IMG/VR virus record: IMGVR_UViG_3300025133_009608
Span: 186,001-250,000 of that record
DNA: 64,000 nt
Direction: 5' to 3' (one strand)
In this document: positions 1 to 64,000 of the stretch, piece after piece
Numbering within the stretch: the first letter of the stretch is position 1
Layout: the number at the start of each line of letters is the position of its first letter
Notes under the pieces: generated by a model
The model's input: only the letters and a program-made list of their open reading frames with translations
What the model was told of the DNA's origin: nothing
Databases searched by the model: none
Translations under genes and position numbers: made by a program

Positions 1-116
1 ATCTTATTTATAAAGTTTTTGCCCAAGTCACTCACTCCCCAGCAAAGAGGCCGAAGGCAGTTCGTGTAATCCATGATAAATCGATCTTACTTATCGAAAA
101 GTGATAAGATGAAAGC

Positions 117-150
117 GCGGAGCAGGGAGAACCACAAACCCCTGCTCCGC
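117..150 (-). terminator. GC-rich hairpin downstream of 172..381
   Basis: Stem GCGGAGCAGGG/CCCTGCTCCGC, loop AGAACCACAAAC. Confidence 0.55.
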
Positions 151-171
151 TGGAGTCGCACCACTGGCGCA

Positions 172-381
172 TTACCAAGACTTGCGGTGCTTCGCGTAAC
201 GCTGAGCCTTGCCCTTTCCTCGTCGCCCGTCGCCCCTTGAGGCCTTTGATTGATGCTTTCCAGCACCCGCCCCTGCCCGAAGAATAAGGCCAATCGCCCC
301 CTCGTCGCGGCGGCGAGGTGCCGAAACAACAATCCGCTTTTTTTTCCTCTCGTTTACGATTTGGGGCTTTTTGGCCATCAC
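172..381 (-). CDS. Small, very basic early protein (K/R/G-rich C-terminus)
   Basis: Follows the promoter at 400-421 with RBS AGGGAGGA; ends GKGKAQRYAKHRKSW. Confidence 0.7.
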   Translation of the reverse strand: MMAKKPQIVNERKKKRIVVSAPRRRDEGAIGLILRAGAGAGKHQSKASRGDGRRGKGKAQRYAKHRKSW

Positions 382-414
382 ATCCTCCCTATACTTCGCT
401 ATAATGAATCGATC

Positions 415-615
415 TTATTTACGGGAAACGAGGCCGCCCATTGGAGCGTATTCAAAGATATTCGGATTTGTTAGAATGTCCCTTGTTTTTTCTCGGATAT
501 ACTCAAGCGTACACGCCGAGAAGGTACGGAGGCAATACCCCTCTGTTCCGTTATGATAAATGGCATGAGCATAGCAAAGCTCGCCCTCGCGCGCTTCAAT
601 GTATATTCCTTCCAT
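415..615 (-). CDS. Hypothetical early protein
   Basis: Directly downstream of the promoter at 662-683, with a GAGG RBS. Confidence 0.55.
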   Translation of the reverse strand: MEGIYIEAREGELCYAHAIYHNGTEGYCLRTFSACTLEYIREKTRDILTNPNIFEYAPMGGLVSRK

Positions 616-716
616 TTCCTCATCCCTCCGAGAAAGGTGGTTTGTCCTCTCTACACTTACCTATAATGAATCGATCTTATTTATGGAAGTTATTGCTTAT
701 AAGTATAGCCCGAAGC

Positions 717-738
717 GGGGCGCGGATATCCGCGCCCC
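717..738 (-). terminator. Perfect palindromic hairpin GGGGCGCGGATATCCGCGCCCC
   Basis: Lies between the stop of 747..1289 and the next promoter. Confidence 0.6.
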
Positions 739-746
739 TATGGGAG

Positions 747-1289
747 TTATCCGACCCTCTCGCCTCCGATGGATACGTACTCATAAGAGCCGGCGGTAAG
801 CTTGAACCTGCGGAACTTGCTCGCTGGAGCCTGACGCTGGATCCAGCGTTTTACCAGCGTCTTGTCAGCGGAGGTTACCGCCTTGTAAACTCCGCGCTGT
901 ACGGTGTCTTTGGAGACAATCAAGCCCCAGAGGTAAAGATCCCCTTGAGGGTCTGACGCAAGTCGGGCCAACCCGTCTTGTACATAGTTGTAGTCGGTAG
1001 AGCCGCCACCAGCGGCGATCCGAGAAATACTTTTCTCGTAACTTGCGGACTGCTCCGCAAGAGCCTTGCGGCAAGTTTCAAGGTCAACACCTTGAACTCC
1101 GCAGTTCGCGAACACCGTCTCGGCAGTCATCTCGGCCAGCACGATCGCCGATCGCTCCAACAGGGACAGGTAACTAACCTTTCCGTTTACCGTGTAATGG
1201 GCGATCTCGCCAGAAGTCTTGCTCTCATAAGAACGAAGATGAAGGAAGCCGCCAGCTACGGCCGCCGAGTTTGCAGTTTGAATATCCAT
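747..1289 (-). CDS. Hypothetical early protein (likely start MDIQT at 1289)
   Basis: Promoter at 1349-1370; GGAG RBS and leader shared with ardC. Confidence 0.75.
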   Translation of the reverse strand: MDIQTANSAAVAGGFLHLRSYESKTSGEIAHYTVNGKVSYLSLLERSAIVLAEMTAETVFANCGVQGVDLETCRKALAEQSASYEKSISRIAAGGGSTDYNYVQDGLARLASDPQGDLYLWGLIVSKDTVQRGVYKAVTSADKTLVKRWIQRQAPASKFRRFKLTAGSYEYVSIGGERVG

Positions 1290-1304
1290 GATAAACTCCA
1301 ACGC

Positions 1305-1376
1305 AAAGAGGGGAAAAGTAAAAGTGGTTTGTCCTCTCTACACTTACCTATAATGAATCGATCTTATTTATGGAAG
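1305..1376. repeat. 72-bp exact direct repeat with 2747-2818 (about 53 bp also at 637-689)
   Basis: AAAGAGGGGAAAAGTAAAAGTGGTTTGTCCTCTCTACACTTACCTATAATGAATCGATCTTATTTATGGAAG. Confidence 0.9.
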
Positions 1377-1404
1377 TTATATAGAAACATTTGAGACATG
1401 AGTT

Positions 1405-1439
1405 GGGCGGCCGAAGAAAACCACAAACCTCGGCCGCCC
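1405..1439 (-). terminator. GC-rich hairpin downstream of 1480..1770
   Basis: Stem GGGCGGCCGA/TCGGCCGCCC, loop AGAAAACCACAAACC. Confidence 0.5.
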
Positions 1440-1479
1440 TGCGAGAATCACCGCCAGACTCGATCGCAACTCAAAAGTT

Positions 1480-1770
1480 TTAGTATGCCACCTGAACCCA
1501 TTTTGTGGACTCAGGTGTGCTAACGCTCTCCAGACCGTCATACTCAGATATTACATACCTGCACCCCTCATGGCATTCCACCTCAAGCGAGGCGTTCGGC
1601 CCAGAGGCCGCCTCCTCTCCGAGCGCGAGCACACACTCTACGAGAAGGGGATCGTGCCTATTATTGTAATAAAAAGACTCAGGATCAGCCCCACGAGCAG
1701 TCAGCCATTCTTCTGCCGCAGATGACAACCCGAAGCCGCCATAACAACTATTCACTACTACTTTAAACAT
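1480..1770 (-). CDS. Conserved phage hypothetical protein
   Basis: KVVVNSCYGGFGLS...RHDPLLV...EYDGLE pattern, typical of a widespread phage family; has promoter and RBS. Confidence 0.75.
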   Translation of the reverse strand: MFKVVVNSCYGGFGLSSAAEEWLTARGADPESFYYNNRHDPLLVECVLALGEEAASGPNASLEVECHEGCRYVISEYDGLESVSTPESTKWVQVAY

Positions 1771-1816
1771 TTTCTATTCTCCCTTCATATCACTATAATG
1801 AATCGATCTTATTTAT
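1771..1816. repeat. 46-bp direct repeat with 5380-5425 (second leader subfamily)
   Basis: TTTCTATTCTCCCTTCATATCACTATAATGAATCGATCTTATTTAT. Confidence 0.85.
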
Positions 1817-1842
1817 GGAACAAGTGCGTTCGTGCCTACGGG

Positions 1843-1870
1843 GGAATGGGGCCGTATACGGCCCCATTCC
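1843..1870 (-). terminator. Palindromic hairpin after ardC
   Basis: GGAATGGGGCCGTATACGGCCCCATTCC. Confidence 0.65.
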
Positions 1871-1876
1871 ATTTGT

Positions 1877-2731
1877 CTAAAGCTCCCTTAGAAACTTGAT
1901 GGCACGGTTCGCTTGCCCTGCGGCCTCCGAGATTTTTCTCGGATCTTTTTTGAGACAGCGAATCCAAGACCCGATGTAGGCTTCGTGATTTTTAAAGATC
2001 TCAGGTCGTGAGATCCCAAGCTCGTGACAAAGGAATGCCGAACCCATCTCAGCTACAAGCTCTTCAAACGCATAGCTCTCACGGGTACGCAGGGTTTGGC
2101 CCACACCTTCTCGATTCATACGCTCAGAGTGACCCGTCCAGTGGACAAGCTCGTGCATGGCGGTCGCCCAATAGTGAGCAACCGATGTAAACGCGCCCGC
2201 TGGTGGCAGGGTGATCTCATCACTACTTGGGCTATAGCAGGCCCGATTCCCGCCGTGACCGACTACAGCCTTTGACTTGGCCAATACAGCGGCCGCCTTT
2301 TCAAATCCGATCGATGGGTCGATCTCGTCAATCACCTCGATCTCTGGGGTGCCATCCATCTGCTCTGCATTGAAGGCGGCGAAAACCGCAAACCCGATGC
2401 AGACCATTACTGGTTTTCCGTTTTTCGTGAGGCCTTCAGGGTGGCGGATCATTCTGGGGCGTAGGCCATAGAAGGCCTTTTCTCCCTTGCGAACCGTCGC
2501 CCCCATTTTCTTCGCCTGCTTATACCCCGCCCAGCGGGTGTCGGAGCGACCCGACATGAGCATCAACAGAAAGTTGAGGCCGTTATACTCTTTGCCAGTG
2601 GCAAAGTTATGTGGAACCATTGAGGTTCCGTCCCAAGGCTTGTGCCAAGGGATCTCTCCCTTTTCGAGGCTGGCCACAATTTTGGCGACGATGTCGCTGA
2701 GGTGTGCCTCGACTTTCGCGGATGATGCCAT
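1877..2731 (-). CDS. ardC: ArdC-family antirestriction protein (ssDNA-binding DUF1738 plus zincin-like domain)
   Basis: PWHKPW, YNGLN, VRKGEK, HELVHWTGH, YAFEELVAEMGSAFLC motifs. Confidence 0.9.
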   Translation of the reverse strand: MASSAKVEAHLSDIVAKIVASLEKGEIPWHKPWDGTSMVPHNFATGKEYNGLNFLLMLMSGRSDTRWAGYKQAKKMGATVRKGEKAFYGLRPRMIRHPEGLTKNGKPVMVCIGFAVFAAFNAEQMDGTPEIEVIDEIDPSIGFEKAAAVLAKSKAVVGHGGNRACYSPSSDEITLPPAGAFTSVAHYWATAMHELVHWTGHSERMNREGVGQTLRTRESYAFEELVAEMGSAFLCHELGISRPEIFKNHEAYIGSWIRCLKKDPRKISEAAGQANRAIKFLREL

Positions 2732-2939
2732 GATAAGCTCCAGTGTAAAGAGGGGAAAAGTAAAAGTGGTTTGTCCTCTCTACACTTACCTATAATGAAT
2801 CGATCTTATTTATGGAAGAAATAAAAAGCAGTTGCTGCAAGTTACAATCGACTAAACTATAATGAATCGATCTTATTTATGGAAGAAGCTGCTACCTCAT
2901 TTTGGGGCGAAACATCGCCTCCACAGTATCTGCTACCGA

Positions 2940-2972
2940 AGATGAGGGTGGAACGCCTGCCCACCCTCATCT
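2940..2972 (-). terminator. Hairpin after 2986..3582
   Basis: AGATGAGGGTGG/CCACCCTCATCT stem. Confidence 0.6.
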
Positions 2973-2985
2973 ATCTCCATGCAGA

Positions 2986-3582
2986 CTAAGCCACGGATAC
3001 CTTGACCTGAATCCCCGCCAGCGTGGATACCATCTCCTCGGTCGGAGCGGCAGTAGGTGACCCAGGATGCCATGTCCAGACCATCTGGCCGCTATCGCCA
3101 GGGCCGATGATCACAAAGGCATGATCGGTTTCGGGCAGATCGGATTCAACGCCGTCAAGCACGATCTCCATTGTCGGAATCTCCTCCCCGTTTAGCTTAT
3201 GACTATGCAGTGATCGTCTAACGGAAAGCTGCGAGGAGGTAGATCCAGGGAGAATCTTGGAGAGAAGGCTTTGCAACGATACCACTCCAAGACGAGCCGT
3301 GTACTCCGCTGGAATATCCACCCTAACGTATGTACATGGGGAATATGTACTGCCAGGAAAGGAGGCCTCCATATCCTCATGGGATACGACAACGGCACTC
3401 GGCGCGGCAGCCGCAAAGAACTCGAACAGAGTGGCCTTATCGGTGACTCCCGCGACATAAGAGCCTCGACCCTTGCGCTGTTCGAGACCTTTGATGTGAT
3501 CATCTAAGGCTCCATCGGCCGCCGCAGTCGCGGCGGCGTAGGTGTTTTCCATGGCGGTTAGCATGATTTCAGAAGCGGTCAT
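2986..3582 (-). CDS. Hypothetical early protein
   Basis: 198-aa ORF with promoter variant at 3624-3645 and GAGGA RBS; C-terminal WTWHPG. Confidence 0.7.
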   Translation of the reverse strand: MTASEIMLTAMENTYAAATAAADGALDDHIKGLEQRKGRGSYVAGVTDKATLFEFFAAAAPSAVVVSHEDMEASFPGSTYSPCTYVRVDIPAEYTARLGVVSLQSLLSKILPGSTSSQLSVRRSLHSHKLNGEEIPTMEIVLDGVESDLPETDHAFVIIGPGDSGQMVWTWHPGSPTAAPTEEMVSTLAGIQVKVSVA

Positions 3583-3638
3583 TTTGTTCCTCGTTTGTTT
3601 TTTTGTTTCTCTCTACACCTAAGCGTAATGAATCGATC

Positions 3639-3902
3639 TTATTTATTAGACAACAGTACTCTCATAAGCCGCCGATAAGCCGCTGCCGCATTATTCTTGG
3701 CAAATGCGACGGCATCCTCGCCTCTACTGTCCTCAAGGCTCTGGGCCTCGCGCCCTGTCTCGCATTTTAGCTCTGCGAGGCTCATGCCGAGAAAAGGCTC
3801 GACATCGTTCAGCTCTCGTTCGAGCTGATCATATAGAGCGATAAGGTAGCCAAGTTGCCACTTCTTTTCGCGTAGCGGTGCTACCTTTGTCTTGGTGTTC
3901 AT
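3639..3902 (-). CDS. Hypothetical early protein
   Basis: Promoter at 3926-3947 and AAGGAG RBS. Confidence 0.65.
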   Translation of the reverse strand: MNTKTKVAPLREKKWQLGYLIALYDQLERELNDVEPFLGMSLAELKCETGREAQSLEDSRGEDAVAFAKNNAAAAYRRLMRVLLSNK

Positions 3903-3967
3903 TTTTCTATCTCCTTATGCTTTACTATAATAAATCGATCTTATTTATCGAACTTTTATCCCCCTTC

Positions 3968-5380
3968 TCATTTTAGAGAAGTAAGGGCTACTTCCAGCAA
4001 GTCACTTTGACTTAGAGTTTCGTCTTCCATTTGGGCATCAAAGGATGCCTTCAGCATATCGCCAAAGTGTCTTCCCGCTGGAACTCCAGCCTCTATAAGG
4101 TGCCTTCCCATAAGAACGGGTTCTATTGGCTCTGCTCCAAACTCAGAAAAATGATCCCAGCACATTTCACTCGTCTTGTGTTCAAAATCGGCATCTCCAA
4201 TGTGAACGGACGGGCCGCCGCAAGAATCACACTTGCACATCCACCCAAGAACGTCGAGCCTGATTCGATTATGCAACCGCTTCCAACCGCCCACCTTAGC
4301 CTTCCCCTGAAACAGGTTCCACGGTTGCATGTGTTCGCCAACGATAGCCGCGGTCTTTTCGATAATACCTTTATTATTCATCATGCGTCGCAAAAATGAT
4401 TCCACAATCGGCATACCTGCGCGATCATGTCCCCATGCCGTCCACAAACGCTCCTTGGAGGCCTCATCGTTCGCGACCATCGCTGGAGTAATCGTGGTTA
4501 CTGGCTTCCCAACATCATGACACATTGTACCAAACATAAATGCCTCAATCCAATCGCTCGGAATATCGGCGTTATCGCGAACCCATGCGGCACTATCAAC
4601 CGTGTGCAAGCTATGTATCCACACATCCCCTTCTGGATGCCATTCTGGGTGTTGCTCACATCCAATCAAGGCGGAAAGCTCAGGAAAGTTAGAGATCCAG
4701 CCAGACTCCCTCAAGAACTCAAGACCCACAGATGGAGCGGGAGCCTTCAAGAGCAACTTGCGAAACTCCTCATGCACACGTTCTTTTGCAAGGTGTGGAA
4801 ATGAATCGGCCATGCCACGAATAATGTTCATCGTAGCAGGATCAACAACCTTTGCTTTTCGAGCAAGAAGTTGCATCGCCCGAAGCCCCCTTAGCGGGTC
4901 TTGGCCAAAAAGCTCAGGATCGGTAGCTCGAAGAACTCCGTTAGACAGATCCTCCATTCCTCCAAAGGGATCAACGATCTTCCCCGTACTGAGATCAAGT
5001 GCCATAGCATTGATCGTGAAATCACGCCGACGACAGGCTTCCTCAAACGTCATGTTTGGATCGAGGTCTACCATCAGATCGTTATGACCCAGCCCAACAT
5101 GATTGTCGAGCCTCGGAACATTTATATCAATATCAAGACCATCACATTCAGCGGCGGACAGCTTGAGAACCCCAAACGAAGCCCCGACTACTTTCGGGGA
5201 AAGATCCGAAAAAATCTCGGTGAGCCTTTCAAAGGAGAGGCCGAAAACCTCAATATCCCAATCTTTGGGAAGCCTTCCCTCAAGGGAGTCAATCACCGCT
5301 CCGCCAACAAGTAGAGCGGAGCCTCCTGCCGACTCCACTCGGCTTACGATAGAGGCAATCATTTCTGGTGCTTGAATCAT
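3968..5380 (-). CDS. cca: CCA-adding tRNA nucleotidyltransferase with HD domain
   Basis: LVGGAVID, DWDIE, RRDFTINAMA, DPLRGLR, ERVHEE, HPEGDVWIH, CHDVGKP. Confidence 0.9.
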   Translation of the reverse strand: MIQAPEMIASIVSRVESAGGSALLVGGAVIDSLEGRLPKDWDIEVFGLSFERLTEIFSDLSPKVVGASFGVLKLSAAECDGLDIDINVPRLDNHVGLGHNDLMVDLDPNMTFEEACRRRDFTINAMALDLSTGKIVDPFGGMEDLSNGVLRATDPELFGQDPLRGLRAMQLLARKAKVVDPATMNIIRGMADSFPHLAKERVHEEFRKLLLKAPAPSVGLEFLRESGWISNFPELSALIGCEQHPEWHPEGDVWIHSLHTVDSAAWVRDNADIPSDWIEAFMFGTMCHDVGKPVTTITPAMVANDEASKERLWTAWGHDRAGMPIVESFLRRMMNNKGIIEKTAAIVGEHMQPWNLFQGKAKVGGWKRLHNRIRLDVLGWMCKCDSCGGPSVHIGDADFEHKTSEMCWDHFSEFGAEPIEPVLMGRHLIEAGVPAGRHFGDMLKASFDAQMEDETLSQSDLLEVALTSLK

Positions 5381-5435
5381 TTCTATTCTCCCTTCATATC
5401 ACTATAATGAATCGATCTTATTTATCGAGGTAGCC

Positions 5436-5753
5436 TTATTGGCTTGTCACCCTCCAAACGCCATATGCCCAAACAGCTACGCCAAGAAACCCGCCGCCTC
5501 CGATGTGTGGACAGCTTATCCTCTCAAGCTCTCTCGTCTCATCTGGGTGTTCTGGAGGCAGCGAAGCAAGGTGCCATCTGGAATATGACTTTTGCTCGGC
5601 GCGCGAACCATTATAGCTATTCCACTTGGCCCCTGGGAGCTTGCGACCAGCAATCCCGACCGCATCATAGCAGCCCCCACAAACCTGAACCTCAACGGTT
5701 TCAACGATTATATTTTTATCTCCAACGATTTCTTCACCTTGCTTGTCGCCCAT
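5436..5753 (-). CDS. Hypothetical early protein
   Basis: Promoter at 5774-5795 and GAGG RBS. Confidence 0.55.
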   Translation of the reverse strand: MGDKQGEEIVGDKNIIVETVEVQVCGGCYDAVGIAGRKLPGAKWNSYNGSRAEQKSYSRWHLASLPPEHPDETRELERISCPHIGGGGFLGVAVWAYGVWRVTSQ

Positions 5754-6255
5754 GTTACCTCTCTTTACTTACCTATAATGAATCGATCTTATTTGCGGAA
5801 GTTATACCGTCATAGTCCAATGTCAGTCGCCCCGCCCTCTCGGCCCATCGGGGCGACCCCAAAACCCCCCATACTTTTGTTCCAAAGCCCAAACATCAAA
5901 TAAAAGTTTCCAACCCCTATAAGAAAAACGAAATAACAGCCCTCACGGTTCAACAGGGCACTCCACCAGCCCAACCAAATCATTTATTCCCACAGATAAA
6001 TAGAAGTATCGATAAGAATATCCCAATAACAATACATTTATCCAACACATCAATACATAAACGAACACCAAATAAACATAAGCCGTACACTAATAAACGT
6101 ATAGCGCACAGTAAATGTATTAGCGCACAACAAATAAACAAACGTGCAACGCAATACATAAAAGAATAAAAGAAATAAATACATATATGTATTGCAACTA
6201 TATGGTTATATGGCTTGACGGCCCACCAGCGGCGTGTTACGCGCGGCGCGCACCA

Positions 6256-6387
6256 CATCTGCTTCAATTGCTCAGAATCAATGATTTTAAATAATGCTGC
6301 AGGGGAATGCTGCATCTGCTTCAATTGCTCAGAATCAATGATTTTAAATTCAGCACTCCCCATTGTTTAGAATCAATAATTTAAAAA
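6256..6387. repeat. 37-bp direct repeat x2 (6256-6292, 6313-6349) plus a degenerate third copy (6362-6387), with IHF-like sites
   Basis: CATCTGCTTCAATTGCTCAGAATCAATGATTTTAAAT; AATCAATAATTTA at 6371-6383 fits WATCAANNNNTTR. Confidence 0.85.
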
Positions 6388-6864
6388 ATAACCTTATCCC
6401 CTTAGGGCCGAAGTGGGGGATTTGGACTTATAGCTCTTTATGGTTACTTACTTATAATTTAAAAAATCCTGTATAGCCCTATAGGTTATTCTTTTACTTA
6501 TCTCTTAGTATTTAATTTTATTCTATCTCTTACTGGGGATAATCAATCCCTATTCTATTGGGAATACTTATTTTAAATTCCTATTCAACAACTCTGGATT
6601 ATTTTTTATTTAAACTGGGGCTTTATTCTGTCCCACTTAATCCCATTTAATTCCATTCTGCTCCATTCTGGCCCACAATTAAAAATAAATGGATGTTTGG
6701 ACTGAATTAAATGTTGATTTTCATTGGTATTCGTTCGTGGAAACTTGGGTGTGGTTCGGTTTTTCCATTTTTATATAAAAACCAGGGGACTTTGGGGTGG
6801 TGGGCTTTTTTGTTGAAATTCATTTATTTATTAAATAAATTGGGGATTGTTTGTATAAAAAAAT

Positions 6865-6884
6865 AAGGCCCCGCTGGGGGCCTT
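6865..6884 (-). terminator. Intrinsic terminator (possibly bidirectional)
   Basis: AAGGCCCC/GGGGCCTT stem flanked by A and T tracts, downstream of 6983..7555. Confidence 0.6.
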
Positions 6885-6982
6885 TGTTCTTTGCCTTGCG
6901 GCTTTCATTAATTATATATATAAACCGGGGCTTTTTTTGCTTTATTAAATCTCCGGGATTATTTGTGGTGGTCCCCGCGAGA

Positions 6983-7555
6983 TTAAAAAATATTTGTGAG
7001 GGACAACATTAATAATCCCTCATGTGTTTCTTTTATTTCCCTGGCCTTTCCTTCTCCCATTTCGACGGCGAGTTGCTTTTGCATGGTGCCGAGATGTTCA
7101 TATCGCCCCGACCAATTTGATGGATTATAATACATAATAGCATTTCCGTGGTCGGTTCCGATCAGGCTCGGAGGAGATGGGTCCGCATAAATTATTTTAT
7201 TAAAAGAATGGGCGGCCTTTGCCCTTGCTATTCCCCGGGCTCCCGCGCTCCATCCGACGAGCCGGATCGAGGATGCCTTGTCCCCATTCAGCGCCGCCTC
7301 TCCGGCTGCCATCATTCTGGCCCAACTGGCATCGGGTCCCGCGGCCACCACAACAATGGAGTTATCGGGACGAGACATTCCTTCCACCACTCCCCCCACA
7401 TATGATTGGCCTCCGCCATGGACTCCTGGATATACATATACAAGTAGCGGCCTTTCCGAAACATTTGATTTAAATACTAAACTTCCGTCTATTCTTTCTG
7501 ATCCTATTTTTAAAATAGTTTTATGTATCTGACTTATTTTTTCTAATCTATTCAC
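6983..7555 (-). CDS. Alpha/beta-hydrolase-like protein with N-terminal tag
   Basis: LVGWSAGARG nucleophile-elbow (GxSxG) motif. Confidence 0.55.
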   Translation of the reverse strand: MNRLEKISQIHKTILKIGSERIDGSLVFKSNVSERPLLVYVYPGVHGGGQSYVGGVVEGMSRPDNSIVVVAAGPDASWARMMAAGEAALNGDKASSIRLVGWSAGARGIARAKAAHSFNKIIYADPSPPSLIGTDHGNAIMYYNPSNWSGRYEHLGTMQKQLAVEMGEGKAREIKETHEGLLMLSLTNIF

Positions 7556-7594
7556 TTTCTGCTCCGTGGTAATTTTAATTATCTTTTAAAGATA

Positions 7595-8386
7595 TTATCC
7601 TGTTATCATCCAACCATTTATTCCATCGCATATTATTGTTATGCTTGCGTGATTTATATTCAAATCAAAGCTTGCCGCGCCATCTATTGTATCCGGAGAT
7701 GATGGATTTATTCTTATTCTATTTGTTCCGGCATTTCCGGTTGCATCTTTTATTATTAACTTCATTCCCGCGGATGTCCCCCTGGCCGGAAGGGCAATAT
7801 CTATCGTACTTATCGGGTTGCATCTTAATAAATAATCACTTTCCGTCGCGGAATAATTTGAAGAAATGTCCGTGATTGAAACCTTGACCCCTCCATCTAT
7901 CTTCATATTTCCCCCCAGATGGACGGGAGCCGTCGGGGTGCCTGTTCCTATGCCTATGTTGCCGGAAGTCCCCTCGAGGCGAATGTAGGTCGTATAATTG
8001 GCCTTTAGGTCCAGGGTCTCGGACGCCGCATCCCCCTTTATCTGCACGGAGGAGTCTCCCCAGAACAATCCCCTGTTATTATCACAATAAAAGTTGTTCC
8101 CCTGAACCCTAACCCCTCCGCCCTTGAAGGTGTAATAACTCCAAGACCCGGCAGCCCCGGGGACTGAGCCGGTGCCGAATCCAATTCCGCCATCAGTCTC
8201 AATTAAGAGCCTTTCCGTTCCGGCGGTTGAAAATCTTATTTTATCTTCATCTGGTGATTTCTCTACTTCTATTTTGGTGTCTGCATCCGCATCTTTTAGT
8301 TCAGATATACTTAAAGAGCTTTCATTTACATCATCTCCAGTTATTGAATCATCTAAAATTTGCCTTCCAGTAACTCTTGTTCCCAT
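7595..8386 (-). CDS. Virion structural, tail-fibre/baseplate-type protein
   Basis: DADADTKIEVE, GNIGIGTGTP and C-terminal LP...IIKD...GNAGTN..I...DTIDG motifs typical of phage fibre/connector proteins. Confidence 0.65.
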   Translation of the reverse strand: MGTRVTGRQILDDSITGDDVNESSLSISELKDADADTKIEVEKSPDEDKIRFSTAGTERLLIETDGGIGFGTGSVPGAAGSWSYYTFKGGGVRVQGNNFYCDNNRGLFWGDSSVQIKGDAASETLDLKANYTTYIRLEGTSGNIGIGTGTPTAPVHLGGNMKIDGGVKVSITDISSNYSATESDYLLRCNPISTIDIALPARGTSAGMKLIIKDATGNAGTNRIRINPSSPDTIDGAASFDLNINHASITIICDGINGWMITG

Positions 8387-8451
8387 TATATTGTTCCTAT
8401 TATTTTAATAATGATATTCATTGCTAAAGTCCACCATCCGTGGAGTTAGTA

Positions 8452-9054
8452 TCAGCTTCTTTTGGCAATAAGATTGAGGTTCCTTACTCCCTTCTGGCTC
8501 CATATACACCCGGAGGCCGCGTCCCATGGATAATACCAGTTGTACTCCATCCTCATGCTCGGCAAATATGGGCAAATTTCTATTCCAGAATATTCCGTGG
8601 CAACTTCTTTCCAGTCTATTGGGTTGTGGTGATCCCCTCTTTTTATAGGGACAGAGAAGTGCCAGTAAAAGGTTTTCAGGTCATCTTCATTCGCAATGCG
8701 CAATACAGATTCTGATAACTCTAGTTCGTAAATATAATTTATCTTTTCTCTATACTTAGAAAGCCCCGACTCTGCGAACTCCAGCCACTCTGTTCCGCAT
8801 CCGTACCAAAGGCCGTTTGGCTTCGCAAAGACCACTGGAGAGGAGGGCTGATCAGACTCTGAAATTCTGACTATCTCACTTCTAGATAAAATTATTTTAG
8901 AATACGAGGACAGGTCAACTCCGAACATCGAAGCTTCGCCCTCTTCCGAGGTGGATCCGGACTTGCGGATCGATATGAGTGGAGCCGCGGCCTGTATGGG
9001 TCCGGCTTCGATGACCGCCCTGTGCAGATTGGCTATTTTATTAAAACGACTCAT
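8452..9054 (-). CDS. Conserved viral hypothetical protein with N-terminal tag
   Basis: KPNGLW...IDW...YSGIEI...WDAASGCIW pattern. Confidence 0.65.
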   Translation of the reverse strand: MSRFNKIANLHRAVIEAGPIQAAAPLISIRKSGSTSEEGEASMFGVDLSSYSKIILSRSEIVRISESDQPSSPVVFAKPNGLWYGCGTEWLEFAESGLSKYREKINYIYELELSESVLRIANEDDLKTFYWHFSVPIKRGDHHNPIDWKEVATEYSGIEICPYLPSMRMEYNWYYPWDAASGCIWSQKGVRNLNLIAKRS

Positions 9055-9119
9055 AATATGTGTACCACTCCCCTTATTTTTATATTTGGGCCTCTTGGTC
9101 CATTTTATCCAATTATTCG

Positions 9120-9764
9120 TTATGAGTCAATCAGGTCATGCGGTCCCGGTTGTCTTCCGTAGGGTCCATCAAGCCATCGCCTGTCGCTCCGCGCAGGCAC
9201 TCTTTCCATTGCTTTAAGTTCTGCGTGCCAGTCTTCAACAACTGGCTGCGCAGGCACTCTTTCCATTGCTATATCAACCGGCTCGATACGTTCCTCGAAG
9301 CTGACCGGCTCAGAATGGAGTCTTTCGTATTCTCTTCTCCCATTGGCAAGTCCCCTATTCCATATGCTTAATAGCTCTGAGTCCCTCCTTAGTCTCGGCG
9401 AGGCTTTGGGTCGAACACCACCGGCAGCAGCCCTGAACGCATAAAGATAATGCCCAAGCTGGCGGCCCTCTAGTCCTATATGTGGATCGTATGGAAGCGC
9501 CGCCAGGGCTTGGGCCGAGTACATATGCCTCCCGCCCCTGGGACTGGGAGTTATGTTTGTCATATCGACTCGGTCCCAACCCTCCTCGTAAAGTTCTTGC
9601 TCCTCCCCGTATTCATCGTCCCGACGAGAGTCCTCATCCCACAGCCCATCACTCGAACCGAAATCTTTAGTTGCTTTCTTTATAACCGCGTCCAAGTAAT
9701 CCGCTTCTTTCACAAGCCCCCTCTCGTCTAAATGGGTAGCTAATTTTATTAGTTCTATGATCAT
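9120..9764 (-). CDS. Hypothetical protein with N-terminal helical tag (likely start MIIEL at 9764)
   Basis: GGAG RBS; LIKLATHLDERGLVKEADYLDAVIKKA; internal 23-bp duplication at 9191-9213 and 9248-9270. Confidence 0.65.
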   Translation of the reverse strand: MIIELIKLATHLDERGLVKEADYLDAVIKKATKDFGSSDGLWDEDSRRDDEYGEEQELYEEGWDRVDMTNITPSPRGGRHMYSAQALAALPYDPHIGLEGRQLGHYLYAFRAAAGGVRPKASPRLRRDSELLSIWNRGLANGRREYERLHSEPVSFEERIEPVDIAMERVPAQPVVEDWHAELKAMERVPARSDRRWLDGPYGRQPGPHDLIDS

Positions 9765-9828
9765 CTCGCCTTCTCCGCTTAATTGTGCTATCTGGTGACT
9801 TATATTTAATAATATATATTGCAATATA

Positions 9829-10545
9829 TTATTGAATATTAGCAGTATTCACTCGAGCTCTCGACTCTGCTCTGATCTTGGCAATGTTAAAGTCATGTTT
9901 CGCCTGAATATCTGCCCTTTTGGTAAGAGATGAGCCGTCTTCCCTGATCCAGGAGTAGTGGTAAAGAACCTCATGAATATAGTGAATGGGATATTTTTCG
10001 GAAATTCTCGTCCACATATCATAATCTTCGCTGATCCAATATTCTTCATTAAACCCACCGAGCTCTTCCATCACATCTCTTCTTATTGTAGTAGAGCAAG
10101 AGGCAACAAAATTTTGTCTCATCATCTTGTGCCAGTCGATCTTGATCGGACCTTTATAAAATGGCTTCATAAGTCTCTTTCGATCAACAAGAATCTGGTA
10201 GTTGCCACAGGTCATTCCTATCTCTGGATGCTTTTTAAATTCGTCCAGAGAGAGACGCAACTTGTCTGACCTCCAGAGATCATCAGCATCAAGCAGGGAG
10301 ATGTATGGAGCGTCCGAAGCTTTTATCGCTATGTTCCTCGAAGCCGCAGGCCCAAGGTTTTTATCATTTCTAATATAAGTGATGTTATTATATTTCTTAG
10401 TTATCTTTTCAACGTCTTCTTGGGAATGGTCATCAACCACAATGATATTTATCTTATTGTGGGATTGGCCCAAGGCGCTTTGGATCGCCTCATCTAAAAA
10501 TGTCCCGGGGTTGTAGGCCGGGATTATAACATCTACGTAATCCAT
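9829..10545 (-). CDS. Glycosyltransferase family 2
   Basis: VIIPAYN, VVDDHS, NLGPAASRN, LDADD, SEDYDMW. Confidence 0.9.
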   Translation of the reverse strand: MDYVDVIIPAYNPGTFLDEAIQSALGQSHNKINIIVVDDHSQEDVEKITKKYNNITYIRNDKNLGPAASRNIAIKASDAPYISLLDADDLWRSDKLRLSLDEFKKHPEIGMTCGNYQILVDRKRLMKPFYKGPIKIDWHKMMRQNFVASCSTTIRRDVMEELGGFNEEYWISEDYDMWTRISEKYPIHYIHEVLYHYSWIREDGSSLTKRADIQAKHDFNIAKIRAESRARVNTANIQ

Positions 10546-10625
10546 TTGGATATTCTACTGTGCCGCACGAAGCTTTATGCGACTAATCTGTTTCCACCCT
10601 GGAAAAGCGAACATTGTGCCCGGCA

Positions 10626-11864
10626 CTACGCTAACGCCTCCCGCTCTGATGAGTTCAATACCCTGTGGCCAGAGGGAACGGAATTCATCAGAGCTGGCGC
10701 TCTGGATAGTTCCTGATCCGCATACGCGGCCCAGCCCGGCTCCTTTTGGGCGCGGCCTCCCCAGTGCTTTCTTGCGTACAATTCATTGAACGCCTCAGCC
10801 CCATTAGCTCTCGCCCTACGCGCGCCATTGACTGCGCCCATACCGCCATACCACCTCAGAGCAACTTCCCACCAGTTCCCTAGCTGCCCATAGTACTGGC
10901 AGAGCTTGTATCTAGCGACATGGTCTTGATTATGAGGAGTATTCTCGGCTCCCGCCTCAAGTCCGGACTGAGCAGCCCAAGTCGCCCAGTTGGATTCAAG
11001 GATTTGATACCGCCCCCTTGCCATTGTACCGCGGTTGAGAGCATTATAGTCGCCGCTACTCTCCTGTCCTGCAACTGCTTCCATAAACAATTCGAGCTCG
11101 CCCGACGGGCAACTGTGTGATGCCGGGTTTTCGAGCGGGGCCGCGGGCTGAGCCGCTTGCTGGTGTCTGTCTGCCGCAAGTGCAGCGCCCTCCAGCAGGC
11201 CGAGTAGATACACTTTTCTAGTTACTCCGAATCTAGGAACGTTTCCGAAATACTCATTATCATTTAGCTCCGCAATAAGACCATTGACCAAGCTCAGCAC
11301 ATCGGCATCAACGCCTCCAAAGGTAATGCCGTCCTCCAATCTTTGAATTATCTCTTTGACCTCTCTCCTTGCAGGCTCCCAGGGCTTTTGACTTCCGTCG
11401 GAATTCCACAAGATATCTCCCGCAGCGGTAAGAGGGCCGGCCATTCTCCCGGGAGCTTCAGGTGCTGGTTCAGGTGCTGGTTCAGGTGCTGGTTCAGGTG
11501 CTGGCTCAGGTGCTGGCTCAGGGGCTGGCAGAGTATCATTGCCGGAAAGGGGGAAGTTATCCCACAGGTCCTGAACACTTTTTAATCTTTTATAAGCACG
11601 CGTTCCCTCTCCGTATGTTCTTCCGATCCCATTTCCGCTCTTTGTTCGAAGAACCTCAAATGTATCCGATTCATAGTAGTACCTGAAGGCATAAGGCTTA
11701 TGCCCGTTTCCATTAGATCTTGGCTGCCAGAAGTCTATGTAATCAGCACTTGCCATTCGGATAATTAAATCCGCCTCTAGCGTGTTACCACTTCTTCTTA
11801 AATGTTTTGCTAAAATATTAATTTTTCTTTTAATAATATAATTCATGATACTAATTCTGCCCAT
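10626..11864 (-). CDS. Tagged modular protein with C-terminal lysozyme-like/transglycosylase domain
   Basis: QESSGDYNALN...ARGRYQI...W...QD; PAPE linker; N-half paralogous to 19169..20404. Confidence 0.7.
   Translation of the reverse strand: MGRISIMNYIIKRKINILAKHLRRSGNTLEADLIIRMASADYIDFWQPRSNGNGHKPYAFRYYYESDTFEVLRTKSGNGIGRTYGEGTRAYKRLKSVQDLWDNFPLSGNDTLPAPEPAPEPAPEPAPEPAPEPAPEAPGRMAGPLTAAGDILWNSDGSQKPWEPARREVKEIIQRLEDGITFGGVDADVLSLVNGLIAELNDNEYFGNVPRFGVTRKVYLLGLLEGAALAADRHQQAAQPAAPLENPASHSCPSGELELFMEAVAGQESSGDYNALNRGTMARGRYQILESNWATWAAQSGLEAGAENTPHNQDHVARYKLCQYYGQLGNWWEVALRWYGGMGAVNGARRARANGAEAFNELYARKHWGGRAQKEPGWAAYADQELSRAPALMNSVPSGHRVLNSSEREALA
11457..11528. repeat. 12-bp tandem repeat x6 encoding a (PAPE)n linker
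   Basis: (T/C)TCAGGTGCTGG units. Confidence 0.9.
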
Positions 11865-11957
11865 TCTGCGCCCGCATGGATGATATGTTGCTATTATACT
11901 AGAATAATTAGCAGGGATTTTATTCTAAAATATAAATGAGCATAACCCTGATAATCA

Positions 11958-12710
11958 TTAATCTTCGATATCAAAAAATACGAACCCCCCAGGCCCCTCG
12001 CGGAGCCCAAGGTTGTGATAAGAAATATCACTTGCAAGGTCTAGATCTAAAAGAAGAAGATAGTCCTCTACGAGGCGATGCACCCAGTCTTTCGTCAGGC
12101 TGCCAGATAAATGTTCGTTTATCACTCCAACGCTAGAGGCGGCAATGTCGTCATTTAAAATAAAATTCACAACTTCGTTAGTAATCAGCAGGTCATCTAT
12201 ATACATTAATTGCGATATTTTCTCTGGAATTAATCCAAAATTACTATCTATCAAAAAATCTATTGATGAAAAAAGCTTACTAGACTCATCCTGGCTCAGT
12301 CCAATGGAGTATGTGGTTTCATTTTTTAACAATTCCATAAATCTATATTTGAACATGTATCCGGGAAAAGTCGAGCCACTTAGAGACCCCTCGGAATACA
12401 CTCTAAGCCCATTTCCTGCAATTCTTGGGAGTGCGATATTGTCGCCTGAGCGACAGACTCCCGGGGTCTTATGGGCACTTATTTTGAGGGCAATAGACCC
12501 AACTCTATATACGATCCCAGAGGTTCCCGAGCCAATCTCGGCCGGAGCCTCTGAGAATGAAGATAAGAATGAAATATTATCTATAATAAAACTTTTTGTA
12601 TTCCACCATACATTTCCAATCCACTCATGGCATTCGACCTCAGAGAGTGGCCTGAAAGACTGATTGATGCAAACGTTTTTTTCAAGCATTAGGCTGCCCT
12701 TGGGCTTCAA
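11958..12710 (-). CDS. Protein-kinase-like protein
   Basis: IGSGTSGIVY Gly-loop, ALK lysine, DISYHN catalytic loop, FFD. Confidence 0.6.
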   Translation of the reverse strand: MKPKGSLMLEKNVCINQSFRPLSEVECHEWIGNVWWNTKSFIIDNISFLSSFSEAPAEIGSGTSGIVYRVGSIALKISAHKTPGVCRSGDNIALPRIAGNGLRVYSEGSLSGSTFPGYMFKYRFMELLKNETTYSIGLSQDESSKLFSSIDFLIDSNFGLIPEKISQLMYIDDLLITNEVVNFILNDDIAASSVGVINEHLSGSLTKDWVHRLVEDYLLLLDLDLASDISYHNLGLREGPGGFVFFDIED

Positions 12711-13145
12711 TTAAATATTATCGAGAAGCGCTGCGACTAGTCTTTTTCGTGCTCGCGGCCTAATCTTGCTTTTTTGCGCAATAGAACTAAGCTTTTTTAA
12801 AGAATTTTTTCTTGATTCTCTGGCCTCTGCAATCGGCTGAAATATAGGGAGAGGCAAGTCGCCTGGAGGCCCCATTTTTACAAGCTCCTTCTCATGCCCA
12901 AGCGCCGGCTTGGTAACTGGGTTGCCACCCTCATCTAGCAGCCCTTCCGTGTATCGGTCGAGAAATTGTTCTTTATCCCACTCTACCGTTTCTTCTTCGT
13001 GGTTTATGGTTAAGAGCCCAACTATAGAGTTGAGCTTGACCCTTGGCTCTTCAGGCCCGTCAATTATATCTTTAATGACCTCAATCACAATATCTTCCTG
13101 ACCCCTATCGACAGTCAGTTCTGACCATAAATTCTCTTTGCCCAT
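12711..13145 (-). CDS. Hypothetical protein
   Basis: 144-aa ORF with GGAGG RBS. Confidence 0.6.
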   Translation of the reverse strand: MGKENLWSELTVDRGQEDIVIEVIKDIIDGPEEPRVKLNSIVGLLTINHEEETVEWDKEQFLDRYTEGLLDEGGNPVTKPALGHEKELVKMGPPGDLPLPIFQPIAEARESRKNSLKKLSSIAQKSKIRPRARKRLVAALLDNI

Positions 13146-13189
13146 CCGAAAGCCTCCGCGCTTACGTTATTATAATATATTACTATTTT

Positions 13190-13918
13190 TTAGAGAGAAT
13201 CTAGGATTTCAGATACATTATCTATATCGTCCTTAAGAACAAAGGTTACCCAAACTATATCTTCTGTAAGCTGGGGAACTATAAACTCATTTACATCAAC
13301 GGCCATTACCAGCCCTACCAGCCTACCCCTGCGATCAAATACCCCAGAGCCGCTTGAGCCGGGCCACGCATACGAATTCATTATCGCCACCGTATTGCCC
13401 TGCTCAAAGCCGGTGATGACTCCGTATACAAAAAGCCTGTCGTGAAATGCGGGATATCCAGTATAAAAAACTCGCTCTCCCAGCAGATCGTCCAAATCAA
13501 GCCGAGTCCTGCGGAGGGTTACTGGAGATGTTCCTTCCATTTCTGGTATCAAAATTGCTGCAAAATCGCTTTCAGCATTTCTATATATAACAGAACCAAC
13601 TGTGGAGTCGCTCCCTCTGCCGTTTATAAGAAAAATATCAGAACCAGCAACAACGTGAGCTGCAGTTATAACAATATGATGATCACCTATAGCAAAATAC
13701 GTCCCAGACCCATGCCCCCGGTTCTCCATATCAATAACTTTTACTGCAGCATCTCTGCTTTTTGACTCTGCTCTAGACAGAGACGCCTGTTCCGCAGAGG
13801 CCGAGCCCACATTTTCTGCCGTCACGCTCTCTGCGAGTACTGCCTCTGCTCCGCAAATATGGAGGTAAGAGGCTATCGCTATAATTACCCCTATCGCTAT
13901 ATATATAAAATTTTTCAC
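13190..13918 (-). CDS. Trypsin-like (S1) serine protease with N-terminal TM/signal
   Basis: TAAHV, D, PGSSGSG catalytic triad motifs; GTG start overlaps the upstream stop. Confidence 0.85.
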   Translation of the reverse strand: MKNFIYIAIGVIIAIASYLHICGAEAVLAESVTAENVGSASAEQASLSRAESKSRDAAVKVIDMENRGHGSGTYFAIGDHHIVITAAHVVAGSDIFLINGRGSDSTVGSVIYRNAESDFAAILIPEMEGTSPVTLRRTRLDLDDLLGERVFYTGYPAFHDRLFVYGVITGFEQGNTVAIMNSYAWPGSSGSGVFDRRGRLVGLVMAVDVNEFIVPQLTEDIVWVTFVLKDDIDNVSEILDSL

Positions 13919-14244
13919 TATCCCACTACCTTCGTGTACCAAATCATCGCTGCCATCAGAAATTGTACTACCGCGAAGATCGTAACCGCCTTTGTCTTAA
14001 ATAGGTTAAGGTCAGAAACATGCTCGCTAAGCTCCTTTAGTTGAGTTGGAGATAAAACTTCGTCAATTTTTGATTTCCATATCCTTAGCTCATCGACCCT
14101 GTCTTCTTTCGCCTTTAGCTCTACAATTTCTTCTTTTAATTCTTGAATCTGCTTGTTCAGCGCTGCCATTCCATCAGACAGGCTACTGAGCTCATTAAGA
14201 ACAAGCCTCGAGTATTCTCCCCAGCCATTTTTATCCTCTGGCAT
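13918..14244 (-). CDS. Coiled-coil protein with C-terminal TM helix
   Basis: Heptad pattern and hydrophobic C-terminus; AGGAGGAG RBS. Confidence 0.6.
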   Translation of the reverse strand: MPEDKNGWGEYSRLVLNELSSLSDGMAALNKQIQELKEEIVELKAKEDRVDELRIWKSKIDEVLSPTQLKELSEHVSDLNLFKTKAVTIFAVVQFLMAAMIWYTKVVG

Positions 14245-14315
14245 AGCTCCTCCTTTAAATATTAGACTGCCTTTGTGTATTATGTAGTTATCAATAATAG
14301 TTATTAAAAATTGTG

Positions 14316-14882
14316 TTATTGATTTCTAGTGTCTTCTATGAGCATTCTTATATATTCTGAGCCAAACCCTTTCAGGGAAGCGTTTAGTGTCATATCTTTT
14401 GTTATAAAAAAGAATGTCGGCCAGGACGTAAGCGGCCATGCTTCAGTTCCTATTAGGTCGCGACTTCCCGCAAGAACCGGGGCAGATGTTATTCCAAATC
14501 TATCCGCCCATTCTTTGCAGTCCTCTTCCGACGGGGGAAGCCCCTCGTCTGTTTCGATCAATATCGTTACATATACCAGATCACTATTTGCATCTTGGGT
14601 GCTCTGAACCTCTGCCGCTGCAGATTGGCATGGCGGACACCACTCTGCGCTAAAATCTAGTATTATAATCTTCCCAAAGTTGTCATAAAGGGAGAACAAA
14701 TCGCCATTTTGGTCTGCAAGCTCAACATTACAGGGGTGGTCCCCAATCTCCTGCGAGCAGCTGTCCCAAGTTATCGGAGAGGGGGGAGACGAGTCGCCAT
14801 TGTCCGATACAACTACGTTGCTCGGGCCGCAAGCCGTCATAAAAAAAATAAATGAAATAATAAATCTAAACATTAGTCGCAC
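14316..14882 (-). CDS. Thioredoxin-fold (TlpA/redoxin) lipoprotein
   Basis: DFSAEWCPPC, WPT; lipobox MTAC. Confidence 0.85.
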   Translation of the reverse strand: MRLMFRFIISFIFFMTACGPSNVVVSDNGDSSPPSPITWDSCSQEIGDHPCNVELADQNGDLFSLYDNFGKIIILDFSAEWCPPCQSAAAEVQSTQDANSDLVYVTILIETDEGLPPSEEDCKEWADRFGITSAPVLAGSRDLIGTEAWPLTSWPTFFFITKDMTLNASLKGFGSEYIRMLIEDTRNQ

Positions 14883-16477
14883 TCTCCTATTACTGCGTAG
14901 TTAATATCTATAGAGCTGCCGTCCGGCGGTGCGGAGCCGAATATAATACTGTTAATCGAGGAATCAAATATCCAGTCGGTAGAGGCAATTCCATCGACGG
15001 TAACCTCTATCGTTTCCTCTATTGGGGTCTTGGATAGGGCGAATATAATTCCGGCCAGAGAGTCCCTAGCCAGGCCCTCCATCGTTACGCTCCAATCATT
15101 TGCGCAAATTGACATTGATGTTCCGCCGAGATCCATCGTTACATCGTAGTATCCAGAGCCAAATTGTGCGCCGCCATTAGAGGTGCAGCCAGATGGATAG
15201 TCTCCGATTATAGAGTGTGCAACGATCATGCTTGATGATGTCTTCGTAGACAAAAGATGAGCGGAGTAATCCGATGAGGACATTGAAGAGCTAGACGCTG
15301 AGTGATCCGGCTCGTCCGATACATAAACTATAACCATTTTTGCGTCGGCCCTAAAAAATCCGGTCGAACTCCCCGTTGCGGCATCGCCCCCTGGAGACGT
15401 TGCAAGAAAAGACTCAAAAAGCCCCTTCTCCGTTGGGCTTCCTGAGTATCCAATTGTATCTACTTGGTCTTCAAAGTCAGATATGGGATCCGTTGATGCA
15501 GAGGTTATAATCGGCCCAACAAAGTCGGGGGAGTCCGTTGTTATAAGGGCCAGATGATAGTCCACCCCCGCCGCCGAGAATACGCTTATAAAGTTAGAAA
15601 AGTTATTCTTCAAGTTCGTCTGATTCGAACTCATTGAGCCGGAGTTATCCACAACAAATAATATGTCCACATTGACCAGGCCTTCTTGGGTAAAGCTATC
15701 AGTTATCCAATCTTTATACTCTCCAATGGCCTCATGTGCCGACTCCACTACCGGCGTTGCCGGATCATTGGAATCCACCTGGACATACGCCGAGTCACTG
15801 AGTCCATCTATTGGAATATAATCTATATCCAGAAAGATGTAATCTCCAGGAATAATAGTTATAGGAAGTGGGCCATATTCTCCGGTATAGTTTCCTAGAA
15901 AGAAATCATTCGGAATTGTTGCATAATATTGTAAATCGTAAATTATTAAATTAGAATTTCCAAGATTTCCTACTATAATTTCCAGCTGCTCTTCGCAGCC
16001 AAGATATACGCTTCCCATGTCATAATTTTCTGGGTCTATATATATCACCGGGGCATCGCCGGTTCCATCCAGAGTTATTTCGACTATTGGCTCGTCCATA
16101 TCGTTAGACGCAACGCTCAGGGTGTCAAGATTGGTCTCAAACGTCTGCGGAGAATATGTAATGATAACATCAAAAGAGCCTCCCGGCTCAATCTCGGCGG
16201 GCCCCAAGTAAGAAAAAGAAAACGTTGAAAAACTATTGCTTAGATACATATCATTAATGTCTAAGTTATCGTTTCCTATGTTTTTTATTGAGACTATGGC
16301 GTCTAAGGATTCGCTCCCCGCGCTCAAGGACCCGAAAGAATGCTCGGTCGGAGTGACTTCTATTTCTGGGGCAAGAATTCCCGGCTCAAGCTCTTCTACA
16401 ATTGGAGATATTTTATAATCACTACATCCGGCTATAGATGCGAGTAATAATATTTTATATAAAAACATCATAACCAA
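14873..16477 (-). CDS. Lipoprotein with Ig-like domains and a vWA domain
   Basis: Lipobox IAGC; two Ig-like repeats; DILFVVDNSGSM MIDAS; VSDEPD. Confidence 0.8.
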   Translation of the reverse strand: MVMMFLYKILLLASIAGCSDYKISPIVEELEPGILAPEIEVTPTEHSFGSLSAGSESLDAIVSIKNIGNDNLDINDMYLSNSFSTFSFSYLGPAEIEPGGSFDVIITYSPQTFETNLDTLSVASNDMDEPIVEITLDGTGDAPVIYIDPENYDMGSVYLGCEEQLEIIVGNLGNSNLIIYDLQYYATIPNDFFLGNYTGEYGPLPITIIPGDYIFLDIDYIPIDGLSDSAYVQVDSNDPATPVVESAHEAIGEYKDWITDSFTQEGLVNVDILFVVDNSGSMSSNQTNLKNNFSNFISVFSAAGVDYHLALITTDSPDFVGPIITSASTDPISDFEDQVDTIGYSGSPTEKGLFESFLATSPGGDAATGSSTGFFRADAKMVIVYVSDEPDHSASSSSMSSSDYSAHLLSTKTSSSMIVAHSIIGDYPSGCTSNGGAQFGSGYYDVTMDLGGTSMSICANDWSVTMEGLARDSLAGIIFALSKTPIEETIEVTVDGIASTDWIFDSSINSIIFGSAPPDGSSIDINYAVIGECD

Positions 16478-17336
16478 CCTCTATGTAGGATCCGTAATCT
16501 GGTGTAAAGTTAAAAATAACAGAATTAGATCCTTCTGAATACTCCCATCTATCCGTCTTTTCTCCATCTATATAGGCGACAATAGAGCTAATAACTGGGG
16601 CCGGATCAGACAGGGCTATGGAGTCGATTCGCTGCGTTAGGAACGACGACTCAGACAACCATACAGACCAGGCCTCTCCACATATATCTATTGCCGATTT
16701 TCCATATATATTTGCAATTTCTATATATTTATATCCGACATCATTTGAGAATGATGAAAAGCACAGGCTATTTTCAATTTGCGTGATGGAAACCACATCA
16801 TGTCGCGTCGACGGAGTTATGCTATACAGCCATTCGGAAAAAATACTTGCAGAGATTCCACTTTGCTCATCTTCATCCGATATTAAAAATAGTAACAAAT
16901 CAGACTCTTCCCTGATAAAGCCCGCTCCATCTTCAGATGTCAGAAAAGAATATGTAGCCATAAACCCGGCCTCTCCGTTCGCCGGAGGCAGCGTGCTCGG
17001 TGCTACTAACATGTCAATGGCGGATGAGCTGCTATCGTAAATTCCAGAAAATCCAAGATTCTGACCGTCTGCCGTTATAAAGCCAAAGTGGTACTCCGAG
17101 GTTAGCCCCTCTATATCGACTCGCAACTCTTCCATTCCAGTTCCGATACTATCAAAGTTGTCGGACATAGAGCCGGAAGTGTCAATGACCACAAGAATAT
17201 CTATTTTTCCAATCCTATCAATCTGCCTCACCGAGTCTACTACGACTCTGGTCTCTTTTCTGTCGGTCATGGCTATATCACTGCTGCATCCAGTCATAAG
17301 GATGAATAACGACAGTAATTTATTTACCAAGCTCAT
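16455..17336 (-). CDS. vWA-domain lipoprotein
   Basis: Lipobox MTGC; DILVVIDTSGSM; ISDEDEQS; paralogous to the C-half of the neighbouring gene. Confidence 0.8.
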   Translation of the reverse strand: MSLVNKLLSLFILMTGCSSDIAMTDRKETRVVVDSVRQIDRIGKIDILVVIDTSGSMSDNFDSIGTGMEELRVDIEGLTSEYHFGFITADGQNLGFSGIYDSSSSAIDMLVAPSTLPPANGEAGFMATYSFLTSEDGAGFIREESDLLLFLISDEDEQSGISASIFSEWLYSITPSTRHDVVSITQIENSLCFSSFSNDVGYKYIEIANIYGKSAIDICGEAWSVWLSESSFLTQRIDSIALSDPAPVISSIVAYIDGEKTDRWEYSEGSNSVIFNFTPDYGSYIEVGYDVFI

Positions 17337-17431
17337 TCTCCGCCTCCAAGCTGGGCTATCACAATCAGGATTACCAGTATATATAAAAATATTAACTGTT
17401 TTAAGCTGTGCGAAGAATTAGATGGCTGAAT

Positions 17432-18640
17432 TTATTCTATTTCATATTGCCCAACATCTATCACCACAAGGTCGCCTATATCTCCATGACTATTTTTTTC
17501 AATTCTTTGCATAATGTTATTTGCATGCAAGTCATTCCATAAGATTCCAGCGCTTTTTAGCTCCATTATCGCAGAAAACAAAGATCGAGTTTCTGGTGCA
17601 TATTCTTCAAAATATAAAAACCCCTCCTCTTGGCCATCGTATGACTCCCTTGGAGGGAAGACTCCGTCACGCGGCTTATTGTACTTTGGAAGAGGTCTTT
17701 TTGGAGATGAAAAATATTTATTTAATGATATTATGTAATGCTTTATAAAAATTTCCACCAAATCTTTGGACCCATAAAAATCTGAAAATGATGCCCGAAT
17801 ATTATTAGATATAAGTTCGGATTCAGAATGGACATCTTCTATAGATATCACTCCCTTGAATATATCAGACTCTAAATTCGTTGTCACAAATGATACCTTT
17901 GTTGCAAATTTCAAGAATGAAGCAATGCCATCCTGCTCTTCTTCTGTTTCGCTTGCGGACTTAACGACAGAAACCAGCGCATCGCCCATGGCTCTTATGA
18001 GGGCTTTGTGGATAAATTCTTCATCTTTCTTCTTATCGCTGGTCTTATCACTCCTTCCTCTTAAGAGGTTATTTATTTCCGCAGAATAGGGGCCTAGCTT
18101 TTCCATTATAATTACCGTTCCAAGGAGAGAGTGTGACCTTCCGGCTCTACTTTCAGAGCTGACCTTATTCATATCTATAATAGCTTTTATCTCTGGGAGG
18201 TGCCTTTTTGCATTTGCACTTATATTGGAGTTTTTTATCTTCCGCCAAACAGCGGGCTCCGGATCTGTTGTATCAACAATTTTTGCGATCGATGGGCCGT
18301 TTTGATATAACACTTCAAATATATCTCCATATTTTGACTTTATATGATGACCCTCTGTTGCGTTTACTCCGCCAATATATTTAATCGGAATTATGCCGTG
18401 CCCCCTTAGGCCTTCTTCCTTTGCTCTGATCGCCTCTTGGCGCCGCAATTGGGCCTGATAAATATCAGCTTCTCGCCTCGCCTCAGCTCGATCTCTTTGC
18501 TCTTGGGTTGGCTCTCTATAGGGAATTACACGAGTGGCGTCGATGCCAGCAGTCGCGATTAGCCAATATTTGTGAATTAACCCCGGGGTGAGAGCTTGCT
18601 TTAATAATTCTGATATTTTATTTATTCTAATTTTATTCAT
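17432..18640 (-). CDS. Protein-kinase-like protein with N-terminal tag
   Basis: IAKI, IIMEKL, DLHANNIM, VVIDVG. Confidence 0.7.
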   Translation of the reverse strand: MNKIRINKISELLKQALTPGLIHKYWLIATAGIDATRVIPYREPTQEQRDRAEARREADIYQAQLRRQEAIRAKEEGLRGHGIIPIKYIGGVNATEGHHIKSKYGDIFEVLYQNGPSIAKIVDTTDPEPAVWRKIKNSNISANAKRHLPEIKAIIDMNKVSSESRAGRSHSLLGTVIIMEKLGPYSAEINNLLRGRSDKTSDKKKDEEFIHKALIRAMGDALVSVVKSASETEEEQDGIASFLKFATKVSFVTTNLESDIFKGVISIEDVHSESELISNNIRASFSDFYGSKDLVEIFIKHYIISLNKYFSSPKRPLPKYNKPRDGVFPPRESYDGQEEGFLYFEEYAPETRSLFSAIMELKSAGILWNDLHANNIMQRIEKNSHGDIGDLVVIDVGQYEIE

Positions 18641-18682
18641 GATTTTGTAGATTATTTTACTAAAGGCCGCAACTATGTTCTC

Positions 18683-18696
18683 AACTATTAATAGTT
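18683..18696. promoter_or_regulatory. Palindromic putative late-promoter motif between divergent genes
   Basis: AACTATTAATAGTT is a perfect palindrome giving CTATTAAT on both strands. Confidence 0.45.
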
Positions 18697-18738
18697 AATA
18701 ATAAACTATAATAACCCATTAAATCCTGGAGAAAGAAA

Positions 18739-19152
18739 ATGGCAGTAACAATTCAAACGCTTAGAGATGCAGAACTTGACGCTACAATAAAAATAGTCTG
18801 TGATGGCGATGGAGATGGCGGAACGACGATAAATATATCTGACCTAAGTGGCGCAGAGGATGACGGAACTGACAGGGTCAGCATATCAAGAATGATGCTA
18901 ACGGCAAACGGCTCCGTATCGATAGAGTGGGATGCCGATAGTGGCGTGCTCGCGGCCCAGCTAACCTCGGGGCAGACCGATTGGACAATGACCCTGCCGA
19001 ATAATGCTGGGGCGGGAGTTACCGGAGATCTTATTGTTACCTCTGGAGATGCAATCACTCACTTTACGATGATCTTGTTCCTAAAGAAGGTTGCCGGGTT
19101 CGAGGGGTCTGCGCTATCATACAGAAAAGTTATGCCACCACGTCGGGCATAG
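18739..19152 (+). CDS. Hypothetical, probably virion structural protein
   Basis: GGAG RBS; G/T/D-rich beta-type composition. Confidence 0.6.
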   Translation: MAVTIQTLRDAELDATIKIVCDGDGDGGTTINISDLSGAEDDGTDRVSISRMMLTANGSVSIEWDADSGVLAAQLTSGQTDWTMTLPNNAGAGVTGDLIVTSGDAITHFTMILFLKKVAGFEGSALSYRKVMPPRRA

Positions 19153-19168
19153 TGCTTGCCTTCGCGCG

Positions 19169-20404
19169 CTATACGGTCTCTGATCCTCCGCCACCTCTGG
19201 GGCCTTGCAGGAACGCAAGGCCGTCTTGGCTTACAGAGTTGATCTTTACGTGAACGTGTGGGTCGGGGCGCCGAGTTTCGTCCCCAATGCGTGCGTCGAC
19301 AAGCCCGCGCGAAACCGCCTCTCTTGCAACCTCAAGTGCTCCTGGGGTATTTCTAAGATCAAATGCAATACCGAGGGCGTGATTTGATATTGGATTGCTC
19401 TCTAAGTATATCGCAGCACAACTTACTGCTTCAGATCTGTCTTTTCCTTCGAAGCAATCCGCTATAGCGGCAGCGCCGACGTCATCCCTATAGAGGTCAA
19501 TGAGATAGGCCCGTCCTGCGCCATTCTCATCTCCTCCGTTATTTATATAATTGTGATACATTACGCCCGCCTGGTGGGCCGATCCCCGAAAGGCGGATGT
19601 CATAACCAGCGCTGGCATGCCCATTGTTCTTGCGAGGTTTGCCATTATATCCGCCGCATTTTTTGCATCCTCACTCAGTCCGCTATAGTTGATTCCGGCT
19701 TTTTGCTCAATTGGCTCGATTACCGCTGAGCTTTCCGTCTTCAGTATGGCACCCTCCAGGTGGCTCAATAGGTAGTCGCGCCTCGTCATATTTAGCCTGC
19801 GAACGTTCCCGTAATACCCGCGCCGTCCGAGAGCATCAACCAGCCCTCTCGCAAGGCTGAGGTCTTCGTGGGCGGCTCCTCTTTCTCTCCCGAACAATGT
19901 CCCATCATCAAGTCTCTGAATTAGTTCCATGACCTCTCTTCGGACCCCTGGCCACGGCCTCTGTGTCCCGTCACTTTCCCATAGAACTTGCTCAGCAGCT
20001 GTTATCGCTGGAGCTGCAACGGCACCCACTGGGGATGTCTCCTGCGGGACATCCGACGTGACAGTGGGTGCCGTTGCGCTGCCTCTTGGGGTCTCTTGGG
20101 ATTGCTCCCCCACCGGGTATAGAGCCCACTTGTCTTCGAGGCCTTTTAATATTCTATATACGGAAGTTCGAGGCCCAAATATCTTCCCGATGCCATTCCC
20201 CTCTTTGGTTTGCAAGACTTCGAATTCATCTCTGGAGTAGTGATACCTAAAGGCATAAGGCTTATACCTGGTGCCGTCTTCCGATGGCTCCCAGAAGTCA
20301 ATATAAGTGACGCTCGCCAGGCGGATGACAAGGCCCGACTCTTCAACGGCCCCTGCGGCCTCTAGGTATTCTGCCAAAGCATTTATTTTTTCTTTATAAT
20401 TCAT
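19169..20404 (-). CDS. Tagged modular protein with C-terminal M15-like Zn peptidase domain
   Basis: TSAFR...Q, SNHALGIAFDL, PHVHV (H-x6-D...HxH); N-half paralogous to 10626..11864. Confidence 0.7.
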   Translation of the reverse strand: MNYKEKINALAEYLEAAGAVEESGLVIRLASVTYIDFWEPSEDGTRYKPYAFRYHYSRDEFEVLQTKEGNGIGKIFGPRTSVYRILKGLEDKWALYPVGEQSQETPRGSATAPTVTSDVPQETSPVGAVAAPAITAAEQVLWESDGTQRPWPGVRREVMELIQRLDDGTLFGRERGAAHEDLSLARGLVDALGRRGYYGNVRRLNMTRRDYLLSHLEGAILKTESSAVIEPIEQKAGINYSGLSEDAKNAADIMANLARTMGMPALVMTSAFRGSAHQAGVMYHNYINNGGDENGAGRAYLIDLYRDDVGAAAIADCFEGKDRSEAVSCAAIYLESNPISNHALGIAFDLRNTPGALEVAREAVSRGLVDARIGDETRRPDPHVHVKINSVSQDGLAFLQGPRGGGGSETV

Positions 20405-20524
20405 AATTAAAAATACAACTCCATCATAGCCCGATACTATCTTTCTATATTTAGAAAATTAGCAGAAACACCCTGTGAGTAGATATTACGATTCCAAAGA
20501 TAATCATCTAGTAATTATTAAAAA

Positions 20525-20716
20525 TTAATCTCCACCATAAACGGCATAGAGATCTTCTTCATCTTCCTGTATTTTAATGGATTTTTTAAGATGTTTTATT
20601 TTTTCTTTTAGGCTAGAATTTTCTGCCTCTAGATCTAAAATATATTTCTTTAAACTATATATGGTGTCTTTATCGCTTTCCAATCTAGTTAGCATGCCGC
20701 CTCCTATCATATCCAT
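20525..20716 (-). CDS. Small coiled-coil protein
   Basis: Short ORF coupled to the upstream gene; GGAGG RBS. Confidence 0.5.
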   Translation of the reverse strand: MDMIGGGMLTRLESDKDTIYSLKKYILDLEAENSSLKEKIKHLKKSIKIQEDEEDLYAVYGGD

Positions 20717-21282
20717 ATAACATTAGCAAATTGCCATAATGTGTCAAAGAAGTTTTCAATTATTTCAATATCTTCGCTGATATTGGTCGAACCCTTCGGG
20801 GCCAGAATAATCTTATCATTTCCTATTGGCGGCGATTTTTGCTTCCCCTCAATTTTTGTTTTTTCTTTCCATATTTTTTCATCTGGATTTACGGGAACAT
20901 ATCCTATCGGCACAAGATCATGGCCAAAGCCAACTTCATCGATACCCTCTTTTGAGGCCGATGGTATAATTATTATATCCCACCCCATATCATCGGCGGG
21001 ATTATTCATCGTAACAACCTCTCCGTAATGAAAGGGGACTTCTAAATAAAAATCTTTTCCGAACCTCTTTTTTGTTCCAATCGGATTGTCCAGATATAAG
21101 GCCTGCCCGGGATTTTCGTTCAAATGAGTAATGGCGTTATCAATACCATCAATATCTATCTCCTCAACTGGGACGTTGATATTCGAAAATTTTATAAGGC
21201 AGGCTATTTTTTTTTGAGATGGCCGATTGTTTTTATCAAGCTCCCGGTATAATTTTAGCAAGATATTTTTTGGCATGATCAT
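20707..21282 (-). CDS. Inorganic-pyrophosphatase-like protein (divergent)
   Basis: VPFHYG...PADDMGWDIII...NDKIILA...IENFF resembles family I PPase YPxNYG/DGDPxD/DxKIIA; start overlaps the upstream stop (ATGA). Confidence 0.5.
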   Translation of the reverse strand: MIMPKNILLKLYRELDKNNRPSQKKIACLIKFSNINVPVEEIDIDGIDNAITHLNENPGQALYLDNPIGTKKRFGKDFYLEVPFHYGEVVTMNNPADDMGWDIIIIPSASKEGIDEVGFGHDLVPIGYVPVNPDEKIWKEKTKIEGKQKSPPIGNDKIILAPKGSTNISEDIEIIENFFDTLWQFANVIWI

Positions 21283-21524
21283 TCCTTGTGGATTCTTAGC
21301 CAACAGCTTAGGACTCTTTCTATTTCTTTTTTTACTTCGCATTTACCTTCGGAGCTGCAGTCAAATAATAGGTGTCTTATTTCTCTCTTTAATCGAAGAG
21401 CTTCGCGTCCCTTCTTTCTTTTGTCTTTTATTTTTGATATATCTTCCCATAAGATTTCGATCTTATCTAGTAATTGTGCAAGATCACGCCTTGTTTTTAT
21501 TTCTGTTCTAATAAAAAATTGCAT
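21279..21524 (-). CDS. Hypothetical basic protein
   Basis: ORF coupled to the downstream gene. Confidence 0.5.
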   Translation of the reverse strand: MQFFIRTEIKTRRDLAQLLDKIEILWEDISKIKDKRKKGREALRLKREIRHLLFDCSSEGKCEVKKEIERVLSCWLRIHKE

Positions 21525-21608
21525 AAGATTAACCCATCATTATCATAATGATATAATAGTAAAACATCAACCAGGATGGTGCTCAAGAGTATTATCTGAC
21601 TAATATTT

Positions 21609-22121
21609 TTGTATATTTATGAAAATATAACATGGAATGTTAAATTAATGCTAGAAGAAAAAACAATCAGAGGAATGAACGGAGAGGAATTTTCATATGA
21701 TGAATTCCTAAAAATAGTAAAAGACCTCGATGAAAATGGCTATTCGACTTATGTTGGAACCGATTCTCAAAAGTTTAAAGACAAAGTGTCAATGGTTAGT
21801 TGTGTCTGCCTGTACAGGCAAAGCGTTGGCTCTAAGATATTTTATATTAAAGAAAATATGAAAAAAGAAATAATTCCAACCTTGCGCTCAAGAATATTAT
21901 ATGAAGCTTATCGCAGCATAGAGATTGCGTTAGAGATGGATAGAATAATATATGGAGAACTAATTGTCCACCTGGATGTGGGCGCTGATGCTATAAAAAA
22001 TAAAACCGCCCGGTTTGAAAAAGAACTACAAATACTGGTTAGGTCTCAAGGGTTCGGCTGCGAGATAAAGCCAAATAGCTGGGCGAGTAGCAGCATAGCG
22101 GATAGATTTACAAAGAGCTAA
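21609..22121 (+). CDS. YkuK/DUF458 RNase H-like protein
   Basis: YVGTDSQ, RILYEAYRS, VHLDVG, KPNSWASSSIAD. Confidence 0.85.
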   Translation: MYIYENITWNVKLMLEEKTIRGMNGEEFSYDEFLKIVKDLDENGYSTYVGTDSQKFKDKVSMVSCVCLYRQSVGSKIFYIKENMKKEIIPTLRSRILYEAYRSIEIALEMDRIIYGELIVHLDVGADAIKNKTARFEKELQILVRSQGFGCEIKPNSWASSSIADRFTKS

Positions 22122-22128
22122 GTTGGGA

Positions 22129-23769
22129 TTATTTCTTGCCGATTGCGCACATAACTCTATGTAATGTGTTTTCTCCGGGATCTTCTCTATCTTCCCACAC
22201 GGTGCCTATTGCTGACATATATTCTTGAAATGTTATTTCATCTTTGCTTATGCATCTGCAGAAGTTTTCATTAGCCACCGGGACGATTAAGTCTCCGTTT
22301 TTAGATGGGCCGGCTATGAATACTGGAAGCTGTCCGATGAAGGAAAGTATTTCTCCTATGGCATCTACTCCCGAATCTTTTATCGCCGGCAGCCCATTGC
22401 CGACAACAATTGCCCTGTCAGTTACGATCATCGGCGTGCTGGTGCCTTTGCTTTCTTTATAAAACTTATTGTTATCAACCCAAACGACGCAGCCCTCGGG
22501 TATACCGAGCTTCCATGTTTTTTGATTTGTCTCTGGCCATTCATCTATGTCTCCGACCTCGATGAACTCTCCAAAGTCTGCCGATCCGGACACAAACATA
22601 ACATAGCCCTCTTCTCCGAGCACCTCAGAGTCCTCGCGCTCGTGGCCTGGACTGTGGGCAGAAGCGTCCCCCTCGACATACTTGGCTCGGAACATATTAA
22701 GAACTCTCATGTCATATGTGCCATCGCTGTAGTCGCTCGCGGCTGAGTATCCATAAGATCCCTGGATGGCTCCGCGCGAGTCCCCATCTGCTGTAAATTG
22801 GACCCAATTATTTGTAGGGTTGGGATTTGTTTTTCCAAGATTTATTTGCAATCCATCTGCTTGATCACTGTCGCTATTATTGCGGACATATGCGACATAC
22901 CCAGACTCCTTAACTCCCATCAGGTATACCCCGTCGTCTGAGTTAATCCATACCTCTCCTTCGGTGGAGCTTATCGTTACATCATCATCGGCGGAAAGCC
23001 TGAGGGTATCCCCAGCGTGTACGCTTATATCGTCATCCGCACTTACCAAAATGTCTCGCGGTGCACTTATAGTAATATTTCTATTTGAGTCACCACCAGT
23101 CGAAACATAAGCCTCCCCGGCGGCAGGGTCGCCAAGAATAACATCCGCCCAGGCCCAGAATGCGCTTCCGCCTGTATCACTTGCTCTTAATAACATCCCA
23201 GGCTCCGGGCTTCCATCTTCAATTTTTAAAGATTTGCATTGAACCTGACCTTCGTCGGTTATTCTTGTCTTCCAGACATTACCAGCCCCGGTTTGAAATT
23301 TTGCAATATAGCCGGACTGACCCTCTTTATTTCTAACTACAAGGCCAGTATAATTCCCCGTATCGTCCGGGGTGGATGAATTTTCGACTATGAGCCCCAT
23401 AGAAATAGCTTCGATTCCACCACCAGCATTTACATTTATATCGCTGTCAGCATATAAATGTAATTTGTTTGTAGCCTCAACGGCAATATCTCCAGAAAGA
23501 ACGGATACAGTATTGCTGGGGGCCACTCCGTCTATTCTGGTTCTAAGTCTTAACTTCTTGGATCTAGAGCTAATCCACTCATCGGCCCAAACTATAACAT
23601 TGGTTTCGGCATTTAAATATACATTAGAGTCAAGAGTTTCGTTTTGAAAAACTGCATCTCCGGCCTTAAGAATCAACCGGGAGGTGCTGCCGCTAGCATG
23701 GATTGTTAGCTCTTTTTCGCCTTGAAACACATCTATAGTATGACTGTCCGAATATCTATCTTTTGACAT
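22129..23769 (-). CDS. Tail fibre/spike-like protein with C-terminal intramolecular chaperone-type domain
   Basis: Beta-helix-like repeats; ADFGEF...GQLPV...GDLIVP...IG..WED C-terminus. Confidence 0.6.
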   Translation of the reverse strand: MSKDRYSDSHTIDVFQGEKELTIHASGSTSRLILKAGDAVFQNETLDSNVYLNAETNVIVWADEWISSRSKKLRLRTRIDGVAPSNTVSVLSGDIAVEATNKLHLYADSDINVNAGGGIEAISMGLIVENSSTPDDTGNYTGLVVRNKEGQSGYIAKFQTGAGNVWKTRITDEGQVQCKSLKIEDGSPEPGMLLRASDTGGSAFWAWADVILGDPAAGEAYVSTGGDSNRNITISAPRDILVSADDDISVHAGDTLRLSADDDVTISSTEGEVWINSDDGVYLMGVKESGYVAYVRNNSDSDQADGLQINLGKTNPNPTNNWVQFTADGDSRGAIQGSYGYSAASDYSDGTYDMRVLNMFRAKYVEGDASAHSPGHEREDSEVLGEEGYVMFVSGSADFGEFIEVGDIDEWPETNQKTWKLGIPEGCVVWVDNNKFYKESKGTSTPMIVTDRAIVVGNGLPAIKDSGVDAIGEILSFIGQLPVFIAGPSKNGDLIVPVANENFCRCISKDEITFQEYMSAIGTVWEDREDPGENTLHRVMCAIGKK

Positions 23770-23770
23770 T

Positions 23771-24310
23771 CTATTTCCCCAAAGCAATTGCTGCTTTCTT
23801 CGCCTTCCTCATTTGTTTTTTAACCTTCTTTAGATACATGGTTCGACTTACCCTGCCGGCGTGATCTAACATGGTTTTCCCGTTTAAATGATCGACTTCA
23901 TGTTGGATAATAACGGCGGATAGCCCTTTGAACTCTTCGGTATGAGCCTTTCCGTCCGGACCTTGAAAGGATAATGTAATTGAATAATGCCGAGATATGT
24001 CAATTCTAAATTCCGGCAAAGATAAACATCCCTCTTCCGCCGGGATCATATCATCAGAGGCGGTTATTATTTCTGGGTTAACTATCTTCACGATGGTTCC
24101 ATTATCTCCATCTATAGACATAATGAATAACCGGCGAGGGTCCTCCACCTGCGGCCCAGCAAGTCCCACTCCTCCAAAATAATTCATAACCTGACCCATT
24201 TTATCCATATGGGAGTCTAATTCTATGCCAAACTCGGAATCCTCCACTCTTCTGGCTGTCTTTCTGAGCTCTGCGTTTGGCATGAATAATAAGTTATTGA
24301 GTTCTGGCAT
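23771..24310 (-). CDS. def: Peptide deformylase
   Basis: GVGLAGPQ, EGCLS, QHEVDHLNG. Confidence 0.95.
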   Translation of the reverse strand: MPELNNLLFMPNAELRKTARRVEDSEFGIELDSHMDKMGQVMNYFGGVGLAGPQVEDPRRLFIMSIDGDNGTIVKIVNPEIITASDDMIPAEEGCLSLPEFRIDISRHYSITLSFQGPDGKAHTEEFKGLSAVIIQHEVDHLNGKTMLDHAGRVSRTMYLKKVKKQMRKAKKAAIALGK

Positions 24311-24376
24311 TTTATGTTCCTGGTTTGTTTATACGTATCCATCAATTTGATTGAAAATTAATAGATGATTTTAGTA

Positions 24377-26623
24377 TCATTTTGAAGGCAGCGTCTTTAA
24401 TATGTTTTTGCACTTAGGATATCCACTACATGCAAAAAACTTTCCGTTAGATGATGTTCTTTCTACAACTTCATTCTTTTTACACTTTGGACAAGTAACT
24501 CCTGTTCCCTTCGCGACTGCTTTCTTTTTGCTTTTTTCTATAATATTCCCATCGGCATCTATATTGACAATGGTCTTGCACTTTGGATATTGATTGCAAG
24601 AATTAAATTTCCCATACCTGCCGGTCTTCTCTATCAAGTCTCCATTTTTGCACTTGGGACACTTCATTCCAATAGACTTGGGCGCTTCACGCAGAATCAT
24701 TTCGTCATTTTCGCCAACACTCGCCGTGAACTTGCATACTGGATAGCTCTTACAGCCGAAGAACGGCCCTCGCTTTGACTCTCTTTTTATAACTATATTG
24801 GAGCACTCGGGACACTTATGACCCGTCTCTACTGTCTCTGGTGCGTTTTCCTTCAACCCAAGCTTTGCTGTCCCATCGCATTCGGGCCACGCAGTACACG
24901 CCAAAAACGGTCCAAATTTAGATAACTTCTTCCTCATCTTCTCGGAGCATTTTGGACACTCAACGTCCGATACAAACGTGCTGGGAAGCTCTGCCTCCAT
25001 GGCGGAGTCGACCTGATCGCTTAGGCCGGAATTAAAAAACTCCAAAACGTCTGGCAGCCTTTTGCTTCCATCTGCAATTTTATCTAAATTAGATTCCATG
25101 TCTGATGTAAACTTAGCATCAACGATCGATGGAAAGCTGTCAGTCAAATAGTCAGAGACCATGATTCCGGTTTCTGTTGCTGCCAAAGACTTCTTTTTTC
25201 TTTCCACATACTTTCTATTAAGAAGAGTATCCAGAATAGAAGCATAGGTGCTCGGCCTTCCAACTCCCTCCTTTTCCAGGAGCTTAATCAATGATGCGTC
25301 AGAAAACCTAGACGGAGGTTTGGTAAAATGCTGGGAAGAAGTAAGTTTATTCCAAGATATCTTTTGGCCAACACTTACCTTTGGAAGGATGACATCATCT
25401 TTTATCTCTCCGTACTCCCTTAGGAAGCCATCGAACAGTAGCGTGCTTCCGTTTTTCTTAAAATTGAATATAGTTTTTCCATGCTCATATTCCAGCCTCA
25501 AAGAGACCTGTCCAAATTCGGCGTCTGCCATTTGGGAGGCGGAAAATCTACTCGCAATCAATCGTAATAGCTTCTTCTCGTCCGAGGTTACGGGAGATGA
25601 GGACGGATCATACGTGGGGATTACCGCCTCGTGCGCATCTTGGGAGCCAGATTTTGGGCCATAAGCGATCACGGTCTTCGAGAGATATTTTTTTCCGTGG
25701 CTTTTCTCGAGCCTTGCTCTTAGGTCTAAAATCTTTTGAGGATCCACCCGAATAGAGTCTGAGCGGTGATACGTGATATTACCCTGACTAAAAAGACTTT
25801 GAGCTACATTCATGGTTTTTTTTGCACTCCACCCAAATGCATTGCTTGCAGACTGCTGCATAGTTGAGGTTATAAATGGGGGTGCGGGCTTTCTCGCCCT
25901 CTTCTTCGTTGTAAAATCAGAAACAATCAAATCGTCTTTCTTCTTGTCCATAGCGGAAGTAATCTTATCTGCATCTGCTTGGCTCTTTAATTTCGTCGCT
26001 TTTCCGTTTATTCCATAAAAGTCAGCATCAAAACTTAACTTTGTGGAAACAGAGATCTCCCAATATTCATCTGGAACAAATGATTGAATAATCTTTTCTT
26101 TATCTGCTATAAACTTGAGAGCTACAGACTGAACTCTACCCGCACTGGTTCCACGCAAGCCCTTATTCCACATCACAGGGCTCACACGGAATCCCACCAG
26201 TCTATCCGTCATTCGACGAGCCTGCTGGGCATCATAAAGATCCTCATTAAAAGGAATTGGATTCTTAATCCCGCCCAGCACATCTTTTTTCGTTATTGTT
26301 TTAAAAATTGAACGATAAATCTTCTTTCCGCGCTTCGGCAGGTGGCCCTTGATGTGAAAGGCTATTCCGCTACCTTCCCTGTCTGCATCAGTCGCGATAT
26401 AAATTTCATCGTGCTGCTTCGCCTGCAGCTTGATGTTTTTTACAACATCCTTTTTGTCCTGACTGACAAGATAGTTCGCGGTCCAAGTATCAGTATCAAT
26501 GCCCATATTCTTTTTGGACAAGTCCATAATATGACCAACAGATGCTATGACCGTGTAGCCGGGCCCCAGAATCTTTTTTATTTTTGCGCACTTATTCGGT
26601 GATTCGACAATTACTAACGGCAT
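24377..26623 (-). CDS. topA: DNA topoisomerase I (type IA) with C-terminal zinc ribbons
   Basis: IVESPNK, ATDADREG, SAGRVQS, ITYHRSDS, QDAHEA, GRPSTYA; four C4 ribbons. Confidence 0.95.
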   Translation of the reverse strand: MPLVIVESPNKCAKIKKILGPGYTVIASVGHIMDLSKKNMGIDTDTWTANYLVSQDKKDVVKNIKLQAKQHDEIYIATDADREGSGIAFHIKGHLPKRGKKIYRSIFKTITKKDVLGGIKNPIPFNEDLYDAQQARRMTDRLVGFRVSPVMWNKGLRGTSAGRVQSVALKFIADKEKIIQSFVPDEYWEISVSTKLSFDADFYGINGKATKLKSQADADKITSAMDKKKDDLIVSDFTTKKRARKPAPPFITSTMQQSASNAFGWSAKKTMNVAQSLFSQGNITYHRSDSIRVDPQKILDLRARLEKSHGKKYLSKTVIAYGPKSGSQDAHEAVIPTYDPSSSPVTSDEKKLLRLIASRFSASQMADAEFGQVSLRLEYEHGKTIFNFKKNGSTLLFDGFLREYGEIKDDVILPKVSVGQKISWNKLTSSQHFTKPPSRFSDASLIKLLEKEGVGRPSTYASILDTLLNRKYVERKKKSLAATETGIMVSDYLTDSFPSIVDAKFTSDMESNLDKIADGSKRLPDVLEFFNSGLSDQVDSAMEAELPSTFVSDVECPKCSEKMRKKLSKFGPFLACTAWPECDGTAKLGLKENAPETVETGHKCPECSNIVIKRESKRGPFFGCKSYPVCKFTASVGENDEMILREAPKSIGMKCPKCKNGDLIEKTGRYGKFNSCNQYPKCKTIVNIDADGNIIEKSKKKAVAKGTGVTCPKCKKNEVVERTSSNGKFFACSGYPKCKNILKTLPSK

Positions 26624-26673
26624 TTCGGCCCCCTATTGTTTGGCAGAACGAGTACTAAGTTAATTTTAATTTT

Positions 26674-27213
26674 CTATTTGGCAACAGATTCCGTTTCTGC
26701 CGTATTATCTGTGCTTCCAAATCCCCCATCTCCTCGCTCCGTTTCTTCAATCTTGGTAATTTCAAAGCTGGCAGTAAGGCGCTTCCTCAGGATGGCCTGG
26801 AACATGCAGGGCTTTTTCGCCAAAATTAACTCACCCAAAGCATGCATGCTTTGGGGCCGAGCTCCAAATATCTTCACGACGCCCCCGGGGCACGAAACTC
26901 CCCTGCCGGTAGCGCCAGGCTGGTGATTATTAACTCGAACCGGAATCAGAACCTCTCCAGTATAGGTTTCGTCTATAACTCCTATGGAGTTCGCCATCGA
27001 AAGAGGGGTCTTCGATATGCTACTCCGGGGAACAACCTCAAAGTAATGCCCACGACTCGGCTGAAGGCTAATATCTGTGCCAAAGAATATTACATCGCCA
27101 TCAATTTTGTGCACTCGAGTGAATGTAATATCATATCCTGTATCTGTATTGTGCGCCCTAGTGGGCATCACAGCTCTTTCGCTAAGCAAATCTACCTTGA
27201 CTTTAACTGCCAT
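26674..27213 (-). CDS. dut: dUTPase
   Basis: GYDI, PRSS, GVIDETYTGE, RGDGGFGST. Confidence 0.9.
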   Translation of the reverse strand: MAVKVKVDLLSERAVMPTRAHNTDTGYDITFTRVHKIDGDVIFFGTDISLQPSRGHYFEVVPRSSISKTPLSMANSIGVIDETYTGEVLIPVRVNNHQPGATGRGVSCPGGVVKIFGARPQSMHALGELILAKKPCMFQAILRKRLTASFEITKIEETERGDGGFGSTDNTAETESVAK

Positions 27214-27262
27214 TTTTTCTCCATATATTTTTTAGGTTGGCACTAACAATATACGCAGGAAA

Positions 27263-27562
27263 TTGGATATTGCCATTAAATTAAAATATGATTTTTTAAA
27301 CAAGAAAACAAGTACAATAATTAACACAAATGAGAGAGAGATGATAAACAAAAAAGAAGATAAATGCTATATCGAATTAAATCTAGAATATGTTCTACAT
27401 TCTAGCATAAAAGATAAAGATTTATTGATCGAAGACATTAATATTATTATATCAGAACTTCTCGGGAAAGAAGATGCTATTCATATTTCTGCCAACATAA
27501 ATGTTATATCAGAAGACAAAATGGTATTTCCGGTCTATGGCGGCACTCAGTATGAGAACTAA
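27263..27562 (+). CDS. Hypothetical protein
   Basis: 99-aa ORF filling the gap; AGGA RBS. Confidence 0.45.
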   Translation: MDIAIKLKYDFLNKKTSTIINTNEREMINKKEDKCYIELNLEYVLHSSIKDKDLLIEDINIIISELLGKEDAIHISANINVISEDKMVFPVYGGTQYEN

Positions 27563-27975
27563 CTGGTCGCCCAATCCATATAAGACCAAATCGCCCTAGA
27601 GACGTCTCTGTTCCATTTATCTTTATTTATTGGAATATTTAGTCTTTCTGCCAACTTAAGCCCGCGACTCCAGGCTTCTATTTCCTCTATGACGGTAAAG
27701 ACCTTATAAATCTTTGAGCGCTTAGTGTACTCCCCATATATCTGTCTGCAATTCATTTTGTCGCCATTCTTATGAATAAGAATGTGCCCGCACTCATGGA
27801 GTAAAATGTGGAGCTGCATTTCCTCAGATCGGGAAGAGTTTATTGATACAATCTTAGACTCTACATCAACGGCGTCGCCCCCATCGCGGCCTAATAGTAA
27901 ATAAAATCCACGATCTTCCAGCCAGCAATGTACCTTGAAGATGTCTAGCCCGAAGGTGTCTTGCTCGTGCGACAT
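27559..27975 (-). CDS. HExxH metallopeptidase-like protein
   Basis: LLHECGH...EEIEAW. Confidence 0.6.
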   Translation of the reverse strand: MSHEQDTFGLDIFKVHCWLEDRGFYLLLGRDGGDAVDVESKIVSINSSRSEEMQLHILLHECGHILIHKNGDKMNCRQIYGEYTKRSKIYKVFTVIEEIEAWSRGLKLAERLNIPINKDKWNRDVSRAIWSYMDWATS

Positions 27976-29859
27976 TTACCTTTCCCACCTGGGTCTTTTA
28001 AAATAATTTCTTATTTCAGTATAAGCATCTGAGACGTCTGTATCTACTGTGTTATTGCCAAATGTGAAATCATCATTTGCCAACCAACCCGATCCTGGAT
28101 TCATTCCAAATTCAACTCTTAAATATACATTACCTACACTTTCAACTAACGAAGTTTCAAATATTATATTTACAGGCGCGGCTCCCACATCAAATGTAAA
28201 GGATTCGGCTGTATATGGGCCTGGACCTTCCTCTTCGTAGGTGCCGTCATCATACAAGACAATACCATCGCTTGTATATATTTTTTTATTGAATAACTCA
28301 GTGGTATTCGCAGGAGGAGCAGGAACGGGAGTATTAATATTATCTTTTAATTTAAAATCTATACTCCCAGTGTATTTTTCATTAGACACCCATCTCTGGC
28401 TCCACCCCGGAATGCCGGAGTGTCTTTCTGGCCAAATGCATAGTATAGCGAAATCCCCCAAGCCAGTAGGTACTTTTTCTTTAAATACCCCACCAGATGG
28501 ATCGAATATATCTATGGGCCAATTCCAGGCAAGTGTGGAGCTAACAATATCAGATACCGATTCAAATTTATCAACGGTGTGGTCGGGCACTATTCCTTCG
28601 CCATATAAATAGGCCTGTTCGACGTAGTGCAGTTCCTTTTTTCCTATTGCTGTTTTATATTTTTTACATAAAAATCTAGCATTATTAACATATTTTGACT
28701 TATTTGCATATACAGCAAAAAATCCATCAACTTTTGATGCAAACTTTTTGTGCAACTCTGGCGGCCTAGTAATTATCAATCCTGTTTTGTCGGGAAAGGC
28801 AACTGAATCTATTTGCTGGTATGACTCCATTACATCAAAAGTTTGAATATATGATACCAGCTTTCCATCAATTTCGATACGTGGGTTTTCTATATATAGT
28901 AATTTGTTAGCCCATTCGTTTATATACTTTGTTGCGACAACTTCTATTCTTAATACATTTGTGCCAGAAACAACCCACTCAGTAATATTGCTATTAAAAT
29001 ATTCTATAAAGCTGTGGCCAAGCCAATCCTCAGAATATATTTCGGTCCCATTAATAAAAAACTTTTTGTATAATCCACTAAATTCTTCTTCATTGTTGGC
29101 GTCATTAAAAAGAAAACTAACAACGGCTGTGTCTGGGGAGAAAGAGATGTCAAAAGAATATTCTGTTGCTACATATTCGTCCTTAATCATATTACTTTCG
29201 ATAGTCATGCCAATTACTGTACTTGGTATTATTTGCTTTAACATATGATTAAAATATTGTGTTGGCCAAAATTTAAAGCTAGAATTACTACTTTTGGCTG
29301 CGATAGTTATGTTTTCTATTTCTACTTCGGTGTATCCTCCAAATACAGGATCCATTACCGGGCCGAAGTCATCGACAGAGAATCCGACAAAGTGTGGGTA
29401 GGTCAGAGATAGTGCGGAAAATTCTGTCGCTGCTGCAGCCCATGAAACAGCGGAATCACGATCATTACTCGTAGGAACACCAATTCCCGCTATTCCTCCT
29501 CGATTGCCACCTGTGATTCCCCATCTATTTGTAATGCCTTTAATGAGGTGGCGCTCCCTTACGGTGGCAAATATTTTTATACCCGTTCCCACGGTTTCAT
29601 TTAGAAGAGATATAAAATCAACCCAGTATTCACCAGCGGAGTTGTCACCCGCAATCCCATCGTCTGCAGTGAATCCGAAAAAAGTCTGACCGGAGTCAAT
29701 CATGGCTTCGACCGTTTTCTTCATATCTTTTTTTCTAAATTCTGAATATGGAACTGTATTGCCCGCGCCTGGTCCATGCGAATTAGGCACGGCTCTTCCA
29801 TATGATCCAATCAGCTCAGGTTTTGACGCATTTCTCGTAAAGGTTGCTGGAAATAACAT
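27976..29859 (-). CDS. Large hypothetical protein, possibly virion-associated with a glycoside-hydrolase-like barrel
   Basis: 627-aa ORF; GFSVDDF motif and beta-sandwich-like segments. Confidence 0.5.
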   Translation of the reverse strand: MLFPATFTRNASKPELIGSYGRAVPNSHGPGAGNTVPYSEFRKKDMKKTVEAMIDSGQTFFGFTADDGIAGDNSAGEYWVDFISLLNETVGTGIKIFATVRERHLIKGITNRWGITGGNRGGIAGIGVPTSNDRDSAVSWAAAATEFSALSLTYPHFVGFSVDDFGPVMDPVFGGYTEVEIENITIAAKSSNSSFKFWPTQYFNHMLKQIIPSTVIGMTIESNMIKDEYVATEYSFDISFSPDTAVVSFLFNDANNEEEFSGLYKKFFINGTEIYSEDWLGHSFIEYFNSNITEWVVSGTNVLRIEVVATKYINEWANKLLYIENPRIEIDGKLVSYIQTFDVMESYQQIDSVAFPDKTGLIITRPPELHKKFASKVDGFFAVYANKSKYVNNARFLCKKYKTAIGKKELHYVEQAYLYGEGIVPDHTVDKFESVSDIVSSTLAWNWPIDIFDPSGGVFKEKVPTGLGDFAILCIWPERHSGIPGWSQRWVSNEKYTGSIDFKLKDNINTPVPAPPANTTELFNKKIYTSDGIVLYDDGTYEEEGPGPYTAESFTFDVGAAPVNIIFETSLVESVGNVYLRVEFGMNPGSGWLANDDFTFGNNTVDTDVSDAYTEIRNYFKRPRWER

Positions 29860-29871
29860 TAAACTACCTAA

Positions 29872-30486
29872 TTAGAAATTATCCTGAGCAATACTGTATA
29901 GTTTCGCTCCATCATATGATATGAATGAAATTATAGTGGTAGTCCCACCGGCCACGCTGGATGGAGATACTCCGTTTGGAAAACTAAAGATAGAGTGCCA
30001 TATGGTATTGACAGTAACGCTCTGCTCTATGATTAAAATATATGTAGTGCCAGGCGATATATTGCTAGGGGCATCAAATGCAGAGTCACTCGACAGAGAT
30101 ACTCTTGCCATCTGGCCAGAGCCCATATCCCAACCAACGGTTCCGTCGGCCTCTTGTAAGTCTATAGTTCCAATTGATATTCCGCCTGCCGTAATCCTGC
30201 CCCCAGTGGTTCTACCAGAAGATACTACATCATCGAGCGATGGAGTCGGTGGAATTGTAATATTTAGAATCTTCTCGTCGATGGCCTCCAGTCGCTCCCC
30301 TACTGTGGAGTATTCGCCGAACGAATCGGATGCTTGCGGATCGACGCCAAGAGTTGTTTCTATATTTATTATTCCAGATCGATACCTATTTAGATCTTCC
30401 GCTCTTACTGGGCTTACTCCATCTATAACTAGTGGCAGCTGCTGGTATCCGTCAATTGCGGATGGATATATGCTAAAGTCAGACAT
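29872..30486 (-). CDS. Virion structural protein (fibre-like)
   Basis: YPSAIDG...INIETTLG N-terminus; PSNISPG.TYILII.Q...W..FSFPNG C-terminal fibre-type domain. Confidence 0.6.
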   Translation of the reverse strand: MSDFSIYPSAIDGYQQLPLVIDGVSPVRAEDLNRYRSGIINIETTLGVDPQASDSFGEYSTVGERLEAIDEKILNITIPPTPSLDDVVSSGRTTGGRITAGGISIGTIDLQEADGTVGWDMGSGQMARVSLSSDSAFDAPSNISPGTTYILIIEQSVTVNTIWHSIFSFPNGVSPSSVAGGTTTIISFISYDGAKLYSIAQDNF

Positions 30487-30494
30487 CTATTAAC

Positions 30495-30668
30495 CTACTT
30501 GTACTTTCTTGGGGATGAAACTATTTTTGAAACTCTCTTTTTTCGAATCGATGTGCCGCGACTTGCAAGCTTCGAACTAGCCGAGCTGCTCGACGTTAGT
30601 TTTTTAGAAACTTTTTTTGATAATGACTTCTTTGTTCTTTTTATTCGCTTTCCACAACCACAGCCCAT
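30495..30668 (-). CDS. 57-aa K/R/S-rich basic peptide (not in the ORF track)
   Basis: Manual translation: MGCGCGKRIKRTKKSLSKKVSKKLTSSSSASSKLASRGTSIRKKRVSKIVSSPRKYK; GAGGA RBS; TACTAATATTT upstream. Confidence 0.7.
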   Translation of the reverse strand: MGCGCGKRIKRTKKSLSKKVSKKLTSSSSASSKLASRGTSIRKKRVSKIVSSPRKYK

Positions 30669-30737
30669 AATTTCCTCGCTTATTGTCTATTTTAAATTAA
30701 AAATATTAGTATCTCTTATAGTTGCCGATATTATATA

Positions 30738-31601
30738 TTGCTAATTAATAACCATAATACGGCAGAGTCTCTTTTCGGAACAGAAGATAATACAGGTTTG
30801 AACGTGAATAATATTCTAAAATACATTTTGGTATTAACAACCGCAATATCATCTACATATATTACGAAAAGCATTTTAACCTTTAAAAAAGAACATGCTA
30901 ATTTTGAATCATTTCAAATATCAGCAAGAAGCCAAGAGCAAAAAATGCTCAATCCAGTGGTTAAGCTGTCCTACTTGACGCCAAGTCACTTGGATGAGTC
31001 CGGCGAGCCGCAGGGGGTTTCGCTATCCACAGCGACTGGATTTGGCATCGAATACGATGCGGTTAGAAATATATCATATGCAATAACAAATGCTCACTTT
31101 TGCAATGCTGGATTTGAAAATGAAAATTCAAACCTTCTTGCTGAAACATCAGATTACTTTAGACATAATTACCCACGCACAGATGCGATGCCGGGCGAGG
31201 CGCTATATATGGACCGCGGACTTGACCTATGCATAGTCGCTATCTATGGATATATAGCTCCGGCTATAATCGCGAATATAGGATATGAGGTTCAGCAATT
31301 TGAAAACATCTATATAGTCGGAGCCCCGTCTGGAGTCCTTCCTGTGATTATAGATACATATATGTCCGCCGAAGCACACAGGCCATCCATAAGGCTGGGA
31401 GCAATGAATCTCAGCGGAAACAACTACCTTCTAGTATCAGAGCAAGTTTTTCCAGGCCACTCCGGCAGTCCAATTTTTAATGAATCCGGAGAAGTGATCG
31501 GGGTTATTTTTGCATCGCTATCAAGATATGGAGGAATAGGTATACCCCTGGGGGACCTATATGCGTTTCTTCAGGATTTTCATAAACTTGCATCTAACTA
31601 G
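30738..31601 (+). CDS. Trypsin-like serine protease
   Basis: TNAHFC, DLC, PGHSGSP. Confidence 0.85.
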   Translation: MLINNHNTAESLFGTEDNTGLNVNNILKYILVLTTAISSTYITKSILTFKKEHANFESFQISARSQEQKMLNPVVKLSYLTPSHLDESGEPQGVSLSTATGFGIEYDAVRNISYAITNAHFCNAGFENENSNLLAETSDYFRHNYPRTDAMPGEALYMDRGLDLCIVAIYGYIAPAIIANIGYEVQQFENIYIVGAPSGVLPVIIDTYMSAEAHRPSIRLGAMNLSGNNYLLVSEQVFPGHSGSPIFNESGEVIGVIFASLSRYGGIGIPLGDLYAFLQDFHKLASN

Positions 31602-32164
31602 GGCTTTTTCTTCTTGTTCTTCTTTTTGTCAATAAGCTTTTTTAATCGACCCTGTGAATATTTCGAGTAAGCTCCGACAAATGAGGGGTTTACCATTTTT
31701 CCGTCCATCGCCATTCGCAATAACTTATTTGCGTTATTGGCGATCCTAATCCCCTCTGCCCCAATCTCGTCGACCTCTCCGTCTGAGCCTTTTTTCGTAT
31801 ATACCTCGCTGATCTTCTCCACCTGATTCGCGGAAACGCCATAAAGCATCATGTTTGGCCTAAGATCATCAATAAGGACTCTTAGCTCCCTTTTTTGCTC
31901 CGCTATTCTCTTGAAGTTTTTATTCGCATTATTCTTACAGGGCAGCTTACAAGTGTCACAGCTATCCTTAAGGCCCATGTCCCATAATTTGCAGCCAAAG
32001 AATAATTTTTCAGATTCCGGCTCTGACTTTATTGCCTCCGAGCAGCCATAAAAAATATCTCCGTCAACAATCCTTGCCTCTCCGTTGCAATACTTGCTAT
32101 TGCGCATTTCAGATGTCATTTTGCAAAATTTTTTACAATCAATAATTTTTACATCATTAGGCAT
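31598..32164 (-). CDS. Cys-rich hypothetical protein
   Basis: 188-aa ORF with multiple Cys in the N-half. Confidence 0.6.
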   Translation of the reverse strand: MPNDVKIIDCKKFCKMTSEMRNSKYCNGEARIVDGDIFYGCSEAIKSEPESEKLFFGCKLWDMGLKDSCDTCKLPCKNNANKNFKRIAEQKRELRVLIDDLRPNMMLYGVSANQVEKISEVYTKKGSDGEVDEIGAEGIRIANNANKLLRMAMDGKMVNPSFVGAYSKYSQGRLKKLIDKKKNKKKKP

Positions 32165-32363
32165 TTTTCAACTTAGAGCGAATAGATACAAGCTCAGAAA
32201 TAAGACTGTCTATAGCTTCCGAGTCAAGCTCGGCGGTGACAAGCACTATGGAGTCTTCGTTTTTTCGCGCCTTTATCGAAAGAGAGGCGGACAAATCACC
32301 AGATGACTCGATCTTTAAATAGTTATTATTTTCTAATTTTATTTTCATTATTACCTGACTCAA
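32157..32363 (-). CDS. Small hypothetical protein
   Basis: Coupled ORF within the operon. Confidence 0.5.
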   Translation of the reverse strand: MSQVIMKIKLENNNYLKIESSGDLSASLSIKARKNEDSIVLVTAELDSEAIDSLISELVSIRSKLKNA

Positions 32364-32378
32364 TCAGCGCGGGAAAGC

Positions 32379-33002
32379 TTAGCTCGGGAGGCACGAATCC
32401 CACGGCCTTCCCCCTTTTCCAAATACGTGCCCAGAATCCCTGCCGAGCTCTACCCAGCAATTATTTTCTTGCCGAGCCCAGTAGGGCGGAGAAGAAAGCC
32501 TTATACTGTAATAATAAGATGCATTTCCAATTTCGCCACCACTTTTTTCTCCGGAGCTTACAATCTGCCTTGCGGCCGCCCATTTCTCAGTATTTTTGTA
32601 TCTCATGATAAATTCAGAATACGTTGATGCAGAATAGCTATTAAGACATGAAAACTCATACGGAGAAGTAACTACTTCGTACATTGACTTCCCTGAATAT
32701 TCAGACCTGTTTTTTATAACTGTAAATACATTCTTCATAGCAACCACTCCTTGTGCTTGCGCCTCCGCCATTACTACTGATATAATTAAATCAATTGAAT
32801 TAGATGGCTCCGGGACGACAATAAGCTGCCCAGCCCATATCCTGCCCGGGGTTACCCCCGGGTTGGCAAGGCGCAGCTCTTCTTGTGACACTCCCATTCT
32901 TTCTGCTATCTGCCCAAATGTATCACCAGGTACAACAACATATGTTGACTCAGAGGCCATAATTATCTTTATGTAACTCTCTATTTTGTTTTTTCTTTTC
33001 AC
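32379..33002 (-). CDS. LysM plus SleB-like (Hydrolase_2) cell-wall hydrolase
   Basis: YVVVPGDTFGQIA LysM; MAEA...VIKNR...YEFSC...A.YYY...PYW...GHVF. Confidence 0.85.
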   Translation of the reverse strand: MKRKNKIESYIKIIMASESTYVVVPGDTFGQIAERMGVSQEELRLANPGVTPGRIWAGQLIVVPEPSNSIDLIISVVMAEAQAQGVVAMKNVFTVIKNRSEYSGKSMYEVVTSPYEFSCLNSYSASTYSEFIMRYKNTEKWAAARQIVSSGEKSGGEIGNASYYYSIRLSSPPYWARQENNCWVELGRDSGHVFGKGGRPWDSCLPS

Positions 33003-34297
33003 AGAATTTCCGCCGCATGCGTTGCTAGTGGGCTGCGAACTCCCTTTAGGAGAGTTATGTGTCCGGCGAGCTCAAAGTCTTTAAACTTCTCTACAATAGC
33101 TCCGAGGCCGCAGGTGCTTGAGTCAAGGTGCGGCGCATCGATCTGCTCCAAGTCACCAAGCATAATTAGCTTCGAGCCCTCACCCATCCTAGTAATAACG
33201 GCTTTTGCTTCATGCAGCGTGATGTTCTGTGACTCATCTAGAATAAATAAAGTTCTTGGCAGGCTTCGTCCCCGAATGTGTGACAGTGCTTGAATTTCAA
33301 TAATTCCCTTATCAATCATTAAGTCCAAATAATCTCTTCCGTTTTTGAATATTATTTCAAGATTATCAAATATCGGCTGTAGCCATGGGGCCATCTTCTC
33401 TTCTAGCAGTCCGGGAAGGAATCCTATATCGGCGCTCATGCTTTCAGTTGGCCGAGAGATGATGATCTTGTCGTACGTCCCTATGTTTAGTTGGTGAATT
33501 GCCGCCACGGCAGCAAGCAAAGTCTTTCCACAACCGCTTTTTCCTGTTATAGTTGCGAGATGAACGTTGCTATCAAGAAGCATGTCCATCGCGAATGCTT
33601 GCTCTTTGTTTCTTGGAGATATTCCCTCTATGCCAAACCCCTTTGCGGAGGCAAATATTAGGGGCTTTATCTCTCCTCCTCGAAACGATGCGAGCGCACT
33701 CTGCTGCCCACCCTTTACTACTACAAATTCATTTGGCTCCAAAGAGAGATCATCAGCCTCAACGTAGCCCTCGCTGTAAAACGAATTTATCTGCTCGGGA
33801 GTCATATTCAATACAGAGACTCCAGTAAAAGCGCCTCTTCGCTCTACTCTTGCCTTTTCTTTTATATAATTTTCAGCTTTTAACCCAAGGCTATCACACT
33901 TTACTCTTACATTTATATCTCTAGAGACTAGGAAAACATTATCATTATTTTTCGAAAGCTTTACTGCGACAGATATAATTTTATTATCATTAGAGTCGGA
34001 CATTCCGGATGGAAGAATCGAGGTATCAGAGTCGGTTGATACAATGATCGTCTGGCCGTTATCAAGTGAGATTCCGTCTTGCAATGATCCTTTTTCTCGC
34101 AATTTGTCCAAAAAACGATTGATATACCGAGCAGAGTTTCCGGCCGAATCATTTCTAGTTTTTATATTATCTATTTCTTCTAACACTACCATTGGCAAAA
34201 CCACATCGGTATCTGGGAATCCGTGTATCGAGTCTTCATGATAAATTAAAACTGAAGTATCTAATACAAATGTTTTTCTTTTACTCTTCTCTGTCAT
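32999..34297 (-). CDS. phoH: PhoH-family ATPase with N-terminal PIN domain
   Basis: VLDTSVL PIN; GKSGCGKT; IGFLPG; RGRS; DESQN; GDLEQID. Confidence 0.9.
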   Translation of the reverse strand: MTEKSKRKTFVLDTSVLIYHEDSIHGFPDTDVVLPMVVLEEIDNIKTRNDSAGNSARYINRFLDKLREKGSLQDGISLDNGQTIIVSTDSDTSILPSGMSDSNDNKIISVAVKLSKNNDNVFLVSRDINVRVKCDSLGLKAENYIKEKARVERRGAFTGVSVLNMTPEQINSFYSEGYVEADDLSLEPNEFVVVKGGQQSALASFRGGEIKPLIFASAKGFGIEGISPRNKEQAFAMDMLLDSNVHLATITGKSGCGKTLLAAVAAIHQLNIGTYDKIIISRPTESMSADIGFLPGLLEEKMAPWLQPIFDNLEIIFKNGRDYLDLMIDKGIIEIQALSHIRGRSLPRTLFILDESQNITLHEAKAVITRMGEGSKLIMLGDLEQIDAPHLDSSTCGLGAIVEKFKDFELAGHITLLKGVRSPLATHAAEIL

Positions 34298-34631
34298 TGT
34301 CTAAAATCTCCTCTTCTGCAATTGACCAGTGCTCAAGAGTTATCTCATAATAAAGATCTCCACTGGGTTCTTCCTTCATCTTCATTTCTGGGCCAGCCCA
34401 CTCTCCAATTACCTCTCCTTCGTGAGAAACGCTAAGGGCTCCAATTCCTGGGTAATCTATAATTTCTAGATCATTGCTTATAAAATATTCAACCATGATA
34501 TCCCGGGGCATATTAAGTATATCTGTCTCATCTATACCAATATAAATTAATAAGTTTGAAAGCCACTGAGATCTAACCTCGCTTATTGTGTCATCAAAGC
34601 CAGTTCTATCTGTTAAAATTATTGTTTTCAT
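34281..34631 (-). CDS. Hypothetical protein
   Basis: 116-aa coupled ORF. Confidence 0.6.
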   Translation of the reverse strand: MKTIILTDRTGFDDTISEVRSQWLSNLLIYIGIDETDILNMPRDIMVEYFISNDLEIIDYPGIGALSVSHEGEVIGEWAGPEMKMKEEPSGDLYYEITLEHWSIAEEEILDNDREE

Positions 34632-34643
34632 TCGAAGGTCGCA

Positions 34644-37169
34644 CTATCCACAGCGACTAGCCCCACAGCCAAGGCAGGTTGCACAGCCCTCCTGATAGAT
34701 AAGAGACCCTTCAGAGCCGCAACTCTGACAGGCCCGCTCAGATACCGCTGTTCCATCGCTTATATATTTCTTCAATACTCTGGCAACAACTTTGGAAAAC
34801 GATGAAAAATCTGCATCTTTATCCTTCTGAAGCTGCTCTACCATGTAATTAACTGGCGCTCCATGCCTGAGCCCGAGAGATATGGTTCTTGTGAATGCTG
34901 AATAATTTGGATTATCAAATATTTCAACTATATTTTTAACAACAAACTCATCGTCCTTCTCTCCGAATGATAAATCATATATTGAATTCATCGTCTTTCT
35001 GGACCTTTTCGTTATGGTCCCTTTCGCAAATGATCTCGGAATCTCCACATACCGGCTGAGCCCTCCGAATACCTCGTAGGGTCGCCCGCTCATTATGCCC
35101 ACCAGAATCGTCCACGCCTCGCCCTTGATGGATGCCCGATGGATTTCGCAAGAAAGGCTATCGGGGCGCCTGGGGGCCGAGTGCTGGTCAAAGATGCTAT
35201 CGCTATCATCGCTCGCATCACTCTTTGATATTAGAACCCCGTCTCTGCTTCCTTCGACATATACTGTCATGCCCTTTAGTCCCATTTCCCATCCTTTTCG
35301 GTAGATATTATCGACATCTTTTGCAGTGGCACTGCTCGGTAAGTTTGTGGTTCTGCTTATTGCATGGCAAATCCATTTTTGAGCCGCAGCCTGAAGCCTA
35401 ACTCCAGACTCCCAATCTATTTCTGCCGATGTCGCCCCGTGATAGGGGGACTCTGCCGGATCCGACTTCCCGGATATCTCCATCCATTTTTTAAAATTAT
35501 GATGATAAACAGAAAAGTGCTGCCACTTATCTCCCATCTCATCTATAAAGTCAATCGCAGAATCATCATAAGATGATATATTCATAGGGATCTTCTTTCT
35601 CCTAATATATTCAAGCCTAAAGGAGGGCTCGATTCCCGAAGTGGTTTGAGTAAGGCAGGATACGCTCCCGCAAGGCGCGATTGTTGAAATAGATATATTT
35701 CTCCGTCCATGCTTAAGATGCAGTTCCCTGAGCATATCGCTCTCAGCGAATAGGCGCTCTATAAATGGATGGCCTTCTTCTTTTTCAAAAGAGTAAATCT
35801 CAAAAGCCCCCCGCTCCGATGCCAGCATACATGACTCTGTATACGATGATATTGCAAGTTCTTTTGTTATCTTTTCAATCATCGCGATAGATTCGTCCGA
35901 TCCATACCTGAGTCCGAGCATCGCAACGGTATCTCCAAGGCCGGTCATTCCAAGGCCCGTTCTTCTCCCTGCCTCTGCAGACTTCCTGATTTTCAGCCAC
36001 AGACTCAATTCTACTGCCTTCGTGTCCTCCGGTTCTGGATCGGATTTTATTTTTCTTATAATATTATCGATATGGTCGATTTCTATATCTACCATATCAT
36101 CCATCAGTCTCTGGGCCTTTCTGGTTAGTTTTGAAAATAGTTTAAAATCAAATTTTGAATTATTTTTAAATGGGTTTTCCACGAAAGAGGTGGTATTTAA
36201 TAGCAATAGTCTACAGCTGTCGTTTGGAGATAAGACCAACTCTGAGCATGGATTGGTGCTTGTTATCCCAAATCCCTCCGACTCATAAGCATTGGCAGGA
36301 GTATTGTTTAGTATGTTATCCCAGAATAATATGCCAGGCTCGGCAGAAACATGTGCTGCCGAAACAATTTCTCCCCAGAGAGCTTTCGCTGATACCATTT
36401 TTGATATCTTAATCTCTGAGTCCTTTGCGTCTACCGGCCACCGAAGCTGAGCATCAGAATCAGACTCTACCGCACTCATAAATTCGTCGGAAAGCCTTAT
36501 AGATATATTTGCTCCAGTAACCTTTGTCTTGTCTTTCTTTATTTCTATAAATGTTTTTATATCAGGATGATGGACAGATATCGTGATCATCAGCGCCCCT
36601 CTTCGATTGCCTTGTGCTACCTCTCTGCACGAATTAGAGAACCTCTCCATGAAGATCCCGATTCCATCTGTGGTCTTCGCCGCATTGGACGTTGGCATGC
36701 CCTGCGGCCTTATATTTGAAATATCAAACCCAACGCCGCCTCGGCGCTTCATGATCTGCACCTGTTCCTGGTCTGTTTTTAGGATTCCTCCATAGGAATC
36801 TATAGGAGAGTCGATCACGAAGCAGTTCGATACAGATTGGATTTGAAACTTATTCCCTATGGCCGACATCGGAGATCCCTGCGGGACAATATACTTAAAT
36901 CCATCGAGTAGACCGAAGATCTCTTTTTCGCTCATTGGGTTATCGTATCTTTTTTCAATTCTGGAGAACTCTCTCGCTAATCGCTGGTGCATTTGTCTCG
37001 GCGATGTCTCAAGAAAGTCTCCATCTAAATTTTGCAGCGCATACTTCGAAGTCCAGACTCCCGCAGCAAGCTCGTCTCCGTCAAAGTACTCTAGGGCGCC
37101 GCTATATGCGTCATTGTATGTGCTCATCTTGTCATCTCTGAGCTTGATTTTTTCTAATTCATTTTCCAT
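34644..37169 (-). CDS. nrdJ: Class II (B12-dependent) ribonucleotide reductase
   Basis: SNCFV, RRGGVG, TNPCSE, IAPCGS, TTSGIEP; C-terminal Cys motifs; no beta subunit nearby. Confidence 0.9.
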   Translation of the reverse strand: MENELEKIKLRDDKMSTYNDAYSGALEYFDGDELAAGVWTSKYALQNLDGDFLETSPRQMHQRLAREFSRIEKRYDNPMSEKEIFGLLDGFKYIVPQGSPMSAIGNKFQIQSVSNCFVIDSPIDSYGGILKTDQEQVQIMKRRGGVGFDISNIRPQGMPTSNAAKTTDGIGIFMERFSNSCREVAQGNRRGALMITISVHHPDIKTFIEIKKDKTKVTGANISIRLSDEFMSAVESDSDAQLRWPVDAKDSEIKISKMVSAKALWGEIVSAAHVSAEPGILFWDNILNNTPANAYESEGFGITSTNPCSELVLSPNDSCRLLLLNTTSFVENPFKNNSKFDFKLFSKLTRKAQRLMDDMVDIEIDHIDNIIRKIKSDPEPEDTKAVELSLWLKIRKSAEAGRRTGLGMTGLGDTVAMLGLRYGSDESIAMIEKITKELAISSYTESCMLASERGAFEIYSFEKEEGHPFIERLFAESDMLRELHLKHGRRNISISTIAPCGSVSCLTQTTSGIEPSFRLEYIRRKKIPMNISSYDDSAIDFIDEMGDKWQHFSVYHHNFKKWMEISGKSDPAESPYHGATSAEIDWESGVRLQAAAQKWICHAISRTTNLPSSATAKDVDNIYRKGWEMGLKGMTVYVEGSRDGVLISKSDASDDSDSIFDQHSAPRRPDSLSCEIHRASIKGEAWTILVGIMSGRPYEVFGGLSRYVEIPRSFAKGTITKRSRKTMNSIYDLSFGEKDDEFVVKNIVEIFDNPNYSAFTRTISLGLRHGAPVNYMVEQLQKDKDADFSSFSKVVARVLKKYISDGTAVSERACQSCGSEGSLIYQEGCATCLGCGASRCG

Positions 37170-37170
37170 A

Positions 37171-37710
37171 TTATCGGCTCTCTACTTTTAGGTTTTTGAT
37201 CGCTTCATTTTTTATCTGACGAACCCTTTCTGGGGAAACTCCGATATCTTTTCCGATTTCGGCCAAAGTATGTCCGAATAGAATATTTTTAATTAATACG
37301 CCACTCGCCCTTCTATCCGAGTAGTTTTTTACATCAATAATAGTGGTGGCCCCATCTTCGTAACAACTACAGGTGCTTGCAAGCATATCTCTGCATATCT
37401 TTTTCGCAGCGCTATTTTTTTGATTTTTTGAAAACGAGTCCCTTAAGCCGTTTGCCACATTCCAATGCATCCATCTAAAGAAATCAAATTCCTTTTTATA
37501 ATCATAAGAAGAGATGGCGCGCCACATACCCAGCTTTATAATTTGGAGAACATCATCCTTTTCCGAAAAGAATCTAGACTTATTGAACTTACTCTCGGCC
37601 AGATGCTGAACTTTTCCGAATAATTCGTGCCTCCATTTCAATGAATCATTATTTTCATTAATTATATAAAGTATTTTTATATCCAAATTGGTTATGCTAT
37701 AAAACGTCAC
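37171..37710 (-). CDS. Phage sigma-70-family factor (regions 2 and 4)
   Basis: DDVLQ...GMWRAISSYD...F..W; TLAEIGKDIGVSPERVRQIKNEAIKNL. Confidence 0.85.
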   Translation of the reverse strand: MTFYSITNLDIKILYIINENNDSLKWRHELFGKVQHLAESKFNKSRFFSEKDDVLQIIKLGMWRAISSYDYKKEFDFFRWMHWNVANGLRDSFSKNQKNSAAKKICRDMLASTCSCYEDGATTIIDVKNYSDRRASGVLIKNILFGHTLAEIGKDIGVSPERVRQIKNEAIKNLKVESR

Positions 37711-38288
37711 TTACCATCCTCTTCATCGTCATCTCTTGGGTGATATTGGTCAACAAAAACTCCTTCTTTCCAGGTTCTAACAACGGATGTTTCCTCAGAC
37801 AAGGTAAACACGGCCATAACGTCTTCTCTTGTAGAAAATGATGCCGCACTAATATGCCTAGTCCCGCATCCCTCTGGAACTTCAAGAGCCGGATTTTCTA
37901 CAATTAGATAAATTCTATTTCCAATTATTTGTCCATTTCTATTTACAATAACGGCGCCATCATGGCCTTCTTCTAGCAAGAGCTTTATATCATCTTTAAA
38001 AGAAAGAGAGGAAACGTCCATATATTTTTGGATTGGATTTACTCCAATCTGTCTCATTCCGCCTATTATGTGCCCCTTCGCAGTGTCAAATACCCCAAGC
38101 ACAACCAGGATCCCTATGGTCTTCTTCTTTTCGAGAAAGTCTTTTGAGATTTCACATAAAAAGCTAAAAATTCTCTTTTCTACTTTCTGGTGCTCTCTTG
38201 CTGCGCTAAATTGAAACGAAAAATCTGCCGATGCAGATTTGTTATGGGCCACAGGCCCCAGCTGTTCGGTTGGTTGATCGTCGTTCAT
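37707..38288 (-). CDS. Standalone diadenylate cyclase (DAC/DisA_N) domain protein
   Basis: HDGAVIV, GTRHISAA, LSEET. Confidence 0.8.
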   Translation of the reverse strand: MNDDQPTEQLGPVAHNKSASADFSFQFSAAREHQKVEKRIFSFLCEISKDFLEKKKTIGILVVLGVFDTAKGHIIGGMRQIGVNPIQKYMDVSSLSFKDDIKLLLEEGHDGAVIVNRNGQIIGNRIYLIVENPALEVPEGCGTRHISAASFSTREDVMAVFTLSEETSVVRTWKEGVFVDQYHPRDDDEEDGK

Positions 38289-38365
38289 TCTAAACCTCGG
38301 ATTGTTTTGTGTGGCTAGATTATACTAATCCGAAGGCAAGGTTTTTCGATAAAAACTTATTTTAT

Positions 38366-39757
38366 TTATCCACTAAACCCAAGCTCGTCACGAGTATAGT
38401 GCAGCTCCTCTCCGTCGTCGTCTATTGTCTGAACATTTACTGGGGCTCCCCATACTTCAAACAAGTATCCCATTACCTTTTCTAGGTGCTTGGGATCGAG
38501 AGTCCCAATGTCTCCACTTGTATGTTCGAGCTCCAAGCCCTCATGACTTGCCTTTACAATGCACAGCTCCGGGGCGCGATACCCATAGCAATCAGAAATC
38601 AAATTCTCAACCACATCGTCTAAATCTGTTGATATAATCTTAATAATTTTTCCGGCCTTTTGGTCTTTTATATACTTATAGCAAAACAGCTTGAGGCCCT
38701 CCGCGATCTCCTTGGTCAAATAGGTTCGCACGAAAGATACGTCATCTTCATTTGCAACAACTTCATAAATTTTTTCTAGGCCATTTATTTCAGACTCTCC
38801 GTCTTCAAACTTTTTGTCCCAACGCTTCTTAATGTCGTTTAAAAGAGTGAAGCCCAAAAAGTATGGATTAATTTTTAACTTATTTCCGCCAGGCTGAACA
38901 ACTCTTTCGTGAATCTTTACGAACTCTAGGTATTCGGCCTCTGTGATAGACTTCATTCTGTACATTATCTCCGCGTGAATCCAAGATGCAATCCCTTCGT
39001 TTAGTCGCTGAGTAACGTACTGTGGATAAAAATAATATGACTCCTCTCTGATGATCTCAAAAATATCTCGCTCCCAATCTTCCAAGTTTGCGTGCTGAAT
39101 TAAAAACCACAAAAGATCATATTCAGGATGCGGAGGAAACGTGGGGGGCTTTCTCTCTTTTTTCTTTTTCGGGGTACCAAGAATGTCTACGAACTCATCT
39201 TTGTGCCCTGCTCGCGCTTTATAGGACTTCTTAGGGAGCCCTTTACCATAGGGCTTTCTCAAAACGCCCCTGTGCCAGTCTATATTTTTATCCATAGAAA
39301 AGGCTACATCCATAATATGCTCAACGGCCTTTAGTCCGTGTTTCTCAATGTAGTCATCTATCCTTCTTGCCCTCTCTGCTGCGTGATAAACCATTTTGTT
39401 ATCTGTCTGTTTGAATAAATAATTATGCTTAAAACAGGCAGAGTGACCGAGCACATGTGCCATTACCATTATGTTTGCAATATCTGAATTTGTATCCAAT
39501 AAAAAAGCGTATGACGGATCATTATTTAGCACAAGCTCATAAACCTTTGAGTGTCCCATCTCTCCTTGCATCTTCTGATACTCATAAGACTGCCCATACG
39601 ACCAGTGCCTTGATCTTGACGGAAGACCATAAGACATAACCTCCAAAAGAACCTCCTGTCCAACAACTTCCCATTGGACTGGATAATAATCGAGATTCAA
39701 CTCTTCTTTTGCAATCTTTTCAATTTCTTTAAGTTTTTCTTTTAAATTTTTATTCAT
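38366..39757 (-). CDS. spoVR: SpoVR/YcgB family protein
   Basis: GLPSR..HWSYG, YELVLN.DP, AHVLGH..FKHN, NEGIASW, NPYFLG. Confidence 0.9.
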   Translation of the reverse strand: MNKNLKEKLKEIEKIAKEELNLDYYPVQWEVVGQEVLLEVMSYGLPSRSRHWSYGQSYEYQKMQGEMGHSKVYELVLNNDPSYAFLLDTNSDIANIMVMAHVLGHSACFKHNYLFKQTDNKMVYHAAERARRIDDYIEKHGLKAVEHIMDVAFSMDKNIDWHRGVLRKPYGKGLPKKSYKARAGHKDEFVDILGTPKKKKERKPPTFPPHPEYDLLWFLIQHANLEDWERDIFEIIREESYYFYPQYVTQRLNEGIASWIHAEIMYRMKSITEAEYLEFVKIHERVVQPGGNKLKINPYFLGFTLLNDIKKRWDKKFEDGESEINGLEKIYEVVANEDDVSFVRTYLTKEIAEGLKLFCYKYIKDQKAGKIIKIISTDLDDVVENLISDCYGYRAPELCIVKASHEGLELEHTSGDIGTLDPKHLEKVMGYLFEVWGAPVNVQTIDDDGEELHYTRDELGFSG

Positions 39758-39787
39758 GATATAAGCTGCTCCATGGCACCGGATAGA

Positions 39788-40981
39788 TTATTGACCCTTC
39801 TTTTTCTTCTTGGAAATATTATCTATGTTAAAGAACACTTTTAATGCGTCGAACACCTGGCTTCTCTCCGTTACTCTCATGGATACAAATCTAGTTCTAT
39901 TGATCTCTCGGGCAAGCAGGCTTGATAGCAGATCTCCCTCTCGAATCCACGCCCTATGCTCTGTGCTTGGAATAATCTCCCCGTATCCAATGGCCGTAGT
40001 CAGCGGAAGCAGTTTTTTTATATAGTCAACGCACAGAAGGTTATCTTCGCCCCAGTTGTCTCCATCAGACCACTCCATTATATAATTGTTGTATTCCTCG
40101 GGCGGGTGGTTTGACATAATGTGTTCATATGCCATCTTAAATGCAGAACTACACTTTGTTCCTCCGCCGCTATTTACGCTGAAAAATTGCTCTTCATCGA
40201 CTATGAAGGCTTCGGTGTCATGGGCAATAAATACTAGCTTTATATTATCGTACCTTCTCTTTAAAAACTGCACCATCCAGAAATAAAAGCTCTTCGCTAT
40301 ATATCTCTTCTCCTCAGTCATCGAACCGCTGCGGTCCATCATTGCATATATAACAGCGTTTGAATGATACTCTCTTACCGTATCCCAGGACCGATAGCGA
40401 AAATCTGACTCATTTATGCCATCAATTTTCGCCTCACCCTTAGCTGCATTTCTTTTTATGTTTTGAAGAATTGTTTTCTTCAAATCTAAATCTGGATTTA
40501 TTCCCTTCTTCTCAATTGAATCTACCTCTTCGTACTCTACGGCGATTGAGCTTCCAAGGTTTGGTTCCATCCACGGCAAATCCAGCTCCTTAAGAAGCAC
40601 ATCTACTAACTCGTCTATGGATACTTCCGCATCAAAGGTTCGGGGACCCGTTTCATCTCCAGGCTTTCCATCTCCGGGCTTACCCCTTTGGGGTTTTCCG
40701 TTCCCGATTCTAAATTTATCGCCCGGCTTCGTGCTAACCCCCTGGCCGACACCGCCGTTCTTATTTAGTTTCCCATATTTAAATTTGTACTGATCCAAGA
40801 ACTTTATCGGAACTTTTATCTTCTTATTGCCGTCGGTTGTTATAACATTGTATTCTGTAATAAGATCTTTTCCGTGTTTTCTTATGGCGTCTTTTACCAA
40901 CTCCTTATGCCTGTCAGAATCTCTCTTTCCACGGCGTTTAAGATTCCAAATGTCAGAGAGGCTTTTGCCATTTTTCGACAT
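39788..40981 (-). CDS. yhbH: YhbH/YeaH (DUF444) vWA-like protein
   Basis: D..RH, SNAVIYAMMDRSGSM, FIAHDTEA, SGGGTKCSSA, SDGDNW. Confidence 0.9.
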   Translation of the reverse strand: MSKNGKSLSDIWNLKRRGKRDSDRHKELVKDAIRKHGKDLITEYNVITTDGNKKIKVPIKFLDQYKFKYGKLNKNGGVGQGVSTKPGDKFRIGNGKPQRGKPGDGKPGDETGPRTFDAEVSIDELVDVLLKELDLPWMEPNLGSSIAVEYEEVDSIEKKGINPDLDLKKTILQNIKRNAAKGEAKIDGINESDFRYRSWDTVREYHSNAVIYAMMDRSGSMTEEKRYIAKSFYFWMVQFLKRRYDNIKLVFIAHDTEAFIVDEEQFFSVNSGGGTKCSSAFKMAYEHIMSNHPPEEYNNYIMEWSDGDNWGEDNLLCVDYIKKLLPLTTAIGYGEIIPSTEHRAWIREGDLLSSLLAREINRTRFVSMRVTERSQVFDALKVFFNIDNISKKKKKGQ

Positions 40982-40989
40982 TGCTTATC

Positions 40990-42915
40990 CTAGTTTCTGG
41001 CCATCAGTGAGCTGACGTACTTGAGCAGGTTGTTTGCGCTTTCCGGAGTATACCCATGATGATCACAAAGCGCCTCGATTACTACATTTAACTTTTTAAG
41101 TGCATTTTCATCTGGATTTCTTGTACTGACCGTCAACCTGATGACGTCCTGCCGCTCATCAAATAGCTGCTTCTCGAGACCCTCTCTTAGTCTGGGGTGC
41201 TCTTTGTAATTATAGGTTCCATTATCATTTGCAGAGCGGAGCATCTTTCTAAAGATTTCTTGTCTGAATGATTTCTTTCCGGACTCTGTAATTTTCACCT
41301 TCTCTTCTATTGAGCGCATAAGTCTTTCGTCTGGCTCTCGAAGATTCCCCCACTCATCCTCTATTTTTGAGCCATCCAAAAATGCCTCTACTTGATCCAT
41401 ATAGTTTTGAAGTAAGTTTGAAACCTCTTCTTCGAAGTTTAGGAAGAAAGCTTTTTGAACCTCGTTCTTAGCCAACTTGCTATACTCCTCTATCACAAAG
41501 GTTAAGATATTCTCTAGTCGCTCAATTTCCTTTTCGTCAAGTTTCGGATTGGAGATGAACCCTGATCTAATAGATCGAATTATATCGACTGGAGAAATAC
41601 TAGAAACGCCATCTTCGGCAAGGGTTGCTGAAATTCTATTTATAATATATCGAGGAGACACCCCGTCCATGCCTTCTGATGAAAACTCTTTTCTAAGAGC
41701 CTGAACTTCCATCTTTGTAAAGCCCTCAACGTCATCTCCATTATATAGGCGCATTTTATTCATTATGGATAAGCCCTCATTTTTAGAAGTCTTAAGCCTT
41801 GAGAGCACTGCAAACATAGCGGCACAATGAAGCGTATACGGGGCTATATGAACGCCATCGAATCTAGACTGAGAGATCAGCTTTTCGTATATCTTCATCT
41901 CTTCGCTGACCCGAGTATTGTAAGGAACTTTTACCACAATTATGCGGTCGTGCAGAGCCTCCATCTCATCTTTCGCCAAAAAACGATCGTATTCTGTCTG
42001 GTTTGTGTGGGCTAATAAAAATTCATCTGCATAAATTAATGGAAATCTTCCAGTTTTAATATTCTTTTCTTGTGCCAATGTTAGCAGAACATAGAGGAAT
42101 TTCTGATCGACCTTGAGCATTTCGACGAACTCCATCATCCCGCGATTTGCTATATTTAACTCCCCATCAAATCTGTACGCTCTAGGATCAGATTCTGCTC
42201 CATATTCCCCAATCTTGCTAAGATCCATGGAGCCAACTAATTCTGAAATATCTTGGCTCTTTTTATCTGACGGCACGAAGGTTCCAATTCCAGTTCTAGA
42301 CTGCTCTGATAGTATCACTCTCTTTACTGGGAGGTCTAGAAAGTTCCCATCGTATTTATCTCGAAGGATAAGACCCATAAGAGGGCTTAGCTGCCCACGG
42401 ATTAGGATGCCGTGCTCCTCCTTGAACTGGCCCCTTAGGCTTTCGGGAATTGCGCATAACGGGTCCTCCTGCATTGGGGAGTCTGAGAGTCCGTATAGGG
42501 CGCCCTCGTCTATTCTGGAAAATGCCTCCATTCCTCTTTTTAGCGAAATGGCCAACTGAGACTTACCACTAGAAGTTGGTCCAAACATTAAAAGTATTCT
42601 TCGAGAAACTTCACTGCCAGTAGCTGCGGCCCGAAGGTAGGACATGATTTCTTCTATTGATTCGTCAATACCAAATAAATCATTTTCAAAGAATTTATAA
42701 TTTGTTATATTGCCATCCTCGTCTCTGTCAATTCCGGCGTGTTCGATCATCTTTAGGGCCCGCTCGTGAGCACCCATATGAATCGAGGGATTCGTGATTA
42801 CCATCTCGATATAATCTTTGAGAGTGCCCTTCCACAAGGACTCTTCGCCGGCCTCAATGTGCTCGCCTAGCGCGTCTAAAATTGAAAGATTTTTCTTTGA
42901 AGTCTTTTTTGGCAT
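40990..42915 (-). CDS. prkA: PrkA/YeaG AAA+ serine kinase family protein
   Basis: GPTSSGKS, QDISELVGS, ESDPRAY.FDGELN.ANRG..EFVEMLK, EGMDGVSPR. Confidence 0.92.
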   Translation of the reverse strand: MPKKTSKKNLSILDALGEHIEAGEESLWKGTLKDYIEMVITNPSIHMGAHERALKMIEHAGIDRDEDGNITNYKFFENDLFGIDESIEEIMSYLRAAATGSEVSRRILLMFGPTSSGKSQLAISLKRGMEAFSRIDEGALYGLSDSPMQEDPLCAIPESLRGQFKEEHGILIRGQLSPLMGLILRDKYDGNFLDLPVKRVILSEQSRTGIGTFVPSDKKSQDISELVGSMDLSKIGEYGAESDPRAYRFDGELNIANRGMMEFVEMLKVDQKFLYVLLTLAQEKNIKTGRFPLIYADEFLLAHTNQTEYDRFLAKDEMEALHDRIIVVKVPYNTRVSEEMKIYEKLISQSRFDGVHIAPYTLHCAAMFAVLSRLKTSKNEGLSIMNKMRLYNGDDVEGFTKMEVQALRKEFSSEGMDGVSPRYIINRISATLAEDGVSSISPVDIIRSIRSGFISNPKLDEKEIERLENILTFVIEEYSKLAKNEVQKAFFLNFEEEVSNLLQNYMDQVEAFLDGSKIEDEWGNLREPDERLMRSIEEKVKITESGKKSFRQEIFRKMLRSANDNGTYNYKEHPRLREGLEKQLFDERQDVIRLTVSTRNPDENALKKLNVVIEALCDHHGYTPESANNLLKYVSSLMARN

Positions 42916-42931
42916 TCTACTTTTCTCCTGC

Positions 42932-43219
42932 TTATTTTTCTTCACCAAAGATGTCACGAATAGCTCTCTGGTCACCTTCTCTTATTTTATTAGTAATAAC
43001 CCTGGCCTCTTCTTTTGCTTTTTCAACTATTTCTTCTTTTCTTCTTTCTATCTTACCGAAGGGGGCCGAGACTTTTCTGATCAAAGTTTTATTTTGACAT
43101 TCATCGCATAAAAGATCTTCAAAATGATTATTACAAATTAGTTGTTTATATTTTAAAATTCCATAATTAAAATTATGCTGAGTCAAGCATTTGGTACATT
43201 CAAATGTATATTTTGGCAT
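42932..43219 (-). CDS. FmdB-like zinc-ribbon protein
   Basis: MPKYTFECTKC...CDEC. Confidence 0.7.
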   Translation of the reverse strand: MPKYTFECTKCLTQHNFNYGILKYKQLICNNHFEDLLCDECQNKTLIRKVSAPFGKIERRKEEIVEKAKEEARVITNKIREGDQRAIRDIFGEEK

Positions 43220-43404
43220 TATGCCTCCGAGGTTTCTTTATAAAAGAGCAAATCATTTTTAAATTCTATATTTCCAGATAGAGACAGATCTCTTAGTAAT
43301 TTTTTTTTGAACTTTTCATCAGTTATTACTACGCTTATTTCCAAATCATTAGTTTTTGTGTCATATTTAATATTTTTAATCTTTCCAACCTTTTTTTCTT
43401 TCAT
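43219..43404 (-). CDS. Small hypothetical protein
   Basis: Coupled ORF. Confidence 0.5.
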   Translation of the reverse strand: MKEKKVGKIKNIKYDTKTNDLEISVVITDEKFKKKLLRDLSLSGNIEFKNDLLFYKETSEA

Positions 43405-43712
43405 TCCATCCCCAGTGCGGCGAGCGCCTCTAGTATATGTGGATTAGACTGATTCGCCATAAACAGCAATAGGCTCTTATCTAATTTTTCATATTCACAA
43501 ATCATATATGACGGTATGTCAATTGCCGGAATCGCCTCGGGCCGGTCCGGACTGCCCATATATTTGTCAAGAGGAATGGCTCTAATATACTTATCGCTTC
43601 GGCCAACTTTTACGATCAAATATGTTCGATCTTTTTCGAAGATAGTGCTGATCTTGACTATATCTTTTGAGCGGAGATTATTTATATCTGATGGCTTAAA
43701 TTGCATTTTCAT
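43401..43712 (-). CDS. Hypothetical protein
   Basis: Coupled ORF downstream of dnaB. Confidence 0.5.
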   Translation of the reverse strand: MKMQFKPSDINNLRSKDIVKISTIFEKDRTYLIVKVGRSDKYIRAIPLDKYMGSPDRPEAIPAIDIPSYMICEYEKLDKSLLLFMANQSNPHILEALAALGME

Positions 43713-45063
43713 CTCCCGGATCCTCAACCCAGTCATCCGGGAAATCTTCAATTCTAGACTTTGCGAAAACTTTTCTTAGCGAGACGGTCCCCTTTGGGCC
43801 GTCTCTATTTTTTACAATATGTATTTGCATATCTTCTCGTAACTGCTCGTCTTCTCTGTTCCCAATTATGAACGCAATGGCTGCATTATCTCCAATCATT
43901 TTGCTTCGGCCAAAATCCTCAAGGCTAACATTGTCTTCTTGTTTTCCGTTCTTTTTTCTTCCCGCGGCCTTTCTTTGCGCTGCGGTTATAACCGGAATGT
44001 CTTTTTTTCTGCAAAACTCATGCATCTCTTCGGACACCTTTCCGACGTCGAGCCAGTCGGATCCAGCGGTTCCAAGGACTGGCTTCATTAGTTGCAGGTA
44101 ATCGATAAAGATTGCATCCGGCCTAAATATTCCCATAATACTTTCAAACTTTGCTTCGATCTCTCCCATGGTAGAGCCGCGTGGCAAATCGAGTATATAA
44201 AATATTTTATCATAGTTTTTTTGAAACTTAAGACCCTTTTTCCATCGTTTCTTTTCGCCATCTTTTAGCCGCCCGCGCATAACTCCGCGGTGGGATACTT
44301 GCGCTATATTCGCATCAAGCCTCTGCTCTAGCTGCTTTTTGCTCATCTCGAGTGATACATATAAAATATTTTTTCCATCATTAGATGTAATATCGCCAGT
44401 TTCCGGAGAATTTGTTCCCCTCCATGCATTTATGGCCATATTCATCATCAATAATGACTTGCCCGATGAGCTTGCTCCGCCGATCACCAACATCTCTGAG
44501 TTCTTAATCCCCCAGGTATATTCATCTAGCGCAGGATATCCTGATAAAAAGCCGCGTATTTCTTCTGGGTTTTCCGCCGTATATTCATAATCTCTAATTC
44601 GGTCCTCAACCGACATTGAAACCATTCCCTCTGAAAATACATCGTTTTTGTACAGCTTCTCAGTCTGCGAAAGTACTTTTTTCAAGCCCTCATTGAAATC
44701 CTCAACCGACTCCTCCCCCCTCTCTACATCCTCTGCGACCCCTCCTACTTTGCTAATTAGAAATTTATTATAGCGCTCTTTTATTTTATCTAAAAAATAT
44801 CCGACTTCATTTGCGGCACATGACTCTTCTTCTATAAATCTTGCGATCTCTGAGTCCTCTCCCTCTTCCTCGAGCAAGGAATATAGGACATCAAAAGATG
44901 GCGGAATCTTGTGCCGAGAATAATATTTATACATTGCAGCCTCTGCCGGCTTCATGGTCGGAAGAACAACTTTGTTTAAAAGATCATGCTCTATCTCTCT
45001 ATAGATCCCATTTAGCTCGATTGAGCCTTTTAGCATCCAGTTTATAATCTTAGCATCTATCAT
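43696..45063 (-). CDS. dnaB: DnaB-like replicative helicase
   Basis: GASSSGKS, VSLEM, FIDYLQLM, AAQ, KNRDG. Confidence 0.9.
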   Translation of the reverse strand: MIDAKIINWMLKGSIELNGIYREIEHDLLNKVVLPTMKPAEAAMYKYYSRHKIPPSFDVLYSLLEEEGEDSEIARFIEEESCAANEVGYFLDKIKERYNKFLISKVGGVAEDVERGEESVEDFNEGLKKVLSQTEKLYKNDVFSEGMVSMSVEDRIRDYEYTAENPEEIRGFLSGYPALDEYTWGIKNSEMLVIGGASSSGKSLLMMNMAINAWRGTNSPETGDITSNDGKNILYVSLEMSKKQLEQRLDANIAQVSHRGVMRGRLKDGEKKRWKKGLKFQKNYDKIFYILDLPRGSTMGEIEAKFESIMGIFRPDAIFIDYLQLMKPVLGTAGSDWLDVGKVSEEMHEFCRKKDIPVITAAQRKAAGRKKNGKQEDNVSLEDFGRSKMIGDNAAIAFIIGNREDEQLREDMQIHIVKNRDGPKGTVSLRKVFAKSRIEDFPDDWVEDPGDENAI

Positions 45064-45728
45064 TTAGCTCTCTTTCTGAAGTCCGATCCGGAAACTACAT
45101 ATTCTTTTAAAAATTTTGAAAACAAAGACTCGGTAGACCTGGAAAAGCTACCGGCCAATACGTCCTTGAGTGACGGGGTATTTGAGCAAATTATCGTCGG
45201 CATCTTATTTTGGAACCTATGCCGAAGAACCCTCTCCATAGTTTGTCCGAACAGGAGTTCGGCCTTTTCGGACGGATAGACCCATCGGGAATCATACTCG
45301 TCGATTACTATAAAATCCGTCGATGTTATCTTGGAAAAAAAATTTCGGTCTTCGATTGAGTCTTGGATCATATCGCTCATATTATAGTACCCAGCCGAGT
45401 AGCCTTTTGTGATTGCTATTTTCAAAAAACACGCTGCCATATACGTCTTGCCGGTACCTAGCGGGCCAATAAACCCAAAGGACTCTCCGTCATCGTACAT
45501 TTTATCTATATTCGTTATCTTCGGCTCCATTGCCGACTTGAACCTCCTATCTCCGGCGAAGTCTTTGAATGAATGCTTCCAATATTCGAGTGGAATTTCG
45601 GCGCTGGTGTATCTATCAACCCTAGAGAATTTCTTTGAGCACTGGTTGCAGGTATTTTCTCCGCACTTATCACATTCATTTTTTATCAACAATTTTTCTC
45701 TATCTAATTTACTCTTTGGGATCATCAT
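45060..45728 (-). CDS. DnaC/IstB-like AAA+ helicase loader
   Basis: Cys cluster, GPLGTGKT, VIDE, R..NKMPTIICSN. Confidence 0.8.
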   Translation of the reverse strand: MMIPKSKLDREKLLIKNECDKCGENTCNQCSKKFSRVDRYTSAEIPLEYWKHSFKDFAGDRRFKSAMEPKITNIDKMYDDGESFGFIGPLGTGKTYMAACFLKIAITKGYSAGYYNMSDMIQDSIEDRNFFSKITSTDFIVIDEYDSRWVYPSEKAELLFGQTMERVLRHRFQNKMPTIICSNTPSLKDVLAGSFSRSTESLFSKFLKEYVVSGSDFRKRAK

Positions 45729-46128
45729 CGCCCTCTATGACAAAGTTCATGCCACTAAGGCCTCCTTTTGCGTCCGGCTCTCCCCCGAAAAATGCAGAAA
45801 AATTATTATCTTCACCATCATCAATGTGGTTAAGCATCGATTTTGGAATCGACATTGCGCTTTCATCATAATGCAATCTATTTTCTGGAAAAGAAGTATC
45901 AGCTGCCTTTGCTGGCTCTCCCTCTTCGGGTCCAAGGTGCTGAATTGGAGCCGATGCCCCCTTTTCGAGTATGCTCATCGCTGAGACCTTGCTTTTAAAT
46001 ATCAAGTATAATTGTCCATCGGACCTCACCACTAGGTTTTCATCGCTTGTCGACTCAACGATCCCCGTTAGGGTCCATCCTCCGTCTAAAAACAGCGCGG
46101 CTGTTAGTCCTTCTAATTTGTGCTTCAT
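45709..46128 (-). CDS. Hfq/Sm-like RNA-binding protein with acidic tail
   Basis: LFLDGGWTLTGIVES..ENLVV..GQLYLIFKSKVSAM aligns with the Hfq Sm1/Sm2 pattern. Confidence 0.55.
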   Translation of the reverse strand: MKHKLEGLTAALFLDGGWTLTGIVESTSDENLVVRSDGQLYLIFKSKVSAMSILEKGASAPIQHLGPEEGEPAKAADTSFPENRLHYDESAMSIPKSMLNHIDDGEDNNFSAFFGGEPDAKGGLSGMNFVIEGDDDPKE

Positions 46129-46727
46129 TGTATTAACCCAAGTTGTTTCGCTCTACCTATAAGGGCAGCTTCTGGCTCATGGGGCGAAAGCGAATATGTT
46201 TCTATATATCTTTTTATAATCTCTAAGTCATCAGTGGTTTCAATTTGGTGCTCGGATGCTAGGCTGGGATGAGTTTCCTTGCACCATTCGGCTAATATTT
46301 TGAATTTATTCTTTTCATTATGCTTTTTTAGCATTGAATCATACATCCTTTCAAATTCATTGATCATTGATGGCATTAAAAACAATCCAGTACCAGTAAC
46401 GGATTTTTCACCACTTCTAAACTTATAATTAAACATCCATGATATATAATTTGAAATTTTTACCGTCAAATCGAGCTTTGTCTTTTTTCTTTCCTCATCG
46501 CCCAATTCATCATAATTTTCTGGGGCCAAAGTTTTAAATAATTTTGCGAAGTCACGGCTCTCCTTTCCAAGGCCTGGGCTCCCATTCCACCTGACCAGCC
46601 TAAAGTTTACGCCATTTTTATTTCGATACTCATGGCAAAATAGTGCCATAAGAGTGATGTGATTCCATGATTTTTTTGGCTTTGATATCCACTTTGGTAT
46701 ATTCTCATAAAATTCTTCTTGAGTCAT
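46125..46727 (-). CDS. Hypothetical protein in the replication operon
   Basis: 200-aa coupled ORF. Confidence 0.6.
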   Translation of the reverse strand: MTQEEFYENIPKWISKPKKSWNHITLMALFCHEYRNKNGVNFRLVRWNGSPGLGKESRDFAKLFKTLAPENYDELGDEERKKTKLDLTVKISNYISWMFNYKFRSGEKSVTGTGLFLMPSMINEFERMYDSMLKKHNEKNKFKILAEWCKETHPSLASEHQIETTDDLEIIKRYIETYSLSPHEPEAALIGRAKQLGLIQ

Positions 46728-47263
46728 TTGGAGTCCTCGTCTGGATTGAATACTGAAAAACTAACCCTGCCGTCGTCGACCGCTCGTCGGATCGCCCGCT
46801 GCACCTTGCTTAGCGAGCTTCCTCCGGTCTTTACGTCAAGGAATATAATCTGCTCTATATCTTGCGCAACACCTTCTCGAACTCGGGCCAGTCCGTCAAA
46901 AACTACAAAATCGATGGGCGCGGCAAAGAATCTAAAATCCTTTGGGTCCAGGCCGGTCTCCATTGCGAATGGAGCGAAATGTTCTGCCGTCTGCCCGCGA
47001 GTTATCGATTTAGATTTTTCTACTGCATCTTTTCTGATGTGCCGCTCTCTGATTTGCATCCAGTTTTCATACTCTGACTTAATTCTCTCCTCCAGCCTTC
47101 TCATCTCCAACTTGTGGCGATCAGAGATAACGCCAAGCTCTGTCTTTAGGGCCATATTTTGCATCTCTACGCCATTAGGCAGAGGCTTCGGCCTTGACAA
47201 GTAGAGAGACCCCAAGAGTGCTCCTATAAATATTATCAGGGCAAAAATCATAACATATTCCAT
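46724..47263 (-). CDS. Holliday-junction-resolvase-like PD-(D/E)xK endonuclease with N-terminal TM
   Basis: GQTAEHFAPF, FRF...PIDFVVFDG, FLDVKTG.S.LS..Q. Confidence 0.8.
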   Translation of the reverse strand: MEYVMIFALIIFIGALLGSLYLSRPKPLPNGVEMQNMALKTELGVISDRHKLEMRRLEERIKSEYENWMQIRERHIRKDAVEKSKSITRGQTAEHFAPFAMETGLDPKDFRFFAAPIDFVVFDGLARVREGVAQDIEQIIFLDVKTGGSSLSKVQRAIRRAVDDGRVSFSVFNPDEDSK

Positions 47264-47332
47264 AAAAATCTCCGGATGCATATATGGTACCAATGCGGAC
47301 AGAACATGTCTAAAAAAACTAATTAAAACTTT

Positions 47333-48871
47333 TCAGGTCCACTCGATTATCTTCCTATCTGGGTACTTCTTTAGTGGGATGTTTCTAGACATTATTATTT
47401 TGAATCCCGGTTCGCTCTGATAAACTTTTATTCGAGCCTCAGAGTGATCTCTTAGATACTTGCAGTTATCAAAAAACTCTACGACAATGGCCTTCTTTTT
47501 CCCCTTGTTTTTTCTGATAACCCTGCCAATTCTCTGAAGTGCTCTTCCGCTGGACTTGCCCGAGCCGGCAAGAATTAACGCATCAAGACTGGGGATGTCG
47601 ACGCCCTGATCAAAAATCTTTGAGGCGATTAGCAAGTCCAGGTTTCCATCTTTCATCTTCTGAATGGCCTCCATTCTATTCTTCGTGCTTCGAGCGCCGT
47701 CCAAAAACTCAACCCTATACTCATCTTGCAGCCTTTCCATAAGAAGCTTGCCATGGGCAACTCTAACTACAAGAATTAGAACTTTTCTTCCGCCATCTAT
47801 TAGCCTTCTCGCGGCCTTTATGATGAGATCGTTTCGCTCCTCGTTCTCTACGATATAATTTTTATACACTTCGTGATATGTCTTGCCAACCTTTCGCATG
47901 GTTGGGACGTTTAAAAAATGTATATCCGGAGGAACCAAGTACTCCTCCCTGATTAGCTTTGTGGCACTGATGTCAACAATTTTTGGGCCAGCCACAGCCT
48001 CGATTAGAAGATCATCCCCGCCATCCCGCCATGGCGTTCCAGAGAGCAAGAACCTGTGTCGAGCAGATGTCGAGGCTTTGTGCAAGAACTGCAAAGTCTC
48101 AGATGCCGCATATTGGCACTCGTCAAAAATAAACAATTGAGCATTCTCAACCGCCGCCCTAACGCTTTCCTTGTTAAGGGCTTTGATATGTTTTTTTGAA
48201 TCTTGAGTTGTATCATTATCTATCGTCTTAACTTTTTTGTTAAATGCAGCAGCAGCAGACCAGATTGTCATTATCGTGATGTCTTTTGACACATCACATT
48301 CTCCGCCTCCGACGATTCCGCAGTCTATCCCATAGGCGTCTTTCATTGTATCTTTCATTTGATATAATAATTCAATCCCAATAACATAGATTACAGTTGG
48401 TATATTGTAATGCGCAGCGATAGAGCAGAGCATAAATGCCTTCCCCGAGCCTGTAGCTGACTTTATTATTCCGCCTCCGGACTTTATGGATGATCTTAGC
48501 GCCTTCTGCTGATAGTCTCTCGGCTCAAATGCCTCCGGGAGCATCTGGATTGGCTCGCCATACTTTGGAACTGGGCGATTATCGATTATTTCATACGTCA
48601 ATTTGTTTTCATCTAAAATTTTTGTCACTATCTTTAGTAGGCCTATATGGCATTTCCCATATTTTGTCATGAGTCGGACTTGCCCATCCCAGCCGCCCTG
48701 GCTCCCTCTCGCTCCGAACCCTCCGCGACCGCCCTGCATATATTTGTACCCAGGATGCTCGTAGCTAGTCGCCTCATCTATGATCTTCGTAACCTCCTGT
48801 GGAATGAATCCGCTTATTTTGCAGTTAACATTATCCAGAGAAATAGAAATTATATCGTCTTCACTGCTCAC
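47333..48871 (-). CDS. Superfamily 2 helicase (UvsW/XPB-like)
   Basis: RDYQ, ATGSGK, DECQ, SGTP, GVDIP, QRIGRVIR. Confidence 0.9.
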   Translation of the reverse strand: MSSEDDIISISLDNVNCKISGFIPQEVTKIIDEATSYEHPGYKYMQGGRGGFGARGSQGGWDGQVRLMTKYGKCHIGLLKIVTKILDENKLTYEIIDNRPVPKYGEPIQMLPEAFEPRDYQQKALRSSIKSGGGIIKSATGSGKAFMLCSIAAHYNIPTVIYVIGIELLYQMKDTMKDAYGIDCGIVGGGECDVSKDITIMTIWSAAAAFNKKVKTIDNDTTQDSKKHIKALNKESVRAAVENAQLFIFDECQYAASETLQFLHKASTSARHRFLLSGTPWRDGGDDLLIEAVAGPKIVDISATKLIREEYLVPPDIHFLNVPTMRKVGKTYHEVYKNYIVENEERNDLIIKAARRLIDGGRKVLILVVRVAHGKLLMERLQDEYRVEFLDGARSTKNRMEAIQKMKDGNLDLLIASKIFDQGVDIPSLDALILAGSGKSSGRALQRIGRVIRKNKGKKKAIVVEFFDNCKYLRDHSEARIKVYQSEPGFKIIMSRNIPLKKYPDRKIIEWT

Positions 48872-49275
48872 TGCTCACTTTTCCTTTCCCTCTTATTCCA
48901 TCGGCCTCGTTCTGAAAATTTTTCAATTCCATGTGGTACCGGTTCGCCGAACTCATCTAGCGCTACAAAAATAATTTTATCAATCGTAATGAGAGACTTC
49001 TTGTCCCTCTTGTTCCTAACCAACACCTTGAGTGTTATCGATGTCGTCCCGAATTCTACAATTTCTGTTCCAAACTCAATAACATCACCAGATTTTGCAG
49101 AATTTAAAAAATTAATTTCAGACATATGAACGGTAACTACATTTCTTGTGCCTAGTTGACAAAATACAAAAATGCTTGCTTCTTCGTCAATTAGCGATAA
49201 AAGCCTTCCGCCAAAGAGGGTGCCCCTTGGGTTTAAATCTTGTGGCTTTACAAGATAACGGCTTCTAAATTTCAC
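48868..49275 (-). CDS. Hotdog-fold acyl-CoA thioesterase
   Basis: DLNPRGTLFGGRLL..IDE; GTTSIT; FVALD. Confidence 0.85.
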   Translation of the reverse strand: MKFRSRYLVKPQDLNPRGTLFGGRLLSLIDEEASIFVFCQLGTRNVVTVHMSEINFLNSAKSGDVIEFGTEIVEFGTTSITLKVLVRNKRDKKSLITIDKIIFVALDEFGEPVPHGIEKFSERGRWNKRERKSEQ

Positions 49276-50207
49276 TTTATCTTTCCAGCCTCTTTGCATA
49301 AGGTTGCAATATCTAGGCCGGCGCAATCGATTTTCTTTTTAGTTAAGTGATAATGACTCACAAACCCACTAAAACTACAGGCTACGGCACTGGGAGAGAC
49401 TCCGGAGACGCCCAGTCCGCCATCATCAGTTGGCGACACAAGGGGGATTTCAATTCCGTTACTAATGGCCGCCCACAAAGCCTTTAGAGCTCTTATCTGC
49501 ACGTCATAAAAGCCCAAGTGAGAAGACAGCTTCTTTCCTCTTACTATTGCGTTCGTAACTACGGGCCTTTTGCCAAATCCATTATCAACGTACCAATCTT
49601 GATATTTTTCATAATAAGCATTTGAAATCTCAACGCCAATGGAGCTGTGATTCCATTTCGCGCCGCCGGCGTGCCACGCTCCATGCTGAGTATCTAGCAA
49701 CTGATATATTGTTCCATCATTATCTATACAAAAATGTACTGATATTCCTCTGTTATTAAGAACGCTGGCACAAGACGCCGAAGACAAGCAAACATCCCAA
49801 TGATTTACAAACATAGTTGGCTTCCGGTCTTCCTTTCCTGAATAATCATAATAATTTCCAGAGCCCGCCTTAAGTCCACCGGACTCATCCCACAAGACCA
49901 CCTTATGCCATCTTATGGGCAGTGGCTTGCCGTTGTGAATTATATATTTTTCGTCACTACAGGCCTCGAGACCACTGGGCGCCGAGGTATCAGCGCTCGG
50001 CAAGTGGCTTGAGATATTCGCTTGGCGCTCAGTCCATATTCTTCTATATGTGGACGGACCCACTAATCCATCTGATTTTATCTTATTCTTTTTTTGCCAC
50101 TTCTTTACTGCATCAACCAGATCGTCGTCAAAATTGACAACTCCAAACCAGGTTGGATCCCATGATAATTTTTCGGCACTTGCAGAGTTATAAAAGTTTT
50201 TATCCAT
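49272..50207 (-). CDS. N-acetylmuramoyl-L-alanine amidase with PG-binding domain (endolysin candidate)
   Basis: VKKWQK...DGLVGPST; HW...SVHFCID.DG, AWHAG, SIGVEI, HYH...K.DC. Confidence 0.85.
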   Translation of the reverse strand: MDKNFYNSASAEKLSWDPTWFGVVNFDDDLVDAVKKWQKKNKIKSDGLVGPSTYRRIWTERQANISSHLPSADTSAPSGLEACSDEKYIIHNGKPLPIRWHKVVLWDESGGLKAGSGNYYDYSGKEDRKPTMFVNHWDVCLSSASCASVLNNRGISVHFCIDNDGTIYQLLDTQHGAWHAGGAKWNHSSIGVEISNAYYEKYQDWYVDNGFGKRPVVTNAIVRGKKLSSHLGFYDVQIRALKALWAAISNGIEIPLVSPTDDGGLGVSGVSPSAVACSFSGFVSHYHLTKKKIDCAGLDIATLCKEAGKIK

Positions 50208-50211
50208 AACA

Positions 50212-52635
50212 TTACCGTCTGCGTCTCTTGTCTATGATAGAGCCGCGCTGAAGCTTGTTAAAGCCCGACTTCTTCTTCTTGATTTTTCTGTGAACCTGGT
50301 CGGCAACGGTGTTAACGTTATCCTCTTCAAGATCGAGGGTCATTGCTGCCACTCTTCCTTTTTCTTTTTGGCCGGCGACCTCTGCCTGCATTCTGCTCTC
50401 TTGTTTGAGGCTTTCAATTCGGTCCCTGGGAAGCCCGAGTCCGGCGAACCAAGAGTAAATCTTTATGGAATCGGAGTCACTCTCTATGTCGTATACTCCC
50501 TGGAATACGGAGGCTCCGTTTGTTTGCTCTGAAATCATATGAAAACAATAATTTATATTTATTGCCGGAAGCTTGTTAAGAACGCCCTCTGGGGCTGAAA
50601 TTATAACTCCACCGACCCTAGTCTGAGAGATGTCAAAGCCAGATGCCAACATATTCCCACTAAGACTCTCTATTACCGCCTCTGCTAGCGCCGTCTCCTC
50701 CATATAATCTTCAACTTCAATCATCCCATAAACAGAGCAGTCTCCGCATGAGATTATCTTTCCAAAGTCACTTGGATCCATTGAAGTATATCGAGACGGA
50801 CGAGACGTAAGTGTATTAAATACATGAAGCGGTTCAACAATTGCATTGTTAGATACGCTCCAAAAGTTATTCTGACTGAGGTTAGAATAAATTTGCTCGA
50901 TTCTCGCATTATCAGCCACAATAAGACTCGAAACCATATTGTCAGAAGTCATTCTTGCAAGTCTAGAAAGGGTTTCTATCGAGTTTCGCTTAGACCGGGC
51001 GTCCTCGGTTGCCTTCGGAAGAATGTAAATCACCCCCACTGGCATGCCGGTCTCAAATAACATCCCCACCATAGTGTCAACGCTTGAAGAGCCCGTTCCG
51101 CCGCCGCCCGATATTGCCAAATAAACCATGTGGTTTCCCGCAGCAACGTCTCCTACGAACTTATGTATATCGGACTCGTTTTCTTCAAAAATCTCTCGAC
51201 CAAGATCCAGATCCTTTCCCGTCCCACCAAGACTGCCCTCAAGAAGCAGCTTCTGAGTGGGAAGAACATCTATAAACTCCAGGTCTTGCGCGGAAGTATT
51301 AATTACTCCAACGTCATATCCTTTTTTATGCATTGTTTCTGCAATTCTCGACCCGGCCTGACCGACACCTATTACTGCTATCTCAATGCTGACAGACTGC
51401 TGAGTTATTATGCTTGGCACATCGTCCTCCATAGTTTTGCTTACCTTGGCCCTTAGAGCCTCAAGGACGTTTTCATCCAAAGAGCTTCCAGAATCTTCGG
51501 GCTGCTCTGTCGAATCATCAAAGGCGTCCATGAGTGCCTCATTTTCAGCCTCAATTTGCTTTGTTTTTTTCGTCTTCTTCTTTATCTTTACATCTTTGAC
51601 GCTAGTTTTCTTCGCTGTCATAAAATCCTCATAATAGCTCTTGAGCTGTGTTAAAATTTGATATTCGCTGGTTATCGCAAATTTTACCGGAGTTTCGTTT
51701 GCATTATACGAAATAACATCACAAAGATACTTGGAATGTTTATTCATAGGATCGGCATTCGTAGTTATTATATCACACCCCATCGCAGAGGCCTCATAGA
51801 GACTCATGCCCAGACCCTCTCGGGTTGACGGCATTAGCACACAATGAGAATTGTCATAAATACTAACCAGGTCTTTCGACACTAATATAGAATTTATTAG
51901 TATGATATTCTTACATTTTTCAGCCAGGGCCCGATCCCTATCAGAAAGAAGCCCGCTTATTGTCAGGGTTGTGCTCGCTCCAGAGTTAGTTGAGAATTTC
52001 GTATATGCCTTAATTACTTCTGTTGTATTTTTCTGACTAAACGATGGGTTTGTAGACCCGGGATGAAAAAATCTTATGCCAGAAAGGTCTTTTTTGTCTA
52101 CCTTTCGAGAAAAGGTGTCTTGATTTACGTAATTCCAGGACATTTTTTTTGCGTTTTCATATTTCCCAAAGATCTCTTTTGATGTATCTGTCAGGCACCA
52201 TATTTCATCAAACGTTCTGTATGAATTGTTATCTATATACCTCTTTATCGACCACTCCGGCATTGGTATGTCTATAATTTTCAAATTTGGGTTGCCCGTC
52301 CTGGCCCTTGTTGTCCATTGAGCCTTCGGCATGAAGGTTTCGAATGATATTATAAGATCTATATTATTTTTGGCAACAATATGTTCGATCCGAGTAGTTT
52401 GCGCGACAATTGTCAACCCGGCATGCAGATTGGCGTCGTTTGGCCGGGGGTACACCGGAGAGAATCCCGCCCGGCCATGAAGTCTTTTGAACTTTGGCTT
52501 TGCAGTATAAATAACTTTATTGTTTTTCGACAGCATGTCTCCAAGAGATTTCGCCAAATAATAAAGACCCGACTCGAATAGATACGTCTTTATTAGAATG
52601 CTCTTGTTTTTAATGTTATCTACTTCGCTATCCAT
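50212..52635 (-). CDS. In-frame fusion of a GT-B (GT4-like) glycosyltransferase and a tubulin/FtsZ-family GTPase (PhuZ/TubZ/CetZ-like), with internal RBS+ATG at 51621
   Basis: GT: PSTREGLGMSLYEA. Tubulin: GVGQAG, INTSAQDL, GGGGTGS, DPSD. Confidence 0.85.
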   Translation of the reverse strand: MDSEVDNIKNKSILIKTYLFESGLYYLAKSLGDMLSKNNKVIYTAKPKFKRLHGRAGFSPVYPRPNDANLHAGLTIVAQTTRIEHIVAKNNIDLIISFETFMPKAQWTTRARTGNPNLKIIDIPMPEWSIKRYIDNNSYRTFDEIWCLTDTSKEIFGKYENAKKMSWNYVNQDTFSRKVDKKDLSGIRFFHPGSTNPSFSQKNTTEVIKAYTKFSTNSGASTTLTISGLLSDRDRALAEKCKNIILINSILVSKDLVSIYDNSHCVLMPSTREGLGMSLYEASAMGCDIITTNADPMNKHSKYLCDVISYNANETPVKFAITSEYQILTQLKSYYEDFMTAKKTSVKDVKIKKKTKKTKQIEAENEALMDAFDDSTEQPEDSGSSLDENVLEALRAKVSKTMEDDVPSIITQQSVSIEIAVIGVGQAGSRIAETMHKKGYDVGVINTSAQDLEFIDVLPTQKLLLEGSLGGTGKDLDLGREIFEENESDIHKFVGDVAAGNHMVYLAISGGGGTGSSSVDTMVGMLFETGMPVGVIYILPKATEDARSKRNSIETLSRLARMTSDNMVSSLIVADNARIEQIYSNLSQNNFWSVSNNAIVEPLHVFNTLTSRPSRYTSMDPSDFGKIISCGDCSVYGMIEVEDYMEETALAEAVIESLSGNMLASGFDISQTRVGGVIISAPEGVLNKLPAININYCFHMISEQTNGASVFQGVYDIESDSDSIKIYSWFAGLGLPRDRIESLKQESRMQAEVAGQKEKGRVAAMTLDLEEDNVNTVADQVHRKIKKKKSGFNKLQRGSIIDKRRRR

Positions 52636-52705
52636 TTAAATATCTTACCATAGTGCATTATTTTAGACCAACTTATCTCATTCTACTCTTGAATATTAAT
52701 AGCGA

Positions 52706-53650
52706 TTAAAGAGAGCCGAGAATTTCGCAATACTTAGAAAACAAAGCCTCGGATGAGAAGTTTTCAACGGCATACTCATAAGCTCCAGCCTTCAAATTTC
52801 CACGAAGCCTTTCATCTTCCATTATTTCAATTATTGCCTCAGAATAGTCCTCAATCGTCTTATTAACGATGATTCCGGTCTCATAGTTTTTGCCATGCAA
52901 ATATATTTTAGGATGAGTTACGGAGCAGACGCCAGACGCCCAACTCTCCATAAGGGTTTGGGATTTTGTTTCAGATATTGACGTACCAACGTATAAGCTG
53001 GCGCTTTTAGCTAAGTCAATATGATCAGAATATGAATATGGAGAAGGGTGCCCTATAAATTTAAAATCATATTGTGGCAAAGCCTTTTCCAACTTCAGGC
53101 CAAAGCCTATATCTTTCGCAAAATGCTTAGAGTTTCCCTTCCACATAATAAACCCAGCATCATTATCGCTAGGCTTCCACAGCTCCATCTCTGGCCCAAC
53201 AATGAGAGTCGACATTTTCCTCAAATCAAATTTATGTTCTTTCGCTATTTTATATTTCAACCTATCATTTACAGATAACACATAGTTCGGAGCAGCCATC
53301 CCAAGTAGTGTCGATTCTCTCTTTAGATCTACACAGTCCAAGACGTTTGGGCCCATTATCAACGGAGTCCCAGTATTATTTGAAATCTTTCCGGCGACTC
53401 GATAATGCCCCCCGCTGCCGCTCCAATGATGAGCATAGTCAGACCCCTCAATGCTTCTTTTTAGTCTTGCGATATCTACAATTGAGTAATAATTAATTCC
53501 ATCAAGTTTTTGCTCTACTTTTAGTGTGGTAAATATATCTATTTGAAATCGTTTATCCATTGCCTTTATAAAATTATACAGGGACATTCCGGGGCCATTT
53601 GTAAACCGCCTTGTAGCCCCTACATTGAATGCAAAAATTGTTATTTTCAT
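52706..53650 (-). CDS. GT-B (GT4-like) glycosyltransferase
   Basis: SISETKSQTLMESWASG, ETGIIV. Confidence 0.75.
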   Translation of the reverse strand: MKITIFAFNVGATRRFTNGPGMSLYNFIKAMDKRFQIDIFTTLKVEQKLDGINYYSIVDIARLKRSIEGSDYAHHWSGSGGHYRVAGKISNNTGTPLIMGPNVLDCVDLKRESTLLGMAAPNYVLSVNDRLKYKIAKEHKFDLRKMSTLIVGPEMELWKPSDNDAGFIMWKGNSKHFAKDIGFGLKLEKALPQYDFKFIGHPSPYSYSDHIDLAKSASLYVGTSISETKSQTLMESWASGVCSVTHPKIYLHGKNYETGIIVNKTIEDYSEAIIEIMEDERLRGNLKAGAYEYAVENFSSEALFSKYCEILGSL

Positions 53651-54504
53651 TTTAAGATTTTACCAACTTCACCTGTAAGCTTGGGATATATTTTATAAGA
53701 CAATTCGAAGAGCTCGTCGTCAAAAAGCCCCAGGAATCTATCGTCTTTTAAATATCTCTTCCAGCGACTCAAAACTTTCATTTCCTGAGCCGCCCCATTC
53801 TTCGTTGTTAGGTCAAAGCTGCTTCCAAACCCATTAGATGGTACCTTGGAGATTCCCTTGTCCGAAAAGTCCAAATCCAATTTTTTGGATATTTGCTTTC
53901 GATACTTTTCTGACAAAAACCATTCGTTATAAGATATAGAAATCGAATCCCCAAGAAAAGATGTCTCTCCTAGAAGCTCTCTTGCATGCTCTTTCCATCT
54001 TTCCGCCATTCTATTGTCTGCCCATCCGATTTCGCTGGTTTGATCTATATTCTTTTTGATAGAGATTAGGCTCTTTCCTTCCTCTTTTCGAATGGTGTTA
54101 TTTCTATCAAACAATCTTATTCTACTCGCAAATAAGTTAAACGGATCCCGCAAGATTAAGATCTTATATAGCCTCTTCGGCCTTCTCAGTTTCATCAGAC
54201 TTTTTGGGTCCTTTTTGTACTTTATCATTCTTGCAAGAGATGAGTCTTCACAGTTAAATGCGAAGTATGGGAGGTTCGCCGGGAATGGAGACCCACTTCC
54301 GATTATTCGTCCACGATCCACATACATATTCGGCGGCTTGTGGCATATGATGTCATTATGAAAATAAATTGGCTCTTTAGTTTGAGAAAAAATCCAATGC
54401 ATTACCGCATGATGTCCCGATCTTCTCATCGCATAAAACTCGAGTTGATTTTTTACCGACCGAAACTTACGACGACACCCCTTAAGCTTCGCGGCCATAA
54501 TCAT
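53647..54504 (-). CDS. Sulfotransferase-like protein
   Basis: MRRSGHH (5'-PSB-like) and ILRDPFNLFASR (3'-PB-like) motifs. Confidence 0.6.
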   Translation of the reverse strand: MIMAAKLKGCRRKFRSVKNQLEFYAMRRSGHHAVMHWIFSQTKEPIYFHNDIICHKPPNMYVDRGRIIGSGSPFPANLPYFAFNCEDSSLARMIKYKKDPKSLMKLRRPKRLYKILILRDPFNLFASRIRLFDRNNTIRKEEGKSLISIKKNIDQTSEIGWADNRMAERWKEHARELLGETSFLGDSISISYNEWFLSEKYRKQISKKLDLDFSDKGISKVPSNGFGSSFDLTTKNGAAQEMKVLSRWKRYLKDDRFLGLFDDELFELSYKIYPKLTGEVGKILK

Positions 54505-54850
54505 CTTCTATGCGAACAACGTCGTCCAACTGATGCGTTGATACCTCAATCAATTCCACGTTTACTTCATTTGCGGCAAACCGATGAGTCAGGCCGACCG
54601 GAACATGAAACGTCTGCCCTGGAAATAATTTTATTATCTTTAAATCCGTCATATCGTTGAACGCTCCCCTGGTGTGCAGATAAAGGATTCCAGACTTAAC
54701 CATTATGGTTTCTTCCTTTTCCTCATGATACTGAAACGACAGTTGGTGCCCAGCTTTAATGAACAATATTTTCCCCACATATCCCGATTCGGAGCAAGAC
54801 TTCGCCCAGATCTCTTCGTGTCCCCAAGGTTTTTCGACTTTACTTAGCAT
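54482..54850 (-). CDS. Cupin protein (mannose-6-phosphate isomerase type II-like)
   Basis: KPWG, LSFQYHEEKEET, HRF, EVST. Confidence 0.85.
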   Translation of the reverse strand: MLSKVEKPWGHEEIWAKSCSESGYVGKILFIKAGHQLSFQYHEEKEETIMVKSGILYLHTRGAFNDMTDLKIIKLFPGQTFHVPVGLTHRFAANEVNVELIEVSTHQLDDVVRIEDDYGREA

Positions 54851-54851
54851 T

Positions 54852-56969
54852 TTAAGCCAAATCAGATAGCATGGGCTCCGTGACGTCCCACTTCTCTAAA
54901 ATTTTATATAAATTAGCTATAGTTAAGCCTAAATGCTCTGCTGCTTTATTTTTATTACCATCAAACATCGACACGGCATCTTTTATATCCCTTACCGTTT
55001 TGTCCTGAAACTCTCTCCTGTATACGCTCAGTAGCTTCATTTCGAGATCCATCATATATCGATTTAAAGTTGACGAACTAATCCCAAGCTCCCTGGCCGT
55101 AGTGGTTGCAATTCCGCCATTATTAATAAGAGCTATATCAATTTTATTTCTAATCTCATCTGGAGTTAGCGATTTTGGCATATATCCTAAAATATCCACC
55201 CCGTAATATTCCAGCCGGGCGCTCAAGCCTCTATCATTTGTGCTTAGTGCCCGGGCCATTGCACTTTTATTGCCAAAATTTTCCTCCAGTATTCTTATGA
55301 ACTCCTCCCTACTGCTATCAAAATCTAAATCACGGTAGCTAATTCTACGCGCCTTTCCGCTTATTTCATATAGATCTATATTATTTCTTCTGACAACGGC
55401 TCTAATTCCACTCTCTGTTCTGTTTAGCTTTTTGGCAACAGCGTTTACGTCTCCATTTAGCTCATAAAGAGCAGCAACGACATCCTCCGCCGACACTGGC
55501 TGCTCATTATATAGAAGATCACTTTTATCAAATTTATATTTTTTCATCTTAGTGGCAAATGTGGCCGAGTGCATGTTGATCATCCGGGCCGCCTCGGCAA
55601 TTGAGTGGCTGGATTTTAGTGCATTTAAAATGCTACTCGATTCAGCGTCTTCTACTCTCTTTTTTATTTCATCAATATTTATCCCGAGCGTCCTCATCTC
55701 AATTCTAAGCGTTATTCCGGGCCTTTTTATTTTTCTTGATGTCTCTTTTACATTCCCATTGTTAGCAATCAGCGTGTCAATAATAATCTTCTTTCTCTCT
55801 TCGTCTTTTTTTGTATCCCTGTAATCTTCCGGGTTTAGCCCAAACTTATCCGCATAATGCGCTAAGCTCTGGTACTTCACTCCCATCAACTTGGCGGCAA
55901 GAACTCGGTCTCCATTTGCCTCTACTAAAAACTTTTCTATCTCTGTTATCTTTCTCCTCTCTTCTGCCGCTCGCTCTTTTTCTCTTTCCTCTTTGATGAT
56001 GTTTTTTGCATCAGAGATTTTACTACCAAAATCTGGATGTGCCTCTTCAAATATGTCGATGACTTTTCCCTTTAGCCACCAGGCCGCATCTATAACTTCC
56101 AAATCGGCAGCCTCCATGGAGTCCATATAATTTATGATTTCAAATTCTGGTTTAGACTTTATTTTGTCAGAATAGTAACTATTACTCGCACCAGAGGGAT
56201 ACGGAGAATGGGGATCGCTCTTCAGTATGTTGCACCTATTTCCGCCGCGAGCATGGTCTTTTCCATATTTTTCTTCAACATCTTTATATATCGAAACCTC
56301 AACTCCCAAGAATCGCCTTCTAAAGGACTCCTTGGACTCGCCATCGCTCCTCTCTATGGGCTCTAGGTGGACCATTTCTATCGGCTTATGGAGCGTAGTC
56401 CAGGCTGCGCCACATCGAATATGAGAATTGCCCTCGGTATAATCCGCTGACATCTGATTTGGACCGCCGCCCGCCGCGGGACCATCAGAATTGGGGGAAA
56501 AAATATCACTTAAGCGCATCTTTCTGCTCATAAATTTTTCTACCGCGCCCTTGTCGAATGGCTCGGTATATAATTTTTTTATGGTATCAAGCCCGGCGGA
56601 CGTTACATATAGACGGCCGATTTTGTGCTGTAAGAGCCGCGTGATGGGATTCTTTGCCTCTCCGACATACCAGTTGTATATCGGCAGGCCCGTTAGTGCG
56701 TCGACCACTTGTTTTCCGTCAACTTTGTTTTCTAATTTTAATACATATATGTAGTGAACGCCATCTTGCAGCGGCCCCATTGCTGAAACCTCCTGCCCCG
56801 GCCCTATCCCTAGGTGTGGGATCGGAACTCTGCCGCGCGCGCTCTTTGATATTAGATGACTATAGTCGCAGTTATATGGCATGAGCTCGCCGACGGCGGC
56901 AGCGGCGTCTTTCAGCCCCATGTCCTCCAATATGCCTCGTAATAGTGGGATTTTATTAAATCCTTTCAT
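54852..56969 (-). CDS. GIY-YIG nuclease with seven tandem Fis-type HTH domains and N-terminal tag
   Basis: YIYVLKLE..WYVGE...RLLQH..GAAWT.LHKP..YG...RGG; repeated L...GN...AA..LG.....L... Confidence 0.75.
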   Translation of the reverse strand: MKGFNKIPLLRGILEDMGLKDAAAAVGELMPYNCDYSHLISKSARGRVPIPHLGIGPGQEVSAMGPLQDGVHYIYVLKLENKVDGKQVVDALTGLPIYNWYVGEAKNPITRLLQHKIGRLYVTSAGLDTIKKLYTEPFDKGAVEKFMSRKMRLSDIFSPNSDGPAAGGGPNQMSADYTEGNSHIRCGAAWTTLHKPIEMVHLEPIERSDGESKESFRRRFLGVEVSIYKDVEEKYGKDHARGGNRCNILKSDPHSPYPSGASNSYYSDKIKSKPEFEIINYMDSMEAADLEVIDAAWWLKGKVIDIFEEAHPDFGSKISDAKNIIKEEREKERAAEERRKITEIEKFLVEANGDRVLAAKLMGVKYQSLAHYADKFGLNPEDYRDTKKDEERKKIIIDTLIANNGNVKETSRKIKRPGITLRIEMRTLGINIDEIKKRVEDAESSSILNALKSSHSIAEAARMINMHSATFATKMKKYKFDKSDLLYNEQPVSAEDVVAALYELNGDVNAVAKKLNRTESGIRAVVRRNNIDLYEISGKARRISYRDLDFDSSREEFIRILEENFGNKSAMARALSTNDRGLSARLEYYGVDILGYMPKSLTPDEIRNKIDIALINNGGIATTTARELGISSSTLNRYMMDLEMKLLSVYRREFQDKTVRDIKDAVSMFDGNKNKAAEHLGLTIANLYKILEKWDVTEPMLSDLA

Positions 56970-57009
56970 AGTAATAGGTCTCAAATTATTAGTAAGGATT
57001 TAGAATTCA

Positions 57010-57336
57010 TTAAAATGATACACTCTCGCCGCAACCGCAAGTTCTATCTGCCTTTGGGTTGTTGAATACCAGGCCAGATTTCAAAAGGTCTTCTTCGTAG
57101 TCAATTTCCACTCCATTTAAGAATAAATAAGACTTCATATCAATACAAACTTTGACACCGTTGAACTCAAACACCTTATCCCTCTCTTCGGGCTGGTCTA
57201 TGAATTCATATTTGTACATATAGCCAGAGCAGCCGCCGCCCTGAAGTTTTATTCTAAGATAGTTATCTGGTGTTTGCCGCTTCATTAGAAGCGATCTTAC
57301 CTTGTCCTGCGCAGGTTGTGTCATTGTAATTGCCAT
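57010..57336 (-). CDS. iscA: IscA/HesB Fe-S carrier
   Basis: GGGCSG, CGCGESVSF. Confidence 0.92.
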   Translation of the reverse strand: MAITMTQPAQDKVRSLLMKRQTPDNYLRIKLQGGGCSGYMYKYEFIDQPEERDKVFEFNGVKVCIDMKSYLFLNGVEIDYEEDLLKSGLVFNNPKADRTCGCGESVSF

Positions 57337-57347
57337 TTTGTGCCAAC

Positions 57348-57611
57348 CTAGTAGTATGGGTTTGTGCCAGAAAGGTGATCGGTAACATCCTCAATCTCGC
57401 CGATATCTGGAAACACTTCTCTAAAATGTCTTTGGACTCCAAGCATCATAGTTATTTTTGATGATGCGCACCCATGACACCCTCCACCCATTATTATTTT
57501 AAGTGAATTGTCACTTTCATTGAATTCATGAATGGAAATGTTTCCTCCGTGCATTTCTAAGCCAGAATTTATATCTTCATCTATGATTTTCTGTATCTCT
57601 TCTTTATTCAT
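57348..57611 (-). CDS. Nfu/NifU C-terminal domain protein
   Basis: L..HGG, GGCHGC..S..T. Confidence 0.85.
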   Translation of the reverse strand: MNKEEIQKIIDEDINSGLEMHGGNISIHEFNESDNSLKIIMGGGCHGCASSKITMMLGVQRHFREVFPDIGEIEDVTDHLSGTNPYY

Positions 57612-57996
57612 TCTCTATCCCACGTTTTTTCTTCCAATCACTGATTGCAGCCTTGATGGCATCTTCTGCAAGGACAGAGCAGTGAATTTTGACCGGCGGC
57701 AATGAGAGCTCTCTCGCAATATGGGAATTGGAAATAGCCTCCGCCTCATCGGTGGTCCTTCCGATGACCATGGTGGTCGCCAGTGAGCTAGAGGCCACGG
57801 CTGAGCCACACCCAAATGTCTTGAATTTTGCGTCCTCGATGATACCGTTGTCATTAATCTTGAGTTGCAGTTTCATCAAATCGCCGCAGGCTGGCGCGCC
57901 TACCATGCCAGTACCAACATTCGGATCAGACTTATCTAAGCTGCCCATGTTTCTTGGACTGTCAAAGTGATCCATTACCTTGTCTGAATATGCCAT
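57604..57996 (-). CDS. iscU: Fe-S scaffold IscU
   Basis: PRNMG, APACGD, FGCGSA, LPPVKIHCS. Confidence 0.95.
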   Translation of the reverse strand: MAYSDKVMDHFDSPRNMGSLDKSDPNVGTGMVGAPACGDLMKLQLKINDNGIIEDAKFKTFGCGSAVASSSLATTMVIGRTTDEAEAISNSHIARELSLPPVKIHCSVLAEDAIKAAISDWKKKRGIENE

Positions 57997-58019
57997 TATA
58001 TCTCCAGATATATATCTAA

Positions 58020-59003
58020 TTATTGGCCAATTGCGCTCAGCATTTCCAGGTCGTTCTCATACATCTCTTTTAATAGCGCCTTCCAGTCATATTCTGGGTC
58101 CCAGCCGAGCTTCTCTCGAGCCTTGCTCGCGTCTCCTAGTAGGTATGGGACATCTGACGGTCTCAGAAATCTTTTATCCAACTCATATACTTCTTCAAAC
58201 TCCAGGCCGGCGAGATAACAAACGTACCTGAGCATTTCTCCTATTGTTGCTCCCGATCCTGTGGCTATGACGTAATTTTCCGGAGCTTCTTGCTGTAGCA
58301 TCAGCCACATCGCTTTTACATAGTCCTTGCTGCAGCCTTCATCTCTAAATGCGGACAGGTCGCCCATTTTCAACGTATCTTGAAGCCCCAACTTAACGGA
58401 AGCAACTCCGTGAGTTATCTTTCGAGCTGCAAAGCTCACGCCTCGGCGCAGAGAAGAGTGATTGAACAAAATTCCAGAAACGGCGAACAACCCATAAGCT
58501 TCTCGGTAATTATTTACGGACAGGTGAGCCGCACACTTAGAAATAGCGTAGGGAGAGCGGGGATTGAGGGGAGAGTTCTCGTTATACCCCTCCCTTGGGC
58601 AGTCAACTCCCCCTAGCATTTCGCTCGTGGAGGCTTGATAATAGCGAGTGGCCGGAGAGTAGTCTTTCAGCAAAGAAAGATGCATTATCACGGCTTCTGC
58701 GTTTACCTGAAATACCTTTACCGGATTCACAAAGCTGTAACCAACATGACTGGCGGCCCCTAGGTTGTAAAACTCATGAGGCTGTACGTCATGGATCAAC
58801 CGGCCGATAAAAATGGGATCAGAAAGGTCTCCCTCGGTGTAGTGGAAGTTTTCATCATCCATTAGATGAGCTATGTTCTCCGTTCCAGAATTAACGCTCT
58901 TGCGAATACTAACTCCAAATACCTCATACCCCTTACTTAGCAGAAATTCTGCCAAATATGAACCATCCTGTCCCGCCGTGCCTGTTATTATTGCCCTAAG
59001 CAT
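58020..59003 (-). CDS. gmd: GDP-mannose 4,6-dehydratase
   Basis: TGTAGQDGSYL, YQASTSE, PRSPYAISK, LRPSDV. Confidence 0.92.
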   Translation of the reverse strand: MLRAIITGTAGQDGSYLAEFLLSKGYEVFGVSIRKSVNSGTENIAHLMDDENFHYTEGDLSDPIFIGRLIHDVQPHEFYNLGAASHVGYSFVNPVKVFQVNAEAVIMHLSLLKDYSPATRYYQASTSEMLGGVDCPREGYNENSPLNPRSPYAISKCAAHLSVNNYREAYGLFAVSGILFNHSSLRRGVSFAARKITHGVASVKLGLQDTLKMGDLSAFRDEGCSKDYVKAMWLMLQQEAPENYVIATGSGATIGEMLRYVCYLAGLEFEEVYELDKRFLRPSDVPYLLGDASKAREKLGWDPEYDWKALLKEMYENDLEMLSAIGQ

Positions 59004-59086
59004 TAAAGCTCCTTAATTATAGAATTATAATACTTCATATAAGGCATTTACTTTGTCTATTTTTTATCGAACAATAATTTTTAAAA

Positions 59087-59638
59087 CTATTTTTCCAAAA
59101 TAACACTACCCGCCGAAGGTAGGTCATACAGCCTAACCTCTCCGCCTTTTGCTCCAAGGCTCCCGAACCCCCCGCCGCCGGGCTCAAGGCCTCCATCCTC
59201 CTCCGGGCCCATAGCTCCGGTAACCGGTCTCCCCGATTTTATTATTTCTTGTATTTCCATAATTGTTTCGTGCATATCTTCGGAATAAAACGGCAACCTA
59301 TAAGATCTTGGATCTGATAACTGCCGGCGTCGAAAAAACTCATAAGAATCATCCAACTCTCCATCGGCTTCGCTTATCCATAAAAATATTGCCCCCGGCT
59401 CTCCAGACGCCTTATTTGGACTTCTTGCCAGGGCCCAGTGTATTAAAAATTTATCTGGCAACCCGACCTCGGCGGGCCATCCGGCCAAGTTCTCTAAAGA
59501 TCGGGCGATATTGAGCGAAAACAAGACCGTAGCCGTTATCGCAACAAGCTTAGCCCACCACCTACCGCTTGATCCGATAACAAACCATAACAATATTGAC
59601 GCAAGGACTATAAATATCAAAGAAACCTCTATCACCAT
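59087..59638 (-). CDS. Membrane protein (2 TM plus soluble domain), third gene of the MotA/ExbB triad
   Basis: Hydrophobic N-terminus; coupled to the upstream gene. Confidence 0.6.
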   Translation of the reverse strand: MVIEVSLIFIVLASILLWFVIGSSGRWWAKLVAITATVLFSLNIARSLENLAGWPAEVGLPDKFLIHWALARSPNKASGEPGAIFLWISEADGELDDSYEFFRRRQLSDPRSYRLPFYSEDMHETIMEIQEIIKSGRPVTGAMGPEEDGGLEPGGGGFGSLGAKGGEVRLYDLPSAGSVILEK

Positions 59639-60219
59639 CCGATCCCTGTAAAATACTTTGGAATACTATTCGTCCCAATTACCCGTCCTTCTCGATCCAA
59701 TATAAACCTACAGGCAGTCTCTTCTTGCCCGCTGTACCTCATTAACAGGGTTCTTGAAGAAACTGTTCCAAATGGATTTATTTTATCTATTGTAACCAGG
59801 ACTGGAGTTTCTCCTTCGGTTCTTTTGATGTAAGCATGGATATTTACAACATATTCTCCCGGCATCATTCCCCTGATCATAACGATCTCCCTGTTATCGC
59901 TATTATCTATTGATTCTGATATCGAGGAGGAGTAGGGATCAACTCCAAGGTCATCTCGATCTAAATGCATCATTCCCGCCTCCTGGTTTCTAAAGAACAC
60001 AACATTGCCCTCTGGGTCTTCGACATAAATGTCTATATCATCGTTTCTGTCACCCGGCCATGATGCTGTGATTATAAACTCGGCCCTCACGTCTATTTCG
60101 CTTGACTCTTTTTCTGGACTTACAATTAACAGCGCAATTGCGAATAGAGCAACAAAGCACAGAAGCGTATTAAATAAAATATCAAGAAATGCCAAGTTTG
60201 AATGGTATGACCTTCCCAC
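59632..60219 (-). CDS. Single-TM MotB/ExbD-like partner with periplasmic beta domain
   Basis: AFLDILF (TM Asp); DIDIYV.DP, LDRDDLG, GEYVVNIH. Confidence 0.6.
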   Translation of the reverse strand: MGRSYHSNLAFLDILFNTLLCFVALFAIALLIVSPEKESSEIDVRAEFIITASWPGDRNDDIDIYVEDPEGNVVFFRNQEAGMMHLDRDDLGVDPYSSSISESIDNSDNREIVMIRGMMPGEYVVNIHAYIKRTEGETPVLVTIDKINPFGTVSSRTLLMRYSGQEETACRFILDREGRVIGTNSIPKYFTGIGW

Positions 60220-60678
60220 TTATTTCGCCTCAGAGTCGTCGATATTAAAGCATTGAACTTTTAACAGGGCACTGCTTATGAGGCCAGTAAGAGTTGTATA
60301 TAGCGCCGTTGACATTCCAACTCCTAGTTCTGTAATCAAATCCTGAATTGTACTTATATCTTCTATATTTATGCCAGCAAACCCACTAAGCATTTCTATA
60401 AAACCTATAACAGTTCCAATCATTCCTATTGTGAGAACCAGATCGCTCATAAACCATCCAAATTCTATATTCGGGGTCAGACCTCGATCGATCTGCCATG
60501 ATTTATGCCCACACCACACGGACGTAACAATTAAAACGAGTAAGTTTACAAAGCTCAGCTTGGTAAAGTCACTATCCCAAAGAGCCTCTCCCAGGCCCAT
60601 ATAGAGTCCCTGGGTTATCGCCCCGAGCATGAGCGAAAAAAACAACCACCAGGTTAAAAATGTTTTATATTTATTCAC
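60220..60678 (-). CDS. MotA/TolQ/ExbB proton-channel family protein
   Basis: IGMIGTVIG and GMSTALYTTLTGL. Confidence 0.85.
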   Translation of the reverse strand: MNKYKTFLTWWLFFSLMLGAITQGLYMGLGEALWDSDFTKLSFVNLLVLIVTSVWCGHKSWQIDRGLTPNIEFGWFMSDLVLTIGMIGTVIGFIEMLSGFAGINIEDISTIQDLITELGVGMSTALYTTLTGLISSALLKVQCFNIDDSEAK

Positions 60679-63600
60679 TCAGCGCCCCTGCTTGGTAACG
60701 CTCGAAAGCCACCGGGCGCGAGCTGTCCGCCCATTAGGAGCAAGCCCACTATAGTCATCGATCTTATCCAGACCGAGCTCAAAAAAGTAGTAACCACCTT
60801 TTGCCTCTGCTAATCGACTGGCTGCAGAAATTGCGAAATCTGCATCACCGTATATTTCGTGTATTTTGCTATCAAAAAATTCATAAGGAGAGGCCTTCGC
60901 CAGAGACTCCGCAGCCTCCATTGTCAAGTGTCCGTATTCATCCGATTCGTGAAATTTTAGATCAAAAAAGATTCGAGGGCCTAATTCTATCATCCCCTTC
61001 ATGGCAATCGGTATTCTGTCTTTGTACTTATCTATTTTGTAAAGATCACTTCCAAAGAATACCCACGGAAAGCTCTCTATTATCCTGTCTATTGCGACTT
61101 CCGCAAGAACCTCGTACCTTTCATCGGCTGCCGTATCGGGGCCCTCCTCGAAAAAGGCCCATGGGTATTTCCCTGTAGCCAAGGCCTCCGCTGCGGCGAG
61201 CCCAAATTCCGAATATTCCGCCATCATGTGAAGGTTGAGCTTAAAAAATTCATCTGGATTTTTTTCGGATAAAGCTTTCGCGGCGGGCAGGGCTGCTGCC
61301 GCGTATATATCACTTGGGCCCTGCTTATGTATTTCTAATTGAAAATAAGAATATGGACGTGACTCTACCATGCATTTTACAAATTTCTTATTTAATACTT
61401 CAAATCTTGGGTCATTAAATCGGCCATTTAATAACTTTAAGTATTTTTCATAATCACTACATACATATCTCTTGGCCATCCTGATGGCTATCGTGATAAA
61501 CTCCTCGACGGTGTGTAGTCCGTTATCTGTAAAGTCAGAGAAGCTATCCGAGTTATTTTTCGCCAAGGTTGCATCAAGTGTGTGCATCGTGTTATTTGTC
61601 AGCAACTCTTTTAGATTAACATTGGTCGCGTACTCTCCTAAGGCCTTAATTGCTTGTCCTTTTTTGTAATAATCATTTTGATTCTCCATATTATATATCA
61701 CGTATCTATCCAAAAAGACTCTTGCAGACTCCTTTAGCCCTTCATCATCAAATACTTCATTAGGAAGGTTTTCCATCATATCTTGAATCATATACCCATC
61801 TGGGACGCCAAAGCCTTCGATTCTCGCATCCGAATTAAAGGCGTCAATCCATACCTTCATCCGTTCCCGAATAAATTCTATAGTTTTATATTTTTCAACC
61901 GGGAGAATCACCAACGCCCTCCATTCCAGATGGGATCCAAGAGATGTTTCTATTAGCATTTCTCGCAACTCCTCTGTTTCTAGCAAATCAAAGATCCCCA
62001 GAACCTCTTCTTCCGATATATGCTCGGAATGTAGGACGTATGAGCTCACAGCTTTCGAGATAAGCACATCTGGCAGGTGATTGTCCTTATTCGCCCTCAT
62101 AACCTTCTCAAATCCGTAACTTCGTTCGTCGATCATTATTGTTTCAATATTTTTAGCAAGAAACCTCAAAGCAATTGGGGATAGCGCAGACATCCCAAGT
62201 ACGGAAAAGAAAACACTACTGAGATTGTACTCTTTACCTTTCTCTTCCATATTGCTCAAAACACCGTCGACCAAGTTATGCTCCTCTCGACCGGCTAGGA
62301 CTGCTATAACTTCATCCGGAGACCATAGGGCTCCGGAGTAATAATTATCCATTATCTTTTCAGTCTCGGCAATCATCCAATAATCGTCTGAATCTTCATA
62401 ATCTATTGGAGCAAAATACTCATCCAGCCAATTACGAATATATGGTGCATACTTCTGTACCGGAGGGGCGTTTTCCTTTCCCTTTATTTGATGCACATTT
62501 CTGCCCGATGAGCCTCCCACCTCTATTGTCACGTGAGGCTCATTCTTGGCGTCTCTTAGAGAATAGATCTTAAGGCGCCCAATGATGATGTCATCGCAAT
62601 AGCCCCCAACGCAGTGCCCCATGTTGCGACCCTCGGTTTCGACATCCTCGGGCGGGACAAGAACCATCGTGTATCCGTCCCCAAAATCATGATGAACATT
62701 TTTTGTATTATATTCGCCAACTTCAATAGCCGGAACAAACTGCTCGTGCCACTTTTCGGCAGCCTGGATCATGGTCTGCGCGGAAATACTCTGCCATGGG
62801 CCCATTCCCGGCTCAGGGAACGCATCCAGAGAGTTCACATAATCCTTAATTTGAATTAAAACCAGCCGTGGCGATGCCGCTTCATTCATATTAATGTTCG
62901 CCAGCCACTTAATAAATGGCTTTCTATTCTTATGGGGCAACAGGTCATCACCGACGAGGGCAATGGCATTTAATGCCGATCTATTAAAAATTGGTCCATC
63001 CTCTGCCCTCTCGGAAAGGCTCTCAAAATAAGATCGAGGATCTTGCTCCGGGCTCTTTGCGATCTGCTTTTGCAATGACTTTATATTAATCTTTTTTAGA
63101 TACTCCTTATCTGCCTGTGCGGCAACCTTGTGCAGCTTTTCTATCTGGCCCATCCGGCCTCTTTCGCTTTCGCAAGCTCTAATTATTGATATATCTTTTG
63201 CCTCTTTCTTGAAGCCATTACTCCGAAGCCATTTCGACAGCCTATCTAGAGCATAATCAGGCTCATCTGGCCACTCATCCGGATCGAACTCAGACCACTG
63301 CTCATTTAGCGAAATATATTTAGATGGTATGTGACCATTGATAATTATTGTATCGTGATCAACTCCGTCATTAGCCGCCTCAGAATCAGAATACTCCACC
63401 CCCAGAGCCCAGGCTATGGAGTTTATCATTTTTTCTCTATAAATAGCCGGCTCCATCTCTATAACAGGGAGCTCTTCATTCTTTTGCTCATAATCTTTGC
63501 GCATCGCGCTTAAATCTATTTCAAATATATAGTCGCCATAAGAGTCAATTGCTTCTGGATTGAAGCTTGCGAAAATAGCACTTCCAACCCAGCGATTTGA

Positions 63601-63999
63601 AAGCCCCCTCGTCTTGCTCATTGGAGATAGCCCTTCTCGCATAATTGATTTAACATTCTCTCCTGGAGTTGCGTGATAGGCTATTCCGGCAAAGTAATCC
63701 TCCTGATAATTCTCCTCGTCAACGTAGTCTTCTGGGGAAATGTTATAAATCCAATGATTCGCGTCTTCGGAGCCGCTTATATTTTCACCGTCCATGTCAG
63801 CAACATGTTTGTCGCCCCGCCAGCCAAATGCATAAATTTTACTCAGGCCCTCTTTTTCGTTCGTAAGATCTATAACTTCCGTGGATCCACCGTCCTTATT
63901 TATAAGCTCAGAAAACCTACTCCAATTAAGCGCCTCATACCCCCCTATCACGTCCTCAAGGATCCCGAGCTCTTCCTCGGTCAAGCCTTCTGGTTTCAT
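60679..63999 (-). CDS. Large polyvalent protein: ADP-ribosyltransferase-like domain, internal tag, PcfJ-like domain and helical repeats (may extend beyond the window)
   Basis: YHAT...SIMREGL...IFAS...IP; EGRNMGHCVGGY..YSLRD..PHVTIE..QIKG..N; about 30-aa repeats at the C-terminus. Confidence 0.65.
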   Translation of the reverse strand: MKPEGLTEEELGILEDVIGGYEALNWSRFSELINKDGGSTEVIDLTNEKEGLSKIYAFGWRGDKHVADMDGENISGSEDANHWIYNISPEDYVDEENYQEDYFAGIAYHATPGENVKSIMREGLSPMSKTRGLSNRWVGSAIFASFNPEAIDSYGDYIFEIDLSAMRKDYEQKNEELPVIEMEPAIYREKMINSIAWALGVEYSDSEAANDGVDHDTIIINGHIPSKYISLNEQWSEFDPDEWPDEPDYALDRLSKWLRSNGFKKEAKDISIIRACESERGRMGQIEKLHKVAAQADKEYLKKINIKSLQKQIAKSPEQDPRSYFESLSERAEDGPIFNRSALNAIALVGDDLLPHKNRKPFIKWLANINMNEAASPRLVLIQIKDYVNSLDAFPEPGMGPWQSISAQTMIQAAEKWHEQFVPAIEVGEYNTKNVHHDFGDGYTMVLVPPEDVETEGRNMGHCVGGYCDDIIIGRLKIYSLRDAKNEPHVTIEVGGSSGRNVHQIKGKENAPPVQKYAPYIRNWLDEYFAPIDYEDSDDYWMIAETEKIMDNYYSGALWSPDEVIAVLAGREEHNLVDGVLSNMEEKGKEYNLSSVFFSVLGMSALSPIALRFLAKNIETIMIDERSYGFEKVMRANKDNHLPDVLISKAVSSYVLHSEHISEEEVLGIFDLLETEELREMLIETSLGSHLEWRALVILPVEKYKTIEFIRERMKVWIDAFNSDARIEGFGVPDGYMIQDMMENLPNEVFDDEGLKESARVFLDRYVIYNMENQNDYYKKGQAIKALGEYATNVNLKELLTNNTMHTLDATLAKNNSDSFSDFTDNGLHTVEEFITIAIRMAKRYVCSDYEKYLKLLNGRFNDPRFEVLNKKFVKCMVESRPYSYFQLEIHKQGPSDIYAAAALPAAKALSEKNPDEFFKLNLHMMAEYSEFGLAAAEALATGKYPWAFFEEGPDTAADERYEVLAEVAIDRIIESFPWVFFGSDLYKIDKYKDRIPIAMKGMIELGPRIFFDLKFHESDEYGHLTMEAAESLAKASPYEFFDSKIHEIYGDADFAISAASRLAEAKGGYYFFELGLDKIDDYSGLAPNGRTARARWLSSVTKQGR

Positions 64000-64000
64000 G

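What the first reader, a model, noticed from the sequence alone, without database searches (positions are those of the whole stretch)
73..5795. Array of early-gene cassettes with a promoter whose spacer, not its -35, is conserved
Seen: about 11 full copies of TAAATAAGATCGATTCATTATA precede the genes. The geometry is TTCCAT-N17-TATAG(T/G), which is sigma70-like. However, the -35 varies (TTCCAT, TTCGAT, CTCGAT, TTCCGC) while the spacer is almost invariant. Exact 72-bp and 46-bp duplications extend into the leaders, and hairpins close several genes. Inference: the spacer is read by a phage-specific factor (virion RNAP or activator). The hairpin+promoter+RBS units may also act as recombination substrates that shuffle accessory genes, as described for PeSL elements of T4-type phages.
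Basis: partly seen in the sequence, partly recalled or inferred. Interest (0 to 1): 0.75.

Follow-up and report, generated by a model that had tools for sequence, protein, structure and literature searches.

The report
Phage-specific promoter cassettes, jumbo phage
An uncultivated marine jumbo phage carries about 30 small accessory genes, each behind a near-identical 27-base promoter that differs in every related phage, so a phage-made factor probably reads it and the repeats help swap genes.

Summary
The window is bases 186001-250000 of a 316.7-kb marine jumbo myovirus. The 22-mer lies on the minus strand, which is the gene strand. It occurs 10 times in window 1-5800, plus one cut copy and one degenerate copy. 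It occurs 32 times between genome 160 and 192 kb (class A). A variant with a TTGATA -35 (class B) lies in front of core genes at 103-143 kb. In 31 of 32 class A copies a Shine-Dalgarno sequence and a start codon follow within 18-126 nt. Core positions diverge 2.7%, against 24-33% in the adjoining positions. Related phages have positionally equivalent, GC-rich arrays, and they have promoters before orthologous core genes. Each relative has its own invariant block, and only a TATA(G)-like end and the leader/SD are shared. This supports a phage-specific reader of the "spacer". No T7-type or multisubunit RNA polymerase was found. Three sigma-family genes are present, one of them RpoH-like. Three results support PeSL-like shuffling: identical promoter-leader modules precede unrelated genes, a related contig breaks homology exactly at a promoter and start codon, and gene content is hypervariable. 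I rate it a new variant of a known kind, of moderate to high interest.

The parts
1..10 (-). Class A promoter core, cut by the window start (full copy at genome 185989-186010). A GGGCAAAAAC 'motif D' abuts it at window 11-27.
72..93 (-). Degenerate promoter copy with 4 mismatches.
117..150 (-). GC-rich hairpin, 22 nt after the stop of ORF 172-381. Its loop AACCACAAACC also occurs in the hairpin at 1405-1439.
   Evidence: read directly
172..381 (-). Cassette ORF of 69 aa with a GTG start; no family match.
400..421 (-). Class A promoter core, perfect copy.
415..615 (-). Cassette ORF of 66 aa; ORFan.
662..683 (-). Class A promoter core, perfect copy, with the long GGTAAGTGTAGAGAGGACAAACCAC-type leader.
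717..738 (-). Hairpin GGGGCGCGG-ATAT-CCGCGCCCC, 9 nt after the stop of ORF 747-1289.
747..1289 (-). Cassette ORF of 180 aa; ORFan.
1349..1370 (-). Class A promoter core. Part of the exact 72-bp promoter-plus-leader duplicate of the copy at 2791.
1405..1439 (-). Hairpin with a 10-bp GC stem, downstream of ORF 1480-1770.
1480..1770 (-). Cassette ORF of 96 aa (phrog_16527, unknown function). A homologue lies in the G004 array.
1794..1815 (-). Class A promoter core with the short GTGATATGAAGGGAGAATAGAAA leader. Exact 46-bp duplicate of the copy at 5403.
1843..1870 (-). 12-bp hairpin just after the stop of the ArdC-like gene.
1877..2731 (-). ArdC-N plus zincin metallopeptidase (anti-restriction-like) gene of 284 aa. 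Homologues lie in the arrays of G002 and G004.
2791..2812 (-). Class A promoter core, proximal member of a tandem pair before the ArdC-like gene.
2858..2879 (-). Class A promoter core, distal member of the tandem pair, 67 nt upstream.
2941..2971 (-). 11-bp hairpin, 15 nt after the stop of ORF 2986-3582.
   Evidence: read directly
2986..3582 (-). Cassette ORF of 198 aa; ORFan.
3624..3645 (-). Class A promoter core with 2 mismatches (ends ...TTACG).
3639..3902 (-). Cassette ORF of 87 aa; ORFan.
3926..3947 (-). Class A promoter core, T variant at position 16.
3968..5380 (-). tRNA nucleotidyltransferase (CCA-adding / poly(A) polymerase family) gene of 470 aa.
5403..5424 (-). Class A promoter core, perfect copy.
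5436..5753 (-). First cassette ORF of the array, 105 aa; ORFan.
5774..5795 (-). First (most upstream) class A promoter core; 1 mismatch.
5826..5857 (-). Hairpin GTCGCCCCG...CGGGGCGAC just upstream of the first promoter.
5860..6600 (.). AT-rich, repeat-rich non-coding stretch bounding the array. It holds 37-nt direct repeats at 6256-6292 and 6313-6349, with a degenerate copy at 6351-6387. An AT-poor-in-GC stretch (29-31% GC) also lies next to the G002 array.
37171..37710 (-). Small sigma-70-family protein (regions 2 and 4, 179 aa). It is one of three phage sigma candidates. The other two lie outside the window at genome 137067-137987 (RpoH-like) and 80741-81571.

Best explanation
The repeats are the promoters of a roughly 32-kb hyperplastic array (genome about 160-192 kb; its first 5.8 kb is window 1-5800) in an uncultivated marine jumbo myovirus. 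Each unit is self-contained. A unit often begins with a GC-rich hairpin that closes the preceding gene. Then come an A-rich tract and a weak TTCSAT element, the invariant 22-mer ending in TATA followed by G, a short leader with a strong Shine-Dalgarno sequence, and one to three small accessory genes. The known genes include an ArdC-like anti-restriction protein, a CCA-adding enzyme, an SprT-like protein, a phosphoesterase and a ligase; most are ORFans. SHOWN: copy number, strand coupling, fixed distance to start codons, strong purifying selection on the core, and phage-specific equivalents in relatives at equivalent array positions and before orthologous core genes. INFERRED: the contiguous core of about 27 bp is contacted sequence-specifically by a phage-encoded specificity factor that co-evolves with its 40 or so promoters. 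I think this factor most likely works with the host's multisubunit RNA polymerase. It could be one of the three phage sigma-family proteins, with the RpoH-like one as first candidate. It could instead be a MotA-like activator that replaces -35 recognition. I favour this over a phage polymerase. The class B variant (good TTGATA -35, two changed core bases, before core genes) would be a second regulatory class read by the same system. ALSO INFERRED: because the promoter-leader modules are 40-72 bp of near-perfect homology in direct orientation, they act as portable recombination patches. Through them cassettes are gained, lost, replaced and given new leaders, as with PeSLs of T4-type phages.
For: There are 37 copies in the genome and 0 in the controls; 35 are on the gene strand, and the 2 plus-strand copies precede plus-strand paralogous ORFs. 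In 31 of 32 copies SD plus start codon follow at 18-126 nt, median 25. Core divergence is 2.7%, against 24-33% at adjacent positions and 51-61% in the flanks, even though the leaders fall into at least 4 dissimilar families. Relatives were found through the DNA polymerase (61-75% identity) and are syntenic genome-wide. G002 has about 22 copies of a different block (CTCTAAAAAGATATC...AGTAA) at 258.8-282.6 kb. G004 has 12-13 copies of ATTGATCTCTTATCCTAGTCGGGTTATAGG at 5.3-17.3 kb. All three arrays are GC-rich islands. Orthologues of the genes behind our class B promoters carry each phage's own motif in G004, G003 and G005. Independent drift cannot produce that pattern. Three sigma-70-family ORFs are present; the one at genome 137 kb has regions 2 and 4 and is RpoH-like. 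For shuffling: the exact 72-bp and 46-bp promoter-leader modules precede unrelated genes. In the related contig L068, homology to our genome begins right after the start codon, the leader is of another family, and the upstream neighbour is unrelated. Few ORFs in the 143-200 kb variable region that holds the array have homologues in G002 or G004, against most ORFs in the core blocks.
Against: No transcription start data exist; no RNA run was listed. The RpoH-like sigma has no orthologue in G002, which nevertheless has an array. A sigma factor is not known to read a whole 17-bp spacer. The -10-like hexamer TATAGG/TATAGT lacks the usual T at -7 in most copies. The array has the same copy spacing in a second sample (59.7-kb contig), so shuffling is not rapid. 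The joints seen in the vent metagenome run X6 could be de Bruijn chimeras at the repeat. G001 and the available part of G003 show no such array.
Confidence: 0.55

Rival explanations
1. These are ordinary host sigma-70 (or host sigma-32) early promoters. The spacer is not read by anything. Its uniformity within a genome comes from recent duplication and gene conversion of promoter-leader modules (concerted evolution).
For: The TTCSAT-N17-TATAGK geometry is present, with the equivalent TTGATC-N17-TATAGG in G004. An A-tract lies upstream of the -35-like element, and TTGATA is the -35 in class B. Whole promoter-leader modules are demonstrably duplicated. No phage polymerase was found.
Against: The core stays invariant across leader families that differ at 30-50% of positions directly next to it. 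Promoters before orthologous core genes, spread over more than 80 kb, have changed in concert within each lineage. That would require conversion of 25-bp tracts without flanking homology. The presumed -35 is less conserved than the spacer. A sigma-70 consensus scan finds only 2 of 10 copies, which is background level. Good sigma-70-type promoters are not enriched on the gene strand genome-wide.
Confidence: 0.2
2. The block is the complete promoter of an unrecognised phage-encoded RNA polymerase, virion-borne or early-made. It would be built like T7-group promoters: a phage-specific binding region upstream of a shared TATA, with initiation at the following G.
For: Conservation is contiguous over about 27 bp and ends in TATA, followed by G in 26 of 32 copies. 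The upstream part is specific to each phage, while the TATA(G)-plus-purine-rich start is shared (ours, G004 ...GGTTATAGG, G003 ...GCACTATAT, G005 ...GACTATAT). That is the pattern seen among T7, T3, SP6 and K11 (own knowledge). Many very large ORFs of 929-3472 aa have no family match.
Against: PF00940 is absent from G000, G002, G003 and G004, while the same search finds T7 gene 1 at E 1e-109. PF00623 and PF00562 have no match. No RX3KX6-8YG motif occurs in a plausible context, and no convincing DxDxD catalytic motif was found. PDB sequence searches of five large ORFs found nothing significant, and Atlas look-ups of two of them gave no polymerase lead. The three sigma genes imply use of the host core enzyme.
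Confidence: 0.18
3. The invariant core is chiefly an operator. A phage repressor or timing switch would bind between -35 and -10 and shut the whole accessory regulon off (or on) together, while the promoter itself is read by host holoenzyme.
For: The location overlaps the spacer. Classes A and B differ at two core bases (GA versus TC), as expected for differential regulation. A 710-aa protein with Fis-type HTH domains is encoded in the window at 54852-56984. G004 promoters carry extra upstream GCAAAC-N-GTTTAC repeats.
Against: Apart from the central ATCGAT, the core is not palindromic (checked by eye). In the diverged copies the central TCGA is the part that changes, while the flanks are kept (L068 copy at 3204 and genome 170931). 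No candidate was tested.
Confidence: 0.07

Closest known systems
PeSL (promoter-early stem-loop) cassettes of T4-type phages (Arbiol et al. 2010, PMC2839356; Comeau et al. 2014, PMC4122927)
   Same: Both are repeated intergenic modules concentrated in hyperplastic regions. Both combine a promoter, a GC-rich stem-loop, an SD and a start codon upstream of ORFans. In both, homology breakpoints between relatives fall at the modules (PeSL definition read).
   Different: PeSLs match the E. coli sigma-70 consensus; these do not. Here the -35 is weak and the 17-bp spacer is invariant and phage-specific. The hairpin is a separate element upstream of only about a third of copies and lacks a U-tract. The host phage is not T4-like: nearly all genes lie on one strand, and it has a large DNA polymerase (phrog_405), three sigma factors and the PrkA/SpoVR genes. 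Mini-circles were not tested.
T7-group single-subunit RNA polymerase promoters (T7, T3, SP6, K11)
   Same: Both are contiguous blocks of about 23-27 bp, almost identical in all copies within a phage. The upstream part is phage-specific, and the TATA plus a G/purine start is shared (T7 features from own knowledge).
   Different: No T7-like polymerase gene was detected despite a working positive control. The block is longer. Sigma-family genes are present.
T4 middle promoters (MotA box at -30, with AsiA and sigma-70)
   Same: In both, the -35 hexamer is dispensable or absent and a phage-specified sequence upstream of the -10 is conserved and read by a phage activator (own knowledge). This is the closest mechanistic analogue if the host core enzyme is used.
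   Different: The MotA box is 9 bp, whereas here about 20 contiguous bp are fixed. MotA and AsiA homologues were not specifically searched for, so membership is untested.
Phage sigma-factor cascades (SPO1 gp28 and gp33/34; T4 gp55)
   Same: The phage encodes several sigma-70-family proteins, and it has distinct long promoter motif classes A, B and C.
   Different: Known phage sigma promoters are bipartite with a free spacer. The assignment of any sigma to class A is untested.

Membership tests
PeSL regulatory cassette | Repeated motif concentrated in hyperplastic (variable) genome regions, upstream of ORFans | tested here: met
   32 class A copies lie in genome 160-192 kb. Few ORFs in the 143-200 kb variable region that holds the array have homologues in relatives, against most ORFs in the core blocks.
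PeSL regulatory cassette | Promoter identical or close to the host sigma-70 consensus, with an AT-rich upstream region | tested here: not met
   The consensus scan picks up 2 of 10 copies, at background frequency. The -35 is TTCSAT and the -10 is TATAGK. Only an A-rich tract upstream is present.
PeSL regulatory cassette | Stable stem-loop within or next to the promoter, acting as terminator or attenuator | tested here: inconclusive
   Strong perfect-stem hairpins (z of -3 or lower) precede about 8-10 of 32 copies. There is no U-tract, and function was not tested.
PeSL regulatory cassette | Indels or replacements between close relatives bounded by the motifs | tested here: met
   L068 versus own genome: homology starts after the ATG, the leader is swapped and the upstream neighbour is unrelated. 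This is one case only. The joints in run X6 are ambiguous.
PeSL regulatory cassette | Excised mini-circles formed between neighbouring motifs | not testable with these tools
   This needs PCR or long reads on phage DNA.
T7-type polymerase/promoter pair | Single-subunit RNA polymerase gene (PF00940) in the genome | tested here: not met
   No match in G000, G002, G003 or G004. T7 itself matches at E 1e-109 in the same call.
T7-type polymerase/promoter pair | Contiguous conserved promoter of about 23 bp ending in TATA, with G at +1 | tested here: met
   The 22-mer ends in TATA, and G follows in 26 of 32 copies. The start site itself is not mapped.
Jumbo-phage multisubunit RNA polymerase (phiKZ/AR9 type) | Split beta/beta-prime homologues | tested here: not met
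   PF00623 and PF00562 give no match, while the controls match in 14 of 14 genomes.
N4-type virion RNA polymerase early promoter | Giant virion polymerase and a hairpin-forming promoter | tested here: not met
   PHROGs and Pfam find no polymerase family in the ORFs of 1000-3472 aa. No RX3KX6-8YG motif lies in a plausible context. The core has no hairpin potential beyond ATCGAT.
Integron gene-cassette array | Tyrosine integrase and imperfect-palindrome attC sites at the 3' ends of cassettes | tested here: not met
   PF00589 is absent. The repeat is asymmetric and lies 18-126 nt upstream of start codons.

The most novel reading that the evidence does not exclude
A family of marine jumbo myoviruses uses a so far undescribed transcription specificity system. 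An unrecognised polymerase, or a sigma or activator, reads about 25-30 contiguous base pairs. Its specificity has been re-set in every lineage, together with all of its promoters. This system drives a GC-rich, rapidly exchanging array of counter-defence and accessory genes at a fixed genome position.
Probability: 0.3. Interest if true: 0.8.

Novelty: new variant of a known kind. Interest (0 to 1): 0.6.

Why it matters
If a phage factor reads the core, these phages offer a natural set of orthogonal promoter/reader pairs, one per lineage. They would also be a route to a new transcription specificity protein in uncultivated marine jumbo phages. The arrays mark where these phages keep fast-evolving early genes, including an ArdC-like anti-restriction protein. 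That makes them a good place to look for new counter-defence genes. They also extend the PeSL concept of promoter-mediated modular shuffling beyond T4-type phages, to promoters that are not of the host consensus type.

Tried and rejected
1. DNA similarity to INPHARED phages (megablast of window 1-6400) gave no match.
2. An exact scan of IMG/VR for the degenerate core gave no other contig. The metagenome scan found only the same phage in two samples, plus one 5.9-kb relative.
3. The motif with up to 3 mismatches was absent from five relatives. This led to the finding that relatives use different motifs.
4. The polymerase hunt was negative. PF00940, PF00623 and PF00562 had no match. Pfam and PHROGs scans of the large ORFs found no polymerase family. 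Regular expressions for T7/N4 motif B and for DxDxD gave nothing convincing. PDB phmmer searches of the 2216-, 2554-, 1052-, 929- and 450-aa ORFs, and Atlas look-ups of the 1052- and 929-aa ORFs, were uninformative. A homologue search for the 2216-aa ORF found only one unnamed relative.
5. No RNA run was listed, so no start sites could be read.
6. Read laying on four DNA runs: three hold the same phage at low depth. Run X6 holds a 95-97% variant whose contigs leave the reference at promoter copies. Because these are k-mer contigs crossing a repeat, I do not count this as proof of rearrangement.
7. The G003 'array' at 200-211 kb turned out to be 69-nt coding repeats, which look like MORN-type repeats, and not promoters.
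8. CCA-enzyme relatives L021 and L022 are distant and lack the motif.
9. An integron-like reading was rejected.
10. Rfam and tRNA scans of the window found nothing.

Full report
**What the sequence is**

The window is bases 186001-250000 of a 316,664-bp IMG/VR virus record, estimated 94% complete. DNA runs that hold it come from marine and hydrothermal-vent metagenomes. The phage is a myovirus, with tail sheath and baseplate genes. Nearly all of its genes lie on the minus strand. It has no close relative among deposited phages.

**Checking the observation**

- The 22-mer occurs 10 times in the window with at most 3 mismatches, always on the minus strand, against 0 in the shuffles.
- An eleventh copy is cut by the window start, and a 4-mismatch copy lies at 72-93.
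- The genome holds 37 copies with at most 3 mismatches, 35 of them on the minus strand. The two plus-strand copies precede plus-strand ORFs that are paralogues of each other.
- Class A comprises 32 copies between 160.3 and 191.8 kb. Their form is TTCSA + TAAATAAGATCGATT(C/T)ATTATA + G.
- Class B comprises seven to nine copies, most of them at 103-143 kb. Their form is AAATTTTGATA + TAAATAAT(C/A)TCGATTTATTAT(A/T).
- In 31 of 32 class A copies an SD-like sequence and the start codon of an ORF of at least 40 aa follow within 18-126 nt (median 25). The median spacing between copies is 687 bp.
- Divergence from the column majority is 2.7% in the 22-mer, almost all of it a C/T polymorphism at position 16. 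It is 24% in the five or six bases of the putative -35, 33% just downstream, and 51-61% further out.
- The exact 72-bp and 46-bp duplications are real, and they span the promoter plus the whole leader.
- Perfect-stem GC hairpins follow several genes but have no U-tract on the sense strand.

Two details need changing: the strand is minus, and the array is about 32 kb long, not 5.7 kb.

**What the cassettes encode**

In the window the cassettes encode an ArdC-N/zincin anti-restriction-like protein, a CCA-adding enzyme, one PHROG of unknown function and six ORFans. Further along the array come an SprT-like protein, a metallophosphoesterase, DUF3228, DUF7227 and an ATP-dependent DNA ligase. The promoter-proximal part of the array has 48-52% GC, against about 42% for the genome. 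An AT-rich, repeat-rich non-coding stretch bounds the array upstream (window 5860-6600).

**Relatives**

The DNA polymerase finds 24 related IMG/VR loci at 29-75% identity, plus one identical copy. I fetched G002 (335 kb, circular assembly), G004 (232 kb), G001 (332 kb), G003 and G005. Our genome and G002 are syntenic over their whole length. The exception is the region that holds the array, which shares almost no genes.

- G002 has about 22 copies of a different long motif on the gene strand at 258.8-282.6 kb. This is the same relative position, next to a low-GC stretch, and the array is a 43-47% GC island in a 33% genome.
- G004 has 12-13 copies of a third motif at 5.3-17.3 kb, in a 49-57% GC island.
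- The three motifs share a (T/C)TA(T/A)AGG element followed by a GTAGTGTAAGGAGG-like leader/SD.
- Ours and G004 also share the spacing of a TT-initial hexamer 17 bp upstream (TTCSAT versus TTGATC).
- The 17-20 bp in between are unrelated between phages, yet invariant within each.
- G001 has no such array. The repeat family at the end of G003 is a 69-nt coding repeat, probably MORN-type, and not a promoter.

**The key comparison**

Our class B promoters precede core genes that have orthologues in the relatives. Upstream of those orthologues, each relative has its own conserved block:

- G004: TTGCACCATATCCCAGCCCGGTTATAGG. Its core resembles G004's own array motif, just as our class B resembles our class A.
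- G003: GTCCTGCACTATATCTAGG.
- G005: TTTCTACACCGACTAT.

So promoters at orthologous positions, spread over more than 80 kb and not recently duplicated, changed their "spacer" in concert within each lineage. The core also stays invariant across leader families that differ strongly right next to it. Together these facts argue that the core is under selection by a trans-acting reader that differs between phages. Co-duplication alone does not explain them.

**Who reads the core**

This is not resolved.

- *T7-type polymerase.* PF00940 is absent from G000, G002, G003 and G004, while the same call detects T7 gene 1 at E 1e-109.
- *Multisubunit polymerase.* The beta-prime and beta domains are absent, with positive controls in 14 of 14 genomes.
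- *Large unknown ORFs.* Pfam and PHROGs scans, catalytic-motif searches, PDB sequence searches, Atlas look-ups and one homologue search gave no polymerase signal.
- *Sigma factors.* The genome encodes three sigma-70-family proteins. A 306-aa protein has regions 2 and 4 and scores best against RpoH models (E 2e-48, below the equivalog cut-off). A 276-aa protein shows a clear region 2. A 179-aa ECF-sized protein in the window has regions 2 and 4. The RpoH-like sigma has orthologues in G003, G004, G006, G007 and G009, but not in the complete G002.
- *Signs of a bacterial-type enzyme.* Class B has a good -35 (TTGATA), and class A has an A-rich tract upstream.
- *Other motifs.* A further dispersed motif, GGGCAAAA(A/G)NTT(G/T)ACA, occurs in all three phages' arrays. 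A third class, TATTAATAWTCAAG...TAGAAT, occurs elsewhere.

I therefore favour the host core enzyme plus a phage specificity factor, either a sigma or a MotA-like activator. An unrecognised phage polymerase remains a serious rival, because the promoter architecture (phage-specific contiguous block, shared TATA, then G) is what T7-group phages show. Plain sigma-70 promoters homogenised by conversion are less likely. A consensus scan picks only 2 of 10 copies, which is background, and good sigma-70-type sites are not enriched on the gene strand genome-wide.

**Shuffling**

The definition of PeSLs comes from PMC2839356. They are repeated modules in hyperplastic regions that combine a sigma-70 consensus promoter with an AT-rich upstream region, a stem-loop, an SD and a start codon. 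They lie mostly before ORFans and mediate indels between close relatives.

Evidence here for the same role:

- Identical promoter-leader modules sit before unrelated genes.
- Array content is hypervariable. The ArdC-like gene and the 96-aa gene occur in several arrays, but in a different order.
- L068 is a 5.9-kb metagenome contig that carries one exact motif copy. Its homology to our genome starts directly after the start codon, its leader belongs to another family, and everything upstream of the promoter is unrelated.

Evidence against fast turnover or that remains ambiguous:

- A 59.7-kb contig from another sample has exactly our copy spacing.
- The vent-metagenome variant (run X6) shows contigs that jump between promoter copies. 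These are k-mer contigs, so they may be chimeric.
- No integrase is present, so an integron-like mechanism is unlikely.

**Verdict**

The finding is real and larger than described. It is best filed as a PeSL-like promoter/cassette array in a non-T4 jumbo phage family. It fails the PeSL criterion of a host-consensus promoter. It adds a feature not described for PeSLs: a lineage-specific, invariant contiguous core that implies a co-evolving phage reader. It can be tested directly with in-vitro transcription using the three phage sigma proteins and core-scrambled promoters.

Noticed in passing
window 38366-42975 (-): The phage carries a PrkA kinase-like AAA protein (661 aa), a DUF444/YeaH-like protein (397 aa) and a SpoVR-like protein (463 aa) as adjacent genes. 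This is the bacterial yeaG-yeaH-ycgB type trio. It is 60-68% identical in relative G002.
   Followed up: partly
window 50212-52635 (-): An 807-aa ORF combines a group 1 glycosyltransferase domain with a tubulin/FtsZ-family GTPase domain. It is conserved in G002 (61% identity over 480 aa).
   Followed up: no
window 54852-56984 (-): A 710-aa ORF has two Fis-type HTH_8 stretches and weaker matches to other HTH families. No homologue was found in G002 at E 1e-5. It is a candidate DNA-binding regulator.
   Followed up: no
window 5860-6600: An AT-rich non-coding region lies upstream of the array. It has two exact 37-nt direct repeats plus a degenerate third, and many AATAAACA/AATACAT-like short repeats. 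It could be a replication origin or a packaging/terminus region. A low-GC stretch (29-31%) lies in the equivalent place in G002.
   Followed up: partly
genome 160-186 kb (window 11-27 holds one copy), both strands; also G002 and G004 arrays: A second dispersed motif, TTGGGCAAAA(A/G)NTT(G/T)ACA, contains a consensus-like TTGACA. In G004 it occurs once or twice upstream of each array promoter, as GCAAAC-N-GTTTAC. Its role is unknown (UP-like element, second promoter or regulator site).
   Followed up: partly
array regions of G000 (180-192 kb), G002 (258-285 kb) and G004 (5-20 kb): The arrays are GC-rich islands, 8-13 percentage points above their genomes, in three phages of different base composition. 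This could mean acquisition from a common GC-richer pool, or a compositional constraint on these genes.
   Followed up: partly
genome 155-282 kb, e.g. window 52690-52701 region (genome 238701): A third long promoter-like motif occurs elsewhere (class C: CTATTAATAWTCAAG..TAGAAT). In one copy TTGACA lies 18 nt upstream of the -10-like hexamer (TAGAAC in that copy). This is more sigma-70-like than class A.
   Followed up: no
class A cores of G000 and G004: Both contain a GATC (Dam-type) site, at different positions, while the class B variants of both phages lack it. This may be coincidence or a methylation-sensitive feature.
   Followed up: no
window 24377-26623 (-), 34644-37169 (-), 43696-45063 (-): Bacterial-type topoisomerase IA with four zinc ribbons, class I/II-like ribonucleotide reductase large subunit, and a DnaB-like helicase. 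These are ordinary for jumbo phages.
   Followed up: no
G003 200-211.4 kb: A cluster of genes is built from 69-nt coding repeats (WxLNGKxHREDGPA...). They look like MORN-type repeats and were at first mistaken for a promoter array.
   Followed up: yes

What the first reader, a model, noticed from the sequence alone, without database searches (positions are those of the whole stretch)
5800..6980. 1.2-kb non-coding block with repeats, IHF-like sites and a strand-skew flip
Seen: the + strand is A/C-rich at about 5860-6200 and T/G-rich at about 6480-6980. The switch centres on a GC island (6221-6255) and three repeat copies, each with a perfect or 1-mismatch WATCAANNNNTTR. All early promoters point away from it, the terminator at 6865-6884 closes the right side, and GC content differs visibly across it. 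Inference: a replication origin or a packaging/terminus junction.
Basis: partly seen in the sequence, partly recalled or inferred. Interest (0 to 1): 0.6.

Follow-up and report, generated by a model that had tools for sequence, protein, structure and literature searches.

The report
Untranslated junction before phage early genes
A 1.2-kb gene-free stretch in an uncultured 317-kb marine phage separates a long gene train from the promoter-dense early genes; it is real and has the most lopsided strand composition in the genome, but without sequencing reads I cannot tell whether it is a DNA end, a replication origin or only a transcription barrier.

Summary
The window is bases 186001-250000 of a 316,664-bp IMG/VR phage contig. 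It is a jumbo myovirus with nearly all genes on the minus strand. Window 5806-6982 is non-coding and the longest such stretch in the genome. Both genome-wide extremes of strand composition lie inside it: A+C 0.70 at about 5850-6200 and 0.39 at about 6480-6980.

The repeats, the GC island and the terminator are real. The IHF-like matches are not above chance. There is no genome-scale skew inflection.

The block follows the terminator of a 190-aa hydrolase-like gene. It ends at the first of about 35 copies of a 24-30-nt T7-promoter-like word that marks a 27-kb early cluster.

Related contigs show two parts. A roughly 680-bp core (6206-6890) is 93-100% identical in lineages whose flanking gene is only 55-80% identical. 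A 400-bp AT-rich spacer varies freely. A third lineage carries unrelated sequence at this position, so the core is an exchanged module rather than a clade-wide constrained element.

Reads could not be obtained. My best guess is a genome-start or terminus region like the T7 concatemer junction (0.3). A bidirectional origin (0.25) and a transcription insulator or non-coding RNA unit (0.2) remain open.

The parts
6983..7555 (-). Last gene before the block. It encodes a 190-aa protein with a GWSAG (GxSxG) nucleophile-elbow motif, so it is probably an alpha/beta-hydrolase or esterase. It has no Pfam or PHROG hit.
   Evidence: ORF list; hexamer score 0.29 and translation; family scans empty; homologues at 99, 75, 66 and 48% identity.
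6865..6884 (.). Terminator T1. The hairpin AAGGCCCC-n4-GGGGCCTT is followed by ATTTTTTTAT on the minus (sense) strand and by TGTTCTTTG on the + strand.
   Evidence: Terminator scan on both strands; kept with altered loop bases in lineage B and L064.
6206..6890 (.). Shared core module. It is A/C-rich on the sense strand and 93-100% identical between lineages A, B and L064, while the adjacent gene is 55-80% identical. It has no counterpart in lineage D.
   Evidence: Alignments A1 and A2 and the sliding identity profile; lineage D contig L068 shows no similarity after the gene.
6631..6670 (.). Tandem units of 10 nt (TCCCATTTAA / TCCATTCTGC on the + strand), 4-5 copies at one helical turn. One unit differs between two strains that are 99.96% identical.
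   Evidence: Tandem Repeats Finder; L025 versus own in alignment A1, columns 340-349.
6256..6387 (.). Three direct repeats: two perfect 37-mers and one 68% copy. Each carries the dyad AATCA-n-TGATT and a CAATTG-centred imperfect dyad. Lineage A has a 57-nt duplication that lineages B and L064 lack.
6221..6255 (.). GC island, 77% GC. It contains the 11-mer GCGCGCCGCGC (6241-6251), which is unique in the 316-kb genome. The same 11-mer sits just upstream of the first early promoter in lineage C. The island is about 65% identical between lineages A and B.
5806..6205 (.). Variable spacer, GC 0.29-0.37 and T/G-rich on the sense strand. It is full of short repeated words: ATGTATTG x3, GTTTATT x3, and a 19-nt tandem TAGCGCACA... 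at 6094-6129. Identity between lineages is 35-67%, with indels.
5923..5959 (-). Terminator-like element T2: a GC hairpin (GCCCT...AGGGC) followed by GTTATTTCGTTTTTC on the sense strand. The T-tract is conserved in all three variants and the stem sequence differs in each. The scan tool flags it only in L064.
   Evidence: Alignment A2, columns 1040-1090; scan of L064; not flagged in own sequence or L027.
5826..5870 (-). Lineage-A-specific insert. It has a 9-bp GC hairpin (GTCGCCCCG/CGGGGCGAC) preceded on the sense strand by GGGGGGTTTTGGGG, and a relaxed-loop G-quadruplex pattern.
   Evidence: Sequence; absent from B and L064; G4 regex.
5773..5796 (-). First (most upstream) copy of the early promoter word ATAAATAAGATCGATTCATTATAG(G). 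About 35 copies lie on the sense strand between genome positions 191,790 and 164,821.
   Evidence: Genome-wide fuzzy search; BLAST of the block against the genome.
5436..5753 (-). First early gene, 105 aa with a strong ribosome-binding site. It is 97% identical in nucleotides between lineages A and B, absent in L064 and inverted in lineage C.

Best explanation
Shown:
- The block is the untranslated junction between the end of a long gene train and the head of a 27-kb early-gene cluster. The train encodes tail, nucleotide-metabolism and cell-surface-enzyme genes.
- The genome is read almost entirely from one strand.
- The early cluster has a promoter in front of almost every gene.
- Transcription arriving from upstream meets terminator T1. 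A second terminator-like hairpin with a T-tract (T2) sits about 130 nt before the first early promoter.
- Between them lie an exchangeable 680-bp core and a fast-evolving AT-rich spacer. The core holds phased 10-nt units, three dyad-bearing repeats and a GC island.

Inferred: this is the 'start of the genome', equivalent to the concatemer junction and left-end leader of phage T7.
- The packaged linear DNA would begin or end here, either at a terminal-repeat boundary or at a cos/pac-type site.
- The packaging machinery would recognise the site through the unique repeats next to the GC island.
- The early cluster, which includes an ArdC-like anti-restriction gene, would then be the first DNA to enter the cell and be transcribed away from the end.
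For: - Position. It is the longest gene-free stretch in the genome. It sits exactly where the early promoter word first appears, and no copy lies upstream of it.
- One-strand genome with monotonic skew.
- The early cluster encodes ArdC-like anti-restriction and SprT-like proteins.
- T7 control. The non-coding span across the T7 concatemer junction is 1,164 nt (399 + 925 - 160). The first T7 gene is an anti-restriction gene. The genome-wide A+C maximum of T7 (0.64, about 4.5 SD) lies at position 196, just inside the terminal repeat. Here the block is 1,177 nt and holds the genome-wide A+C extremes.
- The repeats and the GC 11-mer are single-locus elements. That suits a unique cis site rather than a dispersed operator.
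- The same 11-mer follows a terminator and precedes the first early promoter in the 328-kb relative, lineage C.
- The closest TerL relatives among cultured phages are Bacillus siphoviruses. The second tier is SPO1/K-like Herelleviridae, which from my own knowledge package with long fixed terminal repeats. No T4- or phiKZ-type headful terminase appeared in the 60 rows listed. This is weak evidence at 21-25% identity.
Against: - No read data, so no terminus or coverage step has been seen.
- Contigs cross the block in at least six assemblies.
- Many short contigs end in the block, but at scattered coordinates that track the edges of the shared core plus or minus an assembly k-mer. That is the signature of co-occurring strains sharing a module, not of one physical end.
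- The terminase gene is 141 kb away.
- Lineage D has unrelated sequence at this position. Lineage C has only 285 nt. The 1.2-kb element is therefore not a fixed feature of the group.
- No T7-like RNA polymerase was detected, although that search had no positive control.
Confidence: 0.3

Rival explanations
1. Bidirectional replication origin. An initiator binds the three dyad-bearing repeats next to the GC island. The flanking AT-rich segments melt. The strands that run 5'->3' outward on each side are G/T-rich with clustered G-runs. They serve as lagging-strand templates for priming, or as non-template strands for outward R-loop-forming transcripts that stop at T1 and T2.
For: - The iteron-like repeats are unique in the genome.
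- An adjacent segment has 29-34% GC.
- The + strand switches from the genome-wide A+C maximum to the genome-wide minimum, in the polarity expected at an origin.
- G>=4 runs are about 10-fold enriched on the outward strands: 8 observed on the + strand in 6400-6980 against 0.8 expected, and 4 on the minus strand in 5806-5920 against 0.4 expected.
- T1 terminates in both directions and a T2-like element closes the other side.
- A sequence-variable but composition-conserved spacer is typical of an unwinding element.
Against: - No DnaA boxes in the block.
- No initiator, helicase or primase gene next to it. The DnaE-type polymerase is 120 kb away.
- There are only 2-3 repeats, and the copy number differs between lineages.
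- No genome-scale skew inflection, although skew is uninformative here.
- No outward promoter could be identified.
- Lineage D lacks the core sequence in the 273 nt seen after the gene, and lineage C's gap is only 285 nt.
Confidence: 0.25
2. A purely transcriptional element. T1 and the following C-rich, G-poor sense RNA stop read-through from the upstream genes. The repeats are operators for one local promoter. The stretch between T1 and T2 is either an insulator or a self-contained unit that makes a non-coding RNA. Being self-contained would explain why it moves between lineages as a module.
For: - A strong conserved terminator T1 and a T2-like element bracket about 900 nt.
- The core behaves as an exchangeable module with sharp edges.
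- Folding z-scores of the core are -3.4 (sense) and -2.6 (antisense).
- One A-to-B difference in the GC island swaps a C-G pair for G-C in a 4-bp hairpin (and my reading of alignment A2).
Against: - No Rfam family reaches its threshold. The best match is a terminator-like hit of 31 bits against a cut-off of 50.
- No promoter was found, and neither the phage promoter word nor a good sigma-70 match lies in the core.
- Only about 20 substitutions separate the variants, which is too few for covariation. One predicted hairpin is weakened rather than compensated.
- This reading does not explain the genome-wide composition extremes.
Confidence: 0.2
3. A recombination joint with no dedicated function. 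The block is leftover spacer where genome arms of different ancestry are joined. Its near-identity between lineages reflects recent exchange only.
For: - Lineage D, which is closer to the own genome in the flanking gene (83% nt), has unrelated sequence here. The more distant lineage B is 98% identical.
- Other 97%-identical islands exist in neighbouring coding DNA, in the glycosyltransferase gene and the first early gene.
- Gene order in the early cluster differs between lineages.
Against: - Phage genomes are tightly packed, and this is the longest gap in 316 kb.
- It holds organised single-locus repeats, phased units and the genome-wide composition extremes.
- The GC 11-mer recurs at the same boundary in lineage C.
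Confidence: 0.1
4. A hidden small gene. The 51-codon + strand ORF 6711-6866 would encode a hydrophobic peptide and ends exactly at the bidirectional terminator. It could be a small membrane protein or a type-I-toxin-like peptide.
For: - The ORF is intact in three sequence variants.
- Four of six nucleotide differences fall at third codon positions (binomial p about 0.1).
- Its stop codon abuts T1.
Against: - Hexamer coding score is -0.19.
- It has no Shine-Dalgarno sequence comparable to the strong ones of real genes in this genome.
- T-rich DNA yields hydrophobic ORFs by default.
- It covers only 156 of 1,177 nt.
Confidence: 0.05

Closest known systems
Concatemer junction and left-end leader of phage T7 (terminal repeat, short-repeat arrays, early promoters)
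   Same: - One-strand genome.
- About 1.2 kb without genes between the last gene and the first early gene: T7 1,164 nt, here 1,177 nt.
- An anti-restriction gene is first in T7 and among the first early genes here.
- Each genome's most extreme A+C-rich segment lies in this junction.
- The promoter word ends in CATTATAGG. From memory, the T7 promoter has CACTATAGG at the same place.
   Different: - No terminal repeat or end has been demonstrated here.
- The genome is 8 times larger, and a baseplate J gene marks it as a myovirus.
- The terminase gene is far from the junction.
- No T7-type RNA polymerase was found.
- T7 lacks the opposite G+T-rich extreme and the 37-nt dyad repeats.
Untranslated Repeat Region 3 / injection stop signal of T5-like phages (Davison, bioRxiv 10.1101/866236)
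   Same: - A 1.2-kb untranslated region crowded with direct repeats, inverted repeats and palindromes.
- It is better conserved between relatives than the neighbouring ORFs.
- It borders the first-expressed genes, some of which are transcribed away from it.
- The early cluster here is 8.5% of the genome. The T5 first-step-transfer DNA is 7.9%.
   Different: - The T5 region carries 8 ordered DnaA boxes, and there are none here.
- It lies inside a long terminal repeat, which is not known here.
- There is no sequence similarity.
- Conservation here is module exchange between some lineages, not family-wide.
Lambda-type cos region (cosN with adjacent terminase-binding repeats and an IHF site)
   Same: A GC-rich island flanked on one side by three repeated protein-binding-like elements in AT-rich DNA. 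This comparison rests on my knowledge of lambda.
   Different: - Terminase genes are not adjacent.
- IHF matches are at chance level.
- No cohesive ends have been shown.
- The island sequence differs by 35% between lineages that share identical repeats.
Iteron-type phage and plasmid origins (lambda ori, P1 oriR) and transcription-primed origins (T7 primary origin, T4 oriF, lactococcal phage c2 ori)
   Same: Direct repeats next to an AT-rich, strand-biased segment. The element lies in or beside early transcription units. This comparison rests on my knowledge.
   Different: - There are only 2-3 repeats.
- No initiator gene overlaps or adjoins the block.
- No promoter has been identified that fires into the AT-rich segment.
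- No DnaA boxes.

Membership tests
T7-type terminal-repeat junction | Direct terminal repeat with fixed molecule ends (read-start peaks, two-fold depth) | not testable with these tools
T7-type terminal-repeat junction | Gene-free junction of about 1 kb between the last gene and the first early gene in a genome read from one strand | tested here: met
   Block 5806-6982; strand bias; T7 value 1,164 nt.
T7-type terminal-repeat junction | Single-subunit T7-like RNA polymerase that reads the repeated promoter | tested here: inconclusive
   PF00940 found nothing, but the search had no positive control. Large ORFs scanned directly gave no RNA polymerase. No multisubunit polymerase domains were found.
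T5-type injection stop region | Ordered set of about 8 DnaA boxes, TT(A/T)TNCACA | tested here: not met
   There are three matches to TTATNCACA in the 64-kb window, none in the block, against 2.2 expected.
T5-type injection stop region | Untranslated repeat region conserved above the level of neighbouring ORFs | tested here: inconclusive
   Met between lineages A, B and L064. Not met for lineage D.
T5-type injection stop region | Location at the inner edge of a long terminal repeat, at the first-step-transfer boundary | not testable with these tools
   No reads are available, and assemblies collapse terminal repeats.
Lambda-type cos site | Terminase genes adjacent to the site | tested here: not met
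   The only TerL candidate is at genome 49,846-51,627, about 141 kb away.
Lambda-type cos site | IHF site between terminase-binding repeats | tested here: inconclusive
   One perfect consensus match lies in the block (6371-6383). The window has 2 matches against 5.2 expected. The host is unknown.
Iteron-type origin | Array of direct repeats beside an AT-rich unwinding segment | tested here: met
   2 + 1 repeats; GC 0.29-0.34 at 6000-6200. The match is weak, because lineage B has only 1 + 1 copies.
Iteron-type origin | Cognate initiator gene at or next to the repeats | tested here: not met
   The neighbours are a hydrolase-like protein, small early proteins and a CCA-adding enzyme.
Iteron-type origin | Cumulative skew inflection at the site | tested here: not met
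   Cumulative GC and AT skew are monotonic over 316 kb. Only a local flip exists.
Any Rfam RNA family | Covariance-model score at or above the gathering threshold | tested here: not met
   No hit in the window. The best sub-threshold hit is 30.8 bits against a cut-off of 50 and covers the terminator.

The most novel reading that the evidence does not exclude
The block is a DNA-entry control point of a T5-like two-step infection in a marine jumbo myovirus. The 27-kb promoter-dense early cluster is 8.5% of the genome. It would be a first-entering, possibly terminally repeated module. The unique repeat/GC-island region at its edge would act as the stop-or-start signal for DNA transfer and packaging. 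That would also explain why it is traded between lineages as a self-contained unit.
Probability: 0.1. Interest if true: 0.65.

Novelty: new member of a known kind. Interest (0 to 1): 0.4.

Why it matters
Uncultured jumbo phages are usually deposited as contigs with an arbitrary start, and their ends, origins and infection programme are unknown.

This block gives a concrete and easily testable candidate for the 'zero point' of one such genome. It coincides with the sharp onset of an array of about 35 copies of a T7-promoter-like word.

If reads confirm an end or an origin here, it would fix the map orientation and the temporal programme of a whole group of marine 320-kb phages. It would also show that the junction is a swappable cassette.

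If reads show nothing, the block is an ordinary insulator, and its extreme composition still needs an explanation.

Tried and rejected
- Coding. All inner ORFs score like non-coding DNA. The gene calls by JGI of 127, 57, 51 and 47 aa are spurious products of T/G-rich DNA.
- IHF sites. At or below chance.
- DnaA boxes. None in the block.
- CsrA/RsmA-sponge RNA. GGA and ANGGA motifs are not enriched against dinucleotide shuffles.
- CRISPR-like mini-array or solitary repeat. The 37-nt repeats are separated by 20 nt and 1 nt, lineage B has a single full copy, and the 'spacer' is an inverted copy of adjacent sequence.
- Dispersed operator. The dyad AATCA-n-TGATT occurs only twice elsewhere in 316 kb.
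- Known RNA families. None.
- A copy of the early promoter inside the block. None.
- Physical end inferred from contig breaks. The ends are scattered: 6906, 6874, 6820, 6751 and 6662 from one side, and 6439, 6406, 6282, 6275, 6256, 6148 and 6140 from the other. They follow the edges of the shared core, so strain-graph branching explains them.
- Clade-wide purifying selection on the core. Contradicted by lineage D.
- Relatives found through the CCA-adding enzyme (L021, L022) are unrelated phages without synteny.
- The two extra hits of the repeat pattern in the metagenome scan (L043, L045) are unrelated tandem-repeat DNA that shares only the 16-mer. I did not pursue them.
- GenBank phages and IMG/VR hold no DNA match.
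- RNA polymerase hunt. Pfam, PDB sequence search and Atlas look-alikes gave nothing for the 929-aa and 1,052-aa ORFs or for nine other large ORFs.
- TerL typing. At 21-25% identity it is too distant to assign a packaging mode.
Full report
WHAT THE WINDOW IS

The window is bases 186001-250000 of a single 316,664-bp contig, an IMG/VR virus record that CheckV rates 94% complete. It came from a JGI marine metagenome, record Ga0208299_1000006.

The contig is a jumbo phage. It encodes the following:
- a baseplate J protein, a DnaE-type polymerase and an SbcC that carries an intein;
- GroEL, a type IA topoisomerase, ribonucleotide reductase, a PrkA kinase and a protein with a tubulin/FtsZ domain.

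About 90% of ORFs are on the minus strand, and cumulative GC and AT skews fall monotonically over the whole contig. GenBank phages have no DNA match.

CHECKING THE OBSERVATION

Non-coding status. The block is real. Between the stop of a 190-aa gene at 6983 and the first early promoter at about 5796 there is no credible gene. The six ORFs of 42-127 aa inside it have in-frame hexamer scores from -0.29 to +0.09. For 121 real small genes the median is 0.36 and the 5th percentile is 0.08. It is the longest gene-free stretch in the genome.

Strand bias. The genome-wide maximum of A+C on the + strand is 0.70-0.71 in 340-nt windows. The genome mean is 0.51 with SD 0.03. That maximum lies at window 5844-5860. 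The genome-wide minimum, 0.39 in 500-nt windows, lies at 6480-6686.

Other confirmed features:
- the GC island, 77% GC at 6221-6255;
- two perfect 37-nt repeats plus a degenerate third;
- the hairpin terminator at 6865-6884, which scores as a terminator on both strands;
- the drop in GC content across the block.

Corrections:
- The + strand is G-rich only from 6700 onward.
- The IHF consensus occurs twice in 64 kb against 5.2 expected. The repeat-borne 'sites' are really a perfect dyad, AATCA-n-TGATT.
- There is no genome-scale skew inflection.

CONTEXT

On the minus (sense) strand, the block ends at the first copy of a highly conserved word, ATAAATAAGATCGATTCATTATAG(G). About 35 copies of this word lie on the sense strand, all between genome positions 191,790 and 164,821. 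A copy precedes almost every small gene there. A variant form occurs at 143-103 kb. No copy lies upstream of the block.

I found neither a T7-like nor a multisubunit RNA polymerase. The enzyme that reads this word is therefore unknown.

The cluster encodes an ArdC-like anti-restriction protein, a SprT-like protease and a CCA-adding enzyme. Upstream of the block lie:
- a probable esterase with a GWSAG motif;
- a glycosyltransferase and a lytic transglycosylase;
- a trypsin-like protease.

The block therefore marks a sharp change of transcriptional regime.

COMPARATIVE ANATOMY

Exact-protein look-ups with the two flanking genes retrieved related contigs.

Lineage B shares only 66% amino-acid identity in the 190-aa protein, which is 55-80% nucleotide identity in 60-nt windows. 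Yet from just upstream of terminator T1 (about 6890) down to about 6350 it is 93-100% identical to the own sequence. Identity is still 83% through the last repeat and the GC island. It then falls to 35-67%, with indels, across 6230-5800. It returns to 97-100% in the promoter and first early gene.

A third variant, L064, has the same core, another version of the spacer and no first early gene. Lineage A carries a 57-nt duplication. This is one more 37-nt repeat plus a 20-nt piece that is an inverted copy of the neighbouring CAATGGGGAGTGCTG.

The block is therefore bipartite: a shared core at about 6206-6890 and a variable AT-rich spacer at 5806-6205.

The near-identity of the core is not clade-wide constraint. 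Lineage D is closer to the own genome in the flanking gene (83% nt). Its non-coding sequence after that gene is unrelated. Other 97%-identical islands exist in nearby coding DNA. The core is thus a module that has recently moved between lineages.

A more distant 328-kb relative, lineage C, uses a different promoter word and has only a 285-nt gap at the head of its early cluster. That gap still contains a terminator followed by the 11-mer GCGCGCCGCGC. This is the same 11-mer that is unique in the 316-kb genome and lies in the GC island here.

CONTIG BREAKS

Many short contigs from independent assemblies stop inside the block.
- Six contigs that carry the 190-aa gene end 74-321 nt after it.
- Seven contigs that carry the first early gene begin 292-522 nt before it.
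- For contigs of 2-8 kb this clustering is far beyond chance.

The end points are scattered: 6906, 6874, 6820, 6751 and 6662 from one side, and 6439, 6406, 6282, 6275, 6256, 6148 and 6140 from the other. They sit at the two edges of the shared core, give or take an assembly k-mer, and at the repeat whose copy number varies.

This is what a de Bruijn graph does when co-occurring strains share a module with different flanks. A physical end would give one coordinate. At least six longer contigs cross the block. I therefore do not count the breaks as evidence for a terminus.

WHAT IT IS NOT

- It matches no Rfam family.
- It is not a DnaA-box cluster.
- It is not a GGA-rich protein sponge.
- It is not a CRISPR-like array.
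- The dyad is not a dispersed operator.
- RNA folding z-scores of the core are moderate, -3.4 and -2.6. With only about 20 substitutions between variants, covariation cannot be judged.
- A 51-codon + strand ORF (6711-6866) ends at T1 and is intact in three variants, with 4 of 6 changes at third positions (p about 0.1). It lacks a ribosome-binding site and scores as non-coding.

WHAT IT MOST LIKELY IS

Shown: the block is a terminator-bracketed, untranslated junction at the head of the early genes. It contains a unique cluster of dyad-bearing repeats, a GC island and phased 10-nt units. Its flanks have opposite and extreme strand composition. G-runs are about 10-fold enriched on the strands that run outward from the centre.

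Inferred, with the basis for each reading:
- Genome-start region like the T7 concatemer junction (0.3). As a control I measured T7. Its junction is 1,164 nt without genes, its first gene is an anti-restriction gene, and its genome-wide A+C maximum lies at position 196, just inside the terminal repeat. The parallel with a 1,177-nt block holding the composition extremes of this genome is close. TerL similarity points, very weakly, to phages with defined ends rather than to T4-type headful packaging.
- Bidirectional origin (0.25). This fits the repeat, GC-island and AT-rich layout and the polarity of the composition switch. It lacks an initiator gene, DnaA boxes or an identified promoter.
- Pure insulator or non-coding RNA unit (0.2). 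This accounts for T1, T2 and the modular exchange. It does not account for the composition extremes.
- The 1.2-kb untranslated Repeat Region 3 of T5-like phages is the nearest described precedent for an untranslated repeat region that is better conserved than its neighbouring ORFs (10.1101/866236). Its defining DnaA boxes are absent here.

LIMITS

Every functional statement above the level of anatomy is therefore inference.

VERDICT

This is a real and unusually structured intergenic junction in an undescribed marine jumbo phage, of a kind known from T7, T5 and other large virulent phages. The IHF detail and the implied genome-scale skew switch are not supported.

Noticed in passing
window 5-5796 (minus strand) and genome 164,821-191,790: About 35 near-identical copies of a 24-30-nt word, ATAAATAAGATCGATTCATTATAG(G), stand 15-40 nt before the start codons of small genes. 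A variant, TTTTGATATAAATAATCTCGATTTATTAT, occurs at genome 103-143 kb. The word looks like a single-subunit (T7-type) RNA-polymerase promoter, yet no such polymerase and no multisubunit polymerase was found in the contig.
   Followed up: partly
window 1-5800 versus L027, L064, L047: Gene order in the early cluster differs between lineages: the CCA enzyme, ArdC and small genes are shuffled, and the first early gene is lost in L064 and inverted in lineage C. The identical promoter copies are plausible recombination points. Lineage C uses another promoter word (TAGTTTAGAATGTTAT) but shares an upstream GGGCAAAA-n-TT element.
   Followed up: partly
genome 1-700 and 315,962-316,664 (outside the window): The first and last 700 nt of the contig are imperfect copies of each other, with several mismatches and a small indel. 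The contig is therefore not closed by an exact overlap. It probably broke inside tandem paralogous genes.
   Followed up: partly
window 50212-52635 (minus strand): An 807-aa protein combines a group-1 glycosyltransferase domain (residues 200-298) with a tubulin/FtsZ GTPase domain (residues 418-583). This is an unusual fusion for a phage tubulin.
   Followed up: no
genome 83,289-86,816 (L008) and 256,564-259,950 (L010): The SbcC-like nuclease subunit is interrupted by an intein with a LAGLIDADG domain. A separate 1,128-aa protein carries PARP-catalytic and NUDIX domains.
   Followed up: no
genome 159,950-160,450 (outside the window): This is the lowest-GC region of the genome (0.25-0.31). It is a divergent promoter region with one early promoter word on the + strand, and two copies of GGGCAAAAA-n-TTGAC(A/T) and one variant promoter word on the minus strand. 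It lies about 4 kb beyond the far end of the early promoter array.
   Followed up: partly
genome: CTATTAAT(A/T)(A/T)TCAA at 282,096, 238,702, 210,364, 157,834, 155,669: A second short word is enriched upstream of genes outside the early cluster: 8 upstream regions against 0.2 expected. It may be another promoter class.
   Followed up: partly
window 6983-7555 (minus strand): The 190-aa protein next to the block has a GWSAG motif typical of serine hydrolases but no family hit. Its more distant homologues (267 aa, 45-49% identity) sit in other phages beside trypsin-like protease, ThyX, ligase and DnaE genes.
   Followed up: partly

Follow-up and report, generated by a model that had tools for sequence, protein, structure and literature searches.

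Encapsulin cargo-loading peptides are short conserved terminal tags that send unrelated enzymes inside an HK97-fold shell, and the C-terminal helix-turn-helix of the P22 scaffolding protein, about 30 residues long, suffices to carry fused cargo into the procapsid. The T4 capsid-targeting sequence (CTS) is only ~10 residues in length. It directs the internal proteins IPI, IPII and IPIII into the prohead scaffolding core, and the diverse internal proteins of T-even phages share this targeting sequence alone (PMC3012670). The largest cluster of marine jumbo phages, which includes Bacillus phage G, has been termed "largely uncharacterized", with "as-yet unidentified infection strategies" (PMC9123017). 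How does the present locus compare with these systems? The window analyzed here, a stretch of 64,000 nucleotides, lies within a 316,664-bp phage genome. An initial annotation of its sequence had proposed that nine sites, grouped into motif classes A and B, represent a T4-like N-terminal tag that loads unrelated enzymes into the head, is cleaved after (K/R)xA and permits their injection together with the DNA.

The tag copy in the window and the sites proposed beside it

Membership in the tag family was defined as a score of at least 40 bits against an HMM made from tag copies that lie outside the window. The N-terminus of gene 9120-9764 (Table 1) reaches 63-66 bits against HMMs trained exclusively on such copies, and nothing else in a six-frame translation of the window rises above 5 bits. 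When the tag alignment was compared by hhalign with all 69 window proteins, this gene gave an E value of 4.7e-18. Its tag is 79-97% identical to the starts of 20 database proteins that have other bodies, and BLAST matches of the complete protein to other tag proteins are driven by the tag, most of them ending within ~50 residues. The body that follows has a high content of charged residues, Pro and Gly, repeats an AMERVPA motif and contains no known domain.

Table 1 Coordinates of the tag and of the other proposed sites in the window
Feature	Position	Strand	Observation
Canonical tag	9669..9764	-	Residues 1-32 of gene 9120-9764
Tag-bearing gene, 214 aa	9120..9764	-	ATG at 9764, GGAG-type ribosome-binding site upstream
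Class A site, SLT transglycosylase gene 10626-11846	11751..11825	-	<3 bits with tag HMM
Class A site, gene 19169-20404 (paralog of 10626-11846)	20315..20389	-	Below tag HMM cut-off
Class A site, 705-aa protein 54852-56969	56883..56957	-	No HMM or hhalign signal
Internal class A site, PcfJ-domain protein 60679-63999	63181..63249	-	Below membership
Class B N-terminus, GTG start	7502..7555	-	Below tag HMM cut-off
Class B N-terminus	9004..9054	-	Below tag HMM cut-off
Class B N-terminus	18593..18640	-	Below tag HMM cut-off
Class B N-terminus, LysM + Hydrolase_2 cell-wall hydrolase 32379-33002	32955..33002	-	No tag here

All of the peptides quoted in the initial annotation are present at their minus-strand starts; the starts at 7555 and 33002 are GTG codons, those at 9764, 11846 and 56969 are internal ATGs within longer ORFs, and the site at 63249 falls in the interior of a protein. 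As a single tag family, the nine sites reduce to one demonstrable member, at 9764, with the other eight failing by HMM, profile comparison and scan. HMMs built from the five class A peptides match their own training set only, and leave-one-out analysis never recovered the omitted peptide. By hhalign, 10626-11846 is the second best of the 69 window proteins (E = 0.0095, probability 4%), residues 251-267 of 60679-63999 give E = 0.028, and 19169-20404 gives E = 0.15 by itself, or 0.016 when entered as a profile of two sequences; with 69 comparisons, values of 0.0095, 0.028 and 0.15 are no better than chance. An ungapped BLOSUM profile scan ranks positions 11828, 20392 and 63255 as 3rd, 4th and 9th of 42,984, an unrelated stretch in ORF 34644-37169 outranks all three, and position 56954 lies outside the top 25.

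The bodies, described in the same annotation as all unrelated, include one exception, since genes 10626-11846 and 19169-20404 are paralogs over ~225 N-terminal residues. The class A site at 11751-11825 forms the first helices of this common region and could be distantly related to the tag. Homologs offered no route from the paralog pair to the tag: searches of 5.8 billion proteins and of IMG/VR returned no relative of the 19169-20404 N-terminal domain. The C-terminal domain of 19169-20404 contains the motif SxHxxGxAxD, which resembles those of cell-wall peptidases, and this catalytic domain is homologous (E = 2e-14) to P0044, a protein bearing two canonical tags. Among the enzyme labels, SLT (10626-11864), LysM with Hydrolase_2 (32379-33002) and PcfJ (60679-63999) are confirmed by Pfam, and 54852-56969 yields helix-turn-helix families alone (HTH_8 strongest) with no enzyme domain; the hydrolase, kinase and peptidase labels were read from sequence motifs only.

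Class B starts, when scored with the tag HMM, are not above chance, and any motif they share is at most putative. A class B pattern is present in 7 of 69 N-termini, compared with an expectation of 0.9-1.7 from shuffled N-termini, an enrichment that is suggestive only, because the pattern was set post hoc and N-termini are rich in K, N and I. A related phage encodes a protein (L016:3936-4823), homologous to 32379-33002 with E = 4e-15, in which a diverged tag is combined with two LysM matches and Hydrolase_2.

Is the tag maintained as protein or propagated as DNA? In the six tag copies of this genome the amino acids are kept while 51% of the codons for identical amino acids differ, which means that selection acts on the tag protein. 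Synonymous sites are near saturation, the DNA upstream of the tags is not conserved and the flanks are unrelated. The codon comparison ruled out a DNA-level repeat or a recent duplication as the source of the tag. A shared promoter was likewise rejected, as the strong promoter-like element of this genome precedes other genes. One hypothesis is that there is no biological signal at all and that the sites reflect chance, N-terminal composition bias or a repeated DNA element. This would account for the degenerate sites of both classes, whose scores do not exceed chance, but for the canonical tag it is excluded by scores of 60-67 bits, by thousands of independent carriers and by the near-saturated synonymous sites in unrelated flanking DNA, and we regard it as having almost no chance of being correct.

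Sequence, predicted fold and distribution of the tag

The consensus of the tag, MIKELIKLANHLDSKGLVKEADYLDSIIKK, is nearly invariant, with D13, G16, E20 and D25 as invariant positions, spans ~30 residues (30-32) and comprises two helices. The predicted layout of helix, short turn (xxG) and helix is reproduced by AlphaFold, which models the tag as a helix-turn-helix with pLDDT 80-88 in two contexts (helices 2-15 and 18-45 in P0036). The tag usually occupies residues 1-33 of its carrier, and the start Met opens 79% of tags. Among the top matches, N-terminal placement accounts for 135 tags, internal placement for 73 and C-terminal placement for 25; more than one tag is present in 60 of 162 proteins, with double and triple copies seen. 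P0036, P0063 and P0066 consist of little beyond two or three tags plus linkers. The idea of a portable N-terminal helical tag on unrelated proteins is upheld for the canonical tag, which reaches further than the initial annotation saw, and fails in its strict confinement to the N-terminus. The tag is a portable, self-contained protein module. No shared Pfam family was found in 53 and 140 carriers and no NCBIfam match for the tag, a PDB profile search with the tag gave no significant chain (best E 1.2), Foldseek searches with two models and searches of the ESM Atlas gave no useful match, and a literature search did not find the tag motif strings as a protein motif.

Residues 29-32 of the tag are mostly K, K, A, A, and the consensus ends in I-K-K-A/x-A. 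Does this ending mark a cleavage site? The model originally put forward, a T4-like, strictly N-terminal signal common to nine proteins and cut after (K/R)xA by a prohead protease, agrees with the consensus ending, with the large share of tags that begin at the start Met and with a protease-like domain encoded in the head module. It conflicts with the failure of eight of the nine sites in membership tests and with the internal and C-terminal tags. Moreover, nothing is conserved after position 32: in 165 aligned tags no residue exceeds 22% at any of positions 33-46, and with no conserved site following the tag, cleavage after (K/R)xA is unsupported. The K-K-A-A stretch reads as the end of helix 2, and it is present in an internal, diverged copy of the tag as well. 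For these reasons we consider this model very improbable.

A search of 1.84e9 (1.84 billion) cluster representatives with the tag profile returned 3,475 matches at E<=1e-3, 814 of them at E<=1e-10. Once the tags were masked, the bodies of 249 unique carriers fell into 165 families, 138 of which are singletons. Carriers are fast-evolving and mostly small (median 165-174 aa), their genes stand in dense small-gene arrays that in most cases are far from head genes, and their bodies are more acidic than other proteins of the same loci. Cell-wall hydrolases (LysM with Hydrolase_2; a cell-wall-peptidase-like domain) are a recurrent cargo in relatives. In one family of lipoprotein-like carriers (3 of 249) a hydrophobic signal follows the tag immediately and precedes a Cys-rich domain, and searches with a conserved tag-bearing family located beside a 519-aa gene gave no function.

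No true copy of the tag occurs in 185,579 cellular species genomes or in 50,697 GenBank phage records. A strict tag pattern has zero matches in cellular genomes; a looser pattern has three, which are chance matches that lack the first helix and do not lie at a protein start. Carrier contigs have one portal type and one gene order in common, and the tag is specific to one uncultured marine jumbo phage group, of which Bacillus phage G is the closest cultured relative. The tag is consequently a practical marker by which contigs of this group can be recognized.

The head module and candidate sites of action

The head module of this genome resembles that of Bacillus phage G and not that of T4. Its portal is similar to the portal of phage G, and this similarity is the sole link of the genome to the phage G cluster. 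Two genes after the portal, a protein of ~180 residues is encoded that aligns with 32 columns of the tag profile (probability 92.6%, E = 4.5e-7) and stands apart in this comparison from 17 control families of the same neighborhood. Its gene is conserved and is placed after the portal and before a gene whose product contains a head-maturation-protease-like domain, AlphaFold predicts helices at residues 66-82 and 86-103, and it is this protein that holds the internal diverged copy with the K-K-A-A stretch; the protein has no match in PDB, Pfam or Foldseek searches. In the head module of this genome the diverged hairpin is on a 288-aa product, which is encoded along with the portal, a 457-aa, a 700-aa and a 1108-aa protein. 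The 1108-aa protein encoded downstream contains the protease-like segment (phrog_18299, E = 1.5e-11), which is homologous to phage G gp19, and further tag genes stand directly upstream of the terminase. No scaffolding protein was identified that would form a putative core receiving the cargo. A single one of 140 carriers matches the T7 scaffold family in Pfam (E = 1e-4), a match that was not reproduced against T7 gp9 itself in a local comparison (best E 0.16).

A fundamental question is what the tag binds. All copies in the genome are near-identical despite codon drift, so the tags most likely bind one common partner, and judging from these sequences the tag probably docks its carriers to that partner. 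We hypothesize that the tag is a docking or address module that would gather varied accessory proteins at one place. Most likely that place would be the assembling head, to a component of which the hairpin would attach. Foremost among the candidates is the conserved ~180-aa protein encoded between the portal and the protease-like gene, which has a diverged hairpin of its own. Cargo such as the cell-wall hydrolases would then travel with the virion, and nothing points to the tag being removed by proteolysis. Loading of cargo into the capsid is a plausible but putative role, and the head-docking explanation taken as a whole is one we hold tentatively, at somewhat short of an even chance. In its most specific form, a single 30-residue hairpin would pair with its diverged counterpart in the head-module protein and so bring accessory proteins by the thousand into the procapsid, and proteins with multiple tags would act as internal linkers, a version that we consider rather doubtful. 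The support for head loading is circumstantial and comprises the restriction to one phage group, the diverged copy in the head module, the recurrent hydrolase cargo and the T4 precedent. C-terminal, internal and multiple tags fit a general interaction domain as well as they fit a packaging signal, and a carrier with its tag placed before a lipoprotein-like signal would reach the membrane and not the head.

An alternative hypothesis is that tags associate with one another, such that hairpins would pair as four-helix bundles and join tagged proteins and multi-tag linker proteins into a network or compartment of the infected cell, outside the head. The natural proteins made of hardly more than two or three linked tags (P0036, P0063, P0066) are consistent with this, as are the acidic carrier bodies. 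The AlphaFold model of P0036 has four helices (pTM 0.57, with low confidence in the inter-tag linker), and its best fold matches, none of them significant, are four-helix-bundle ferritins. Such packing is weakly backed, however, with Foldseek E values above 0.7 and no pLDDT above 90, and paralogous dimerization modules usually diverge so as to avoid cross-pairing, whereas the tags stay near-identical. We judge this association outside the head to be unlikely, and it can be compatible with head loading if the diverged hairpin of the head-module protein is the pairing partner.

A further hypothesis places the partner in the host. The tag would recognize a single abundant machine of the host cell (RNA polymerase, the ribosome, a chaperone or a protease, for example) and would deliver many small effectors to it or shield them from it. 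The small size of the carriers and their dense arrays, which are typical of accessory regions, agree with such a role, and a near-invariant tag fits a conserved host target. Mimicry of a host protein, however, is not indicated, with cellular genomes free of tag-like sequence, and the tag genes lack the promoter-like element that precedes many small genes here. Cell-wall cargo, which acts outside the cytoplasm, is also a poor fit, and a host address of this kind strikes us as distinctly unlikely.

Whichever partner is correct, the tag singles out by sequence alone a huge set of accessory proteins (3,475 clusters) that would otherwise escape annotation, and it implies one common site of action for them. 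The partner, once found, would localize thousands of hypothetical proteins together. Should this partner prove to be the procapsid, foreign proteins could be loaded into large capsids by means of the tag as a small natural handle; were the procapsid pairing true, the tag would constitute a new sequence-defined packaging tag whose cargo includes cell-wall hydrolases and many uncharacterized small proteins. If the partner is another, the tag would represent a new organizing principle of jumbo-phage infection.

Comparison with known systems

By eye, the spacing L-A-x-x-L-x-x-x-G-x-x-x-E-A looks like one TPR helix pair, as in a single TPR- or Sel1-like hairpin. However, the Pfam models for TPR and Sel1 match 0 of 193 tag proteins, and the tag is single in contrast to a stacked repeat array. 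Encapsulin peptides have no sequence relation to the tag, and they are short, extended, mostly C-terminal and encoded in cellular operons, whereas the tag, carried on phage genes, is predicted to fold as a helical hairpin.

In the head-docking reading the tag would function in the manner of the T4 CTS or the P22 scaffold helix-turn-helix, while belonging to neither family. It has no sequence relation to the CTS, which is a ~10-residue peptide at the extreme N-terminus, while the tag is a ~30-residue hairpin that, unlike the CTS, also occurs internally, C-terminally and in tandem and is not followed by a conserved prohead-protease site of the T4 type. The P22 scaffold hairpin shows no sequence similarity to the tag in a PDB search with the tag profile and, unlike the tag, is not known to be distributed over many genes, but the modeled tag would be similar to it in shape, with two helices in ~30 residues, and the diverged copy of the tag likewise resides within a head-module protein. 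With the T4 CTS the tag has in common that a short conserved N-terminal element is the sole common part of varied and numerous accessory proteins.

Copies, carriers and selection of the tag

Residues 1-40 of the 9120-9764 product, used as a query against 5.8 billion proteins, retrieved 21 metagenomic proteins of 125-337 aa, the window's own protein among them. The other 20 carry a tag that is 79-97% identical, mostly at the very start, while their bodies are unrelated, and several hold it in two or three copies. The consensus is MIKELIKLANHLDSKGLVKEADYLDSIIKK; across 165 aligned copies D13 is invariant (100%), followed by L12, G16 and D25 (99%), E20 (98%) and A21 (96%). AlphaFold models in two contexts predict a helix, a two- to three-residue turn and a second helix (pLDDT ~80-88). 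Positions 29-32 are predominantly K, K, A and A, and at positions 33-46 after the tag no residue exceeds 22% in these 165 copies, so that the cleavage after (K/R)xA proposed by the initial annotation finds no conserved motif.

When 1.84 billion cluster representatives were searched with a profile of the tag, 3,475 proteins matched at E<=1e-3, of which 814 also passed E<=1e-10; where a carrier has a single copy, this copy nearly always occupies residues 1-33. Of the 233 tags in the 162 best-scoring proteins (60 of them multi-tag), 135 lie at the N-terminus, 25 at the C-terminus and 73 inside the protein, and some of these proteins, for example P0036 (95 aa) and P0063 (67 aa), are hardly more than tags and linkers. 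When tags were masked in 249 unique carriers (median length 174 aa), the bodies fell into 165 families, of which 138 have one member. The bodies have a slightly more acidic composition than the remaining proteins of the same loci, and known domains are scarce (LysM, Hydrolase_2, zinc ribbons and EF-hands in 193 carriers).

The source contig (IMGVR_UViG_3300025133_009608, Ga0208299_1000006; 316,664 bp, marine metagenome), of which the window is 186,001-250,000, holds seven further copies at 151-172 kb, within a 20-kb stretch ~14 kb left of the window. Six copies of this genome have unrelated upstream DNA, and on average 51% of their same-amino-acid codons differ. This rules out recent duplication, gene conversion and a DNA element, and the comparison indicates that selection acts at the protein, not the DNA, level. 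A promoter-like element of ~30 nt, TTC[CG]ATAAATAAGATCGATT[CT]ATTATAG, occurs in the window and in locus L002 (at 2313, 3623 and 4380, plus two copies on the opposite strand). Its distance to the minus-strand gene downstream is 35-75 nt in most cases and 142 nt in one, and its TTCCAT, 17 nt, TATAGG layout looks sigma-70-like; no gene was seen for the copy at 87, and none of the copies is upstream of a tag gene.

With a strict back-translated pattern, 14 IMG/VR contigs (14-316 kb) were seen to carry the tag, and looser peptide patterns gave 325 matching stretches. The contigs examined around tag genes share a conserved gene order and a single type of portal, to which 306 loci in IMG/VR are related. 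No true copy was found in 185,579 bacterial and archaeal species (one genome each); three loose-pattern matches in cellular genomes were rejected, lacking the first helix and lying away from protein starts. Neither the window DNA nor the tagged protein matched any of 50,697 GenBank phage records. The contig's portal shares 34% identity with the portal of Bacillus phage G, which on this comparison is the closest cultured relative. Nearly all called genes of the window are on the minus strand, and its G+C is 40-51%.

Proposed tag sites in the window

Every peptide quoted by the initial annotation was found at the start position given for it. Its class A had joined the sites at 9764, 11846, 20404, 56969 and, internally, ~63180-63250 under one shared tag. 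An HMM trained on external copies alone scored 63-66 bits at 9755 in the six-frame translation of the window, and no other position exceeded 5 bits, even when related contigs had supplied 37 unique copies for an iteration. When the tag was compared with all 69 window proteins by profile-profile alignment, the E-values of 10626-11846, 60679-63999 and 19169-20404 were at chance level given 69 comparisons. An ungapped profile scan of 42,984 positions ranked 11828, 20392 and 63255 third, fourth and ninth, all below an unrelated stretch within the long ORF 34644-37169. HMMs built from the five peptides recovered only their training sequences, and leave-one-out never regained the omitted one. Because of the HMM, profile-profile and profile-scan results, only 9764 is a certain member; 11846, 20404 and 63180-63250 would be remote relatives at best, and 56969 has no support in the profile comparisons within the window. 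The class B pattern (7555, 9054, 18640, 33002), written after the data had been seen, fits 7 of 69 N-termini where shuffled N-termini would give 0.9-1.7, and a shared motif is not established.

Of the enzyme labels given to these bodies, Pfam confirms SLT at 10626-11864, LysM plus Hydrolase_2 at 32379-33002 and PcfJ at 60679-63999; at 54852-56969 only helix-turn-helix families match. Sites 11846 and 20404 are not independent examples, as their genes encode paralogous cell-wall hydrolases with ~225 N-terminal residues in common (two conserved blocks with a Pro/Ala-rich linker between) and swapped catalytic ends; the N-terminal region of 19169-20404 found no relatives elsewhere. Two links to cargo emerged: the 19169-20404 catalytic domain is homologous to P0044, whose two canonical tags span residues 1-33 and 453-484, and a homolog of 32379-33002 in a related phage begins with a diverged tag. 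On account of the matches at 22129-23787, 13190-13942 and 7595-8386, the window may also hold virion or envelope-acting genes.

Features of the window and of the head module (L082 is a locus of this genome)
Feature	Coordinates or position	Strand	Observation
Canonical tag gene	9120-9764	-	profile-profile E 4.7e-18
Cell-wall hydrolase	10626-11846	-	profile-profile E 0.0095; SLT catalytic end
PcfJ protein	60679-63999		profile-profile E 0.028
Cell-wall hydrolase	19169-20404	-	profile-profile E 0.15; SxHxxGxAxD-motif domain
807-aa ORF	50212-52635	-	residues 97-300 (the best PHROG stretch), group 1 glycosyltransferase; residues 418-583, tubulin/FtsZ GTPase domain with a weak PhuZ-family match; putative unusual fusion if not a missed gene boundary
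705-aa protein	54852-56969	-	matches over C-terminal half: Fis-type HTH_8 strongest (two stretches, E 1.7e-21), HTH_30, HTH_28, HTH_29, HTH_1
DUF2345-like segment	22129-23787	-	under Pfam's cut-off
Trypsin-like protease	13190-13942	-	hydrophobic N-terminus
Tail-fibre matches	7595-8386	-	short
Predicted 127-aa protein	5980-6363	-	near-exact internal duplication at start, FKIIDSEQLKQM twice in 35 residues
Promoter-like core AGATCGAT	87, 415, 677, 1364, 1809, 2806, 2873, 3639, 3941, 5418, 5789		within 87-5789
~460-550-aa protein	1st after portal		
~180-aa protein	2nd after portal; L082:13110-13973 in this genome		diverged tag, residues 70-101
~99-aa protein	3rd after portal		
~700-760-aa protein	4th after portal		
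60-aa protein	5th after portal		
~1100-aa protein	6th after portal		N-terminal part matches head-maturation protease family and phage G gp19

Head-module neighbourhood

The conserved block runs GroEL, RecA/UvsX, primase, a hypothetical 519-aa protein, a tag-bearing family and four more genes; next come, often after one more tag gene, a ~200-aa gene, the large terminase and the portal. The diverged tag of the ~180-aa protein aligns over 32 columns (hhalign probability 92.6%, E 4.5e-7). Of 19 conserved neighbourhood families compared with the tag, only the true tag family scores higher, and the next control family is two orders of magnitude weaker over 13 columns only. The AlphaFold model of the protein has a disordered N-terminal third, followed by a domain of five helices, the first two of which are this hairpin.

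The tag profile also aligns to the C-terminal end of the L082:19846-20346 family (~185 aa, located behind the 1108-aa protein; 30 columns, E 0.0028), a further candidate for a diverged copy within the head module. Loci L025-L045 encode at ~10001 (e.g. L030:10001-10837) a conserved ~140-aa domain with STRYSPDRVGVQ and DPYTNKVYDYNEGF, followed in most relatives by one to three tags; in this genome (L082:45-590) that tag is degenerate, and a separate gene with a weak tag at its start comes next.

Candidate role of the tag

What would one module do on so many proteins? Since tags are near-identical within a genome while their bodies are unrelated and fast-changing, the best explanation is that all of them bind a single common partner. 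The confinement of the tag to one phage group suggests that this partner is phage-encoded; that the tag instead binds a host machine is a main rival. We hypothesize, tentatively and at somewhat below an even chance, that binding takes place in the assembling head, the leading candidate because a diverged copy sits after the portal and before the gene that encodes the protease-like domain, tag genes adjoin packaging genes, and cell-wall hydrolases recur as cargo. Counted against the head are the internal, C-terminal and tandem copies, one family with the tag ahead of a lipoprotein-like signal, the location of most tag genes in arrays distant from head genes, and the lack of a conserved cleavage motif in the aligned copies. 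The other main rival, tag-to-tag pairing that would build a network in the cell, draws weak support from the AlphaFold model of P0036 (pTM 0.57).

For the head, T-even internal proteins provide a functional precedent, as they are diverse and have the capsid-targeting sequence as their sole shared part (PMC3012670). The tag itself is absent from every domain library searched, with nothing in Pfam, NCBIfam, PDB or the literature search. One conserved address on many cargoes is an architecture already known from T4, whereas the T4 signal and the tag are unrelated modules, and no described phage packaging tag comes close to the spread of this one.
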